64,000 bases of DNA from Tubulanus polymorphus (Eukaryota > Animalia > Nemertea), in NCBI RefSeq assembly GCF_964204645.1, contig NC_134033.1:5418231-5482230 (forward strand), written 5' to 3'. Both the position numbers and the translations under genes were made by a program. Positions 1-64,000 of this stretch are shown here, piece by piece (position 1 is the first letter of the stretch; the number at the start of each line of letters is the position of its first letter). The notes under the pieces are model-generated. The model saw only the letters and a program-made list of their open reading frames with translations. It ran no database searches and was not told where the DNA came from.

Positions 1-618
1 AGTTGCTGTCGATGTGTGCGCTATGGACCTAGCGACCGACATGAGCCACGCAGTTGCTGGTTTTCATTAGATTTTCAATGTGTGCGCTTACTCGCTCACT
101 AGCAACTAGTTGTCTCCAGTCGTTTAATGAAAAGATCATCGATTCAGTGCGTGTTGCGCCAATTTGGTTTAGAATGCCAATAAATGAAGAATTCGACAAT
201 TACCAAACACAGTTTACGATTCGGTAAATACCTAACTGGGGCAAAAAAAATCCAGATCCCGACTATATCGATTTAGGGGTAGTTTACTGTACAACTACAA
301 ACATTCCGAATAATCTGTTCCTCAAAATTGAAGTTTTAAAGAAGTTTTGGGCATTTTGTTCAAATCAAAGGAGTTTCGAACACCTTCATGAGCGTTTTTC
401 CGTTTTGAAGGAGTTTTCAGGGAATCAAGGAGTCGTAGGGCTCCCGTAAAAACGAAATTATAGCATCACAGTACATAGGCCCTACTTTTCTTTAAATCAA
501 ATGGTATTTCTACAAGTTATCATGATTATCGTCATCGTAACCTTTTTATGTAAGACTCTATCGTTTATAATAATAGTATAGCTAGCGCTGGTGGAATAGG
601 ATCGGTATCTGCACTTAC

Positions 619-3600
619 TTGATAGAGGCTTGCAGCATAGCTGGATCATCTTTCACAGACAGAATCAAAGGTAGAATTTGCTGCAATAATAAAATGTCGA
701 TGACAAGTTTTATTTGAGTCTGGATTCAATTCCACTGTTGTGTGGGTTTAATTTGACTCTGGATCCAGTTCGGCAGTTGTGCAGTTTAGTTTGACTTTGG
801 ACTCAGTTCTGCAGTTGTTATGTGGGTTTAATTTGAGTCTGGATTCAATTCCACAGCTGTTGTGTGGGTTTAATTTGACTTGCATTTAACGTGTATCTTG
901 TATGAACACGTATTTAGATTTGGCAAACAAAAAATCTACCAGACGCTTCAAAATACGACAGAAATGATGGCGTCGTTATCTTAATAACAATCGCGGCCGT
1001 TGACTTACCAGCTGAACGACCTTACTGAGCCCGAGTTGAACGCGAGCCGATCGCGTGGTAACGTCCTCGTCTTGTAGCAGCTTTAGCAACGTTTCCAACA
1101 ATTCTGCGAAATAAGAAGTAAATGACAGCTCATCGAAAAGAAGAACAACATCAGTAAATGGGATGAGGACAACGCTAATGTGGCAAGCGAGTCAACCTCT
1201 TTCATTAGTAAATGAAACTTCAGTTCAATCCTGTGAACGAGAGGAACCGGCAATCGCAGGGACGAACTTAGGGAGTGATCTCAACGGTCCAGATCAGCAT
1301 TCCTAATGAGGTTGCCCTCAGTGATCGAGACAAGGATCTTTAAAACATCCTCTCGGGAATTTTAAACTTGTAAGATCTACGCACGTACTTCTTTGAAAAT
1401 ATCTCAATACCAAGGGTGGGACCATGACACTACTGACTAAAACAAAGCGAAATGATGCTCAAAGATGCCCTCAAGAATATTTGCTAGATAACACATCTCA
1501 GTCGCTGTCGATATACGCGCTGTGGACCTAGAGACTGCTATGCAGTCGCTGGTCGCTGCATATTATCAGCTGCTATTTCGATGTACACTATAGCCTTCAT
1601 AGCCTATCTATTCAATCACTCAGATAATTTTTCGGAACTTTCAGCATTTTTAGAACTTCCAGTTCTAACCAATGGACTTTCCGATACCCAGGAGGTCCCA
1701 CTGTATATAGAACTATCAGTTTTAACGAACAGATTTTCTGGTCTCCTGAAGTTCGCTGTAACGAGGTACCGTTGTATATAGAACTATCAGTTACAACAAA
1801 CAGATTTTCGGATGCCCTGAAGTTAGTTCTAATAAGGGTTCCGCTATCTATGAACTCAGATGCCTCCAAATTCTACCATTTCAAATTTTGAGGAAGTGTC
1901 TATGTCGCTTACATATCCCAATTACTCCTCTTCATACTGTTAATTCAGTGACTACGACCTAGACTTGGTTTTAAATTAGATTTAAAAAACCTGCTCCTCA
2001 ACTGTACAGATTTAGGCATAGTCTACTGAACAACTACAAACTAAACAAAAATCTCTAATGGCCTAGATTTCTCGAATTCGAAACCATCTTAGTAGTTTTA
2101 AGCATTTTGCTCAAACCAAAGGATTCTCAAGCACCTGTAGGCCTAAAAGCACTTTCCGTAAAAGAGTTTTTGAGGAATCAGGGAGCCATAAGAACCCAGT
2201 TCATGGTCACTATTATTTGATTCGTTTTTTCCCTGACTTGCCCATGACATGTACACGTTGTTTTTGAAGACCTTGCCCGCCGAAATTCCAAACGATTAAC
2301 ACCACAGTCAAATATACGAGAAAAAACATACACAGAGACTATAAGATTATACACACGATTCAATCTCAACTAATTTCCAAGACCTTTCCCGGATTTTAAA
2401 ATATTTCACAAAAATTCATTTTTATTTCACTTGCTCCCCCCTGACTATTCCCCGACACGCACGTTGTTACCCTCCTGACTTGATCCGCTAAGAACCCAAT
2501 TAATTAACGCGCAACGCATAGATGGAAACTGTTTGATTACGTGCATGATCTCGAAATTCTAACGTATTTACATCACTTCACCACGGAATCGTGGCTGTTC
2601 TTGATCAGGCAATCTCAACCAGTTCTCAAGACTCCCCTCCCCCTGATTTCTAACTATTTTAGAAATCCATTTTCTTTTTATTCAAAGAAAGAAACATTCC
2701 CCCCCCCCCCGATGTTTCCCCGATTTCCTGCGGTAAGCGTACGCCCTACAATATGCTCGAATAAAAGAAAAATGAGAATTAAGACAGTAAGAACATCGAT
2801 AGGTACCTAATTTAGACGAGGCGGTCACTATGGGCATCTTCCAGATGGCGGTTAACGAATTCCACATTCTCGTACGGCGCGGAAAAACAATATCAGATAT
2901 ACGATATACTGGGTGAAACAATGCCCGATAAAACAATGCCGTTGTCGAAAAACAATGCCGGATAAAACAATGTTCGATGAAACAATGCCGGATAAAGCAA
3001 TGTCGTTCTCGGGGAAAAAAATGTCCGATAAAACGATACCAGTTAGAACGAAATTGCTCAGTGGTAAGTGAACAAAAAATGTTGCAGCAGCAGCAGCAGC
3101 AGTTAGCACCGTGCGGACCACGCGGACTGGATCGAAGTGTTCGCCGCGACGCGGGTTACCCCGAAAAATACCCAGTGCCCGCCCGCGCGTAGAATCGCGT
3201 GATTGGCTCGTGTACGCGCGCGGCGTTTGATTGGTCGGCTGCCGCCGTCGCTGAATGACGCAAAGTGGTTTCGTTCATTAAATTCGGTTTATCGTCTTAA
3301 TTCACGTATAGGTGCGTAGGGTGTGATCTATTTACAGTCGGATATTGACGGCGTTATTTAATGGAAGCCTCCGCTCGTTTACGTACACTCAGCGACGATG
3401 ACATCAGACGCCGGATGCGACTTTGAAGCGTTGCGTTCGATCGTGTGGGCAAAAAAAAAAGAGAGATCTATCGCTAGATTACGCGACGATCAGCTGAATT
3501 GAATGAAATGCGACTAAAAAAAGAATCCCCTTTCCCCTCCGCGGAAGTTTATTGGCGGAGTGTTTACCACAATTGGAAGCTTAGCTCTCCATTTAAGCCA

Positions 3601-6600
3601 GAGGACCCATTGACGGCTAACCTCGAACGTGCGCTACGCTAGCTAGCAGCCCTCATTCTCGGACCACGGGCAGCTGCTAGCTCCCTGACGAAAGCCAATT
3701 GTTTAAAAAACCCAGAATTCTTAATCTTTCCTTGAAGGACAGAGAGAGTGAGGAGATGAGAGAGAACAAGGGAAGAGGAAGAGAGAGTGAGGGGGTGAGA
3801 GATGGAGGGAGGGGAAGGGAGAGGGGAGGGGGAATGAGGGGGAGGGGGATGGAGAGGGGGAGAGGAGAGGGAAAGGGAGATAGGGAGAGGGAGGAAGGGA
3901 GGGAAAGGGAGAAAGGGAGAGAAGTCCCGTGTCAAGTGCGCAAAAACGTCGTGACATTTTAATACCGACGCTGAGATATTTTTAACCTCTCTGGTCGGGC
4001 GATGAGAATCACGTGCAGGGAGCGAACGTATATTTAGATCTGTCGACACGAGAGCACCTGCCCGGCTTCTCGATATATTAGATAATAAACAAGTGCCTCA
4101 TCGCCTTTCGATCTGCCATACCGGCAAAATCTTTGGAAAAGGAGTAGAGTAGGCCTGCTTTTTAGTTTTGAGCACAAAAATCGATGGACGTGCAGTTAGC
4201 CTTTCAGGATGAAATTTAGGCGTAGTACCACGCTCAATTTTGATGATATACATGGTAATGGGTTTCCCCAAGACTCACTAGCAAATGGCGGGCCAATCAA
4301 TACTATGTTCGATATGTATTGATTTAATGAAGTGACTGGGGAAGCCCCGACGGCATCTATCAGTGAATTTGCAAACTGAAGGGCTTTTCCAGTGATGTCA
4401 TTATCAAAAACAAGGTCAGGTCAAAATTGGTCGAATGGGGAAACGTGTATTGAAATTTTGTACATTTTCTGCCAACACTACCATACCGCTTTGAGCTGAT
4501 GGACGAAACTTGCCATATCAATTCCAATACCTATATAACTCCTGATGACAAAATATCAGCTGTGTTTATCCAGTGGTTACAATTTGTGTGCCACCAAGAG
4601 CTAACAGAAAGTTACTCATATCAACACTGTTGATCGTAAAAATGCGTTTTCAAGGCAAAAACCAAATAGGCCTATAAAGACAATCCGAAACTTCCCAAAA
4701 TAACTGGATTCCGTCTACGGAAACCCCTCTAAGGTTAGGCCTATATCGCGATCATAGAATTGGATGAATCCGAGATGGATTTTAATTGAATGTGATTAGA
4801 AATCTGGGAGTTATTGGTGCATTAGCAACACCTGGTGGATCCTCACCACAATTAAATCGTCAATTTCTTCAGCAATTGACAGCCTACTACACACTAGTGA
4901 CGCCTGGTGGATCCTCACCATGGTTAGAATCGTCAATTTCCTCGGTAATTGATGTCCTATTGCACGCTAGCGACGCCTGGTGGATCCTCACCACGGTTAG
5001 AATCGTCAATTTCCTTAGTAATTGATGTCCTATTGCACACTAGTGACACCTGGTGGATCCTCACCACGGTTTGAATCATCAATTTCCTTAGTAATTGATG
5101 TCCTATTGCACACTAGTGACACCTGGTGGATCCTCACCACAGTTAGAATCGTCAATTTCCTTCGTAATTGATGTCCTATTGCACGCTAGTGACACCTGGT
5201 GGATGTTCACCGCGGTTAGAATCATCTATTGCCGCAGTAATTCATATAGTCAAGACCCTGGAGCCCACTAGCGTCACCTGGTGCACAAGCGGAGTCAAAC
5301 AGAGAGTCCTAAATCCGATCATCTCTGACAAACTAATGGAATATCGGCAGCCGCGCGTGTGATGTCATTTATTAAGTCATCATTTATGAAACCCATCTGG
5401 TAGACGTGCGTCAATTTCTATACGCGATGACGTACCACAATTTCCTCTTAAATTGCTAGGCTACAAAGTCATTATTTCTCTCCCCGTTTTGAAAGTTTAG
5501 CAGCAGTAGACAGAGCACGTGGCAGGTGATTAATTGACACAACGTGACCGTGCTGACGTCCCTACGGATCAATTATCTTGGATATCGGGGCCCGGTTTCA
5601 TACTATGCGGAAGAAAAATATTACCTGGAAATATTATGAAAATTCGTCAGTTATAACCGCGGTTTCTCGCTGTTACCACAATGGTTATCAACCGGATTAA
5701 GGATTTACCCCTAGGGATAACTTTGATACTCAGTCTACCGCGACCAGTAGTTCCGAATAAGAACCTCGCCTATTACTCCTCACGCAGCCCGTATCCGCCC
5801 TATCACTCCTCAAGCCACCCGTATCCACCCTGACTATTACTCCTCAAGTCACCCGTATCCGCCCTGACGATCACTCCTAAAGCCACCCGTATCCACCCTG
5901 ACTATCACTCCTCAAGCAGCCCGTATCCGCCCTGACTATCATACTTCAAGCCACCCGTATCCACCCTGACTATCACTCCTAAAGCTGCCCGTATCCACCC
6001 TGACTATCACACCTCAAGCTGCCCGTATCCACCCTGACTATTACTCCTCAAGCCACCCGTATCCACCCTGAATATCACTCCTAAAGCTGCCTGTATCCAC
6101 CCTGCCTATCACACCTCAAGCTGCCCGTATCCACCCTGACTATTACTCCTCGAAAGCCGCCCGAATCCACCCTGACTATTACTCCTCGAAAGCCGCCCGT
6201 ATCCACCCTGACTATTACTCCTCAAGGCGCTCATAACGGACGTAAATGCTTTTACTTTCATGACACCAACTTTATGGAATGTCTTACCACAGGAAATTCG
6301 TGAAAGTCTAACTGTCTCATGTTTTAAATCACGTTTAAAAACTTTTTATTTTAGAAATCTGTACAATTAGTGTTTAATCTGCTTTTGTTTTATCTGTTTT
6401 TTTAATAATGTGAAGTGCAATGATTATGTTTTATAGAAATGCGCTTTATAAGTAAATAAATTATTATTATTATCATTATTATCATATCCGCCCTGCTCAT
6501 TAATCCTCAAGCCACCGGAATTCACCCTGACACCTTTTTCCTATGCTGCACAAAAATGCTTAGGCCCTATAGGCCTAGGCCTAATGGGATTCGAACCCGA

Positions 6601-7199
6601 TAGCTTTTGATAAACTATAATAATGATAATAATAAAATCTATTTTTATATAGCGCTAAATCTCATAATGACTCAAAGCGCTTTACAGATAGAATATTCAA
6701 CATAACAGATAATTTGAAATACAGTATTCACTTGAGCTAAAAAATTTCAGTTGTAAGTTCCATTGTAGTCGAACTAAGCAAAACCGAATGTCAGTCAGTA
6801 GGAACTAGAGTCCCGAAATAGTTCGGAAATCAAGCGCAATCGGTTATCAGATCCGACCACTAGTCGACTAGCTACGAAAACCGAATTTGGCCTAGGCTAC
6901 AAATGCGAATTTTGGCGTTCATATTGTAAATGAATAATACATTTCGTGGCTCTAATTTCTATCGGAAAAATCTGTTTTCAATAATGATTAGTCAGGATTA
7001 TTATCGACAGCTGTACATTAATTTTTCTTCGAGGTGTAAAAATAATCTAAACTCGAAATCATCGAGCTTTTTTTTTTGGTTTTTTTTTTAACCCCGCAAC
7101 CAGTCTCTCATTAGTGAACATTTCAAATAACCTACCGATATCCGGTAATTCGTAAGCCACTGATTTCAATCCGGCCGGGTTCATTAACATCCATTCCAT
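619..7199 (-). CDS. tim: Timeless (tim1-type circadian clock protein), 5' exons; gene continues past the left edge
   Basis: Coding exons are 7199-7136 (MEWMLMNPAGLKSVAYELPDI, donor G|gtaggt), 1103-1009 (acceptor ttcgcag; E-LLETLLKLLQDEDVTTRSARVQLGLSKVVQL; donor gtaagt) and 680-619 (acceptor tgcag; QILPLILSVKDDPAMLQASI; donor gtaagt). The phases join in frame. The peptide matches the TIMELESS N-terminus as I recall it (ED..R..R.QLG...V...LIPL....DD), and the MEW-x-LMN start is typical of tim1 rather than timeout. Confidence 0.85.
710..880. repeat. ~39-bp tandem repeat (ccagttccacagttgtgtgggtttaatttgactctggat family)
   Basis: About 4 degenerate units. The same family recurs at about 24995-25140 (opposite strand) and 45780-46225. 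Confidence 0.75.
3740..3922. repeat. GA-rich purine low-complexity tract
   Basis: Visible directly in the sequence. It accounts for the overlapping spurious ORFs here. Confidence 0.85.
4826..5225. repeat. 59-bp minisatellite, about 7 units
   Basis: Unit cactagtgacacctggtggatcctcaccacggttagaatcgtcaatttccttagtaattgatgtcctattg, repeated in tandem. Confidence 0.9.
5770..6225. repeat. ~35-bp minisatellite, about 13 units
   Basis: Unit gtatccaccctgactatcactcctcaagccaccc in tandem. Confidence 0.9.
6245..6484 (+). mobile_element. 3' end fragment of an L2/CR1-type LINE
   Basis: Translates to AFTFMTPTLWNVLPQEIRESLTVSCFKSRLKTFYF, resembling an L2 ORF2 C-terminus. It is followed by gcgctttataagtaaataaa and a (tta)n tail. 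Confidence 0.7.
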
Positions 7200-7908
7200 G
7201 GCGAACGATCGAATGCGTCCTCAGCCCGGCTGAAGAATATATATATATATAAGTGCGCGTGGTAGAACTCCAAGTAATATCTCAACACGAATTCAACTGA
7301 AAATATGAATGGGAAATCATTAATATTCAATTCAATTCAATTCCATTTTTATTTGCTGAGAATCTGTAATCAGCTATCTTACTAGGCCTAGTACAACACA
7401 ACGGTAAATCGGTTCTTGAAAGCGAAATTAATTCAGATTAATCGATGCGGTTTTTCCGAGCGAAAGCTGGGTTAGTGCCGTACGGCAACGAAGCAAAGAC
7501 ATCAAAGCGGATAAAAATAGGCCTTAAAGCTTCAATGGATCCGTCGATTGATGATGATGATGATGATGATGATGAATTCAATTTTTGATAATAATCATTA
7601 GCCTAATAATCGTTGATAATCTATTCATCGATGAACACGCGTTTCTAAGTTAGGATTTCATTCACCAAGAACCGTAGCGTCTGATGTACCGCAGACACGA
7701 CTAAGACACGAACGACATTTTCTCGATACTTTTCAATCACTGTGACTTTAAACCACCAGTAATTCAGTTTCGCTAAACTGATTGTGAACAATGAACTATC
7801 ATTACAAACCTCACACATTCAGTTTTCTTTATAAGTAATGCATTCGGATACCCGACTTATCACGTCGAATTTCGACTTAATTACTCAAAATTGTGAACAA
7901 AATCAGAC

Positions 7909-8451
7909 AGGTGATATTTTGCCGATGCGGCATTATTCCTGTAAATGCTATTTTGCCAATGGCGCGTTCTGATTGGCTTATTGACGCCGCGTATGTGCAC
8001 TGAGGTACGCGACTTAGAAAATTCAAGGAAAGTGTGGAGAACGGAGTTAGAGGAAATAGAACGGATCGAGCGAGACTCGAACCCGGGCCAGTAAATTACT
8101 AGCGCAGCGTCGTACCACTAGACCACCGAGCTCGCTGACAGCCGGTCGAATGTTTTAACTATCTATAGTACTTCAACTTACCCTAATCCTATCCCTAGGG
8201 GTAAAAACGGAACCCGCTGGACCCTCTTCTCTCCCTCACGACACTAACCCTATTGAAACCCTAACCCAAAACCCAATAAATTGATTTTATTGTTACTTTA
8301 TTTTATTAGTTAATACTATATAATGTACGGTAAAATAGTGGAAGTAAATACTTTGCCGTATACCGTTAAATATCCACTTCGTATTATATATAGCCATTGG
8401 CAAAATAGCATAATTCTAAAATAATGCCGCATTGGCAAAATATCCACTTCC
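7909..8451. mobile_element. MITE-like element with ~60-bp terminal inverted repeats, containing a tRNA-derived SINE head at 8060-8133 (minus)
   Basis: gatattttgccgatgcggcattat...gctattttgccaatggc is mirrored by gccattggcaaaatagc...ataatgccgcattggcaaaatatc. On the minus strand it carries an A box TGGTCTAGTGG and a B box GGTTCGAGTC. Confidence 0.65.
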
Positions 8452-8916
8452 AAAAAATCATCTCGTGCGTCACCTTTTTTACTCTTAGAAGAGGGGATTC
8501 CGTAGGTTAGTCATTGTCATTGATAACGGTTTTGTGCATTCCATTCACTTAAACGTCATACGACAATTCCATCAATTAAGAGTCCTGCTCCCTGTATCAC
8601 AGACAGACAGACAGCGATTGATGACAGTGTTGTGCAATTTTTCAATCAAAAATCCAATTCATTCAATTCAATATGATATTAACCTGACGATGATCTCTAG
8701 GGTGAGATGGAAACGTCGTGTCTTATATATATTTTAGATTGAATAAATAAATTCTTGTTTTTAAATACTTTTAATCTGTAGATAGTGGGTTTTTATCTTA
8801 TTATCCGTTCACCACGTTTGAGTGTGGTAATCGTTCAATATGATATTGATTGATAAACAGTAGCGAGTAGGCCTAGGTGGAGTCAGCAAAGCATCCCTCC
8901 CTCTGCTGGATCCGCC

Positions 8917-9311
8917 CACAGGGGCTCGTATCAGAGTTGTAAGTAGGAAACGATAATCTGTTAATCCAATGTCTATAGTATATATAAAATAACAAGGGGG
9001 CTACGACGCTCACAAACTACTCAACTTCAGTCGCTTACTATTTCGCTATACACTTATGGGGTAAAAGTGCAGATCCGCACCTCTCGTGATTGACACAATC
9101 TGCTGAATGACAGAATCCAGGCTAAAATTTTTCTACTCTCTCTCTAGTGAAGATATCTTAAAATTAGCCAATGGCAATGTACTGAATTACTGATGACATT
9201 TTGAATCTGAAACAATGATAATTGATTGAACCGTTTTTACGCGCGCGGATATCTGCACTTTTACCCGTTATCGTTTTTACATTACCTACAACTCTGATAC
9301 GAGCCCCTGTG
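8917..9311. mobile_element. Non-autonomous TIR transposon with 8-bp target-site duplication (P/hAT-like)
   Basis: TIR CACAGGGGCTCGTATCAGAGTTGTA at both ends; GATCCGCC duplicated at 8909-8916 and 9312-9319. Confidence 0.85.
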
Positions 9312-9368
9312 GATCCGCCCCCTGATCTTAACTAGCAAAGACTAAAGAGTAGGAAAAATTCGACGTAC

Positions 9369-9449
9369 CTTTCAAACTACGATCAATCACTTGAAACGAT
9401 GCCGAATAGATGCGTAATTCATTGTCCAATGAACCAATCTCGGAGAGAG
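9369..9449 (-). other. Probable 5'-UTR exon of timeless
   Basis: Bounded by an acceptor tattttgacag and a donor AAG|gtacgt. It lies upstream of the ATG exon, whose acceptor ttcttcag is at 7232-7230. Confidence 0.55.
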
Positions 9450-9899
9450 CTGTCAAAATATATAAGACTAAAAACACGTAACGGGACTAGGAATAGCGGC
9501 AGGACTTCTCATGTTCCAGGCTGAATTAAATTCAAAGCGTCTTTATTGCACTGAAATTGGGATCCAAGCAAGTGTAGTTGGAGAAAATGAAGAAAAATCA
9601 TCTCTAGTTTACGCAAATAATGTCGTTATTTTCACAAAAAGTGAAGAAATTGCCCGCGCAAAAAGTAATCGGTAACTTGCGTTTCCATGTCCGAATCCGC
9701 GATTTAGGCTCATACAAAACAGCAACTATCAACCTCTCACCTGAAATATCCATTTCACGATTTAAACGAAGAAAAGATCTTACGATGCGACAAACTTTTT
9801 CAATAGTAAACTGAGCGAAGCTAAATATGCAATATGGGACTGAATCATGGTAAAGAATCGAATGATTTGGCATGGCTTTGAAATTAAACCCTAGTCGAC

Positions 9900-10110
9900 G
9901 TTTCGGCCCAAACAACGGAATAAGATTTGAGATAAAATTTTAGAGAGACTCTTTTATGCGTTAGAAAAGCCCCGTGATCTTCTTTTCGATTGCTCTACTT
10001 TTCTATCGCGGGCAATTACCAGGGTAGACTGGTTGCCTCAAGATAGCGACCGGTAACCAGTTGATTACCAGGGTCACGTGATATACAAAATGGCGGACGG
10101 CTTCGAACTT
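9900..10110. promoter_or_regulatory. Putative bidirectional promoter between timeless (minus) and CWC15 (plus)
   Basis: E-box TCACGTGA (CACGTG at 10075-10080) next to a YY1-type CAAAATGGCGG (10086-10096), in a CpG-rich stretch with divergent exons on both sides. Confidence 0.6.
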
Positions 10111-10241
10111 GAATTTTGATTTTCTAAGCCGAATTTTGTGAGCGAATTATTCCGTAATTTAGGCATCTAACGCCGTTGAGTAATCGTCGCCTGTTAGAAG
10201 AGACGCCCGTGAATAAAAAGCGCATTCATTTTGTTCGATAA
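10085..10241 (+). other. Probable non-coding first exon of CWC15 (start approximate)
   Basis: Donor AA|gtaagt at 10242. The matching acceptor ggtttcag ends at 12034, 50 nt before the CWC15 ATG. Confidence 0.55.
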
Positions 10242-10655
10242 GTAAGTGTTCTCGGCGTGTAAACCTCTCGTGAAAATCTCTCAAAATAGACTAGAACGGC
10301 ATTCGCGCTATTTACCACCGGGAAACGATTAAATCATTGTTGCCGTTCGGGGGAAACGTCGGTTTACTTAGTAAGTTAGTCGATAAAGTGATCGGAATCA
10401 CACAGGGGCTCGTATTTGAAGTTTGGGGAGAACTGTTGCTTAGATCATCCAATATCCAAGACTAAGGTACTAAAATTAAGAAAACCGAAAGGGTGTAAAC
10501 TCACAGACACTTCGTCGATTTGAATTCGCTATTACTCCTAAAATATCCAAAGGATTTAGATAAAATCTGTTTTGAATTGTTCAAAACATCCTATATTTTC
10601 TAAATATGTCTTACTGAAGGCCATTTGATAACGTTTCCACTCTAAATGCGCCGGA

Positions 10656-11081
10656 GCGGTCCTCCTTATTACCGAGATGACGTATTTTACCGAGATCAAC
10701 CGAGATGACATGAAATATAACATATTTATTTATTCCTTATCGATTTTAACACTTGAAATCATATTATATCAGTAATAAATGCCTGCTGGAGTCATATTTT
10801 ACATATTTTGTCGGATATTTTTGTAGTAGAAAAATAACTTTTAACTTTACCGAGATGAGATCGTCGATCAATCAAATGCCATGAAATTCTATTGCTAACC
10901 GAGATTACATATTTGAAGTCAAAATTTTTTTCACAAAATATCCGGAAAAATATGACTTAAGAAGGTATTTATTACTGATATAACATCGTTTCAAGTGTTA
11001 AAATCGATAAGGAATAAATAAATATGCTATATTTCATGTCATCTCGGTAAATTACGTCATTTCGGTAATAAGGAGAACCCC
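10656..11081. mobile_element. Fold-back MITE with ~180-bp inverted arms
   Basis: ctccttattaccgagatgacgta...tcgattttaacacttgaaa is mirrored by tttcaagtgttaaaatcga...tacgtcatttcggtaataaggag; gccgga is present on both flanks. Confidence 0.8.
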
Positions 11082-12084
11082 GCCGGAGACCCCCAAAATA
11101 CCAAAATATCCTGTACGGCAAATGCTATGGCAGCCAAAAACCTCTACCTTTCAACTTCAAGTGAAGAGCTCGTGGTGATTTCAGCTTCCAAAATCCAACA
11201 AACGATACATCGATCGAAGCACAACATCTTATATTTTGTTCATTACCAAAATTTATTCATCATTCAAATGAACGTATTCTGAGCTTAGGAGAGCAAAATT
11301 TGCAGAAAAACCGGAAAAAATAACTGATAACAAAAGCAAATTCAGATTTGATTTTATTGCGCAATCTTAATATTGGACATCTTTTTATCCGGACCTTTCC
11401 ACTGGAAACCCTGTGTATATTTGGCGGGTGCTGTGATAATGGATTTCAAGTGTCTAAAAATCCAGTTCAAACTTCATTGAAAATTAACTAATTTTGACGA
11501 TGTAAGACCGAGTTCTCGTGACGCCATCTGGTAGGATAGCCGGTGTTGCGGTGTCCCCATCGAGGCGCTAGGAATTGACCAACTGATTAACGGGGTCCAG
11601 TTCCTCAGTTCCGGGTAAAGATTTAACTCTTGAGTTAACTCATCGAAAATGAACTTACTTTAACTCACAGTTAACTCTTAACTCACAGTTCAAAAGCATT
11701 CCATTTCGAACTTCAAGATGTGACAGATAAGAAGTTCATTATTCTTATTAATTCTGGCGATTTGTTTTATTCTACGAGTTTACTTAAGAACGAAAGATTT
11801 CATCGCACAGTTCAAACATATTTCAGTCTCAATGCAAGTGGATGAAATTGGAGAAACATTTTGCTTTGAAATGTTCTTGAAAATCACCGAGTGGGGATTT
11901 TAGAAACTTTGAATGTTTGGGGATTTTTACCCAGGGGATATTTACCTACAACCCTAACTCACAACCGGGAAACTGGGTCCCGCTCTTCGTGATGTCATCA
12001 ATTTTCGTCACGATTGTTTACTCTTCGGTTTCAGATTAGAAGGGTAAGGGTTAAATCGAAGAGCGTCGGAATTAAGAAAACGAA

Positions 12085-15000
12085 ATGACGACTGCAGCGC
12101 GACCGACGTTTGAACCGGCCCGCGGCGGATCGGGACGAGGCGAAAACGACCTCAGCGCGATTTCGAAACAATATTCCAGCCGTGATTTACCATCTCACAC
12201 TAAACTCAAATACAGGTGAGTTTTCATCTAAAGCGTCTAATGTCTGGTGTTTTTGTAGTTCATTTTCAATTAAAAATCTCCGAAGGTGAAGGTCTGATCA
12301 TGTATTAGACGAGAAGATACACAATATCCATATATGATGATGACGAGAGAAATCCCACAATAACGAAGCCAAGATTGAAACATTCTATATCAGAATGATT
12401 GTATTTGAGGAGCGACGTTTAGGCTAACAACTGTTAGCCATCATCAGGCGTACTGGGTCCAGTTCCACAGTTCTGAGTTAAGATTTAACTCAAGAGTTAA
12501 CTCATTCAAAATGAACTAATTTTAACTCAGAGTTAACTCTAACTCACAACTGTGGTACTGGGTCCAGAGTATGATCTTGGCTTCGTTATTGTGGGATTTC
12601 TCTCGCCGATCATGTATTACATGTATAAAGTTTGGATGATCGCCTTTTGAAAGTGTGCTGATAAAATGTTTGATGTTTGTAGTTCATTTTAAATTGAAAC
12701 CGTCTCAGGTGAAGTTCTGAACGCGAAGTGTGGACAATCAGTTTTTGAAAGTGTGATAAAATGTCTGATGTTTGTATTTCATTTTCAATTAGCAAAATGT
12801 CTCGGTTGAAGTACTGAACGCATGTGAAGTGTGGATGACCTATATTTGAAAGTGTGTTCATAAAATGTCTTCGGTTGGCTTCGAAATCTTTTCATCGAAC
12901 GGCATTTTCTTCGATGTGTTTTCAGACAGGAAGGTCAGACGTCCGAAAAGGAGACCCGCGGTCGTGATTTCAGGCGAGATCTCGAAGAGAGAGAGCGAGT
13001 CGCCCGTGAGAAGAACCGCGATCGAGACCGCCGTGGCGGAGGTAGGATTTCGGTTATCCATAATCTCCCCTTCCAAGGGCAAGAAATTTGACTTGTTCGT
13101 CTACGTATCTACTCCTAGCAGGCCCGTAGCTATGGACCGCCCAAAATCTAAAAAAGGTCCGCTTTTGAAAAATAGATTTTTAGAAATCGTGTGGACTCTC
13201 ATTTTAGTAGGCCTAGTGACGTAGGACTGGTATTGAACTCCCTAGGGGTATCAGCACAATTTCCCCCCAAATTAAATCTTTTTGATATTAAAGTAACACA
13301 GATATTTACTTCTAATTATTTAGACAAAGCGAACTTATTCTAGCTAATTAGTGCAACTAATTACTCTAGGACTGATTTAAAGTTTTTGATTGGCTAAGGT
13401 AACACTAAAACTAATTCCAATAAATTAGCTAACGTTAACTTATGCACTAATAAGTGGACTAATTAAGTTTCCTTTAATTTGGTAAGCGAATTAAGATTAC
13501 TCAAGGACTGATTCAAAGTTTCAAATCTGCACACAACATCAGTAATTCTATATCTCATAAATCTATATTCAATAATAGACAAATAAATTTCTAAGTAAAA
13601 GTATTTAGGTGGTGTTAATCCAAATCAAAAAGGATTTTATTCGGGGGGGACTATTGTCCGGGGGACAGTTGTCCGGGGGGGGGGGGGCAATTGTAGAGTC
13701 CTCCGTCGGTAGACTTGAAAGCTCCTGCGAGCGTATTTGCCATCACGAGGTTCACTTCATATGATCAACTGTGAAGATCCTTATAAAATGATCCTGAGAG
13801 TAACTTTCTGTTAGCTCTTGGTGGCACAAATAATAACCACTGGATAAACACAGCTGGTATTTTGTCATCAGGAGTGAAATAGGTGTTGGAATTGATATGG
13901 TAAGTTTCGTATATCAGCTCTAAGTTTGGAAGCGCTGACAGAAATCATGCAAAATTTCAATGCACGTTTCCCCATTCTACTAACCGATGCTTGAACTTGT
14001 TTCGTGATAATGACATGACGGGGAAAGCCCTTCACAAAAAAGGCATCACTTGGAATGCCCTTCTATAGGGCTTTCTTTCCAAGTGAAGAAATGAAAATTT
14101 AGAATAAAATTTTAACAATCTTTGTTTTGACGAATACTGGTACCTCAGGCAGGGTCGGAACCCCCGAGTCCACCCCCTAAATCCGCCTGGCTGAAACTCT
14201 CATCAAAGTACAATCGATCAATATTTCAATTGATAGAACAAACCTCTGTCTACTTTTTATAAAAGGCAACGTTCAATAATAGTACTAATAATGATAATGA
14301 TTTATTTCATCATCAATTAAAGCGAATACAAAATTACAAATAGAGTACATGAATTAGTAGATAGATGATAGGGACCTGAAACAGAGCCATCACGGTTGTA
14401 CAAGTCTCTAGGGCATTCAGGCCCCTTGAGAAAAAAAGTAAAGATAAAAGAAATGATAGTAACAACAGTTATAATAATAATAATAATAATGATGATAATA
14501 GAACAATTCAAGTAGGCCTATTTATAGAAAATGGCTTAACGATATGATAAATACGTTTCGAGTTAAAATTTCGATGGTCCTCTTTGAAGAAAATGAAAAT
14601 TTCCTAAATTCACCTATCCGAGGTCCCAGAGTATAGTGGAGGCAGAAAACCTGTATATTTGACTGTTTTTTATTTCCAGAGTCATCGTCGACGTCGAGTA
14701 AACGACCGAGAATCGAAGCGTCGTCGTCCTCGAATTTAGACGCAGACGACCCAATCGACGACGAAGAGGTTAGTGTCGAAAATGATAATCGGAAAGTAGA
14801 AAAAAAAATCGAGAATTACAAAGTCTTGTTCGTCTTGACATCGGGGAAAAATTTTGACAATAGTTATTTCGAAATAATCTTTCGTTCAGTTTAGGGAAAT
14901 ATTCGGGAATGGGACGAATTTGCCTCTATCAGGGTTCCTACGACGACTTCACGATTCCTTAAACAAAATTGGATATGTTTTTAAAGGTGCTTGAAACTGC

Positions 15001-17034
15001 TTTGTGTTTTTAAAGGTGCTTGAAACTGCTTTCAGTTGAGAAAAATGTCCAAAACTCCTTCAATTTTTAGAAATAGGCAATAAGAAATGTTGGTCTGGTT
15101 TGTACATTAGTGTCGTAATCGTTATATCAGATTTTTTTAACCCAATTAGGCGGTTAATCAAATTCAAAAATGAATTTAGTGTAACGGATAAACATTTGCT
15201 CATGAAACCATTGAATTAATGGTTTGACTGAGATAAACAGTACCGAATTAGGAGGAGTCTTACTACAATTATGATATGAAAATGATGCAGAGACTCCACG
15301 AAATGTTCTCCTTGAAAAAAAAAAGCTCCTTGAACTCATTATATCCAGGAATACTGATCTGTATGGACCTACTCGTTTGATTTACACTTGAAGTATCAAT
15401 GAATTGATTAGATTTCACAATCTTCCCTGGAAATCACCTTCAATAAATTATATTCTTATAAGTACATTGTAGATAGAAATGTGTGTGCATCGGCCTATTT
15501 TTGCATTCCTACGGGTGATATGATTGCTTTGTTATTTTTTTTCTCTATAGGAAGATGAAGATGATGACGAGGATGATGAAGATGATACCGCCGAATTGAT
15601 GGCCGAGTTACATAAGATAAAAAAAGAGCGAGCGGCAGAAGCAGCTCAGAAGGTAACAGTCAAAATCCCCCTGTGATGTCATCAATCTTGAAGAACCAAT
15701 AACATTACACCAGTAGATACTAGAACACCTCGAATCTTCATCATTGTAATTGTTCACCTCCTCCATAAATGCCCCTATGACATCATCATCATCGTTATTG
15801 TTCACCTCCTCCATAAATATCCCTATGACATCATCATCGTTATTGTTCACCTCCTCCATAAATATCCCTATGACATCATCATCGTTATTGTTCACCTCCT
15901 CCATAAATATCCCTATGACATCATCATCGTTGTTCACCTCCTCCATAAATGCCCCTATGACATCATCATTGTAATTGTTCACCTCCTCCATAAATGCCTC
16001 TATGACATCATCATCATTGTAATTGTTCACCTCCTCCATAAATATCCCTATGACATCATCATCGTTGTTCACCTCTTCCATAAATACCCCTATGACATCA
16101 TCATTGTAATTGTTCACCTCCTCCATAAATGCCCCTATGACATCATCATCATCGTTATTGTTCACCTCCTTCATAAATATCCCTATGTCATCATCATCGT
16201 AATTGTTCACCTTCAAAAATACCCCTATGACATCATCATTGTAATTGTTCTCCTCCATTAATCCCGGAAATGAATGAAAAAGTGCTACCAATGAGTGAAT
16301 GTTTTGAAATCGATGCTCAAATTTTCTTACGAAATTCATCAATGAGCAGGAGGAGCGACAAAGGCCAGTACAACCAATACCCTTGTCTCTATTAATCCCC
16401 CTATGACATCATCGTTCTCATACAACAGTTAGATGCTTGAACGAACAAAACTGCGTGTTATATGACCCATCACTCACCGAAAGGGAAATGTTACCGGGAC
16501 ATTGAATATCGAATCTGTGTATTTCACAGGAAGTCGAAAAGAAACAAGAGGAAGAACGAATTCGAATGGAAAACATAGTCAAAGGCAATCCACTTATTAA
16601 TCAAGAGAAAATGTCGGCAGATTTTAAAGTTAAACGAAGGTAAAGTCGTTTTCCCTGAACTCGGTGAAATATTTACGGCAGTCTCAACGCTACTGAGTTC
16701 ACTGATTGTCAGCTCGGTGAAATATTTACAGCAGTCCCGACGTTACCGAGTTCCCTGATTGTCAACTCGGTGAAATATTTACAGCAGTCCCGACGTTACC
16801 GAGTTCACTGATTCTAAACTCAAGTCAAGTGAAAGTCTCATAGTCCCAATGTTACCGAGTCGGCGCCGTTTACCGTATTTCATTTTCATCGTTTTCATTT
16901 TTCTTTCCAGATGGGACGACGACGTTGTGTTCAAAAATTGCGCTCGCGGCGAAAAGGAAAAAGACAAACGTTTCATAAACGACACGCTGCGATCGGATTT
17001 CCATCGGAAATTCATGGAGAAATACGTGAAGTGA
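12085..17034 (+). CDS. CWC15: Spliceosome-associated protein CWC15 homolog, 223 aa, 6 coding exons
   Basis: Exons 12085-12215, 12926-13041, 14680-14768, 15551-15652, 16530-16639 and 16911-17034 total 672 nt, are all GT-AG and are in phase. The N-terminus [15 protein letters not shown]...[14 protein letters not shown] and C-terminus [18 protein letters not shown]...[20 protein letters not shown] are CWC15 hallmarks. Confidence 0.97.
12305..12613. mobile_element. Penelope-derived palindromic mini-element with a decayed hammerhead (12411-12450, minus) and a nested palindromic MITE (12455-12566)
   Basis: gagagaaatcccacaataacgaagccaagat is inverted at 12574-12605. The end resembles the pLTR end of the intact element at 41630-41685. 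The minus strand reads CTGATGA-T-GGCTAAC-AGTT-GTTAGCC-TAAACGTC. Confidence 0.65.
15740..16260. repeat. ~39-45-bp minisatellite in a CWC15 intron
   Basis: Unit ttgttcacctcctccataaatatccctatgacatcatcatcgtta, about 12 copies. Confidence 0.9.
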
Positions 17035-17524
17035 TCGCCGTCGATTATATTGTTCATCGTGGGAAAACTGATAAACGAACTCGCGACGATATCTCATCTG
17101 GATGTGGATATGCCTCGGAATATTTGGATTAAACGTCGGAACGTTGAAAATACGATTTCTTTCTCTATGTCATTTTACTAAGTGCGAATGATTTAGTCTA
17201 TAGCCAAACTCGTTTAAGTCGTCATCGAATCAATCGTCGCGTTACTTAAGTCATCTCTATTTTTCATATTTTAGTCATAGATTTTGTGGTAAACTTCAAT
17301 GGGACGCATAAGGGATGGCGAAATAGGTTCGCAGTGGCGGATCTCAGCTCAATTACTACCAACATTTTCAAAATCAAAATTGTTTGTAGTTCATTTACAA
17401 TGAAACTACTATTTTCGATGCCAAATTATGGTGAAAACATCTACCAGGTAGTCCCGTCTATACTTTCTTATGTTCGATTCATTGCCCCTATTCTTTTTAC
17501 AAATTTTGATCGTCTAGTCTAACC

Positions 17525-18022
17525 AGAATGCCGGACATTTTTAATTGAAAATGAACTACAAACACCGGACATAGATATTTTATCAGCACACTTTGAAAAA
17601 CTGATCATCCACGCTTCACATGTGTTCCGAACTTCTTCACCTGCAACATTTCAATTGAAAATGAACTACAAACACCGGACATTAGATGTTTTATCAGCAC
17701 ACTTTCAAAAACTGATCGTCCACACTTCACTTGTGTTCAGAACTACAACTGAGACATTTTTAATTGAAAATGAACTACAAACACCAGATTTTAGACGTTT
17801 TATCCGCACACTTTCAGAAACTGATCGTCCACACTTCACATGTGTTCAGAACTTCACCTTAGACATTTGTAATTGAAAATGAACTTCATTGTACACACAC
17901 CAGACATTAGATATTTTATCAGGACACTTTCAAAAACTGATCGTCCACACTTCACATGTGTTCAGTACTTCAACTGAGACATTTTAATTGAAAATGAACT
18001 ACAAACACCCGACATTAGACAT
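17525..18022. repeat. ~115-120-bp tandem repeat, about 4 units; related inverted copies at 12215-12300 and 12615-12860
   Basis: Recurring aattgaaaatgaactacaaacaccggacattag...gcacactttcaaaaactgatcgtccacacttcacatgtgttcag. Confidence 0.85.
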
Positions 18023-19082
18023 TGATACCTTGTTTCTTGGTCATTTTGTATATCGCTATTAAATTCGTAATCAGTTCAGTTCTATAGCTGCCAGGTCTGT
18101 TATTGTTAGCTTGATCATGATTTTGAAAAATTTTTAGTGTACATGGTAGATAGGTGGCCGGCCGGGTCAACTTTATAACTCAGCTGAAATGAGAAATAGG
18201 GATCATTCATTTATAATACATATGCATAACATTTTATACATGAAGGATTAAGTACGCAATTGCAGTTACCCCATCCCCCTCCCCTAATGCGTAGGTAATA
18301 GATGAATGATCCTACAAGGTATCAATTTTTTAGCAGGCTTTAACGCTTTATTTTCCCTATCTTATTTCGGGGCAGTTTTAAACCTTTCCAGACGAGTAAC
18401 AGTGGAATAAAACTGAATATTGTTTCGTATTTTTGTTTACGCGCTGAATAATGCATTAGCATGTTTTAATTGGCCCTCAGAATTCGCACATGTACCAGCG
18501 CCGATTGAAGGTGTGATGATCCGTGTACCCCGCTGTATTAGTCTAGTACCTAGCCGTTGTTCCTCAAACAAGGTTGTAGGGAACCGTAACAACGACTGGT
18601 ATTCAGACTACCCGCTGTATACGGTATTGTGTAAACAGAAGGACAAAAAAAAACAATTCTCTCAATTTTTGTAAAGAATCCTCAATAAATAAACTACGTG
18701 TATCGAAAAAAAATGATTCCAGCGTTTGTGCGTCTTATTTGTATCGTTCGTCTCACCCGAAACCCATTCGGTAGGGGGCGACTGCAGTTTAAGTGTCTCT
18801 TAAGGTTTATGTACCGGTACGATTACGATTTCATTTTACAACTCGACCATTTCCAGAATATATGGAGGAAAAATATTTACAAAACAACACTTAAGTGATA
18901 ACAATTTAAGAATAAAAAGTTACCTAAAACTAGCGCCACAGGGTGACCTAAACTGCAGTTAGTCCCCCCTTGGAATTTTTTGGGGGCATCCCTTGGATCC
19001 GCCTCTAGCTGCTTCAGACGTAACTAATTGGCCCCGAGGATCCGAGGAGAGGGCCAGTCTACTGAAGAATTTAGCCAATCAC

Positions 19083-20234
19083 TGTTGAGTAAGGGTTTAA
19101 GAGGGCTTTTCAATCTAACTAAAATGCCTGGTTTCAAGGATTTATGTATTCTACAACAACTACAGCTTTTTAACAGTTTACTCAAACCGATAGTTATGTA
19201 TGGTAGTGAAGTTTGGGGAGTTGTGCCCTATATGTCATTTCTAAAGAAACCAAATGGGTCACTCACGGATATGGGTTTACCATATAACAAATGGGTAGTG
19301 CAAAAGCTGCAGTCAAGATTTTTTAGGTTCATAATGGGTCTTCATTCTAAGGGGTCAATTTTACCTATTCTTGGTGATTTGGGAGAGGTTCCACTCTATA
19401 TTGAGATTACTATGTCAGCTTTGAAGTACTGGAGGTCAGTTATGTCGTCGGGTAATAGCAAATCATTGATCTACTTGTCTTTTCTAGAACAATATGAAGA
19501 TGACAGGGAGGGCAAATTCAATTATATATCTACCGTTAAATCAATTCTATCAAATTTAGGGTACTCAAATGTTTGGAACAACTTGGGGCATTATTCGAAT
19601 AGCATTATTCTGGGTATTAGAAAGCGTCTGTCAGCTATCTTTGTGGATCTCTGGCATAAGGACATAAGATCAAGTGATCATTCCCGTTATTTTTATAAAG
19701 CAGTTAAAGTAAGTTTTAAGTTAGAAAAGTATTTATTAGTGCTAAAAGATTTTAACCTCAGAAATGCTGTTGCTAAATTACGGACGTCTACTCACAGCTT
19801 AATTATTGAAAAAGGTAGACACCGCGGTATAGAAAAGGAAAATCGTTTGTGCAATATTTGTAATGTGTTGGACGATGAATGTCACTTTTTGTTCCATTGT
19901 AAAAGAGTTGCCAATCTGAGAAAGGAATTAAATATAGCTATCTTAGACGTAAATAGTTAAATCTCCACTTTCGACAACCTAAACCCTACAACCAGCATTG
20001 TTCAGCTAGCCAAATTTATTAAACTCGGTCTGCCATTGTCCTAATATTTCTTCGATTAATGTTCTGTATGTTTTCAATTATGTTTTAACTCATCTGTAAT
20101 TAGTGTTAATTATGCTTCATTTTATTATTTGTTTATCTCCTATTATGTATATACTTGATTTTCCGAATTTGTATCAGTTGCAAACAATGTTTTATTAATG
20201 TTTATGCTGAATAAAGATTGAATTGAATTGAATT
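19083..20234 (+). mobile_element. 5'-truncated non-LTR retrotransposon (ORF2 C-terminus, 3' UTR and simple-repeat tail)
   Basis: ORF 19028-19960 has LFNSLLKPIVMYGSEVWG, KLRTSTHSLIIEKGRH and a Cys/His motif RLCNICNVLDDECHFLFHC. It ends in aataaa followed by (attga)n. Confidence 0.85.
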
Positions 20235-21789
20235 AGTCGGTAGCCTGTGGTTTAGTATCACGATCGGATATGTTCAAAGCCCATCATATTGTCAAAGCTT
20301 ACCGCCAACGATTAGGTAACTAACTAGCCAATCAGAGTCCTCGTATCGTGAATTTGGTCAAATGTCAATTCGATGTCAAATTCACCGTTACTTTGTCTCC
20401 TTAAAGGGTTACTGACTCAAAGTTTTTCAAGTTATTCCAATTTTTTCTCATTTTTACACTAAGATTCTCGCGGCTGACAGTGAAATCGTACTACTTTGTA
20501 TATAAACTTGTTTCGTATTATCTAAAATCTCTGCATGGATATCTTAGAATTATCGTAACAAATGGTTTCATAAACCGTACCTTATTGAATTTGTTCGACT
20601 ATATAGGGCCACAGATGGCGCGCGTTCAATCGGCGCGTGTAAGCTTGGAGTAACTCACCGGTCACAATGACCACCACGCCTGCATTTGTTAAGTTCAAGA
20701 TATACATATGCTATGTGTCCTATACCGTTTATAGGCCCTACGCCTATTCCCGCCTATACTCGGTTCACACCAAACAGCAGTAGTTATTGCCCTTTTCAGA
20801 CTTTATCGAGCTACGGCCAATATACTGGTGGAAATTCGCCCGGAATCCTTTTGGAGAACTGTAGCAGTAATGTCGGATAATCATATTCGCATCGAAAAAA
20901 AGAAGCAAACTACGTACCATATATTGGATCGGAGTTGGAGGATGGAGCAAATTTGTTTTTGTGTGAAATATTTTAAGTAAGAGCAGTGACGTTTACGGTA
21001 CGGTACTTCCATGCTGATGTGTGACGCTGCCCCCTCCCCCGCAGACCTTACGGCGGTTCCATCAAATTGATAGTGACACGCTTCAAGAATTAGCCTCGAT
21101 AACTGAATCCACGGAAATATCGTTTTGAAATTTGACCGCCGCATTTAAGCTGGATATAATGTGCTCTCGTTTGTACCTATAAACTATATGGCGCGATGTT
21201 CAAGGCCATGTACTTTGATGGAATCAATTATTGGAGGAGTATAATGATAACTCGGTGAGTAGAATTTGTTTTGTTTTAATGCGTGTTGCGTAAGGCACTT
21301 CATTATCTCGGTTGTGAAACTAATGAAACCCGGCTATTATTTTACCGCGTGCATCTCGAGTCAAACGCGATACATACGTCGTATAGTTTATCGTATTTCG
21401 TCGCTCAACGATGGATTATATTTCTGTAAATGTCAATAATTTGAGATGAAATGTTGACTCGCGCGTTAGGGCTCTTGACCTGAACACGTCGAGTTCTATG
21501 AATATTGATGACTATTATTCATGTCGACGACAAAAGCGATCAACGAAACGAAGTTCGAAACGATATAATCTTTGGCCTATTATTGACAAACGAAATCTGA
21601 ATGAATATTTCGACAAAAACGTGTTTCAATTTGAAATTCGAATATCACTTTCTAGAAGATGTAACCAAATGGCAACTACAGATGCGAAACCGCTGCGTAA
21701 ATTGCTTTGGAATCCGAGGTAGTAGTAGTGTAATTTCGGTCGCTGTATCTTCTCTTAAGGTCCATACTGTCCCATACCTCGCCCATCCT

Positions 21790-22110
21790 CCATCAGCAGG
21801 GATTTGAACCTCATAACACCATCAGACTCAGTGACAGTACAAACCCCTGCCCTAGTAGACACATCCTCCCTCGACAGAGATTCTTAAAACCTCGTGACAT
21901 TGTGAGACTCAGTCACAGTACAAATCCACGCCTCCGATAGCAAGGACTTAAACCTGAAGGCATCGTGAGACTATTTCACGTGGTACAAACCTCTGCCGGA
22001 GACACATCCTCCGTCAGCAGGAATTCAAACCTGATTACATCATGAGACATGCACAAGCCACGCCGGCCTCCCATAGCAGGGTTCGAACCTGATGGAATCG
22101 TGAGACTCTT
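21790..22110. repeat. Tandem degenerate tRNA-SINE-like units
   Basis: Repeated catcctccNtcagcagggatttgaacc / gggttcgaacctgatgg. Related copies are at about 44875-44945 and 45340-45400. Confidence 0.55.
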
Positions 22111-22193
22111 TCATAGCACCTCAGCACCCTTGTCTTAATAGATAGTCCCGGGAAAAAACCCACAAAAATGAAAATAAAACAAGACGTAGGCTG

Positions 22194-22922
22194 ATCTATT
22201 CCGAACAAAAATTTGTTTATTTATTTAGTGAAATCCATGTGCATTTTCATTCGTGATAAATTCAGGTTTAGTATTGGGCGGGATCGTCTAAACTGGAAAT
22301 ACTGTCGGCTGTAGAAATAAAAATGAGAAACAATTGATAATAGAATTAATCAAGGAGACGAAGAGACACTCTATATTCTGCATTGACAATGATAATGATG
22401 CAATATACTCTAAGAGTTCTAATGGTTGGGGTCATGGGCCATCTTAACCCGGATTCGAACCCATTAACGCTAAAGCTGTTCCCCGATTCCCTTGACCTCG
22501 ATCTATTCCGAACAAAAATTTGTTTATTTATTTAGTGAAATCCATGTGCATTTTCATTCGTGATAGATTCAGGTTTAGTATTGGGCGGGATCGTCTAAAC
22601 TGGAAATACTGTCGGCTGTAGAAATAAAAATGAGAAACAATTGATAATAGAATTAATCAAGGAGACGAAGAGACACTCTATATTCTGCATTGACAATGAT
22701 AATGATGCAATATACTCTAAGAGTTCTAAGGCTGTAGAAATAAAAATGAGAAACAATTGATAATAGAATTAATCAAGGAGACGAAGAGACACTCTATATT
22801 CTGCATTGACAATGATAATGATGCAATATACTCTAAGAGTTCTAATGGTTGGGGTCATGGGCCATCTTAACCCGGATTCGAACCCATTAACGCTAAAGCT
22901 GTTCCCCGATTCCCTTGACCTC
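22194..22922. repeat. Near-identical 307-bp tandem duplication plus an internal ~115-bp duplication, spanning the last exon of the secreted polyprotein gene
   Basis: atctattccgaacaaaaatttg starts at both 22194 and 22501; gctgtagaaataaaaatgag occurs three times. Confidence 0.9.
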
Positions 22923-25900
22923 GCGACTCGTTAAGAGTCGTTACCAGCCGACCCGAATCCGGTCAGGTTCGGAAGGATGTTTCTTCCTGGGTGTCTGGGT
23001 GTATCACGGTGTGTGTACGTACGTATATATCTATATCAGGGGTCCGAAACTACTCGTCAAGATTGTCTCAATGTTGATCTATTGATCTATGATCTCTCGC
23101 CCCCCCCCCCCATCATTTGGTTCACTTTTTAGACTCAGGGGAGATTATATTTTGTCATTATATATTGTAATTATGTACACGATTTAATTTTTTCTACTCA
23201 CTGATGATTTGTTTGACGGCATCTTTCACGTCTTTAAGATCGTTGATTTTGTCTTTCACCAGAGCCACCAGTTCGTCTTTAGTCACCGTGGCCTTGTCTT
23301 CCAGTGTGGCCAGGTATTTTGTCACCTTGTCCAAAGCGTCGCTTCCTAGATCGCTAACAGCGCTACCGAGACTCGTCAGCGACTGAAGAGACAAAAGGAA
23401 ATAAGCGGTGACTCGAGATCTTCGACGGCGCAATGATATACTTGCTAGAGGTTTTTGTGTCGTCAAGTAAGTCTTTCTTTCGCTTCTAGAGGTAAGGGGG
23501 CTACACGTCAGTGAGTCCTCACGATTAATAAAACAATATATCCGTGTTGAAGCGATTTAGAGAGAATACCACAATGATAACGATAAAAAAAAAACATTCC
23601 GATAATGTAACTGAAGGTAGTGGTTTATCCAACGTTTCGACTATATCCTAATAGTCATCTTAACTGCATTATTCCTGAAGATGACTATCAGGATATAGTC
23701 AAAGCGTTGAAACGTTGAAATTAGTAAGTCCTAGTGGGGCTGGTTGCACAGCCAAGATTCAAGGCCAGTGCTTAGTTCCACAATCGGACGAAATTTACCC
23801 GTTTAAAATACAAGATAGTCGCCCTCGCCACTTATGGAATTTGGAATAAGGCCGCAAAGGGATGTTAAGATAAAACTTGCCGCCCTCGTCACTTTTCCTT
23901 AGGACTAACAAGAAACAATGTATTCCTTGGCCTAATCGTTGGGTTGGTCCTAAATCATCGACACTTAACCCCTGTATTTTTTGTACTTTTGTTTGCAATC
24001 TCATAAAGAACATAGTAAAAAATGTAGTTACAGATATGAGCAAAGATAATAATGAGATTGCCAGGGACCAGAAGAATCCAGATATTATCGAGCCGGGTCC
24101 CTGTCAATGTCAATGACAAATAAAGGAAAACTGTATATTGGCGAACTTATAAAGCCATACATTGACGAAAACCAGCGATGAGGATTTTTATTGAAAATAA
24201 GTGCAGAACGTTTAGGATATGATTAATGATTTTACGTAATATTTGAATAGAATTATATATCAATTGTATACAGGAAAGGAGGTGAGACGTGAAATGATAT
24301 TTAAAGGAAGAAACAGACAACCTATTACGAATTTAATGTGGGGTGCTATTCCAGATTTTGGGACCAGGGCCCAGTTTCACAAAAAGGATTAATGCCTAAA
24401 TCGATATAAGATAAACTGAATTAATGAAGAAATTAAATCGATTTAAGAATTAAGACTTTTTGTGAAACTTGGCCCATATATACTTATGGAGAATCTCCTA
24501 TGGGTTGTGCGACAAAAAACGGTATAGCCAGATCCTGTGCATTGCGTAGAATTCTTAACCTGTCTCTCGTTTTCAAAAGACAATAAATACATACAGTTAT
24601 CGGGCACTAGATGATTGACTAGTTTATACATAACGACCGCTGTAAGAAACTTATTAGTATCAGTATTATCAGTGAGGGTAAGAAATCTGCCATCGAATAG
24701 TGCTCGTGTTTGGGAGGTACATTACATCACACAGATTTAGATAATCATTTACACAGATACTTCGAACGCCTTCTCGACTAGAATTGCAATTCATGACGAA
24801 TTCAGCGTATTTGATATACGTACGTCTAGGATCGCTTTGAAATGCGGCTGGAAGAAATCCTTGGTTTTTGTAGCTAGGCTATAGCCGGCGACCTCGCTGA
24901 CGTCGTTGTCCATTTCTCCTTGTATTTTCGCCAATGCCTCTTTACCTCTGTCTATAGAAGAGTATTGAATTGCGTATGGATTATATACGTATACAACTGT
25001 TGAACTGGACCCATAGTCAAATTAAATCTTCGCAATTGTGGAACTGGATTCAGAGTCAAATAAAACCCGCACAACTGTGGAACTAGGTCCAGAGTCAAAT
25101 TAAACCCACTCAACTGTGGAGTTGGGTGCAGAGTCAAAGTTTTGTACTTGAAAATGTTATACCCGTTTTGAAACTTACTCACGACTTCTTGAATGACTTC
25201 GTCGATCTTTTCGACTCCGTTTTTCACCGATTCGGGAGTGATGTCGACGATGTCATCGATGGCGTCTTCGATTTGTTGTCCGATCTCGTTCAAGATTTCC
25301 TTCGATTTGCCGACATTTTTGTCGACGACTTTTTGGAACTTGGCTGCGAAGCTCTTCGCGCCGGCGATAATGCCGGCAAGTCTCTCCTTGAGCGCCAGAC
25401 CGCGCTTACGTCGACCTGATGTCAATGACCCGAGTAGACTATTGATCAGTTGACTAGCACCCTCACCCCCTTTACCCCCGGTAAACGCTCCCAGCAAAGA
25501 ACTAATCAAATCTCCACCCCCTGATCCGCCGCTTAAGCCCTTAACCAGCTGATTAACCAGATCGGACGCCCCCTGGCCGCCGATAGACATCGCGAATTTC
25601 TTCATAAACTCGGCGCCCTCGCCCGAAGCCAGCTGAGAGAGCAGCTTCTGCAGCAGCGTTTTGCCGCTTTTATCGGGCGTGGTGAGGATGCTAATCAACT
25701 GCGGCACGACGTCGGCGTTGCCGTTTTTCTGCGCGTTCGTAATGACGTTCATGATTTTCTGTAAAATCAAACCGGCGTCGATTTCGTTGCTACCTGCGCT
25801 TCTTTTCGTTTTCCCGTCGGCGGCGTTCAGTATTTCCATCAGCTCTTTCATCTGGTCGTCGTCCGAATCGATCTTCTCCTTTTCGCCGGCCGGTTTCGGT

Positions 25901-28900
25901 TTCTCGGCTTCTTTGTGATGATGACTGTCGACGACTTTAGCGATAGTCGACGCGTCGATTTTGCCTGCGTTTAGCATGCCGAGTATGGCCTGGAAGTCTC
26001 CCGGGATGGGGCCTCCTCCGCCCGACGCTCCCGCTTTTAAGGCGGCCTCGGCGCCCTCGACCAGAATATCTACGAACTCTTTCAACAGTTCGGCGTCGAT
26101 TTTCTGACCGGTCTCCGACCCGACGTTTGTACCGGTGATTCCGACAGTTCCGACGCCTCCTTCAACTTTTGACCATAAAGCTTCGATGAGACCTGTTAAA
26201 TAAAGAATGAAACATCCAAAAACAACATTCGTGTTTTTATCAAAAACCTACACGACATAGTAGCTGTTGAAAGTATGCGCTACTGAATGGGTCTACGAAA
26301 GCCCACGACACGGGGAAACACAGTAAACGCGGGATAAAACATGTTTCATCTCGAAAACGTCGTTTACGAAACCACGTTTCTCGTTTCTCATGTAGCCTAC
26401 GCACGACGCAGGGAAACGCTCCGGAAACATGTTTCTATCTCATGTTTCCGTGTTTTCACGCGTCGTGCGCGATGGACTTCTACAATAGTTTCAAGACGTT
26501 AGAGCGCTTATAAAACTAAGATGGTCTTATAGACTGGTGGTCTTGAATCTAAGCTTTCACTGCGCTACTGATGGACCCTGATTCATGAAATCAGCCTGCG
26601 CGAGGCCGGAGAAAGAAACTAAAAAAAAAATCGATAGAGTTCGTTACTTACGTCGTAGCTACGTACCTTTCTCCGAGACACGTTTTTGGAGAGTTCGAAA
26701 CTGTGCCCGACTCCGAAGCGTTCGCCGCGCACAAAACCAAGCATTTGATTAAAAAGATTACTAGCAAACACCTCCTCTGAACCATTTGATTGATATCATA
26801 ATAGGCAGGGTTGGTTCTTCTGTCAAGACCAGGCTAAGGGAATTTTGGAATTTTTGAACCCAGGGTCTAAGCGAGGGAAGCTGTTATGCGAAGCGACTCC
26901 TGGAAAGCTGGCGCTACTGAAGCAAATTACATTTTGAAAGCGGGTTTAAACAAAACAGGAATCGCTATATTCTAATTCACAAATGACCAGTTGAAACGCT
27001 GGTTCAACAATTTCATTCAACTACCCTACTAGATCTATGATATCGGTCGTAGCGTCGCCGGCGTTTCCTTCTTGACCAGTTTGACCGGTTAAACCGCCCA
27101 GAATGTCGCCTATACCGCCGGCGCCGCCCTCACCGATCGCGCCGGCAGCGCCGCCTAGCAGCTTGCCGACTGTGTCCTTATCACCTCCGCCGATGACGCC
27201 TTTCGAAATCAACGTCTTCAAGATATCTGCGGCGCCTTCGACGCCTTTAGCCGCTAAATCGACGAGCTCGCCGACCAGTTCGGCGGTGATCTTCTGTTGC
27301 GTGGATGATCCCAAATTGATGCCGCCAACTCCACCTTGACCGACCCCCTCAGACCCAAAAATATGTTTCAGGACGCCTGAAAATTAAGTAAGAAAATATG
27401 AACTTTTATCAATAAAGGTCAGCTCTATTCATATATATTCAATGGAAACTCACTATCTAAATTGTTAGGATCAACTTTTGACAAGTCACGTCGTTTCAGA
27501 TTTTTCAGACTGTTCTTGGCGGCTTCGGCAGCGATCGCTAAGAATTTATCTAGTAATGATTTACCACCGGCGGCGCCAGTGGAAAATGAGCTCGGTTTCG
27601 ATCCTCCGAATCCACCATCAGGACCTCCGAATCCACCGTTATCTCCACCAAATCCACCATCAGGACCTCCGAATCCACCGTTATCACCTCCGAATCCACC
27701 GTTATCACCACCGAATCCACCATCAGGACCCCCGAATCCACCGTTATCTCCACCGAATCCACCATCAGGACCTCCGAATCCACCGTTATCTCCACCGAAT
27801 CCACCATTATCTCCACCAAATCCACCGTTATTTCCGCCATTATCACCACCGAATCCACCGTTATTTCCACCGAATCCACCGTTATCTCCACCGAATCCAC
27901 CATTATCTCCACCAAATCCACCGTTATTTCCGCCATTATCACCACCGAATCCACCGTTATTTCCACCGAATCCACCGTTATCTCCACCGAATCCACCATT
28001 ATCTCCACCAAATCCACCGTTATTTCCACCATTATCACCACCGAATCCACCGTTATCTCCACCCAATCCACCATTATCTCCACCGAATCCACCGTTATCT
28101 CCACCGAATCCACCGTTATCTCCACCAGTTGATCCGCCGTTTCCAAGACCATCTATCAAGTTATCGATATCACCACCATTTCCTAGACCGTTGATGAGAT
28201 TGTCAATCTGACCGCCCGTGACCTTGCCTCCTGTAGAGCTGCCATCGGTTAATCCTCCAGTCATAGCCCCGCCTCCTGTTAGCTTCTTAGCCAATTCGGC
28301 CGCACTTATGACGCCTTTCGCTACCAGGTCGACCAAGTCGGATACGAGTTCAGCGGTGATCGTCTGTTGAGTCGATGATCCGAGGTTCGTGCCTCCGATG
28401 CCGCCTTGACCGACGCCTTCCGAAGAGAAAATGGCCGCCAAAACACCTGCAATATTGAAAGGATTTTAGAGGGAATAATGTACGTGACATTTGGACAGAT
28501 TATAGCAAACTACTGTTGCTACCGAGTTCCCTGATTCTGAACTCGGTAAAATTTTTACAGTAGTCTCAACGCTACCGAGTTTCCTGATTCTGAACTCGGT
28601 GAAATATTTACAGTAGTCTCAACGCTACCGAGTTCCCTGATTGTCAACTCAGTGAAATATTTACAGCAGTCTCAACGCTACCGAGTTCCCTGATTCTGAA
28701 CTCGGTGAAATATTTACAGCAGTCTCAACGCTACCGAGTTCCCTGATTGTCAACTTGTTGTGAAATATTTACAGCAGTCTTAACGCTACCAAGTTCCCTG
28801 ATTGTCAACTCGGTGAAATATTTACAGCAGTCTCAACGCTACCGAGGTCCCTGATTGTCAACTCGGTGAAATATTTACAGCAGTCTCAACGCTACCGAGT

Positions 28901-31900
28901 TCCCTGATTGTCAACTCGGTGAAATATTTACAGCAGTCTCGACGCTACCGAGTTCCCTGATTGTCAACTCGGTGAAATATTTACAGCAGTCTCAACGCTA
29001 CCGAGTTCCCTGTTTCTCAACTTAGTGAAATATTTACAGCAGTCTCAACGTTACCGAGTTCCCTGATTGTCAACTCGGTGAAATATTTACAGCAGTCTCA
29101 ACGCTACCGAGTTCCCTGATTGTCAACTTGTTGTGAAATATTTACAGCAGTCTCAACGCTACCGAGTTCCCTGATTGTCAACTCGGTGAAATATTTACAG
29201 CAGTCTCAACGCTACCGAGTTCCCTGTTTCTCAACTCAGTGAAATATTTACAGCAGTCTCAACGCTACCGAGTTCCCTGTTTCTCAACTCAGTGAAATAT
29301 TTACAGCAGTCTCAACGTTACCGAGTTCCCTGATTGTCAACTCGGTGAAATATTTACAGCAGTCTCGACGCTACCGAGTTCCCTGATTGTCAACTCGGTG
29401 AAATATTTACAGCAGTCTCAACGCTACCGAGTTCCCTGTTTCTCAACTCAGTGAAATATTTACAGCAGTCTCGACGCTACCGAGTTCCCTGATTGTCAAC
29501 TCGGTGAAATATTTACAGCAGTCTCGACGCTACCGAGTTTTCTGATTGTCAACTCGGTGAAATATTTACAGCAGTCTCAACGCTACCGAGTTCCCTGATT
29601 GTTAACTCGGTGAAATATCTACTTCGCTACAGAATGATGAATTATGCTTACTTTCTAAATCGTGCGGATTGACTACCGCCCTTTTTCGTTTGCCGAAGTT
29701 TCCCATCTGGGAGAATATGTCGCCGGTAAGTTTCTCGGGGTTGATTGCGCCCGATCCTCCGTTGCCCATCGAACCAAGAATACCGCCTAGAGCATCGCCG
29801 CCCTGTCCGCCTAGTACACCGCCGAGGGCGCCACCTGCTCCACCGGCACCGGGACCGGTCAGCGCTCCGAGAGGACCACCAGCGCCGCCACCGGCCATCC
29901 CACCAGTCAGAACCTTGCCGGCCAGATTACCTGCGATTTCGACGCCTTTAGCGCCCAGATCGATCAGCTCGCCGATCAATTCGGCGGTGATCGCTTGTTG
30001 ACTCGACGAACCGAGATTCGCCCCGGCCACGCCGGCCTGGCCGACACCTTCCGATTTGAACAAGTTTTCCATAACACCTGTCAAACGAAAACAAACGACG
30101 ATTGGTATATCTAATGATGAACCCAACCCACGCGGCAAAACGTTCGTTTCGGCAAAACAGATAATACGTTCTAATAACCATCAAGGCGATAACAATAAAA
30201 ACCTAATTTTCTAATGAGTACGAACCGTTTAATAAACACGAATGTTTTCGGGTTCATATCCCCTCATTAGGTGAAATACAAGCGAATCAAATGAAAAAAA
30301 CTACAGATTTAAAAACAACATAAATGTTATGGAAGTGTTATAAACGCTTAGTTTGTATGACTGTTGTGAACTGTTATAAATTTCAGTATAGTTAACGAAT
30401 AAAACCCCACAGTAGATTTGTAGAAACAGTTTATTTCGTAACAGTTTCAAGAAATAAACTATAAACCTCATCTTCAGAGGAACAAAAATACAATTCTGTA
30501 ATTTTTGTTCGTTTATTGTTTTTTCCTTGAGACTCTTTCTACAAATCTACTGTGGGGTTTTATTCATTCACTTGGTTTGTTATTAGCTTAGAATTTAACA
30601 CTTCGTAATTCTATTTAACTTATGTTGTATATAAATACATATGTCGTTTGATGATCTGTTTCACTTGTATTTCACCTGATGAAGGGGATACAATCCCGAA
30701 AACGTTCGTGTCAGTAAACCGTTCTTATTCATTGGAAAATGAGGTTTTTATTGTCATCGTTTCCATGGTTATTCGGATACTTAAACTATCAACCCAAGAT
30801 AATACGTTGTTCGCAAAACATTCCGAGTAAATGTTTTTACCCGCAACCGATAAAACGTTCAACGCACAAGGCAAAACGAAACACAGCGAAAAGGTTTTTC
30901 ACTAAGATAATTACTGCTTTCCGTATGAGTTGGGCTTAAATATAACAATTACAATTAAGATCCTCACAATGCGGGCTACACTTTCTGAAATGCTTCTGCT
31001 ACATTCATGTAAGGCTCAATTCATGTACGTAAGGTTCAGAATGAGGCTACAGAGTTAACATTTTTTAACATCACATGTAAATTAATTGTAATCAAATCCT
31101 TGTCTTGATTCAACATAGGTTACACGCGATTTCTAGGCTTAAAGCGACGACATTCGCAGCCAATGAATCCAATAAAGTCTAAAGTTCTGGACCCTATTCC
31201 ACAGTTGTGTGGTTATACGTTTTGAAAATGAACTGATTTCAATTTGCGATAAAACTCTTACTTACAACTGCAACTGTGGAACTGAATCCCGTGCTAATGT
31301 ATATCACTTTTGGCATACATACCCATATTCTTTTACGTATCGAAATTGTTTCTATTTGTAGGCGTGTGCCTAAATCATGTACTTTAAAATAAGTATTTTG
31401 ATTTTTCTTTCTACTTTGCTATCGAATCGGAATCGGAATTCGAGCCTCTATACTAGCGGAGGCTTAGTCGGTATTCGAAACCTACTCGGCGATCGTAGAT
31501 CAACTCGAATATTGAATTCGATATGTGAAGGAAATTGGAAAAAAACCTTTTCACAAAATTACATAGACACATTGTCTATAATCGATCGTGTATCTACTTA
31601 CTGGCAATATCATGTGGATTCAATGTTCGTTTCTGAGTCTCCTTTTCTGCAATTAGTAGTCAATTAGGAAAGCAATCAATATTCACAGGTCATGTATGCC
31701 AACACAAATGTAACCTTTGCGTTCTTGTTTCTTTTTTCGTATATTTCTTTTTTTTGAATTTTCGCTAGCAAGCTAAGCAACATTAACCGGGGCGTGCTTA
31801 TGAAAGAATGAATAGCGTTAAAAGCGAAGGCAAAACGATATTACGATTTCCGGTCGTATCACGAAGCCCGTTCGCCATTTTTTATTGATAGCATAAACGC

Positions 31901-32755
31901 GCGGTATAAAGCCCCAAGCCTTTTTATCAGATGTCGGACGAATTATCATTTTCTCGCGTTAAAGCAAAACCGGAAGCGGAAGCGCGGACTTCGATTATCG
32001 AAAGTCCTTCGTACGTACCGTATTGACGTAGTCCTCGATAGCCGGCATTTAGTAAAGTGGTAGGTTAAGATTTGGCGACTCCGGAACGAAATATTCAGTT
32101 AAAACTTAGTATTTTTTAACTCTTGGAGTTTACATTCAAACCAACCAATTTTCGAATGTAGTAATGGTGCATATAACGGGGTAACCCGCAGTGATAATGT
32201 TGCAATCGAGATTCCACTTATGGCAAGCGAGGATCCGCCAGGTTTGCGTTCGATTTCTTCTACATTTCGATAAAATCTAAATGAACCTTTCTCTTAAATG
32301 AATCAATTATTTATGAAGACTATATGCAAACCCGATAAGAAGAATGAAAGTGTTGTACATTTTGGTGAGTGCCGTGATTGTATATGGATTCAGAGGTCTA
32401 AAAATCCAGTTCAATGTTAATGAACTGATGTTCACAACGAACTGCGCATCACGCCATCTGGTGGGATAGCTGGTTTTGCGGGTACCCCATTAGAGATATT
32501 ATAATCTAGCGCCTAGAAACTTGAAACTTCTTCATTCTAATTAGCAAGATACTTCTACCAAATATAAAAGACGATATGAAAAAATAGCTGGGCTTTCACC
32601 ACGGAATTATAATTCGAAAATCTATGCAGATGTATCTTACTGGCTGTGTCTCGGGCGTCGAACGCTTGGTTCGTGTATCTGGGTTCGATTTTGTTGATCC
32701 ATTCTTCAGCGTGGCTGGTCGCTACCAGCAGCAATATCAGTCCAAGAAACTTCAT
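22575..32755 (-). CDS. Uncharacterised secreted Gly-rich polyprotein precursor (~1,090 aa) with four repeated modules
   Basis: Exons are 32755-32641 (signal peptide MKFLGLILLLVATSHA), 30077-29652, 28446-27454, 27376-27030, an uncertain micro-exon 26700-26667, 26192-25179, 24951-24824, 23382-23202 and 22615-22575 (stop, then AATAAA). All junctions are canonical and phase-compatible except the 27030 to 26192 join, which needs the micro-exon. Confidence 0.85.
23560..23720. mobile_element. Penelope pLTR relic with two hammerhead motifs in inverted orientation
   Basis: aacgtttcgactatatcctaatagtcatctt (minus) and ttattcctgaagatgactatcaggatatagtc (plus) closely match the ribozyme of the intact element. 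Confidence 0.75.
27610..28125 (-). repeat. Coding 21-bp tandem repeat encoding GG(D/N/P)(N/D)GGF
   Basis: About 25 heptapeptide units inside exon 28446-27454. Confidence 0.9.
28518..29620. repeat. 52-bp intronic minisatellite, about 21 units; same family at 16655-16820
   Basis: Unit aactcggtgaaatatttacagcagtctcaacgctaccgagttccctgattgtc. Confidence 0.95.
30222..30725. mobile_element. Nested inverted-repeat element with hammerhead motifs in both arms
   Basis: Plus arm CAC-CTGATGA-AGGGGATACAATCCC-GAAA-ACGTTC-GTG (30673-30710); a mutated minus copy at 30237-30273; inner inverted pair aaaaccccacagtagatttgtagaaa / tttctacaaatctactgtggggtttt. Confidence 0.7.
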
Positions 32756-34658
32756 CGCCCTGAAGATGAAATAATAACGGTATGAAGAGTAGAGAGTAAT
32801 TTATTTATGAAGAAAGCGCCGGGTTCACATCGTTGAATTATCATAATTTTTCAGGAAAATATTTTTGAAAATTTGTTAATATTGCGATGGGAGTTTGTAT
32901 TTCGGAAATTCGAATACTTATGTACAGTTTTCGTAGGGGTTAATCTGTTTGAGGCACTGCTCAGGGTTCAATTTTACACAACAGGTTTAAGCTGAAAAAA
33001 CGTTTAAGTTTGAATCCTCGTCCAATCAAGTTTGAATCTTTGAAAACATTTTCGCATAAAAACTAAAAACTTTTGTTTTGTTCCTAACGATTTTTCCGAG
33101 GAGATTTCTGTATATCGTGTCGATGCTAAAATGCGTTATGAAATGGAATACATTTTTTGGAATGTTCTTCACATGGAAACGTTAATCTTATTATAACTTT
33201 CCAATAAATACTCAATCGATTCTTGCATTTTGAAAACATTTAATCTTTAATTTATATCAACGCTGATACACTTTTCGATTTGGTGGTTTTCTTTTTTACT
33301 TGGAAAAGATCTTCACGCGAAAACTTTACTTCAGTAAAATTTTTCGATATTTTATACCATTCGGATTTTTATTGCGGATTCGATATTTTGATATCGAAAT
33401 AAATTTTTCGTCTTCAAAAAAATCCTCGAATGAAACGAAATGAAAAAGATTTTGAAAGATCTTGAAAAGATTTCAAGATCCAGTTCTGCAGTTTGTTGGT
33501 GAAAGTTAAACCTGTGTCAAAATTAGGTCATTTCAAATAACTTAAATCTGAGTTAACTCTGAGTAGAAATTAGTTCATTTTCGACGAGTTAACGCCGAAT
33601 AAAATCTTAAATCGCAACTTTGGAATTTGATCCTGGATCGTGGTTAACTTTTAGAAAAAAATATCTAAAAAAAAAATTCAATTAGATAACGTTAAGTAAA
33701 ATCTCATCTCAAAACTGTCAAACTGGATCCAGCAGATGCTGCAGTTACACAGTAGTTGGTTAGAGTTGACCGGTGGATAGTTGACATAGTAACAATTGGA
33801 TGTACTTCGATATAAACAAAAAAGTCTGTAATTTCGACCGCCGATCACACAACTATATCTGTACTTCGATTTCAAAATCTAACCCCAGTTTCGCTCCCGG
33901 CAGGTGTGGTGGGTTTGTAAGGGACAGTGAATAAAAAAAACAAAAAATCTAACGAAATGTACCAACCAAATAAATAACAGGGTCAATTCCTATTTTAAGC
34001 AAAAACAAAATATTAGGTTGCTATTATGATATTTATCCGCCGGTTCTTATTAACGATATTGGCGACCATATTTCGAGCAATACTAGCCCTTTTTTAAATC
34101 GGGTACATCGAAGGTTAGTAGAATACCCGCACTCGCAGAGAACAGATTACAAGATAAAAGCCCACTATTCATAGATATTAAAGGTTTTAAAATCGAGAAT
34201 TTATTCTATCAAAAATTAATCGAAAAGACACACCTGGGCCCAGTTTCATAAAGAATCTTAAGCCTAAAACGATTAAGTTTGAAATGTTGTCCCCGTTGAA
34301 AACACGAAGTAATCACTGGCAATTACACTAAGAATGTTAGTTTAACCTATTTTTTATGAAACCGAGCCCTAGGCCCAGTTTCACGGAAAATTTTACTTAA
34401 ATCTCTGGTGTAATTGCCAGTGGTTACTTCATGTTTTCAATGAGGACAAGAATTCAAACTTAACCTTGTTAAGCTTTAACCTTTTCGTGAAACACTGACG
34501 GTAATCTCTAGGGTGAGATCGAAACATCTTTTATAATCAATTTTCGAATAAACTCTCGATTCGAACACTTTTATTCCGTATGTAGCCGGTTTTCTATCGA
34601 AATAACATCGAAAGTTATTATTTCATCTTTTCGCCCGCAAACTATAAAACAAACTCAC

Positions 34659-34742
34659 GTATTGTTGCCGATGGTGAAAGTCCGTCGCGTACGTATTGAT
34701 TAAGCGTGTGAACGGGGACATTCGGTACGCCGGCTTTATATG
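34659..34742 (-). promoter_or_regulatory. TATA box and short non-coding first exon of the secreted polyprotein gene
   Basis: TATAAAG on the minus strand at 34740-34734 and a donor AC|gtgagt at 34658. The acceptor ttcatcttcag lies just before the ATG exon (32759). Confidence 0.6.
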
Positions 34743-35577
34743 TAAGAGTGCGCGGACACCTGACGCGTATCCGGTCCTATCTGCTACCACCTTCCTGTGC
34801 ACGGATAGGCGCCGTGTGTGTACAAAATCAGATAAAGTCGACAATTCCGTGACAACGTGATTTATGTTACACGCGCGCATACCCGCGCACTGACGAAATA
34901 GATGTTGACTTATTTCCCTGTTCGCTTCTGTATTGTATGTGCCTAATATGTTTTGACGCCGTGAGATGCGTTTGAAAAACTTTTTTTTTTCAAATTGATA
35001 ACAACCTCGGCCACAAACTGGGGCCGGGAAATTGGTCGGATGTATCGAAGTCCGGGTAGGGAGTCCGACGGAAAAAGGTTTCGTTTTTCCCGAGTTGGCC
35101 CTGCGCGATTAAGGTGAGGTTTACTGAACACTGCGCCATATTACGTAAGGGGTACTGCGTGAGGTGCTCTGCGGCATCGATATTGAAAAATAACTTATTT
35201 CATTTGTGAATGGTATATCGGCACAAACCAGGTGGCGCTAAAAATACACAGTTATACGTAGTGAAAATTAGTTCATTTTCAATGAACTTTGAACTGGATT
35301 TTAGGCTCCCAAATGGATACGTTGTCAAATATGTCATCAAATATGTCCTCGATTGCCACAGTAGCGGTGCGGGACCCCATATTGGCGTTTATTTTGTAAA
35401 TTATCAAATTTCACGACTCTTGTGTTCTATCTAACGAATCTTCATGCATTTTAAATCATGCGGTTGGGACATTGCGCGATAAGTGGCATCTCTCGCATAG
35501 AAACAAGCCAGCCTATAATAAGGCTTACAAGGCACATTGACATTTACGAGCTACGTTGACAAGCTTTATACTTCTTA

Positions 35578-35741
35578 AGGCGGGCGTAGGTCGGCCTTGC
35601 GACGGCTTGCGACTCATTGCGACGCGATTCACTGCGACGATCGCAACTAGTCGCACACAGTCGCCGATAATCGCGTGCAACCGACTTATGCCCCCACTTG
35701 CGACGATCGCATCGCGTCGCAAGGCCGACCTATGCCCGGCT
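35578..35741. mobile_element. PIF/Harbinger-type MITE
   Basis: TIR AGGCGGGCGTAGGTCGGCCTTGCGAC versus AGCCGGGCATAGGTCGGCCTTGCGAC; TTA on both sides. Confidence 0.8.
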
Positions 35742-37499
35742 TTAAATTCTAAGCGGAGTTAGTAAGTGGATTAAATTGATTATTGTCGACAATATAGTTG
35801 AAAATGATGCCATGGATAATCAAGATTGTTCGATGGTACATTAAGAGGTCTACGGGGGAGGGGGTGGGCGCTACAGTGAGAAAGCTGTGCCTTCTTTTTC
35901 GTTCAATGGCCACCGATTCGACCGGAAAATATCAACAACGCAAAGATGAATAAAGAGATTTTTTAATTTTATTTTCGATTTATTGCGAATCGGACAGATT
36001 TAAAAGTCGCGTAAAACTTTCACACAACAAACAGTAAACATCATTTAAAACAATAAACCGAAGCAGCTTATATTACTTCCATTGTCTATTACTAGCTTGA
36101 CAATTGGTCCATTGGTCAATGGGTCCATTGGTTCATTTTATTATGCAACGCTGTACCTCACTCTGATTAGACATTTGCGCAATCGTTTAATCAATAGGAA
36201 CATCTAGATATTGTACGAAGGTAAACTACATCCCAAAAATGATGAAGATACGCATCGAAACTGTTCATGACTGGGCCTGGTTTGCAACGCAGCACTCGTG
36301 GTTCTTTCTGCGAAAAATTACCGCAGAAACCGGTCTCAAGGTTAATTGAAATCAGAGCCCAGTTGCACGACCAACGTCTTGATTAAAGACCAGTCTAAGC
36401 TCATTATTGTTGTACAGCCAAGCTAACGACTTAAGATCAGTCTTAATGTTTAATTGGGTTCTATAGCCGATCTAACAGCAGAAAATCACATTCAGCTCGA
36501 TTTGGTGCAATGGCCAATATCAGAACTTAAGATTAGTCTACTAGTTTCATAGCCAATCCATCAAGTTAGGAACAATCTCTGTTCAGTTTGGTTCTATAGT
36601 CAATCTAACAGCTCAATTTATTTTGGTTCCATAGCCAACCAAAAGAAAAGGTCTAAACTCATTTTGATTCCATAACCAATCTCACAACTAAAGACCAGTC
36701 TAAGCTCAATTGAAAGTGATTGTACGTAGCTAAATGGATAGCTAGTGATTGATAGATGTTCCGATGAAAGCAAGTTTAAGATGGCTGCTCCCGTCATATC
36801 GGGCTCAAAGAGCCCGTTTTGCGTGGGGGATAAACAGGTGCAAAAATTAAATTAAATATTTTCAGCGTGGTATATTACATGACATATTCTTTTTATACTC
36901 GGCCCCGACTTCGTCGCCATATCGAAATCCAGACATAAAAATTGAAAATTGATCGAAAAGATATAACTGCTAAGCAGCGAAATTGGAACCTTTCGCATTC
37001 GAAATGAAGGAAATCATTTCGAAATTATAGAAAACTCATTGTCGGGGATTCGAACCTGACATGACAACTGGTACCACTACATCAATATTCATAACCTTAT
37101 GAAAATAACAATTTGATTCGCAGGGGTCAAACCTGCACTTAATATTACTGATAACGAATTTATCGACTTGATATGATGACCGATAAATTGTAGGACGTAT
37201 CAACTAGTTGACATCGTTTGCGATATTCAAATGACAAACTGATTTGATTCAGCATATGTGGCCTGGGATTTGAACCTGGTGGTAATGCCCAAATCAGCCA
37301 CTTGCCGGTTCAGGTTGATTGTTCGGATGAACCGGAACCGAAATCGATTTAAACAAAAATGCTATATATTCGACCGCCGGTGGTGGTGGTGGTGGTGGTT
37401 GTAGGAACACCAAATTGAATCTACCAATAGAAATGGGAGGGATAATCGTTTATTCAAAGTCAAAAGAGCGTTTGATGTGATACGTTTGATATTTTTGAT

Positions 37500-38400
37500 A
37501 ATACGGAGTATTGCAACAAGTTTCATATTGTTCAACCAAACCAGTTTGGCTTTCGAATGAATCATTCAACTGCCATGGCTTTAACCTTGATAAGTGATGA
37601 AATTTCACAAAACTTAGAAGAAAAACAAATCGACCTTGGGAGTATTCCCGGATTTATCAAAAGCCTTTGACACCGTTGATCAAATTTAGAAACTATGATT
37701 TTATTGGAATAAGAGGCGACTCGAACAACTGTTTTGAAAACTATATGAAGAATAGAAAACGATTCGTTCATATTCAAAATTATAAATCTTCATTATCTAC
37801 CGTTAAAACTGGAGTATCCCAAGGCTAAATTTTAGGTTCCTTGCATTTTTATATGTGAATGACTGTATTGAATTGTCTAATGTGTTAAAACTTATATTGT
37901 CTGCTGACGACACAAATGCTTTTTAGTGACAACGATTTAGACAGATTAGTACTTACTGTAAAGATTGAATTATCAAAATTATGTATCTGGTTTCAAACAA
38001 ACAAATTGTCATTAAATGTAAAGCAGTCATTTTATGGTGTTTAGTACACTCTTGAAACGTAACTTGAGCGTATCAATTATCAACCAAAAGATTGAACAAG
38101 TCAATGTCACACATTTTTTTGGTTCTAATTGACAGAAATCTAACCTGATAAAAATATAAAAATAAAATCTGCCGAGATAAAGTTTCTCGAAACATTAGTA
38201 TAATAAATAGTCAAATTCGTAATCTTTATTCATCGCTTATCGTTCCTACCTCCAGTATTGTAACTTAGTTTGGGACGAAATAAACTACAGCCATCAATTG
38301 TTTTGCAAAAAAGAGTTATTAGGCTCATTTCTAATTCCTATCATTTTATTTGGCGCACATTTTAAAACAGTTGAATATTCTCAGGCTCAAAGATACCATT
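37500..38400 (+). mobile_element. Decayed CR1/L2-type reverse-transcriptase fragment
   Basis: Remnants of DLSKAFDTVD (gatttatcaaaagcctttgacaccgttgat), GVSQG and ADDT, with stops and frameshifts. Confidence 0.75.
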
Positions 38401-38553
38401 ATGCATTCTTTTTCGCGTGTCGGAATTAGAAGATCAAACCGTACTGAATATCTACGCGTGTTCGGACGGAAAAACGAAAAAAATATAATCCGATTAGGAG
38501 AGAATCCCACAATGATAATAAAAAGTCCGAAAATGAAACTTCGAGATAGTAGT

Positions 38554-38599
38554 TTATTCAACGTTTCGACTATATCCTAATAGTCATCTTCAGGAATAA
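38554..38599 (-). ncRNA. Minimal hammerhead ribozyme (inverted pLTR copy)
   Basis: Exact reverse complement of the motif at 41543-41588. Confidence 0.8.
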
Positions 38600-38829
38600 T
38601 GAGATACTACAGAAATTATGAGATATATATACAATCCAGGGACAAAGAGACTAATTCAAGTAATCAGAGATGATACAAACTAAAGGAAAATTAACGTAGA
38701 AACAGTTACACGCTAAAATAGATTAAAGGGAAGCAAACTACTATCTCGAAGTTTCATTTTCGGACTTTTTATTATCATTGTGGGATTCTCTCCTCATCGC
38801 GTCAACACGGATATTGTGTTTTACCTATC

Positions 38830-41238
38830 GTGATCATGCTACCCACGGATCGAAATATCGTATTAAAATTCTTCTTCTTCACGTTCCCGTACCTCGTCGC
38901 TAGCTTCCGAAATTATGAGAAATGCTATATCAAATCCAGGACTGCTAAAAGTAAAGTCAAGTTCCTTCAGGAGTGTTATGCCGAAAAAGTGGTTCCGCGA
39001 TCACTTTCTTGGATTTGGAAATACGACTCCAGCTCTGCGTTTCCACCCGAAGCTAACAAGCAACTCAAATTCGCTATAGATCGTGCTAAGGAAGACTGTA
39101 ACTATCAGTTCTATAAATTCCGTCAATCTCAAAATTATTTGAAGTCACACGTACCGGACCTATTCCTCTGGAAATCGCTCTCCACTATTGTTCAAGGCTC
39201 TGGAAAATATCATCAGCACAGAAAGTCCGTGGATCTTACCAACCAACTGAATAAACTCATTGATTCCAGCCCTTGGACTAGATTTAGCAACACCGAAAAC
39301 ATAGTAAATTTGTCTTCAACCACGTTATCTTCTACTCAGTGTCAACTTCTCGGCTACGGTTTGAATTTTTCTCTTCCTCATCAAGATAAACATGTTTTAG
39401 ACTTTGTCACCCAATTGGAATATCGCAAATCATCTCCGAACAGTTTGGACTATAACTTTATATTCATGAATCTACAGGCTATATGCGATCAACTCAACAG
39501 GAACCTTTTTGAATATCTACCTCGTCGATTTCGGCTCGCCCTCCAAGAACTACGGAAGTTAAAGACTATTAAAATATCTAAGGCTGATAAAGGTGGCAAG
39601 ATTGTGATTTTAGATCTGGATAATTATAATGTTAAAATGCAATCTCTCTTGGATAATCCTGGTGTTTATAAGAAACTTAAATCGAATCCTCTTCCTCGTA
39701 TGCAAGCTAATTTCAACAGAAGTCTTTCGGATATTATTAAACGTTTCCCCTCCGCTAAAGAAACTCTGAATAAGTTCCATTCACGTCTTCCCTCTTTACC
39801 ATATATCTATGGTTTGCCTAAAATTCATAAAGATAATGTTCCACTGCGCCCTATAGTCTCCAATTGTAATTCTCCTACATACCGGTTATCTAAATTTCTC
39901 GCGAAACAGTTATCTCCGGTGCTCGGTTCGTTCTCTCCGTCGCACCTTCGCCATAATCAACACTTACTTGAACGTATTAAGAATATTATCCCTGGCAACG
40001 ACAAATTTATATCATTTGATGTTACTTCCCTTTTTACCAATGTTCCTCTTGGACCTACTCTTGATTTCTTAAAACGCAGATTACCATCACTTAACATTAA
40101 CTTCGGCATTCCTACGGATTGTATCATCGACCTTATCTCTATTTGTACGACGGACTCCTTTTTTGAATTCAACAATTGTTTTTACGAGCAGACATTCGGT
40201 ATCGCTATGGGAAATCCTCTAAGTCCTATTCTAGCTAATTTATTCCTAGAACATGTTGAATCTGAAATATTGCCTCTTTACACTGATATTCACCCTAAAA
40301 TCTGGCTCAGATATGTTGACGATGTTCTGGCTTTGGTTCCCTTTGACTTCAATGTAGATAACTTTCTTATATATTTAAACTCCCTTTACCCGTCTCTGGC
40401 TTTTACGTATGAATGGGAATCTAATAGTAAAATACCTTTTCTGGATGTTTTGATTTTTAACTGTGGATCCTTTTTGAAATTCGCGGTTTATAGGAAACCT
40501 ACCAACGCTGAATCCTACCTCCATTACTTCTCTTTTACTTCTCCGGATATTAAACTCGGTTTAGCTCAAGGATTATTTCTTCGCGCTTTGAGAATTTGCG
40601 ACCCCTCATTTCTACCCGATGAAATTCACCATATTAACCAATCTCTCAAAAAACTTGCCTACCCCGATTTCCTATTGAAAAAAGCTCTACTTAAAGCTCG
40701 TACTACGCATTTTAGAAATAACAACCTTAGAACTCCTACGTTGGCTACCGATAAACAGCCTATCATTGTACCGTATGTACCTTTCCTCGAGAATTCTAAA
40801 GTTTCTCTTCGGTCACTAAATAAACAACTCATCTTTAAATACAATAATAAACTTAGTAACATATTGATTAACAACAAACCGAAAACCGAATCCCTAAACT
40901 GTGGAATTTATAAAATACCTTGTAAAGTTTGCGACAAAGTATATATAGGAGAAACAGGTCGGAATCTTAATCAACGCATAAAAGAGCATAAATTAGATGT
41001 AAAAAACTTTAAACCTGAAAGCGGAGTTGCTAGTCATGTTTTTCAGACTTCACACAATTTTGATTTTGCTAATGCTGAATTAGTTTACCCTTGCAGCGAT
41101 AAAACTAGAAGACATATTTTGGAATCTGCATTAATTATTGAAAATTCGAACAACGTTGTAAACCTTAACAATGGTTTTTCACCCCATAATAAACTTATAT
41201 CAAAATTCCTCTGTAAACTGGTTAAACTCAACACTTGA
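38830..41238 (+). CDS. Penelope-like element polyprotein: reverse transcriptase + GIY-YIG endonuclease
   Basis: Uninterrupted 802-aa ORF (first ATG at 38836) with KADKG, YGLPKIHK, PLRPIVS, SFDVTSLFTNVP, GIAMGNPLSP, RYVDD, VYRKPT and GIYKIPCKVCDKVYIGETGR..RIKEH. Confidence 0.96.
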   Translation: MIMLPTDRNIVLKFFFFTFPYLVASFRNYEKCYIKSRTAKSKVKFLQECYAEKVVPRSLSWIWKYDSSSAFPPEANKQLKFAIDRAKEDCNYQFYKFRQSQNYLKSHVPDLFLWKSLSTIVQGSGKYHQHRKSVDLTNQLNKLIDSSPWTRFSNTENIVNLSSTTLSSTQCQLLGYGLNFSLPHQDKHVLDFVTQLEYRKSSPNSLDYNFIFMNLQAICDQLNRNLFEYLPRRFRLALQELRKLKTIKISKADKGGKIVILDLDNYNVKMQSLLDNPGVYKKLKSNPLPRMQANFNRSLSDIIKRFPSAKETLNKFHSRLPSLPYIYGLPKIHKDNVPLRPIVSNCNSPTYRLSKFLAKQLSPVLGSFSPSHLRHNQHLLERIKNIIPGNDKFISFDVTSLFTNVPLGPTLDFLKRRLPSLNINFGIPTDCIIDLISICTTDSFFEFNNCFYEQTFGIAMGNPLSPILANLFLEHVESEILPLYTDIHPKIWLRYVDDVLALVPFDFNVDNFLIYLNSLYPSLAFTYEWESNSKIPFLDVLIFNCGSFLKFAVYRKPTNAESYLHYFSFTSPDIKLGLAQGLFLRALRICDPSFLPDEIHHINQSLKKLAYPDFLLKKALLKARTTHFRNNNLRTPTLATDKQPIIVPYVPFLENSKVSLRSLNKQLIFKYNNKLSNILINNKPKTESLNCGIYKIPCKVCDKVYIGETGRNLNQRIKEHKLDVKNFKPESGVASHVFQTSHNFDFANAELVYPCSDKTRRHILESALIIENSNNVVNLNNGFSPHNKLISKFLCKLVKLNT

Positions 41239-41542
41239 TTTCCCCTTTGATTATTTGTTATTTGTTCTCTCATCAATTTCGTCTCTGACTTAACTTGTAT
41301 TCACCTTTGTTTTAAGTGCCCCCTAGTTTGTCTTTCTTTTTACTACTGACTTTAAGTTTCATTTATATTTATACTCACTATTGTTGTTTATAATCACCCC
41401 TTAGTTTGCTTCCCTTTAATCTATTTTAGCGTGTAACTGTTTCTACGTTAATTTTCCTTTAGTTTGTATCATCTCTGATTACTTGAATTAGTCTCTTTGT
41501 CCCTGGATTGTATATATATCTCATAATTTCTGTAGTATCTCA

Positions 41543-41588
41543 TTATTCCTGAAGATGACTATTAGGATATAGTCGAAACGTTGAATAA
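41543..41588 (+). ncRNA. Minimal type I hammerhead ribozyme in the Penelope pLTR
   Basis: TTATTC-CTGAAGA-T-GACTAT-taggat-ATAGTC-GAAA-CG-TT-GAATAA: stem I TTATTC/GAATAA, CUGANGA core, 6-bp stem II, GAAA, and a palindromic AACGTT in place of stem III. Confidence 0.85.
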
Positions 41589-42346
41589 ACTACTATCTCG
41601 AAGTTTCATTTTCGGACTTTTTATTATCATTGTGGGATTCTCTCCTCATCGCGTCAACACGGATATTGTGTTTTACCTATCGTGATAATCCGATTATCGC
41701 GATTAGGATAACAATAGGGTTTTCTGCCGAATGGACGGAAAACCGCAATGAATCTTTTTCACAGTGTACGACTGAAAGTTCGTCACGTCACCTGGTGGCA
41801 TAGCTGGCATTGCGGTCCACCAATTCAACACAGTCTACAGACACCGGATCGCTCAAAGTTATGTCGTAATTAATTGCATTGCCTGTTGGTTACGAAAAGC
41901 AGCGAAATAAAACTCAACCATAAACACCAGCGACACGCAGTGGCATACACGACGGGCGTTTGGCATCCACTTGGTACTTCACTAGCGGCACTTAACGTCT
42001 TCAATTAAACCGCCAAGTACCACCGGTAACGTATATGTCTTGCCAATGATTTCCTCGGCCGATTTCGCTGATCAGCATCGTCATACAAAAATACGTTCAA
42101 ACAGGCATACAAGCCAAAATTACTACTTAGAAATTGAACTCTTTGGTGTGTGCAAATCTCTTCGGATTCATATCACGATATGTGGTTTTTTAACTATTTC
42201 TACTTGTGATCTTGATGCCTGTTTTTTTTACATAGTTCGTTATATGTTTTTCATTAATGATTTTTTTGTCGAAGAGAAGCCTCTCTAGCGAAGTGTTTGC
42301 CATCATCGGTAACGAAGCCCCGTGGGAAATAGAAATAAACGGTAAT

Positions 42347-45300
42347 TCAGTTTGTACACGTCACCGTTATCGAAGAACTCTCCAAATTACCGCTATTTCC
42401 CTGTGTATAATAAAGTCTCCCGCCCATGTCGAACGTGAAGCGTGAATTTTTCGATTTGTGGAACGTGGCCGCTTTCACCGGCAGCGACTTTCCTTTCGGA
42501 CTGGCAGTGCCGCACGACAACGAGGATTCTGGCCTGCTCATAAACCTCGAATTGCTGGCCGACGCAAAAGCGAAGGTTTTGCCGTCGTGGTTGAGGTATA
42601 TTGCTTGCGCGTTACTCGACAATGGACACGTAGTTATTTCGCTGGCCGCTGACGAGGTATCCGTCGGAACGTTGAACAGATGAAGGGTCCCGCCGCCTGG
42701 AAGTAAACGATAAAACTATAACTTGACAGTTTATTGACGCTTTGAAAAATAACAGATCTATGTGTGTAGCGTGATATTGTTGACGATGAATAATATAATA
42801 TAAACGATATGATATAAAGCATCAATAAAGTTATTTTGAATTCGAATGTACCAACTCGGCAACCAGTCTAGTCCCAGTATTGATGACGCACCGCACATCA
42901 ACGAAAAATGTCATGATTAAAAGACATGAATGCAATTAATTTGGAGTTAATGAGCCATGAGATTAATTTGATTACAAAAGTGCAATTGTTTTTTTTTTTG
43001 AAACGACAATTTTGATGACGTAGTGCGCACCGACTCACGCAGTTTCTCCCATACATAATGCGTACCAGTAATCAATATCTATGAACTGCAATTGCCTGAA
43101 CGGAAAATATTTTTTTTCACTTCAATACGCAGTCTACCTCAAACTTCGTACATCAAGTTGAAATATTGTTAGGCACGTCTTGATCGAAGAGAAGCAACAA
43201 TATGAAGAAAGATATTAGACGTTTCGACTCAATGACCATGAAAGGACAACACCACTTGAGGTCAGTTTTATAGACTGGTATCATAACCTCTAAAATCACG
43301 AATATCTATATATGTTAACTTACTGGCCACATCACAGACTGTTGTGGTACATTCTATCGCATCGACTGAGTTCAATCCGGGGAAAACCGAACTTATGGCC
43401 GCTTTAGTCGTAGCTCCGGTCGCCAATTGAATCTCATTCGCGTATATATAAACGGAATCCCGGACGAACAACCATAAACCGGGTGAACTACATTTGCCCG
43501 GTGTAAACCATGTCGCCGAAACGGCTGTCGTTGAACACGGAGGAACAATCGGCGTGAACGAGCTGGGTGGAGCTGTACATATATCTACAACTGGTGTTTT
43601 TGTAGTAGTTGTAAGTTCCGTAGTAGTTGTAGGCTCCGTAGTAGTTGTAGGCTCCGTAGTAGTTGTAGGTTCCGTAGTAGTTGTTGGTTCCGTAGTAGTT
43701 GTAGGCTCCGTAGTAGTTGTAGGCTCCGTAGTAGTTGTAGGTTCCGTAGTAGTTGTTGGTTCCGTAGTAGTTGTAGGTTCCGTAGTAGTTGTTGGTTCCG
43801 TTGTAGTTGTAGGCTCCGTAGTAGTTGTAGGTTCCGTAGTAGTCGTTGGTTCCGTAGTAGTTGTAGGTTCCGTAGTAGTTGTAAGTTCCGTAGTAGTTGT
43901 AGGTTCCGTAGTAGTCGTTGGTTCCGTAGTAGTTGTCGGTTCCGTAGTAGTTGTAGGTTCTGTAGTAGTTGTAGGTTCCGTAGTAGTTGTTGGCTCCGTA
44001 GTAGTTGTTGGTTCCGTAGTAGTCGTTGGTTCCGTAGTAGTTGTAGGTTCCGTAGTAGTTGTTGGTTCCGTAGTAGTTGTAGGTTCCGTAGTAGTTGTTG
44101 GCTCCGTAGTAGTTTTAGGTTCCGTAGTGGTTGTTGGTTCCATAGTAGTTGTAGGTTCTGTAGTAGTTGTAGGTTCTGTAGTAGTTGTTGGTTCCGTAGT
44201 AGTTGTTGGTTCCGTAGTAGTTGTAGGCTCAATAGAAGTTGTTTGTTCGGTGGTAGTTGTAGGTGATGTAGTAGTTGTTGTAGGTGGTGTAGAAGTTGTA
44301 GGCTTCGTGGTAGTTGTAGGCTTCGTGGTACTTGTAGGTTCCATGGTTGACGTCTACAATAGAAGAAATCAAAGGTTTTGATAATAAGGATCCATTTAAA
44401 TTAAACTCTATTTTTGCTTAAGTAAAGACAAGAAAACTACGTTTATTGACGCCTCGAAGAATAACACACATATTCCATTGCCTATTATCATTGATCCTTT
44501 GCGCTGTAATTCTTTTTTGATGACGTCATATGAATCGATGTGTACTACGTCATATCTAGTGGCAATTGAATACAATTTTCGATTCAATAAATTTCCATAT
44601 CTTTTTGATGATGGTTTTTGAGTGGATGTGCCCTACGTCATTGATATTGGGGCTAGCTTGGTTAGACTCTTTGCCGTCAATTCAATTCAATCGTCGATAT
44701 ATTCAATTCCAAAACAACTTTATTGATCTTTACGGTCGACTATATTGCGCAATTTAAGTGTTGTTTCAAGTCGTCAATAAATTTTCAAGTTAGTTTTTTC
44801 TCGCTTTTGAAGGACTACCGGATACGCGCTAGCAGACGGTACAGGTATTTCGGGATGCGTGCCGATGAAACAGTACCCCTCCCCGGCAGGGATTCGAACC
44901 TGATGGCATTGGGATTGCCACAGTACGAAACCCTACCTCACTAGACCTAGTGCGCAGCTACACGCGCAGCTCGGATGATGTCATTATTAGCCAATCAAAA
45001 ATCCCGTTTTATTTTAGGCCGGGTTTTTCCGTTTATAGTTATTCCGTGAAGTCGAGAGGAATCCCACAATAAATTCAGCCAAAAATGAAAAGTTCTATAT
45101 AAAAATGATTATATTTCGAGCAACCTTTTTCATTATTAGATTTTTAAATTATAGCTAACTTTTAATTTTTGGCTGAATTCATTGTGGGATTTCTCTCTCG
45201 TTATTCATCATACACGGATATTGTGTATCTTCTCGTCTCATATTCTTCCCTGGAATCAGCGATTATACAACGAGCAATCTGATCGGTGCCGCAGGTTTTC

Positions 45301-48217
45301 GCGCGGAAAAGCTGCGTATGTACCTGCGCACCCGGTCTACTGTGGCAGGGGTTCGTACCGTGGCTGAGTGTAGCGATGCCATCTGGTTCGAATCCCCGCC
45401 GAGGAAAGATGATCAAAAAGGTTCTATCGCGTTTAACGACCGTCTGTGAAAGCGCCGTGTTATTTTTATTTTATTTTTTCTAGCGCTTATCGATCGATTT
45501 CGATGCGTCAGTGATAATCTGCTAGAACGCGAGGATTATCACAATAACAGAATGACGTGACACGAAGATTCAATTACTGATATGAATGCGATTAATCAAC
45601 CGAAGCGGAAACGATTGGCACACGATAACTTTCCGGATACAATAGAATCGTCGTAGCGGTTAGGTACGATTAGGTGAAACCGACTGGAATCCGGGACATT
45701 GGGTGTCATTGGATCCCGTCTCCCGATTGAGATTGGAAAAAACGAGTTCCAAAATTGTCTGGTTTGATTCGATGCTGGACGCAGTTCCACGGTTGTGTGG
45801 GTCCTAAGTTGACTCTGAATCTAGTTCCACAGTTGTACGGGTTTGATTTTACCAAATTCTGATTTTAATATGTCTCTTGATATGGGTGGTCTGGGTTTAA
45901 TATGACTCTGGATCCAGTTCCACAGTTGTGGTTTTTATTTTGACTCTGAATACAGTTCCACAGTTGTGTGGGTTTAATTTTACCAAATTCGTTCCACAGT
46001 TATGTGGGTTTAATTTGACTCCGAATACAGTTCCAAATTTGTGTGGGTTTAATTTTACCAAATTCCTTCCACAGTTTTGTGGGTTTAATTTTGCCCTGAA
46101 TTCGAGTGAATGGGTTTGATTAAACTCTAGATCCAGTTCTACAGTTGTGTGGGTTTAATACGACTCTGGGTCCAGTTCCTGAGTTGTGTGGGTTTGATTT
46201 TGACTTTGGACCCAGTTGCACAGTTTAACTCGAGTTCGTGTCCGCAGTTGCGACATATTCACTCTTTTATCATATCATCGACAGAAAGGAACAATAATCT
46301 AACGTTACTATAGTAAAGAAACCGATACTCAAAACAAAACTAGTCCTATTCGCCCGGTACGATAATGAACCTTTTTCCACTGGAACCTGCTCAGAGACAT
46401 AGGGAGAGGGAGAGGGAGAGGGAGATATAGAGAGATATAGAGGGATAGAGGGATAGAGGGAGGGAGAGAGGGAGAGGGAGGGAGGGAGGGAGGGAGGGAG
46501 GAGGGAGGGAGTCAGTCAACTTTGGCTGAGAGGGGAAATCATACGTCGTCACGTACGTTTTCAAACGAGATGAGAAAAAAATACGCAGCACCCACTCGAA
46601 CTAAACCGCCGTAATTACAAAATACGTCGAATGCACACAAGATTTAAATTCCATTAACCTCTCGACAACAGAGACTCGATCGAAACTCCCCGTGGCTGAC
46701 ACTTTCCTACTCAGCGCCGTTCAAACACGCGCGTAGCATTAACGCCTGTACCGCGAAATTATAAGTCGGAGCTTCCGTTTCCGCGTGTTGTTGTCGAGCT
46801 GAGTTTGAAGTTTCGTTTCTTTTTTCTCGGCGTTTTGTATATCGGTGAAGCACCGGACGAAGCTTACGATATGCTATTGTTTCGTCGACGTATTCGTTTC
46901 AAAACTGCGCGTTTCACACGATTTTTTTTCGCGTTTCCGTTTCGCTTATGTTGTAAAGTTTGAAACTTAGTTCTTCCGACGAAATAACTGAATCGTTCGT
47001 ATATATATTTGTCGAATGATAGGAACGGAGACTTTATCGAGAGTGTGTTTGAAACGGAATGATTAGTTTACCTTCTCTACGATCTTTCGCTTTTGCGCTA
47101 CGTGTTTCGTTTTTGTGCTGAAGCAAAGGCCGACTTCCGTTTTTGAATTTTTGAGCAATTCATACGGCCATAACATTTATTTCGGTCTTGCTCTTTTTGA
47201 TATTTCGTTTTTACACGATACAAAAAATGAAAAGTTCGTTTTATCGAATTGCATTTTTAGACGATCGTGGTCATAGAAAAATTAAGCAAGTGGCCCTTAT
47301 CAGCCGCGCGACTGAGTTCATGGTTCCCGTGGAAGATTTATTTCCCATTGAATCGATGGTCTAAAATTTATAGTGAAACCTCGATACAACGAACGTCAGG
47401 CCACCAGAAAATCTGTTCATTATAAGCGATAGTTTTATAAACAACGGAACCTCGTAACAACGAACTTCAGGAGACCAGAAAATCGGTTCGTTATAACTGA
47501 TTGTTCTATATACAGTGGAACCTTGTTACAACGATCTTCGGGGACAGATGTTTATAGTGATTCATTCATCCAATATGGAATTAAGTAAGCTTTCTTATTT
47601 GGCCTAAATTTTTTTTTGTTTTTTTTTCAAATTTTCTACATTTTAGTTTTAATATTTCGTATTGGGATATTTAACAGGCAGAAAGGTATAGTATAGGCAG
47701 ATTTTTCATACCCAGTCTATACAAAACCTGCCATTAAAAAGCAAAAAAGAGTAAACAAAATCGCACTTACCGTCCGCGTTGCTAGCGAATCATAACAAAC
47801 GGCTTCACTCACGAACGGTCTTCCTATTTGGTTTTGATTGTGCGCCTGCGCGCAATGCGGAAATAGCCGAGTGCCGTTGTTGACTTGCACCGTACCGGCA
47901 CCGGCGATTTTACAGGATATTTGACGAATTTCGCAAACGCGCTCCTTTTCGCAGAGTTTACTCTTGTAAAGTGTCCGATACACGAACGACAAACACAGAT
48001 GGCCTTCGCGTGCACAACGGTTCGTACAGTCGAGTCGGCTGCGCACCGTTGTCAGCACCGCGCCACTGTTCGTTTCGCTGAAAGCGGTCCCGAATCGTTT
48101 GTATCGAGCGGTTGCTTCCGCTTCCGCCGCCGCGGCAGCCGCGATGTCGTTCCCGATCGCGGCTAATCGATACAGCAACGACAGGAGCCAAACGAGAGCG
48201 GCAGCCACCAGCTTCAT
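42347..48217 (-). CDS. Secreted mucin-like protein (608 aa): signal peptide, PAN/apple domain, (EPTTTT)n tract, hemopexin-like domain
   Basis: Exons 48217-47771 (phase 0), 44353-43324 (phase 1) and 42696-42347 total 1827 nt and are all GT-AG. PAN motif LDCTNRCAREGHLCLSFVY...C; hemopexin-like LWLFVRDSVYIY...ISSVFPGLNSVDA, with a Cys near the C-terminus. Confidence 0.88.
43610..44232 (-). repeat. Coding 18-bp tandem repeat (EPTTTT), about 34 units
   Basis: Visible directly in the sequence and in ORF 43268-44344. Confidence 0.95.
45051..45242. mobile_element. Penelope-derived palindromic relic, same family as 12305-12613
   Basis: gagaggaatcccacaataaattcagccaaaaat is inverted as atttttggctgaattcattgtgggatttctctc, followed by acacggatattgtg. 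Confidence 0.65.
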
Positions 48218-51200
48218 CGTCGAATTATCAGATCAAACTTGATATCACCGTGCACATGTGTTTGGTTCCTTCGCATTTGGTATCCAGATGAAGCGGCATA
48301 CGATAATGACCTGTAACGAATGCAGAAATTGCACAATAGAATTTTATTCGATGAACTTCGTTAAAATTTTAGTTATTTAACCCCGCAACTTTTGAGCAGG
48401 CCCGTGCCGAGTCGGGAGTTCGGTGGTAGCGAACGAACCACCTGAGTTTTGCCCTTTAAAGTCAGCGGTAAATGAGTTGGGTCAAGATTTTGCAAAATTG
48501 ATAAAATGCTCGTGTTTTTTTTTACTGCAAATGAAAAGCAATTCATTCTCAAATGATTTATTCAGGTACCCGGGCACTACATATTTTAGATGTGTCCATT
48601 TCAGTAGGAAAGCGAACCTTTTCACGGTAAAATATTGCCCATTTTCTCGGAATAGAACTGCTCCCAAAAAGCTCTGCATGGGTATGTTGAGATTATAGGC
48701 GCCACTGTTTAGTGGTGCCATCTCAGTTTCTGATGTTGCAAAATCTTGTTTTATTATTGTGAATCACTTAATGCTATGCCAGAAAGGCTGTTCGATGTAT
48801 ATTGCAATTGTTGTTTACACCGCAATAAACTGTTTCAAGCGCATTTTCTCGTTACGTTTTGTACTGCGGGGTGTGTATTGCGTTTAATAATTTCAATCAA
48901 ATAAAATTCTATAACATGGGACTTCTTCATTCGTCTACAGTTAACACGGATTTGAGCGTTTTATTCCAATACTTCAATGACCCGTGTTGAAAAAAGAATT
49001 AGAGATGTGAAACGCCCTGTCCGTGCCTGTTGAAACATATGAACTCCCCGTCACTTAGAATAGAAAAGTCCGAAATGTTTCCTTGAGCTAAGGCCAAATG
49101 AAAATGATACCGTACATTACCTTTTGCCAAATCTGCCGCATCACGTTTTTGTAAACCGCAATATATATTTTATAATCCATTTATATCTATAATTGCCGGG
49201 TGGTGTTATGGTTAGCTTGATCATGATTCAAAAAAGTAATGTACAAGGTAGACAGAGCCAAATTCGGTTTTCGTAGCTAGTCGACTAGTGGTCGGAACTA
49301 ATTAACCGAATGCGCATGATTTCCGGAATAAAGTTTCGACTAACTGGCATTCGGTTTCTCTTAGTTCGACTATAGTAGACTAACTCCTATAACCGAAGTT
49401 GGCCAAGGCGGCCAGTCGGGTCAACTCGATTTATACTGGTATTTGGATTTTAGTGATTCATCTCCTAAAAGTCATCTCATAGAAAACTGAGTAAAGATAT
49501 ACGTACAGCGATGCCGTTTTCTGCAGATGACTTAATTATGATGTAATAGTCGAAACGTTGCGTAAAACATCAGCCCTCAAGGGAACATTTTCGGAGCCTT
49601 CTTTTATTATTCTTAGCTTTCATATTGTCGAGACTGGATTTTCTTACACTTCCATTGTCAGATTTACTGCATCTTTCGCAGGTTTGACTTACAAACCACG
49701 CACGTCATGCATCGGCCGGGTGCAACACACACTCGCACGCACGTTGAGAACGGCCGCTTAGAATACGAAACTATAATCTCCTTAATAAGTCCTTCACGTG
49801 TTTCGTTTGAACTTTGAAAACGTTCGTCTACAAATACAGTCGACGGTTCGCGCGGTTGGTATCAACTTTTTTCGCCCCCACCTACATCTCAATACCGAAT
49901 ATGATTTTTTCGTCTAGACGATCCCAATGCACGAATGACGATTCTAAATTGGTAACTTTTTCTAATAATTAGAAAATATCCCGATATCATCAGCGGCCTA
50001 GACGTGTGGAGTGGTTGACGAGGTGTCGCGCAGTGATTAGTTGCGTGTGCGCATATATCATATTATGTATCCGCGAAATACGAGTCTCGATTGCTCGGCA
50101 AATTAACGACGTAATTTCTCCAATGTTTGCCTGCTTGTCGTTTTTTTGAAGTTCGTCGAAATCTCGTTGAAATCTCGCGGAATTCTCTCCTTTTCTCTCG
50201 CCGGTAATATAACGTCGATTGGAGTTCGGTATTCGCGCGTGCAGTCGACGTTATTGTGATAATTTCCTCGGGAAAAATAACCGCGCGCTGTTGGTATATA
50301 CAGTTAGTTACTCCATTTTTTTAACGATTGAAAATCGTTTTATTTTCTCGAATTTCAAGAGAAAATGAAACTCGAATTTGTGTAGGATTTTTTCGTTTCT
50401 TTCGCGTGTTATAACGGTAAAATTACGGTGGCTCCCGCGCTTCAGAAGTCGTATACTAGGTCTGAGGCGTTTGATGCGAAATTGAAGGTTTCGGTTTCTC
50501 CAGGTCTTTACCGGCAACACCACCTGTCGGGCTGTCTGACTGAAACAAAAATAATCAATTGCTGAAACGACGCCAGAGATCCTGAATGAGTAATATATCA
50601 GAATATATATGAGCAATATATCAGAATATATGTATTAGCAATATACATCAGAATATATATGAGTAATATATTAGAATATTTATGAGTAATATATCGGTCG
50701 ATTTAGGGGTGGTTTCGGGGTTTGTGACTCCTGATGCCTTTCCGTAGAAGTTGCCCGTTTTGTTAAGAGAAAACCTGCATATTCGACGCTAATCTTCTTT
50801 TAAATTGCATCATTTCGGATGTACAGTCAAGGTCCGTTATAATGCCTTCTTAGCGTTCACCTAATGAAACTATTATCCAGGAACAAAAATTTGCCCAATC
50901 TAACTCGAATGAAATACCCTTCTTTGTAATGATAATTTTGTTGTAACGCCATGTTTTTTAGTTGGTTTAAAAAAGGACGTTATTTCTTCTGTAAGATCTA
51001 CTGTATATGACCTACTATTAGATCTTCGTCGATGGCGGCTGCTGGTCTTTGACATGGCTGGTTTTCCCGAGAATGCTGTTTCTTTTCTTCTTTTGACCCC
51101 CCCCCCCTCCCCTTCAGATTTTCCTAGCTCCACCCCTGATATACATTACTTGCGATCCATCGATTGTGCAACGACTTAAGAAATATCGAAAGCAAAATGA

Positions 51201-52460
51201 ATCTTATGGACGAGCAATTTAGAATTATTTTCACGTGGATAATATAGCTTTACTTACTGGAGCTTTCATCTAGTTCAAACTTGTTCAACAACTGGGATTT
51301 CTCATGATGACATCATCATTCTGGGAAACTGACATTAGAGGAGGCACCAACAGATTCACCCAAACGGAATCACCCAGAATGATGTCATCGTAGGAAACCC
51401 CAGTTGGCGATCAAGTCTAGTGACTGACCTACATATGACAGCCCCAGTAAGTTGAGCTATCATCCATGATGAAAAATCGCTCGACTATATCACGAAACCC
51501 GGATGGACGAACCTACGCAATTCTAAATCGAATCTTGTATTTGATGTATCATTCGAAAGCAAATCAACCTTTCGTATATGAGACATTTCAGAGAAATTAC
51601 CGTTTTTTATCAGCTGAAATCGTTCCTTTCAGGCATGATTTACCAATGAGCGAAGCTGCGCGCAGAATACTGTCACTAGAGATGATGACTGATGATCGTG
51701 AATCTTGGTCGGAAAATGTCACCGTCTTTCAATTAAGTAATTAAATCCGTCATTGATGATTACGAAACCACGAGTTCGTCTTCGGGAAAGACTCTACCTT
51801 ACATTCGATTTCCGATAGGTAAGTAGCCTACATTTCCGAGATTTTTTACTGGTAATCTACCTCTTTCGTGGCTGGGCTGTGTGTCGGCAGTCACTTTTCA
51901 TTTTATTCAAAGTCCGCGAAGTTCATGACACACCCCGACGAAAGTGGAGATACCGCAAGAAATCGAAACGATACGCGAACGATTTATTGTCTTTTTAAGA
52001 CGAACAATTTTCCATTCGATAGATGACGATAGCCGGTGTTGAATATGTCTGAAATATATCGAGCAGGTACGGCGCCCTCGTTTTAGTCCGTTATGTATAA
52101 ACAGGTAGTTGGGAGTACATCCATTGAAAGTTGGTCAATCTCCTCGCGCGCGCTGGCTGACGCTGCTCGGGTTGGTTTTCTTTCACGCGGAATAATTGTG
52201 TCGCCGATCCAATTCATCGAGACAATTTGCCGCGTCGCGTTTTTCATTAGCTCGTGCGCTTGGAAACCGGGCGGTGTTCGACTCGTCGGCGACGGAAAAA
52301 TAAACTCTGTTCGTGTCTGCTGAGACTGCTTTAGAGCAGCACGACCACGCGCGCGCGCGCGCATTCTGTGGCGTCGGAAACTCTCGACAGATTTGAAAAG
52401 GTTAAGTTACAAAAACAACAGTGGTTTAGGAAAAATGAGTAACAACCAGAAAAGGTCGTC

Positions 52461-52697
52461 TCCCTCTCTCCCTCTCCCTCTCCCTCTCCCTCTCCCTCTC
52501 CCTCTCCCACTCCCTCTCCCTCTCCCTCTCCCTCTTCCTCTCCCTCTCCCTCTCCCTCTCCCTCTCCCTCTCCCTCTCCCTCTCCCTCTCCCTCTCCCTC
52601 TCCCTCTCCCTCTCCCTCTCCCTCTCCCTCTCCCTCTCCCTCTCCCTCTCCCTCTCCCTCTCCCTCTCCCTCTCCCTCTCCCTCTCCCTCTCCCTCT
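52461..52697. repeat. (CCCTCT)n microsatellite
   Basis: Visible directly in the sequence. Confidence 0.97.
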
Positions 52698-54344
52698 CAG
52701 TTACATGCACATGAAAATGAAGAAATGATGTCAATGTCCTGACCTTCGTATTTCTAAGATCGCGGTCGGATAAAGTCGATCGTAGCGACACGACATACAT
52801 TTTTTTCGATACGGATAATTATCGATGAGGAGGGAACAACTAATCTCTACCAAGACATTCATTAGGTTAGAAACATCCGTGATCCGAAAGCTTAACGTAT
52901 TTTCGTTTCGTTGCGCTGAAAGTCGCGGTAATTCCAAGCGCGACCAAAATATCGATAAAAAGAGTCGGACCCATACATGTGAGGCACGCGAACATCTTTC
53001 TGATAATAGGTATACAACCCTCAACTTCTGAAATGTTTCTGAGGTGAGATTTCTGAGTTAGGCTTGTGGTGTTTTCGTTCCATTCAGTATTTTCCGGCAG
53101 TAGGGCCCTACATGGCGTAGTCCGATATTACCTGATGAAGCGTCTACATTAGTAGCAAAAGCTCTTGCGTCAGATAAACAGTTAACCTATATAGTACTTC
53201 TCGCGTCTCGTTATTCGTTAGGAAAAACATCTTAAAATGAATGAAAATATCTACTTTGAATTGCGGTTGATTCATTGAATTCTAGAAGAATTGATGTCTT
53301 GTTTCTCATTTCTGTTGAGCTTAAAATTTGACCTGGCCAGTTGCCTATGCACTCTTTACATTTAGTCTTCTCCTCAAAACTGCGATCAAACCAACAATAA
53401 CAGATCCGGCAGTTATAGAAATGAACGGATTTCAAACCTTATTGCGGTTTGGAAAAGTTTAGAAGATTAGGAGAACATGTGATATCATCTTTAAGCCTAA
53501 TGTGCCGTTTTCAAAAATCTCCCATTCGTGGTGAAGATAGTCGAAATTGGACCGCCCCTGTAAGTAGCGAATATACGGGCAGGGGCTTAAATAGGAGCAC
53601 TAAGAATGGGCAAGGGCATAAACAATGAAAAATGGCAAGTATCCGAGACGTGCAAAGCGAAAATGGAAGTTTGGAGAATTTAGTGCATTTCAATTTAATC
53701 TCCAGGGACCAGTTGCACTGTCGCGACTCAAGTCCAAATGTGGTCCTAAATCATAAGACTGGTCTTAAGTTGTCAGATTGGCTAAAAGAACTAAGTTGGT
53801 CTTATACTGGTCTTAAGTCTCAGCCATGACTATTCAACCAGCCCCAGGCACTTAAATGCTTGGCATTAAAGATAATTTAAGCGTACTGGCCCAAATCGTG
53901 GCCAGCTGACTGTTGCTGTATGAGTGACGGGCAGAAAAATTTGCCCCGATAAAAAATTCCGTTGCTTTTCAAAAATGGCGTGGGAAATATTGCGACGGGA
54001 GCACGTGCTCGCTGTGTGCCCCACAGTCTGGATCCGCCCTGTCTTAGCCCGATGGCTCAGCCGGGTGACACATTTGCGTTCTGGATTAAAGTGTTGTTAC
54101 GTATATTGTTTACGTGGTTACTCCTGCTTCATCGGAGTGAAGATAACGACGCACTCGCGTGACTACGATGCATTAGATTGTATTAACGTAGATTCATTCT
54201 ATCTGGACCCCATTAGTGCCGCAACGTTTAGGGGTCATTTTGTTCGCTCGGCTTCTTTTTGTCGTCTGTGCTTATACTTTATCATCTTCATTTCGAATGC
54301 ATCATCATTATATGTATATCATATGCATTATACAATGTTTAGAA

Positions 54345-54467
54345 TCATTCATTCGTTCGTTCGTTCGTTCGTTCGTTCGTTCGTTCGTTCGTTCGTTCGT
54401 TCGTTCGTTCGTTCGTTCGTTCGTTCGTTCGTTCGTTCGTTCGTTCGTTCGTTCGTTCGTTCGTTCG
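54345..54467. repeat. (TTCG)n microsatellite
   Basis: Visible directly in the sequence. Confidence 0.97.
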
Positions 54468-55057
54468 AATTAACAAAAGCGGATATTTACTTCGGACGCT
54501 GTTTTCGAAGTTGTCTATTTTTTGTAACATTGATGTGAACAGCATTTCACACGCCTTGTCTGGTCTCCCTCGTAATTGTTTACATTCCGATAATGTAATC
54601 GTATCAATAAAAGATGCATTGAATTGAATTGATCGGATGTGCGCGTGATCATATTTGTCTGACAACGCATTGTCGATTGTGAACTTCAGCGGGAGGTGCG
54701 CAGGCAGCAACGAGTTTGACATTTCTCGGTATTGTAAGAATCGATGTCGGAAATGTTTACATTTCTTGGAATCGTGTCAGTAGGCCACACATAGAAATAC
54801 TCTAGTTTCTCAAGGAAGTGAAATGCAGCCCGCGTCATGGAAAATGAACCCAATGAATATTAAAAAACCAAATGCGCTCGTAAAACGTAATTCGTAATGT
54901 CGTTTCAGGGCTTCCATACGCCCGCATCGGGAAAAGCATCAATATTTATTTTGTTTATAAAAAATAAAACCCGCTTGGTGACAAGTCGTTTTAACAGTGT
55001 TCGCGTGTAGGCTATGTTTCTTTAGTTATATTCTTCAGTTTGCTATATAAGCGACTT

Positions 55058-55172
55058 TTTAAATATCTTCAGTTGGTCGCTGCGTCTGTGTGAAATTGTT
55101 TTTTTCGATTGTATCATAATTCCGAACAAAATTTACTTACATTTATCACTGTTAATACAGTAAAAGGTCCTC
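55058..55172 (-). pseudogene. Decayed fragment (TM5-ICL3) of a paralog of the neighbouring GPCR
   Basis: aatatcttcagtt...gcgtctgtgtgaaattgttt...atcataattccgaacaaa aligns by eye, with indels, to 55950-56085. Confidence 0.6.
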
Positions 55173-55690
55173 TTTTCAGTCGGCTTTTGGGGTTAGGGTT
55201 TTATTTGGGAAGTCGTGGTTGGGGCTTATTTGTGAGTTAAGGGATTATTTAATGTGGTAGGGGTAAGGAGTGGGAGCTGTGGTCAGGACCGAGGTCGTTT
55301 TTTGTTGTTCCCTATCCACCAACCGCAGAGCTGAGAACACGTGACAAGTGTGAATACTTACGATACACGCACGCGCTCTGGGCCAAAGTTAAAGGAATAC
55401 GTCCTCTGAAAATCAAAGCTGCACTGATTAACTTCCGCATACTAGCAGCGCCGCGTGGTGAGAATACTGTGGCAATGGAGGATTCTCCTTGTGGCATGTG
55501 AGGATCCACCATCTGTCACCAGTGTGTAGTATGAGTAAACGCAAAAATTGACGCCAGGTTTAATGCGAAAAATCCAAAGTTTTTGTTCATGAAAATATTT
55601 TTGCGTTTAATTTGTGTTGGTTCTATAATAGATTATAACATTATTGTCGAATCCTAAAGCAACGAATGATGATATTTTTTTCTGTTCGAT

Positions 55691-56767
55691 TCAAACATCA
55701 CACAGATAACCAATAATCAAAACCTGTTTAGCTTTTTTTCTAAAGGCTCCGTTCGTTGCGCAGTAAACGAAGAAGTTTACGGATGAGTCTATGACACTGA
55801 GCAGAATTCCTACTTTACGCATGACCATTAGTTCATCCCCGGATAGACCGTGAGGAAAATTGTACGTTTTAAAAAATTCTAGCAAACGGTCCAGCGACGC
55901 GGGAATTTCACACATAAAGAACAGAAATACAATGATAAGAACCACTTTTAATATCTTCAGTTCGGTAGATTTTTCAACGGGCGCCGCGGCGTCTGTGTGA
56001 AATTGTTTCTTTCGATTTAGTTTTCTAAACATCATAATTCCGAACAAAGTTAGATTAATCGCAGTTAGAAGCGTAAACGGTCCAATGACAGTCATGAAAA
56101 GATAGGAATTCCGAAGGATGATCGTCGCGATATAGGAATAATATTGAAAAAAAGGTGTCGGAATCGTTGTCACGCCGCAAGCACCCATTGTAAATAAATT
56201 ATGAAAACAAGGATCCGTGGCTCTTCCGGGTAAAGATGACGGAAAATAATACTGCCAGAAACAAATGGCGGAAGAAATACCGTTTAAAACTGCCAGAAAA
56301 ATGATATGTTTTTTGTTCCAGAATCGTTCGAAAAACAGCGGACTCGCGACAACCAGAAGTCTTTCAAAATTGATTATAACTACGGCCCAATTCTTTGCCG
56401 TTTGAAACGTATGAAACAGTGGTAGAACCCAAATAATAAATTCGTGTCCAAAATACCAGTCATCGTAACGGCCGAGGTGTGTGGTTGAATGTAAGAAAAT
56501 GATAGCAAATATTCGAATTGGATAAAGCAGTAACACTGAAATAAGAAACAGTAAATCGAACCAGGCAAGAACTATTATAGTTTGATAAATAGCGCGACCG
56601 ATCTTTCTGAATATTATGATAGAAGCAGAGTTTAGAATCATTCCAAAAACTGAAGCCGGAAAATATCCGTATATGTAAAGCTTATAACTGAAAACGTGAT
56701 CCCATCGTTCTGGTGGATGCCCGCAGCCGTCCAATGTAGTCGCGGAGAATATTGTCGTAGAATTCAT
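55691..56767 (-). CDS. Intronless rhodopsin-class GPCR, FMRFamide-receptor-like peptide/chemoreceptor group
   Basis: 358-aa ORF with seven hydrophobic segments, GMILN (TM1), LAWFD (TM2), FERLLVVASPL (DRY equivalent), CEIP (TM6), SSVNFFVYC..N..FR (TM7/H8) and an N-terminal NST sequon. Confidence 0.92.
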   Translation of the reverse strand: MNSTTIFSATTLDGCGHPPERWDHVFSYKLYIYGYFPASVFGMILNSASIIIFRKIGRAIYQTIIVLAWFDLLFLISVLLLYPIRIFAIIFLHSTTHLGRYDDWYFGHEFIIWVLPLFHTFQTAKNWAVVIINFERLLVVASPLFFERFWNKKHIIFLAVLNGISSAICFWQYYFPSSLPGRATDPCFHNLFTMGACGVTTIPTPFFQYYSYIATIILRNSYLFMTVIGPFTLLTAINLTLFGIMMFRKLNRKKQFHTDAAAPVEKSTELKILKVVLIIVFLFFMCEIPASLDRLLEFFKTYNFPHGLSGDELMVMRKVGILLSVIDSSVNFFVYCATNGAFRKKAKQVLIIGYLCDV

Positions 56768-57382
56768 GTTGAAGCTCAGTAATCAATGAGTCAGTGGCAC
56801 CCACCCTCTCTCTCTCTCCTCACATTGCTACTGCATCGACGTATACTTTCCGATAAAAATACAACCAAAGCGCTATAGGATATATCAGTATACTGCACGA
56901 GGATTATCTGTATCATGAATATATTTAAACACCAAGCGAGTCACACTTCAATTCCTGTGTCAAAGTCAAACCTTAGGTTCTCTCCCATAGTAAACTGTTG
57001 TCCCAGTTCATTCCATCTCTGGTCAATATCAACGAGATGTATTTGTGCAATTGTATGTATCAAAAATTTGGATTTAAATGAATTTCAACATTACGATATT
57101 TTAAGTCTTTTGGTTCGTGATTGCGGGACTTACGTTTCGAAGTTTCAACATACCTGCTAAATTATATTCTGAATTCATCACATTGTAATAACATTACACC
57201 ATAATTTAATTGCGTGACTGAAACAATGCGTCATGATAAATAAATAATGTCGTTACATATTGCGACCAGCGTCGATATCAACACCATTGCTGGTAGCTAT
57301 TTTTACCTCCAATTATCATAAATTGTGCTTGATGGCCAACTCAATTGGTCCCAGAATATGAGATCAACGACTATCTGACTTT

Positions 57383-57534
57383 AGTAATAGGGATAATAGG
57401 GGTTTAGGCCAAAGGTCGAAGGGTCGAGCTCGTAAAAAATGAAAAATAAATTCTCGCACGCTCGAATTTATTTTTCATTTTTTACTCACCCGCCCCTTCG
57501 ACCTTTAACCTGAACCCCTATTATCCCTATAACT
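57383..57534. repeat. Imperfect ~150-bp palindrome (hairpin)
   Basis: atagggataataggggtt...gtaaaaaatgaaaaataaattc, a 10-nt loop, then gaatttatttttcattttttac...aacccctattatccctat. Confidence 0.9.
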
Positions 57535-57598
57535 CTTAAAATATTCATATATATGAATAACTTCTAAAATCAATTTTAATAAAAAATTTGATATTAAA

Positions 57599-57931
57599 AT
57601 GGAAGCAAATAAGAAGTACAACTGTTCAACGTATAAAATCAATATAGATAAATCCCAAAAAGCAAGACACAATAAAACTAGAACACATTTAGAAAATAAA
57701 TTAAAGTTAAAATATAAAGATGATATATTAGAAATTAAATTAGATGAATTAAAGAATGAAAAAGAAACATACAAATGTGACACATGTAATCAATCATTCA
57801 GTGATAAAAGATATTATAAAGAACATTTAAAATCTAAAAGTCATATTAGAAATATGAATAATGATATTTTAGGTGAAGATTATTTTGATAATGATAATGC
57901 TAAGAAACAGAAGACAATTAAAAGAATATAA
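57599..57931 (+). CDS. AT-rich C2H2 zinc-finger ORF, possibly of viral or Polinton-like origin and possibly truncated
   Basis: YKCDTCNQSFSDKRYYKEHLKSKSH plus a degenerate finger YNCSTY...RHNKTRTH. Codon usage is far more AT-rich than in the host genes. Confidence 0.6.
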   Translation: MEANKKYNCSTYKINIDKSQKARHNKTRTHLENKLKLKYKDDILEIKLDELKNEKETYKCDTCNQSFSDKRYYKEHLKSKSHIRNMNNDILGEDYFDNDNAKKQKTIKRI

Positions 57932-58021
57932 AAATTAAAACCCGCTTGGTGACAAGTCGTTTTAACAGTGTTCGCGTGTAGGCTATGTTTCTTTAGTTAT
58001 ATTCTTCAGTTTGCTATATAA

Positions 58022-58456
58022 AGGTAGGGGCACACGAGCGTATTTTTTTCGCCCGATCGCGGCGAATTTATAAATCGCCCAAAAATTCGCTCGTGTGGCC
58101 ACTCACGGCGACGACGATTTCGTCGGCCGACTCGATCGCCCGGCGAATCGCCCGTATCAAACATGTTTGATATTTTCGGCCGATTATTTACGCCGGCGAT
58201 TGGATCGCCCGCAAATTCGCTCGTCTGCCCGCACTCGGCGAATTTCGCCGAGCGATCCATTTTTATCAACCAATAGGATGCATTGTTGATATCATGTGAT
58301 TCGTTAACTCTCTCCCTCAGTGCCAGTCGCTGACCGAATTTCGGTTTGATCGCCATGTGTGCCCGCTCGTATCTTGCGTATAATTTCGTCGGCGAATTCG
58401 CTGGCGAATTTAATCGTCGCGATCGGGCGAAAAAATACGCTCGTGTGTCCCTAGCT
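58022..58456. mobile_element. PIF/Harbinger-type MITE with TAA target-site duplication
   Basis: TIR AGGTAGGGGCACACGAGCGTATTTTTT versus AGCTAGGGACACACGAGCGTATTTTTT. The empty site tgctatataagcgac is visible in the other copy at about 55041-55055. Confidence 0.92.
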
Positions 58457-59099
58457 TAAGCGACTTTTTAAATATCTTCAGTTGGCCGCTGCGTCTGTGT
58501 GAAATTGTTTTTTTCGATTGTATCATAATTCCGAACAAAATTTACTTACATTTATCACAGTTAATACAGTAAAAGGTCCTCTTTTCAGTCGGCTTTGAGG
58601 GGTAGGGTTTTATTTGGGAAGTCGTGGTTGGGGCTTATTTGTGAGTTAAGGGATTATTTTATGTGGTAGGGGTAAGGAGTGGGAGCTGTGGTCAGGACCG
58701 AGGTCGTTTTCTGTTGTTCCCTATCCACCAACCGCAGAGCTGAGAACACGTAACAAGTGTGAATACTTACGATACACGCACGCGCACTGGGCCAAAGTTA
58801 AAGGAATACGTCCTCTGAAAATCGAAGCTGCACTGATTAACTTCCGCATACTAGCAGCGCCGCGTGGTGAGAATACTGTGGCAATGGAGGATTCTACTTG
58901 TGGCATGTGAGGATCCACCAGGTGTCACCAGTGTGTAGTATGAGTAAACGCAAAAATTGACGCCAGGTTTAATGCGAAAAATCCAAAGTTTTTGTTCATG
59001 AAAATATTTTTGCGTTTAATTTGTGTTGGTTCTATAATAGATTATAACATTATTGTCGAATCCTAAAGCAACGAAAGATGATATTTTTTTCTGTTCGAT

Positions 59100-59342
59100 T
59101 CAAACATCACACAGATAACAAACAATAAAAACCTGTTTAGCTTTTTTTTCTAAAGGTTCCGTTCGTTGCGGAGTAAACGAAGAAGTTTACGGATGAGTCT
59201 ATGACACTGAGCAGAATTCCTACTTTACGCATGACCATTAGTTCATCCCCGGATAGACCGTGAGGAAAATTGTACGTTTTAAAAAAGTCTAGCAAACGGT
59301 CCAGCGACGCGGGAATTTCACACATAAAGAACAGAAATACAA
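59100..59342 (-). pseudogene. GPCR pseudogene fragment (TM6-TM7 and tail)
   Basis: VFLFFMCEIPASLDRLLDFF...SSVNFFVYSATNGTFRKK, with a frameshift in an A-run. The 5' part is replaced by a LINE fragment. Confidence 0.88.
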
Positions 59343-59344
59343 AT

Positions 59345-59700
59345 ATAGCTGCAAAGCAGCGATAACGGGTTTTCTGCGCAGTCTTAGAATCCTGTTCAAC
59401 GGTGGATTTCAACAAAGCATTTGATAAGGCTCAACATCAGCCATTGCTAAACAGGCTATTAGGAAACAGTATCAATGATAGGTCGCCCAAATGGCTCAGC
59501 AGTTATCTCTGAACGGAAACTTGTAACCGAAATCAACGGAATGCCTCATCTTGGAATGAGACGGTCTAACTAGTGGAGTCACGCAAGGTAGTATCCTAAT
59601 TCGTCTTCTGTTTAATGTCCTGACAAATGACATACACAGTAATCCAAAATATACCAGACCGAGTAAATTTCCAAAACGACCTTAACACACTGTTCGACCA
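59345..59700 (+). mobile_element. Decayed CR1-type RT fragment
   Basis: VDFNKAFDKAQHQPLL and SGVTQGSIL remnants. Confidence 0.7.
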
Positions 59701-59714
59701 AAAAACTTAATGTT

Positions 59715-62185
59715 CCGACAAAACCACGGGTGACAAAACCAAAATTATGAATTGTCGCGGGTGACAAAACCAAAATATTGAATTGTCACGGGCGACAAAA
59801 CAAAAATAATGAATTGTCGCGGGCGATAAAACCAAAATAATGAATTGTCGGGGGCGATAAAACCAAAATATTGAATTGTCGCGGGCGATAAAACCATAAT
59901 AATGAATTGTCGCAGACGACAAAAACAAAATATTGAATTGTTGCGTGCGACAAAACCAAAATAATGAATTGTCGCGGGCGACAAAACCAAACTAGGGGTC
60001 CAGGGACACCATGCTCACTTAAGAAGTGGTTTCAAATGCTCAACAATCTAACAATTTCAATAAATAACGCCCTCTAGTGACCATATACAAAAACCAATGA
60101 CCTTGAAACCCACCACAATCATAGAACATGTGAGCAGCTATGATTTTGTAATCGATGGTGATAACAAAATATGCCTCGTTACCAATTTAATATGGAAATA
60201 CTAAGTTATTCTACAATTCAACGCCCCCTGGTGACCATATGCAAAACCCAATGACCTTAAAACTCACCCCAATCGTAGTACATGTCATGAAATACAACTT
60301 TGCAATTGATCATAGTAACAAAATATGCCTAGGTACCAATCTAATAAGGAAATGCTAAGCCATTCTACTATTCAACGCCCCCTGGTGACTATATGGAATA
60401 ACTAATGTCCTTAAAAACTCACCACAATCATAGACGATGTCATGATCTACAACTTTGCAATTGATCATGGTAACAAAATATGCCTTGGTACAAATATAGC
60501 AATACTATTGTATTATTCAACGCCCCCTGATGGCCACATACAAAAACCAATGACCTTGAAACTCACCAAAATCATAGAACACGTTATGGGCTACAACTTT
60601 CCAATTGAATATAGTAACACAATATGCTTAGGTATCAATTTAATGTGGAAAAACTTTTTCCCACCTACGAATGAGTACTGATGTCACCAAGATGGCCGCC
60701 AATTGCGTCATAATTGGCTGATCAAAGATACCTGTCCCAGGTATAAAACATCCCTCTCTAAAGAATATCCATCAGCAATTGCAATGAGAAATGGCAAACC
60801 AGTAGGAAGCTACGTGACCTAGAATTCTGGCCAAAATTGACATTTTTGGGCACTAAAAAGGTCATAGGACGGCCATCTTGAGTCAGATCGACCCAATTTT
60901 CTTATGCTGATGGGCCTTTGGTAGATTCAAATATAAACGAAAGATCAAGGTTATTGATCAAAAGCGTCTTCAAAATTTCCCACGAAAACTTCGAAAATGT
61001 TTAAAAAGTGCTGATTTTGGCAAACAACAATGGCTGCCAGTCGGCCATCTTGAATCTGACAGGGCCAGTTTTTGGGCTGACGATGTGTCTAGGGTAGATA
61101 CATGTATAAACCAAATATCAAGACATTACCTTGAAGCGTCTTCAAAACTTCCCAAAATAACTGGATTCCGTCTATGGACGGACGGACGGACGAAAAGTGA
61201 ACGCAATAGCCCGCTGGGACTAAAGTCCCAAGTGGACTGAAAAATAATTGTCGCGGGCGACAAAACCAAAATATTGAATTGTCGCGGGCGACAAAACCAA
61301 ACTAATGAATTGTCGCGGGCGACAAAACCAAACTAATGAATTGTCGCGGGCGATAAAACCAAACAAATGAATTGTCGCGGCGATAAAACAAAAATATTGA
61401 ATTGTCGCGGGCGATAAAACCAAAATAATGAATCGTCTCGGGCGACAAAAACAAAATATTGAATCGTCGCGGGCGACAAAATCAAAATAATGAATTGTCG
61501 CGGGCGACAAAACCAAAATAATGAATTGTCGCGGGCGATAAAACCAAAATAATGAATTGTCTCGGGCGACAAAACCAAAATAATGAATTGTCGCGGGCGA
61601 TAAAACCAAAATATTGAATTGTCGCGGGCGACAAAACCAAAAAGAAAATTGGCACGGGCGATAAAAACAAAATATAAAACCAAAATAATGAATTGTCGTG
61701 GGCGATAAAACCAAAATATTGAATTGTCGCGGGCGATAAAACCAAAATAATGAATTGTCGCGGGCGATAAAACTAAAATAATGAATTATCGCGGGCGATA
61801 AAACCAAAATATTGAATTGTCGGGGGCAATTAAACCAAAATGAATTGTCTCGGGCGACAAAACCAAAATAATGAATTGTCGCGGGCGATAAAACCAAAAT
61901 AATGAATTGTCGCGGGCGATAAAACCAAAATATTGAATTGTCGCGGGCGATAAAACAAAATTAATGAATTATCGCGGGCGACAAAACCAAAATATTGAAT
62001 TGTCGCGGGCGATAAAACAAAATTAATGAATTATCGCGGGCGATAAAACCAAAATATTGAAGTGTGGCAGGCGATAAAACTGCGACAAAAAGAGAAAAAA
62101 ATTGTCGCGGGCGATAAAACCAAAATAATGAATTGTCGCGGGCCATAAAACCAAAATAATGAATTGTCGAGGGCGACAAAACCAA
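59715..62185. repeat. ~30-bp minisatellite array interrupted at 59991-61240
   Basis: Unit gaattgtcgcgggcgacaaaaccaaaataat at 59715-59990 and 61241-62185. Confidence 0.93.
59991..61240 (-). mobile_element. Helentron-associated (HINE/DINE-1-like) non-autonomous element
   Basis: The minus strand starts in a T-run, has the hairpin tgggactttagtccca, a (GTCC)n microsatellite and ~155-bp central repeats, and ends CTAGT in a T-run with no TSD. Related fragments are at about 4225-4722 and 13795-14060. Confidence 0.7.
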
Positions 62186-63129
62186 AATTATTGTTTTGTC
62201 GCATTATTTTAGTTTTGTCGTTTTGTCATAATGTCGCCCTCATTTGCATATACGTGTTTTTTTTACGCATGGCCCTTATCAGCCATCATACTAAAGCCTT
62301 AAGGTCTCGTAAAACTCGATAAACACTTCAAGCGACACAGCGAACGATCTCCTTTCCCCCACAGCGAACGCTTAACCTAGTAGAGGCTACTAGCCTATGT
62401 AGGCCTATGTATATGCGTAGGCCTAACATCCGGACAGATTGGTCGTAGGCCTATTGAATTTAACAACCCACCTAAATATCGTAAATTTTGTTTTGAAGTT
62501 CAATCCAATGAGTCCGTTAGTAAACGCAACAATTGTACTGTGTTTGTTTGAGACAGTAAAGCTCAGTACCGGTAGGCCTAAAGCCGCGTCAAACTCGATA
62601 AACACTTCAAGCGACACAGCGAACGATCCCTTTCCCCCACAGCGAACGCTTACTCCGAATGTCAAGTGTGAGTCCAGCATACGGAAAGGATTATGTGTTA
62701 TATACTTGTATTTAGTAAATACCTTGTGCATTTGACAATGATCGGTATGTACTGTAGGAAATATAGAGTATTGATGGTATTGATATAGAGGTTGAAGCCC
62801 GCGGCCGAATAAAGTAATATATTCTTTTATTTTGATACCTCGTCGACATAACAGCTTTTCTCCGCTATATCTCTTCGGCGTGTTTAGTTTAGGCCTACGA
62901 TTCCTCGGTACACTAAAGATTTATCTTAGTAAATATTCGGTTAATTCGGTAAAGAAAAATAGGTATTGTTATACTAACTCCTTGAAACCCGCAGCCAAAT
63001 TACTGGTAGTAATAAATTAATTTGTACTCGATTTGATTCTCATGATGAGGAGAAACTCGCAGCTGATCCCCGCGGAACGACGATGTAGTAACACACAGTA
63101 ACTTCGTCTCAAATCCAACAGATAATAAT

Positions 63130-64000
63130 GTACAATGGAAATTCTACAAAATTTGGAAAAAAAATGAAAATCACGCACAGAAAATAATTGGAATAGTTTA
63201 CAAACCCCCAGCATCAAACACCCATCAATTTTTACAAGCTTTGGAAACGGAAATCGCTAAACTCAGTTCCTTGAATACAGATATCCTCATCTGTGGAGAC
63301 TTTAATATTGACCTGATAAAAACAAATCAAGAAAATTATAGCTCTCTTTTTTTCGAATTACTTAGCACAAACTCATTTACTCCACTCATTACCCTGCCAA
63401 CTAGAGTCACTCACCGAAGTGCCACTCTAATTGACAACATATTTACTAACTCACATAACTATTACTCGGGCATCCTTACAACACCACTCTCGGACCATTT
63501 TATCACTTTTGCGTGTAGTCACAGGACAAAACGAAAACCCAATAATAAACAAACATACACAAAAAATTTTATCAGTGAACAAGGATTTAACAATATATGT
63601 GATAAACTCAGCGATATTGACTTCCCAACACTCCTAAACAACAACCTTTCAATTAACGAAACATTCGAATCATTTTCAGCGACCTTAAGCACAATAATTA
63701 ATTCAGAAACCACTTCAAAAAAACTGAAACAAAACAAATACAACACACCAAGAAGCCCATGGATAACTAAAGGCATAATTCAATCGATCTACAACAAAGA
63801 TAAAAAATACATACACCTAATGTCTATAAAAAATGAAATCCTACGTGTTATCGAACTACACAACTTCAAAACATACAGAAACAAACTTAACTCAATCATT
63901 AGACTTTCCAAAAAACTTCACTACCAAAAATCCTTAAAAATAGCAAACGGCAACATAAAAGACACCTGGAAAATCCTGAGGGAAGTAATCGGGAAAACTA
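63130..64000 (+). mobile_element. CR1/L2-type LINE ORF2, AP-endonuclease region; continues past the right edge
   Basis: Hand translation gives IIGIVYKPP, ILICGDFNIDL, PTRVTHRSATLIDNIFTN, LSDHF and SPWITKGI. It is absent from the ORF track because it has no stop before the window end. Confidence 0.88.

Follow-up and report, generated by a model that had tools for sequence, protein, structure and literature searches.

A cysteine-free gene of the nemertean Tubulanus polymorphus with a fourfold duplicated module and predicted convertase-cut secreted precursors

The window analysed here is a stretch of 64,000 nucleotides from contig NC_134033.1 of the nemertean Tubulanus polymorphus. Its minus strand carries the gene LOC141910871, which is single-copy in the 268-Mb genome and uncharacterised in RefSeq (Table 1). 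Exon E1 is common to all models and identical to residues 1-38 of the RefSeq protein; a secreted precursor with a signal peptide, as proposed by an earlier sequence-only reading, is supported. The RefSeq entries XP_074657834.1 and XP_074657835.1 represent the same gene and comprise E1, E5 minus its inner segment, E5b, E6 and E7. E1 is joined in them directly to the module-4 exon, presumably with RNA support, and three open exons (E2-E4) are bypassed, so that the public annotation conceals three of the four modules and all Gly-rich repeats. The residue preceding LIEALW is a Ser in this join and not the Gly previously assumed. The RefSeq model also omits a 126-codon inner segment of E5 and gives no function. 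This 378-nt segment has CAGGT at both ends and may be a true intron or an artefact of reverse transcription at these repeats; its coding content coincides almost precisely with the peptide flanked by KTKR and RRKR, an amphipathic stretch of 131 aa. A second, near-identical copy of E7 lies at 22308-22268.

Table 1. Features of LOC141910871 (positions within the window).
Feature	Position	Strand	Content
Probable promoter and non-coding first exon	34659..34740	-	TATAAA 34740-34735; donor 34659; both putative
E1	32641..32759	-	ATG 32755; phase-1 donor after a signal peptide (~16 aa, judged by eye) and a 22-aa leader
E2	29652..30077	-	phase 1/1; module 1 (30075-29914), Gly-rich tail, F-G-KRKR (29691-29680), acidic spacer
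E3	27454..28446	-	phase 1/1; module 2 (28444-28283), heptad repeat (28126-27602), KRR (27496-27488), spacer
E4	27021..27376	-	module 3 (27374-27213), Gly-rich tail, Val-Gly-stop (stop 27023-27021); probable alternative terminal exon
E5	25179..26192	-	phase 1/1; module 4 (26190-26023), charged linker, KTKR (25812-25801), inner peptide, RRKR (25413-25402), start of C-terminal helical bundle
In-frame 378-nt GT-AG segment within E5	25416..25793	-	removed by RefSeq model
E5b	24824..24951	-	phase 1/0; part of C-terminal bundle
E6	23202..23382	-	phase 0/1; part of C-terminal bundle
E7	22575..22615	-	last coding exon; stop 22577-22575, AATAAA at 22532

All four phase-1 exons opening with a related module were found where the sequence-only reading had placed them. 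The exons of modules 1-4 open directly after AG, in phase 1, at the starts listed in Table 1. The module comprises 54 aa; 16 of the 54 columns are invariant in the four-module alignment, and identities range from 37 to 63% (modules 2, 3 and 4 share 61, 63 and 37% of their residues with module 1). Among modules 1-3, dN/dS is 0.06-0.30; an exon-duplicated module under purifying selection is supported. A profile of the four modules, whose construction had been suggested earlier, recovered each copy at E-values of 6e-24 to 6e-28 and no further one in the 268-Mb genome; likewise, no fifth or degenerate module rose above shuffled sequence inside the gene. The structure model of the module (pLDDT 54, pTM 0.22) is uninformative, its quality being insufficient for fold comparison.

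No Pfam, NCBIfam, PDB or ESM Atlas match was obtained for the module, which supports the earlier view that its sequence belongs to no known family. All Pfam and NCBIfam matches were sub-threshold, the PDB sequence search returned designed repeat proteins only (E 0.01 or worse), and the Atlas gave no usable feature match, its structure rows being generic bundles. An unrelated repeat protein (E 7e-4) matched 22 Gly-rich positions and was rejected as chance; a resemblance between the module and staphylococcal PSM-beta peptides was considered but found no support in Pfam. Exons were searched singly, the database protein being the only joined sequence used. For the C-terminal piece, no homologue of 104-330 aa was found. 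The inner peptide of E5 was searched in the species' own genome, Pfam and NCBIfam. Among 1.84 billion protein representatives, the sole outside relative of the module is an mRNA fragment from Tara Oceans plankton (run ERR1712049), and no other annotated proteome yielded one. This fragment spans the junction of modules 1 and 2, mirroring the joining of E2 to E3, and retains the KRKR site and the NPHD spacer in a second species. Together with the dN/dS values, it led us to reject a reading of E2-E4 as dead exons.

The basic sites KRKR, KRR, KTKR and RRKR are all present, as are the four new N-termini predicted from them, and no exon encodes a Cys, as had been noted. The earlier assignment of all four sites to furin or prohormone convertases needs refinement: only RRKR matches the strict furin motif R-X-K/R-R, whereas the other three are dibasic and of the PC1/PC2 type. 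Since the second species has kept both KRKR and the NPHD spacer, convertase-type processing of the predicted precursor is supported. Cleavage sites separate the segments as described, except that E4 contains none. Similarly, a Gly-rich tail follows modules 1-3 (E2-E4 pieces contain 25-39% Gly) but not module 4, whose tail is charged and has 12% Gly. The E3 repeat consists of 175 aa of Gly/Asn/Asp/Phe heptads with 22 GGF and 19 G-D/N-N-GG units. The predicted pieces comprise about 129-329 aa, and five of the six are acidic (net charges -3, -23, -9, -10 and -10; pI 4.1-4.9), the inner E5 peptide being the exception with +2.

A single precursor releasing five to six subunits in fixed ratio, as originally envisaged, is doubtful. 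RefSeq skips E2-E4, and E4 has its own stop and only weak donors, with no strong phase-1 donor. E4 is GC-rich and coding-like up to this stop, where the GC content drops from 0.53 to 0.33; no such drop occurs at the inner donors. E4 is probably an alternative terminal exon, although no canonical AATAAA follows its stop and only the variant AATATA is present at 26971. Because of the RefSeq join of E1 to module 4, the E4 stop and the weak E4 donors, modules 3 and 4 are probably mutually exclusive, with a ratio set by splicing, and the gene is probably spliced into more than one secreted precursor. Inclusion of all four module exons in one mRNA (~1050 aa, fixed stoichiometry) would require splicing from a weak phase-1 donor within E4, or a micro-exon near 26700-26667. 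By a crude U1 count, the phase-1 GT sites at 27185 and 27134 do reach scores that some genuine donors have, the strong donor at 26667 closes a stretch of 11 codons that includes a KR pair in the appropriate frame, and region 26480-27020 is unique DNA. However, the inner donors would discard 37-54 GC-rich codons resembling the E2 tail, the micro-exon would depend on the weakest donor (27030) and is without a pyrimidine tract, and no cleavage site would lie between modules 3 and 4. With E2-E4 moreover skipped by RefSeq, we consider this arrangement improbable.

We propose that LOC141910871 is a gland gene of nemertean type, present in one copy and organised as a phase-1 cassette, with two alternative 3' ends that yield cut precursors of a soft, self-assembling secretion; the probability of this explanation as a whole is put at about 0.45. 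A unit exon would consist of a module, its tail, a cleavage site and the spacer of the next unit. With this layout and phase 1 throughout, any upstream exon could be joined in frame to any downstream module exon. This would give several precursors, none with more than three modules: a Gly-rich one of 629 aa from E1-E2-E3-E4, which has three modules and ends at the E4 stop, and those ending in E5-E7, with 366 aa in the RefSeq form, 492 aa with the inner segment and up to 965 aa when E2-E3 are retained. Within secretory granules, prohormone-type convertases would cleave the precursors to yield acidic pieces. The module, a predicted short helix, a Gly zipper-like linker and an amphipathic helix, would make these pieces associate, and the differing tails would set their properties. 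The Gly/Asp/Asn/Phe heptads may form a reversible gel sensitive to cations or pH, and the C-terminal four-helix bundle may act at interfaces. The product would be a soft, non-cross-linked extracellular material such as a mucus gel, a tube lining or a larval or egg coat.

The splicing logic proposed for the nemertean gene is that of the calcitonin/CGRP gene, in which a common signal exon and alternative 3' exons lead to different convertase-cut products. There is no homology, and each nemertean branch would give several pieces of 130-330 aa sharing a duplicated module. Alternative splicing of the calcitonin/CGRP gene is noted in PMC13256775. Genes of this type have an inner exon with its own stop that another mRNA skips; E4 has a stop with a GC step at it and is bypassed in the RefSeq model, and a canonical poly(A) signal is absent after it. 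Possible gel formation by the E3 repeat is suggested by analogy with the reversible amyloid cores hnRAC1-3 of hnRNPA1 (PMC6494871), with which it shares a Gly-rich low-complexity sequence and the motifs (N)D(N) and (G)F/Y(G). The likeness is one of composition and not of descent, and in the nemertean the repeat belongs to a secreted protein and has ~22 copies in tandem. Gly-rich low-complexity blocks are also shared with cross-linked marine materials. In contrast to these, which use DOPA, dityrosine, His-metal or disulfide links, E2-E4 contain 0 Tyr, 0 Cys and 2 His in 586 aa, which speaks against a hardened tube material.

The nemertean cytolysins A-III and parborlysin contain disulfides. They are basic proteins of about 10 kDa with a pI of 9.1 (PMC6410017), whereas the pieces considered here are mostly acidic and lack Cys. 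This bears on the possibility, which we regard as unlikely, that the gene encodes a multipeptide precursor of membrane-active or antimicrobial mucus defence peptides. Such precursors, for example those of bee apidaecin (one unit per exon) and ant hymenoptaecin (PMC3415428), likewise combine a signal peptide, repeated units, dibasic sites and spacers. The amphipathic helices would fit a defence function, as would the Gly that ends three pieces ahead of a basic site or stop, a possible amidation signal that is weak given 25% Gly. In contrast to the cationic mature insect peptides, however, the nemertean pieces are predicted to be large and, apart from the inner peptide, acidic, with differing tails; the spacers after KRKR and KRR (10-12 aa) are not E/D-A/P dipeptides and are out of X-A/P register. 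Furthermore, the gene is single-copy with modules under purifying selection. Pfam and NCBIfam showed no homology to any defence family, and neither these two nor PDB and the 1.84 billion representatives revealed homology to a described family, the insect precursors included.

Somewhat less credible is a lipid-binding or surfactant set resembling exchangeable apolipoproteins, which might serve granule packing, the egg coat or larval lipid handling. The C-terminal 190 aa were modelled as an up-down bundle of four long helices (pLDDT 52-67) and include an acidic helix that is strongly amphipathic (p=0.001). A weak match was obtained to apolipophorin-III, an acidic amphipathic helical bundle of similar size (PF07464, E 8e-4); expression of the relative in plankton, home of eggs and larvae, would also agree. 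Yet the score of 20 bits is far below the gathering score of 36.3, no apolipoprotein is among the top 50 fold matches, and the best of these are designed bundles in the generic-bundle range (Z 14.6, rmsd 2.9, 165 aligned). The nemertean piece would in addition be released from a larger precursor, and the Gly/Phe repeats are left unexplained. A still smaller chance is given to structural proteins of the pseudocnidae, rod-shaped and layered secretory bodies found in the proboscis, with the pieces building separate layers. Differing tails on a common assembly module would be well suited to the four layers of Tubulanus pseudocnidae, which are probably adhesive (PMC7897414). However, pseudocnidae occur across palaeo- and heteronemerteans, and the search of other annotated proteomes gave no relative.

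Much of the mucus proteome is unannotated (PMC12846013), and no paper found in our literature search names nemertean tube or pseudocnidae proteins. If the module drives assembly, it would provide a new element from which soft underwater materials could be made without oxidative cross-linking, and the gene would be a case of material composition tuned by splicing. A new self-assembly module in the full sense, by which one gene could build a tunable, non-cross-linked marine material, with splicing selecting tails on a common head, convertases releasing them and recipes differing between larva and adult, is an unlikely extension. A defence or lipid-binding precursor would add one more orphan family of nemertean secretions. 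LOC141910871 is a concrete, small and Cys-free candidate that is open to synthesis and testing.

In the palaeonemertean ribbon worm Tubulanus polymorphus, the module gene is read from the minus strand, and the sequences of XP_074657834.1/XP_074657835.1 (uncharacterized protein LOC141910871, Tubulanus polymorphus) are identical to parts of the window. A unit exon comprises a module, a tail, a cleavage site and the spacer belonging to the unit that follows; therefore, every combination of exons would be processed correctly.

Exons of the module gene (E1-E7) and other features, in window positions
Feature	Position	Strand	Description
E1	32759-32641	-	ATG, signal-like hydrophobic stretch of ~16 aa (by eye), phase-1 donor
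E2	30077-29652	-	phase-1 opening after AG; length a multiple of three; module 1
E3	28446-27454	-	phase-1 opening after AG; length a multiple of three; module 2
E4	start 27376	-	phase-1 opening after AG; TAG at 27023-27021; module 3
E5	26192-25179	-	phase-1 opening after AG; length a multiple of three; module 4
E5b	24951-24824	-	exon in RefSeq protein
E6	23382-23202	-	exon in RefSeq protein
E7	22615-22575	-	exon in RefSeq protein
E7 double copy	22194-22920		E7 with acceptor, stop and AATAAA twice, 307 bp apart; 137/138 bases identical
Tandem copy	22614-22845		116 bp, perfect
Minisatellite	28518-29622		in intron; 20.8 copies of 53-bp unit, 93% match
Repeat	24993-25138		39 bp
Interspersed repeat	26298-26479		~180 bp; at least 40 genome copies, 73-84% identity
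Open frame	15608-16342	-	244 codons of acidic repeats rich in Asn and Asp; either a coding exon or a minisatellite
Fragment	19028-19960		LINE-like
Open ORF	38830-41238	+	802 aa, reverse transcriptase-like with GIY-YIG-type end; Penelope-like retroelement by eye
Secreted protein	42347-48217	-	EPTTTT mucin tract; 10 kb upstream of module gene
GPCR ORF	55691-56767	-	358 aa, intronless, peptide-receptor-like
GPCR copy	59137-59415	-	near-identical to C-terminal part of GPCR ORF

The four exons that a sequence-only reading had described as sharing a phase-1 module do so, as judged from their phase-1 starts after AG, the 54-aa alignment with 16 invariant columns, and a four-module profile that retrieved all copies at E 6e-24 or better. 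In the genome searched (268 Mb, 77 contigs; window G000:C9:5418231-5482230), this profile found no copy elsewhere, including in other Gly-rich secreted families encoded there, and a fifth module was not found inside the gene. Modules 2, 3 and 4 are 61, 63 and 37% identical to module 1. Substitutions among modules 1-3 fall mainly at third codon positions; dN/dS values of 0.30, 0.12 and 0.06, and of 0.22-0.50 against module 4, are only rough, as dS is close to saturation. The modules are old, functional copies. An amphipathic helix makes up the second half of the module in 5/5 copies (p 0.011-0.024), and AlphaFold with five sequences predicted, at low confidence (pLDDT 54), two helices joined by a disordered Gly linker. 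Neither the module nor the exons matched a family in Pfam, NCBIfam, PDB or Atlas; the module is an orphan, as proposed.

HMMER searches of 1.84 billion representatives yielded three matches: P0001, the database protein of LOC141910871; P0002 (E 1e-16); and, at E 7e-4, a repeat protein that is unrelated and was set aside. Further protein searches, with the exons used separately and not as one spliced sequence, found no other relatives. P0002 is a 113-aa fragment (source merc, run ERR1712049); MERC is an assembly of Tara Oceans eukaryotic metatranscriptomes (10.1101/386110). In this fragment, a tail rich in Gly is followed by F-G-KRKR, a spacer with NPHD and a module with 62/59/52/43% identity to modules 1-4; the start of the fragment matches the end of E2 (p 0.0002). 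Therefore, another species in plankton has an E2-to-E3-type junction as mRNA and keeps the cleavage site. The source is probably another palaeonemertean, as larva or egg.

In the 366-aa RefSeq protein, E1 is followed directly by E5, and then by E5b, E6 and E7; E2-E4 are left out, and 378 nt lying in frame between KTKR and RRKR are excised. No T. polymorphus protein with modules 1-3 was found among 50% representatives or proteins of 201-640 aa. The skip is probably RNA-based, because an ab initio predictor would hardly pass over three open GC-rich exons. Unlike E2 and E3, E4 has no cleavage site, and its frame is open to the TAG. GC content falls by 0.10-0.16 at every other exon end. In E4 no such fall accompanies the inner phase-1 GT sites (0.60 to 0.63; 0.57 to 0.69), and the decrease comes with the stop (0.53 to 0.33). 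The tails of E2 and E4 can be aligned to a point shortly upstream of the cleavage site in E2 (shuffle p 0.04). In the simplest reading, E4 would thus be a terminal exon; against this counts that the only poly(A) signal after its stop is the variant AATATA (26971). The donors at the end of E4 are in phase 0 or 2 and incompatible with E5; the phase-0 donor could in principle be joined to E6 or to a poorly supported micro-exon. Donor strength was assessed by a crude base count only. The single precursor with all four modules proposed earlier is improbable. Modules and sites of that assembly are real, but it was probably partly mis-assembled, and the gene is partly mis-annotated in RefSeq. Possible products have 629 aa (E1-E4), 366 or 492 aa (E1, E5-E7), or up to 965 aa (E1-E3, E5-E7). 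The double copy of E7 and the 116-bp tandem copy are either a recent duplication or an assembly artefact.

All four basic sites assigned to convertases are present, but only RRKR meets the strict furin motif; KRKR, KRR and KTKR are dibasic and belong to the prohormone-convertase type. The exons contain no Cys, as noted before, and E1-E4 and P0001 no N-glycosylation sequon. Predicted pieces have 155 aa (net charge -3), 329 aa (-23, 39% Gly), 129 aa (-9), 153 aa (-10), 131 aa (+2; the inner peptide between KTKR and RRKR) and 190 aa (-10; C-terminal). Gly is the last residue of three pieces, ahead of a basic site or stop, possibly an amidation signal, a weak reading given the Gly content. The E3 repeat comprises 175 aa in heptads (100 Gly, 27 Asn, 22 Phe, 21 Asp, 4 Pro, 1 Leu) with (N)D(N) and (G)F(G) motifs. 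Such motifs mark the reversible hydrogel cores of hnRNPA1 (PMC6494871), an analogy of composition. In layout the gene resembles apidaecin/hymenoptaecin multipeptide precursors (PMC3415428), and in its two proposed ends calcitonin/CGRP; it belongs to neither.

We favour, with a probability of about 0.45, a model in which a gland cell would make one or more precursors, convertases would cut them inside granules, the pieces would associate through the shared module, and the tails would yield a soft, reversible gel or film upon release to seawater. A tanned or disulfide-linked wall is disfavoured by the absence of Tyr, His and Cys. That the pieces are defence peptides is unlikely, their acidity being contrary to classical antimicrobial or cytolytic kinds. 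Lipid-binding proteins are somewhat less likely still: the single-sequence fold of the C-terminal piece has four long helices (pLDDT 52-67), and the folds that it matches are generic bundles, for the most part designed ones (Z at best 14.6, with rmsd 2.9 over 165 aligned); Foldseek gave no fold match at E 0.001, and the match to ApoLp-III lies under the cut-off. Least probable is a component of the pseudocnidae. Upstream on the same strand, the protein with the EPTTTT tract is possibly the product of a second mucus gene.
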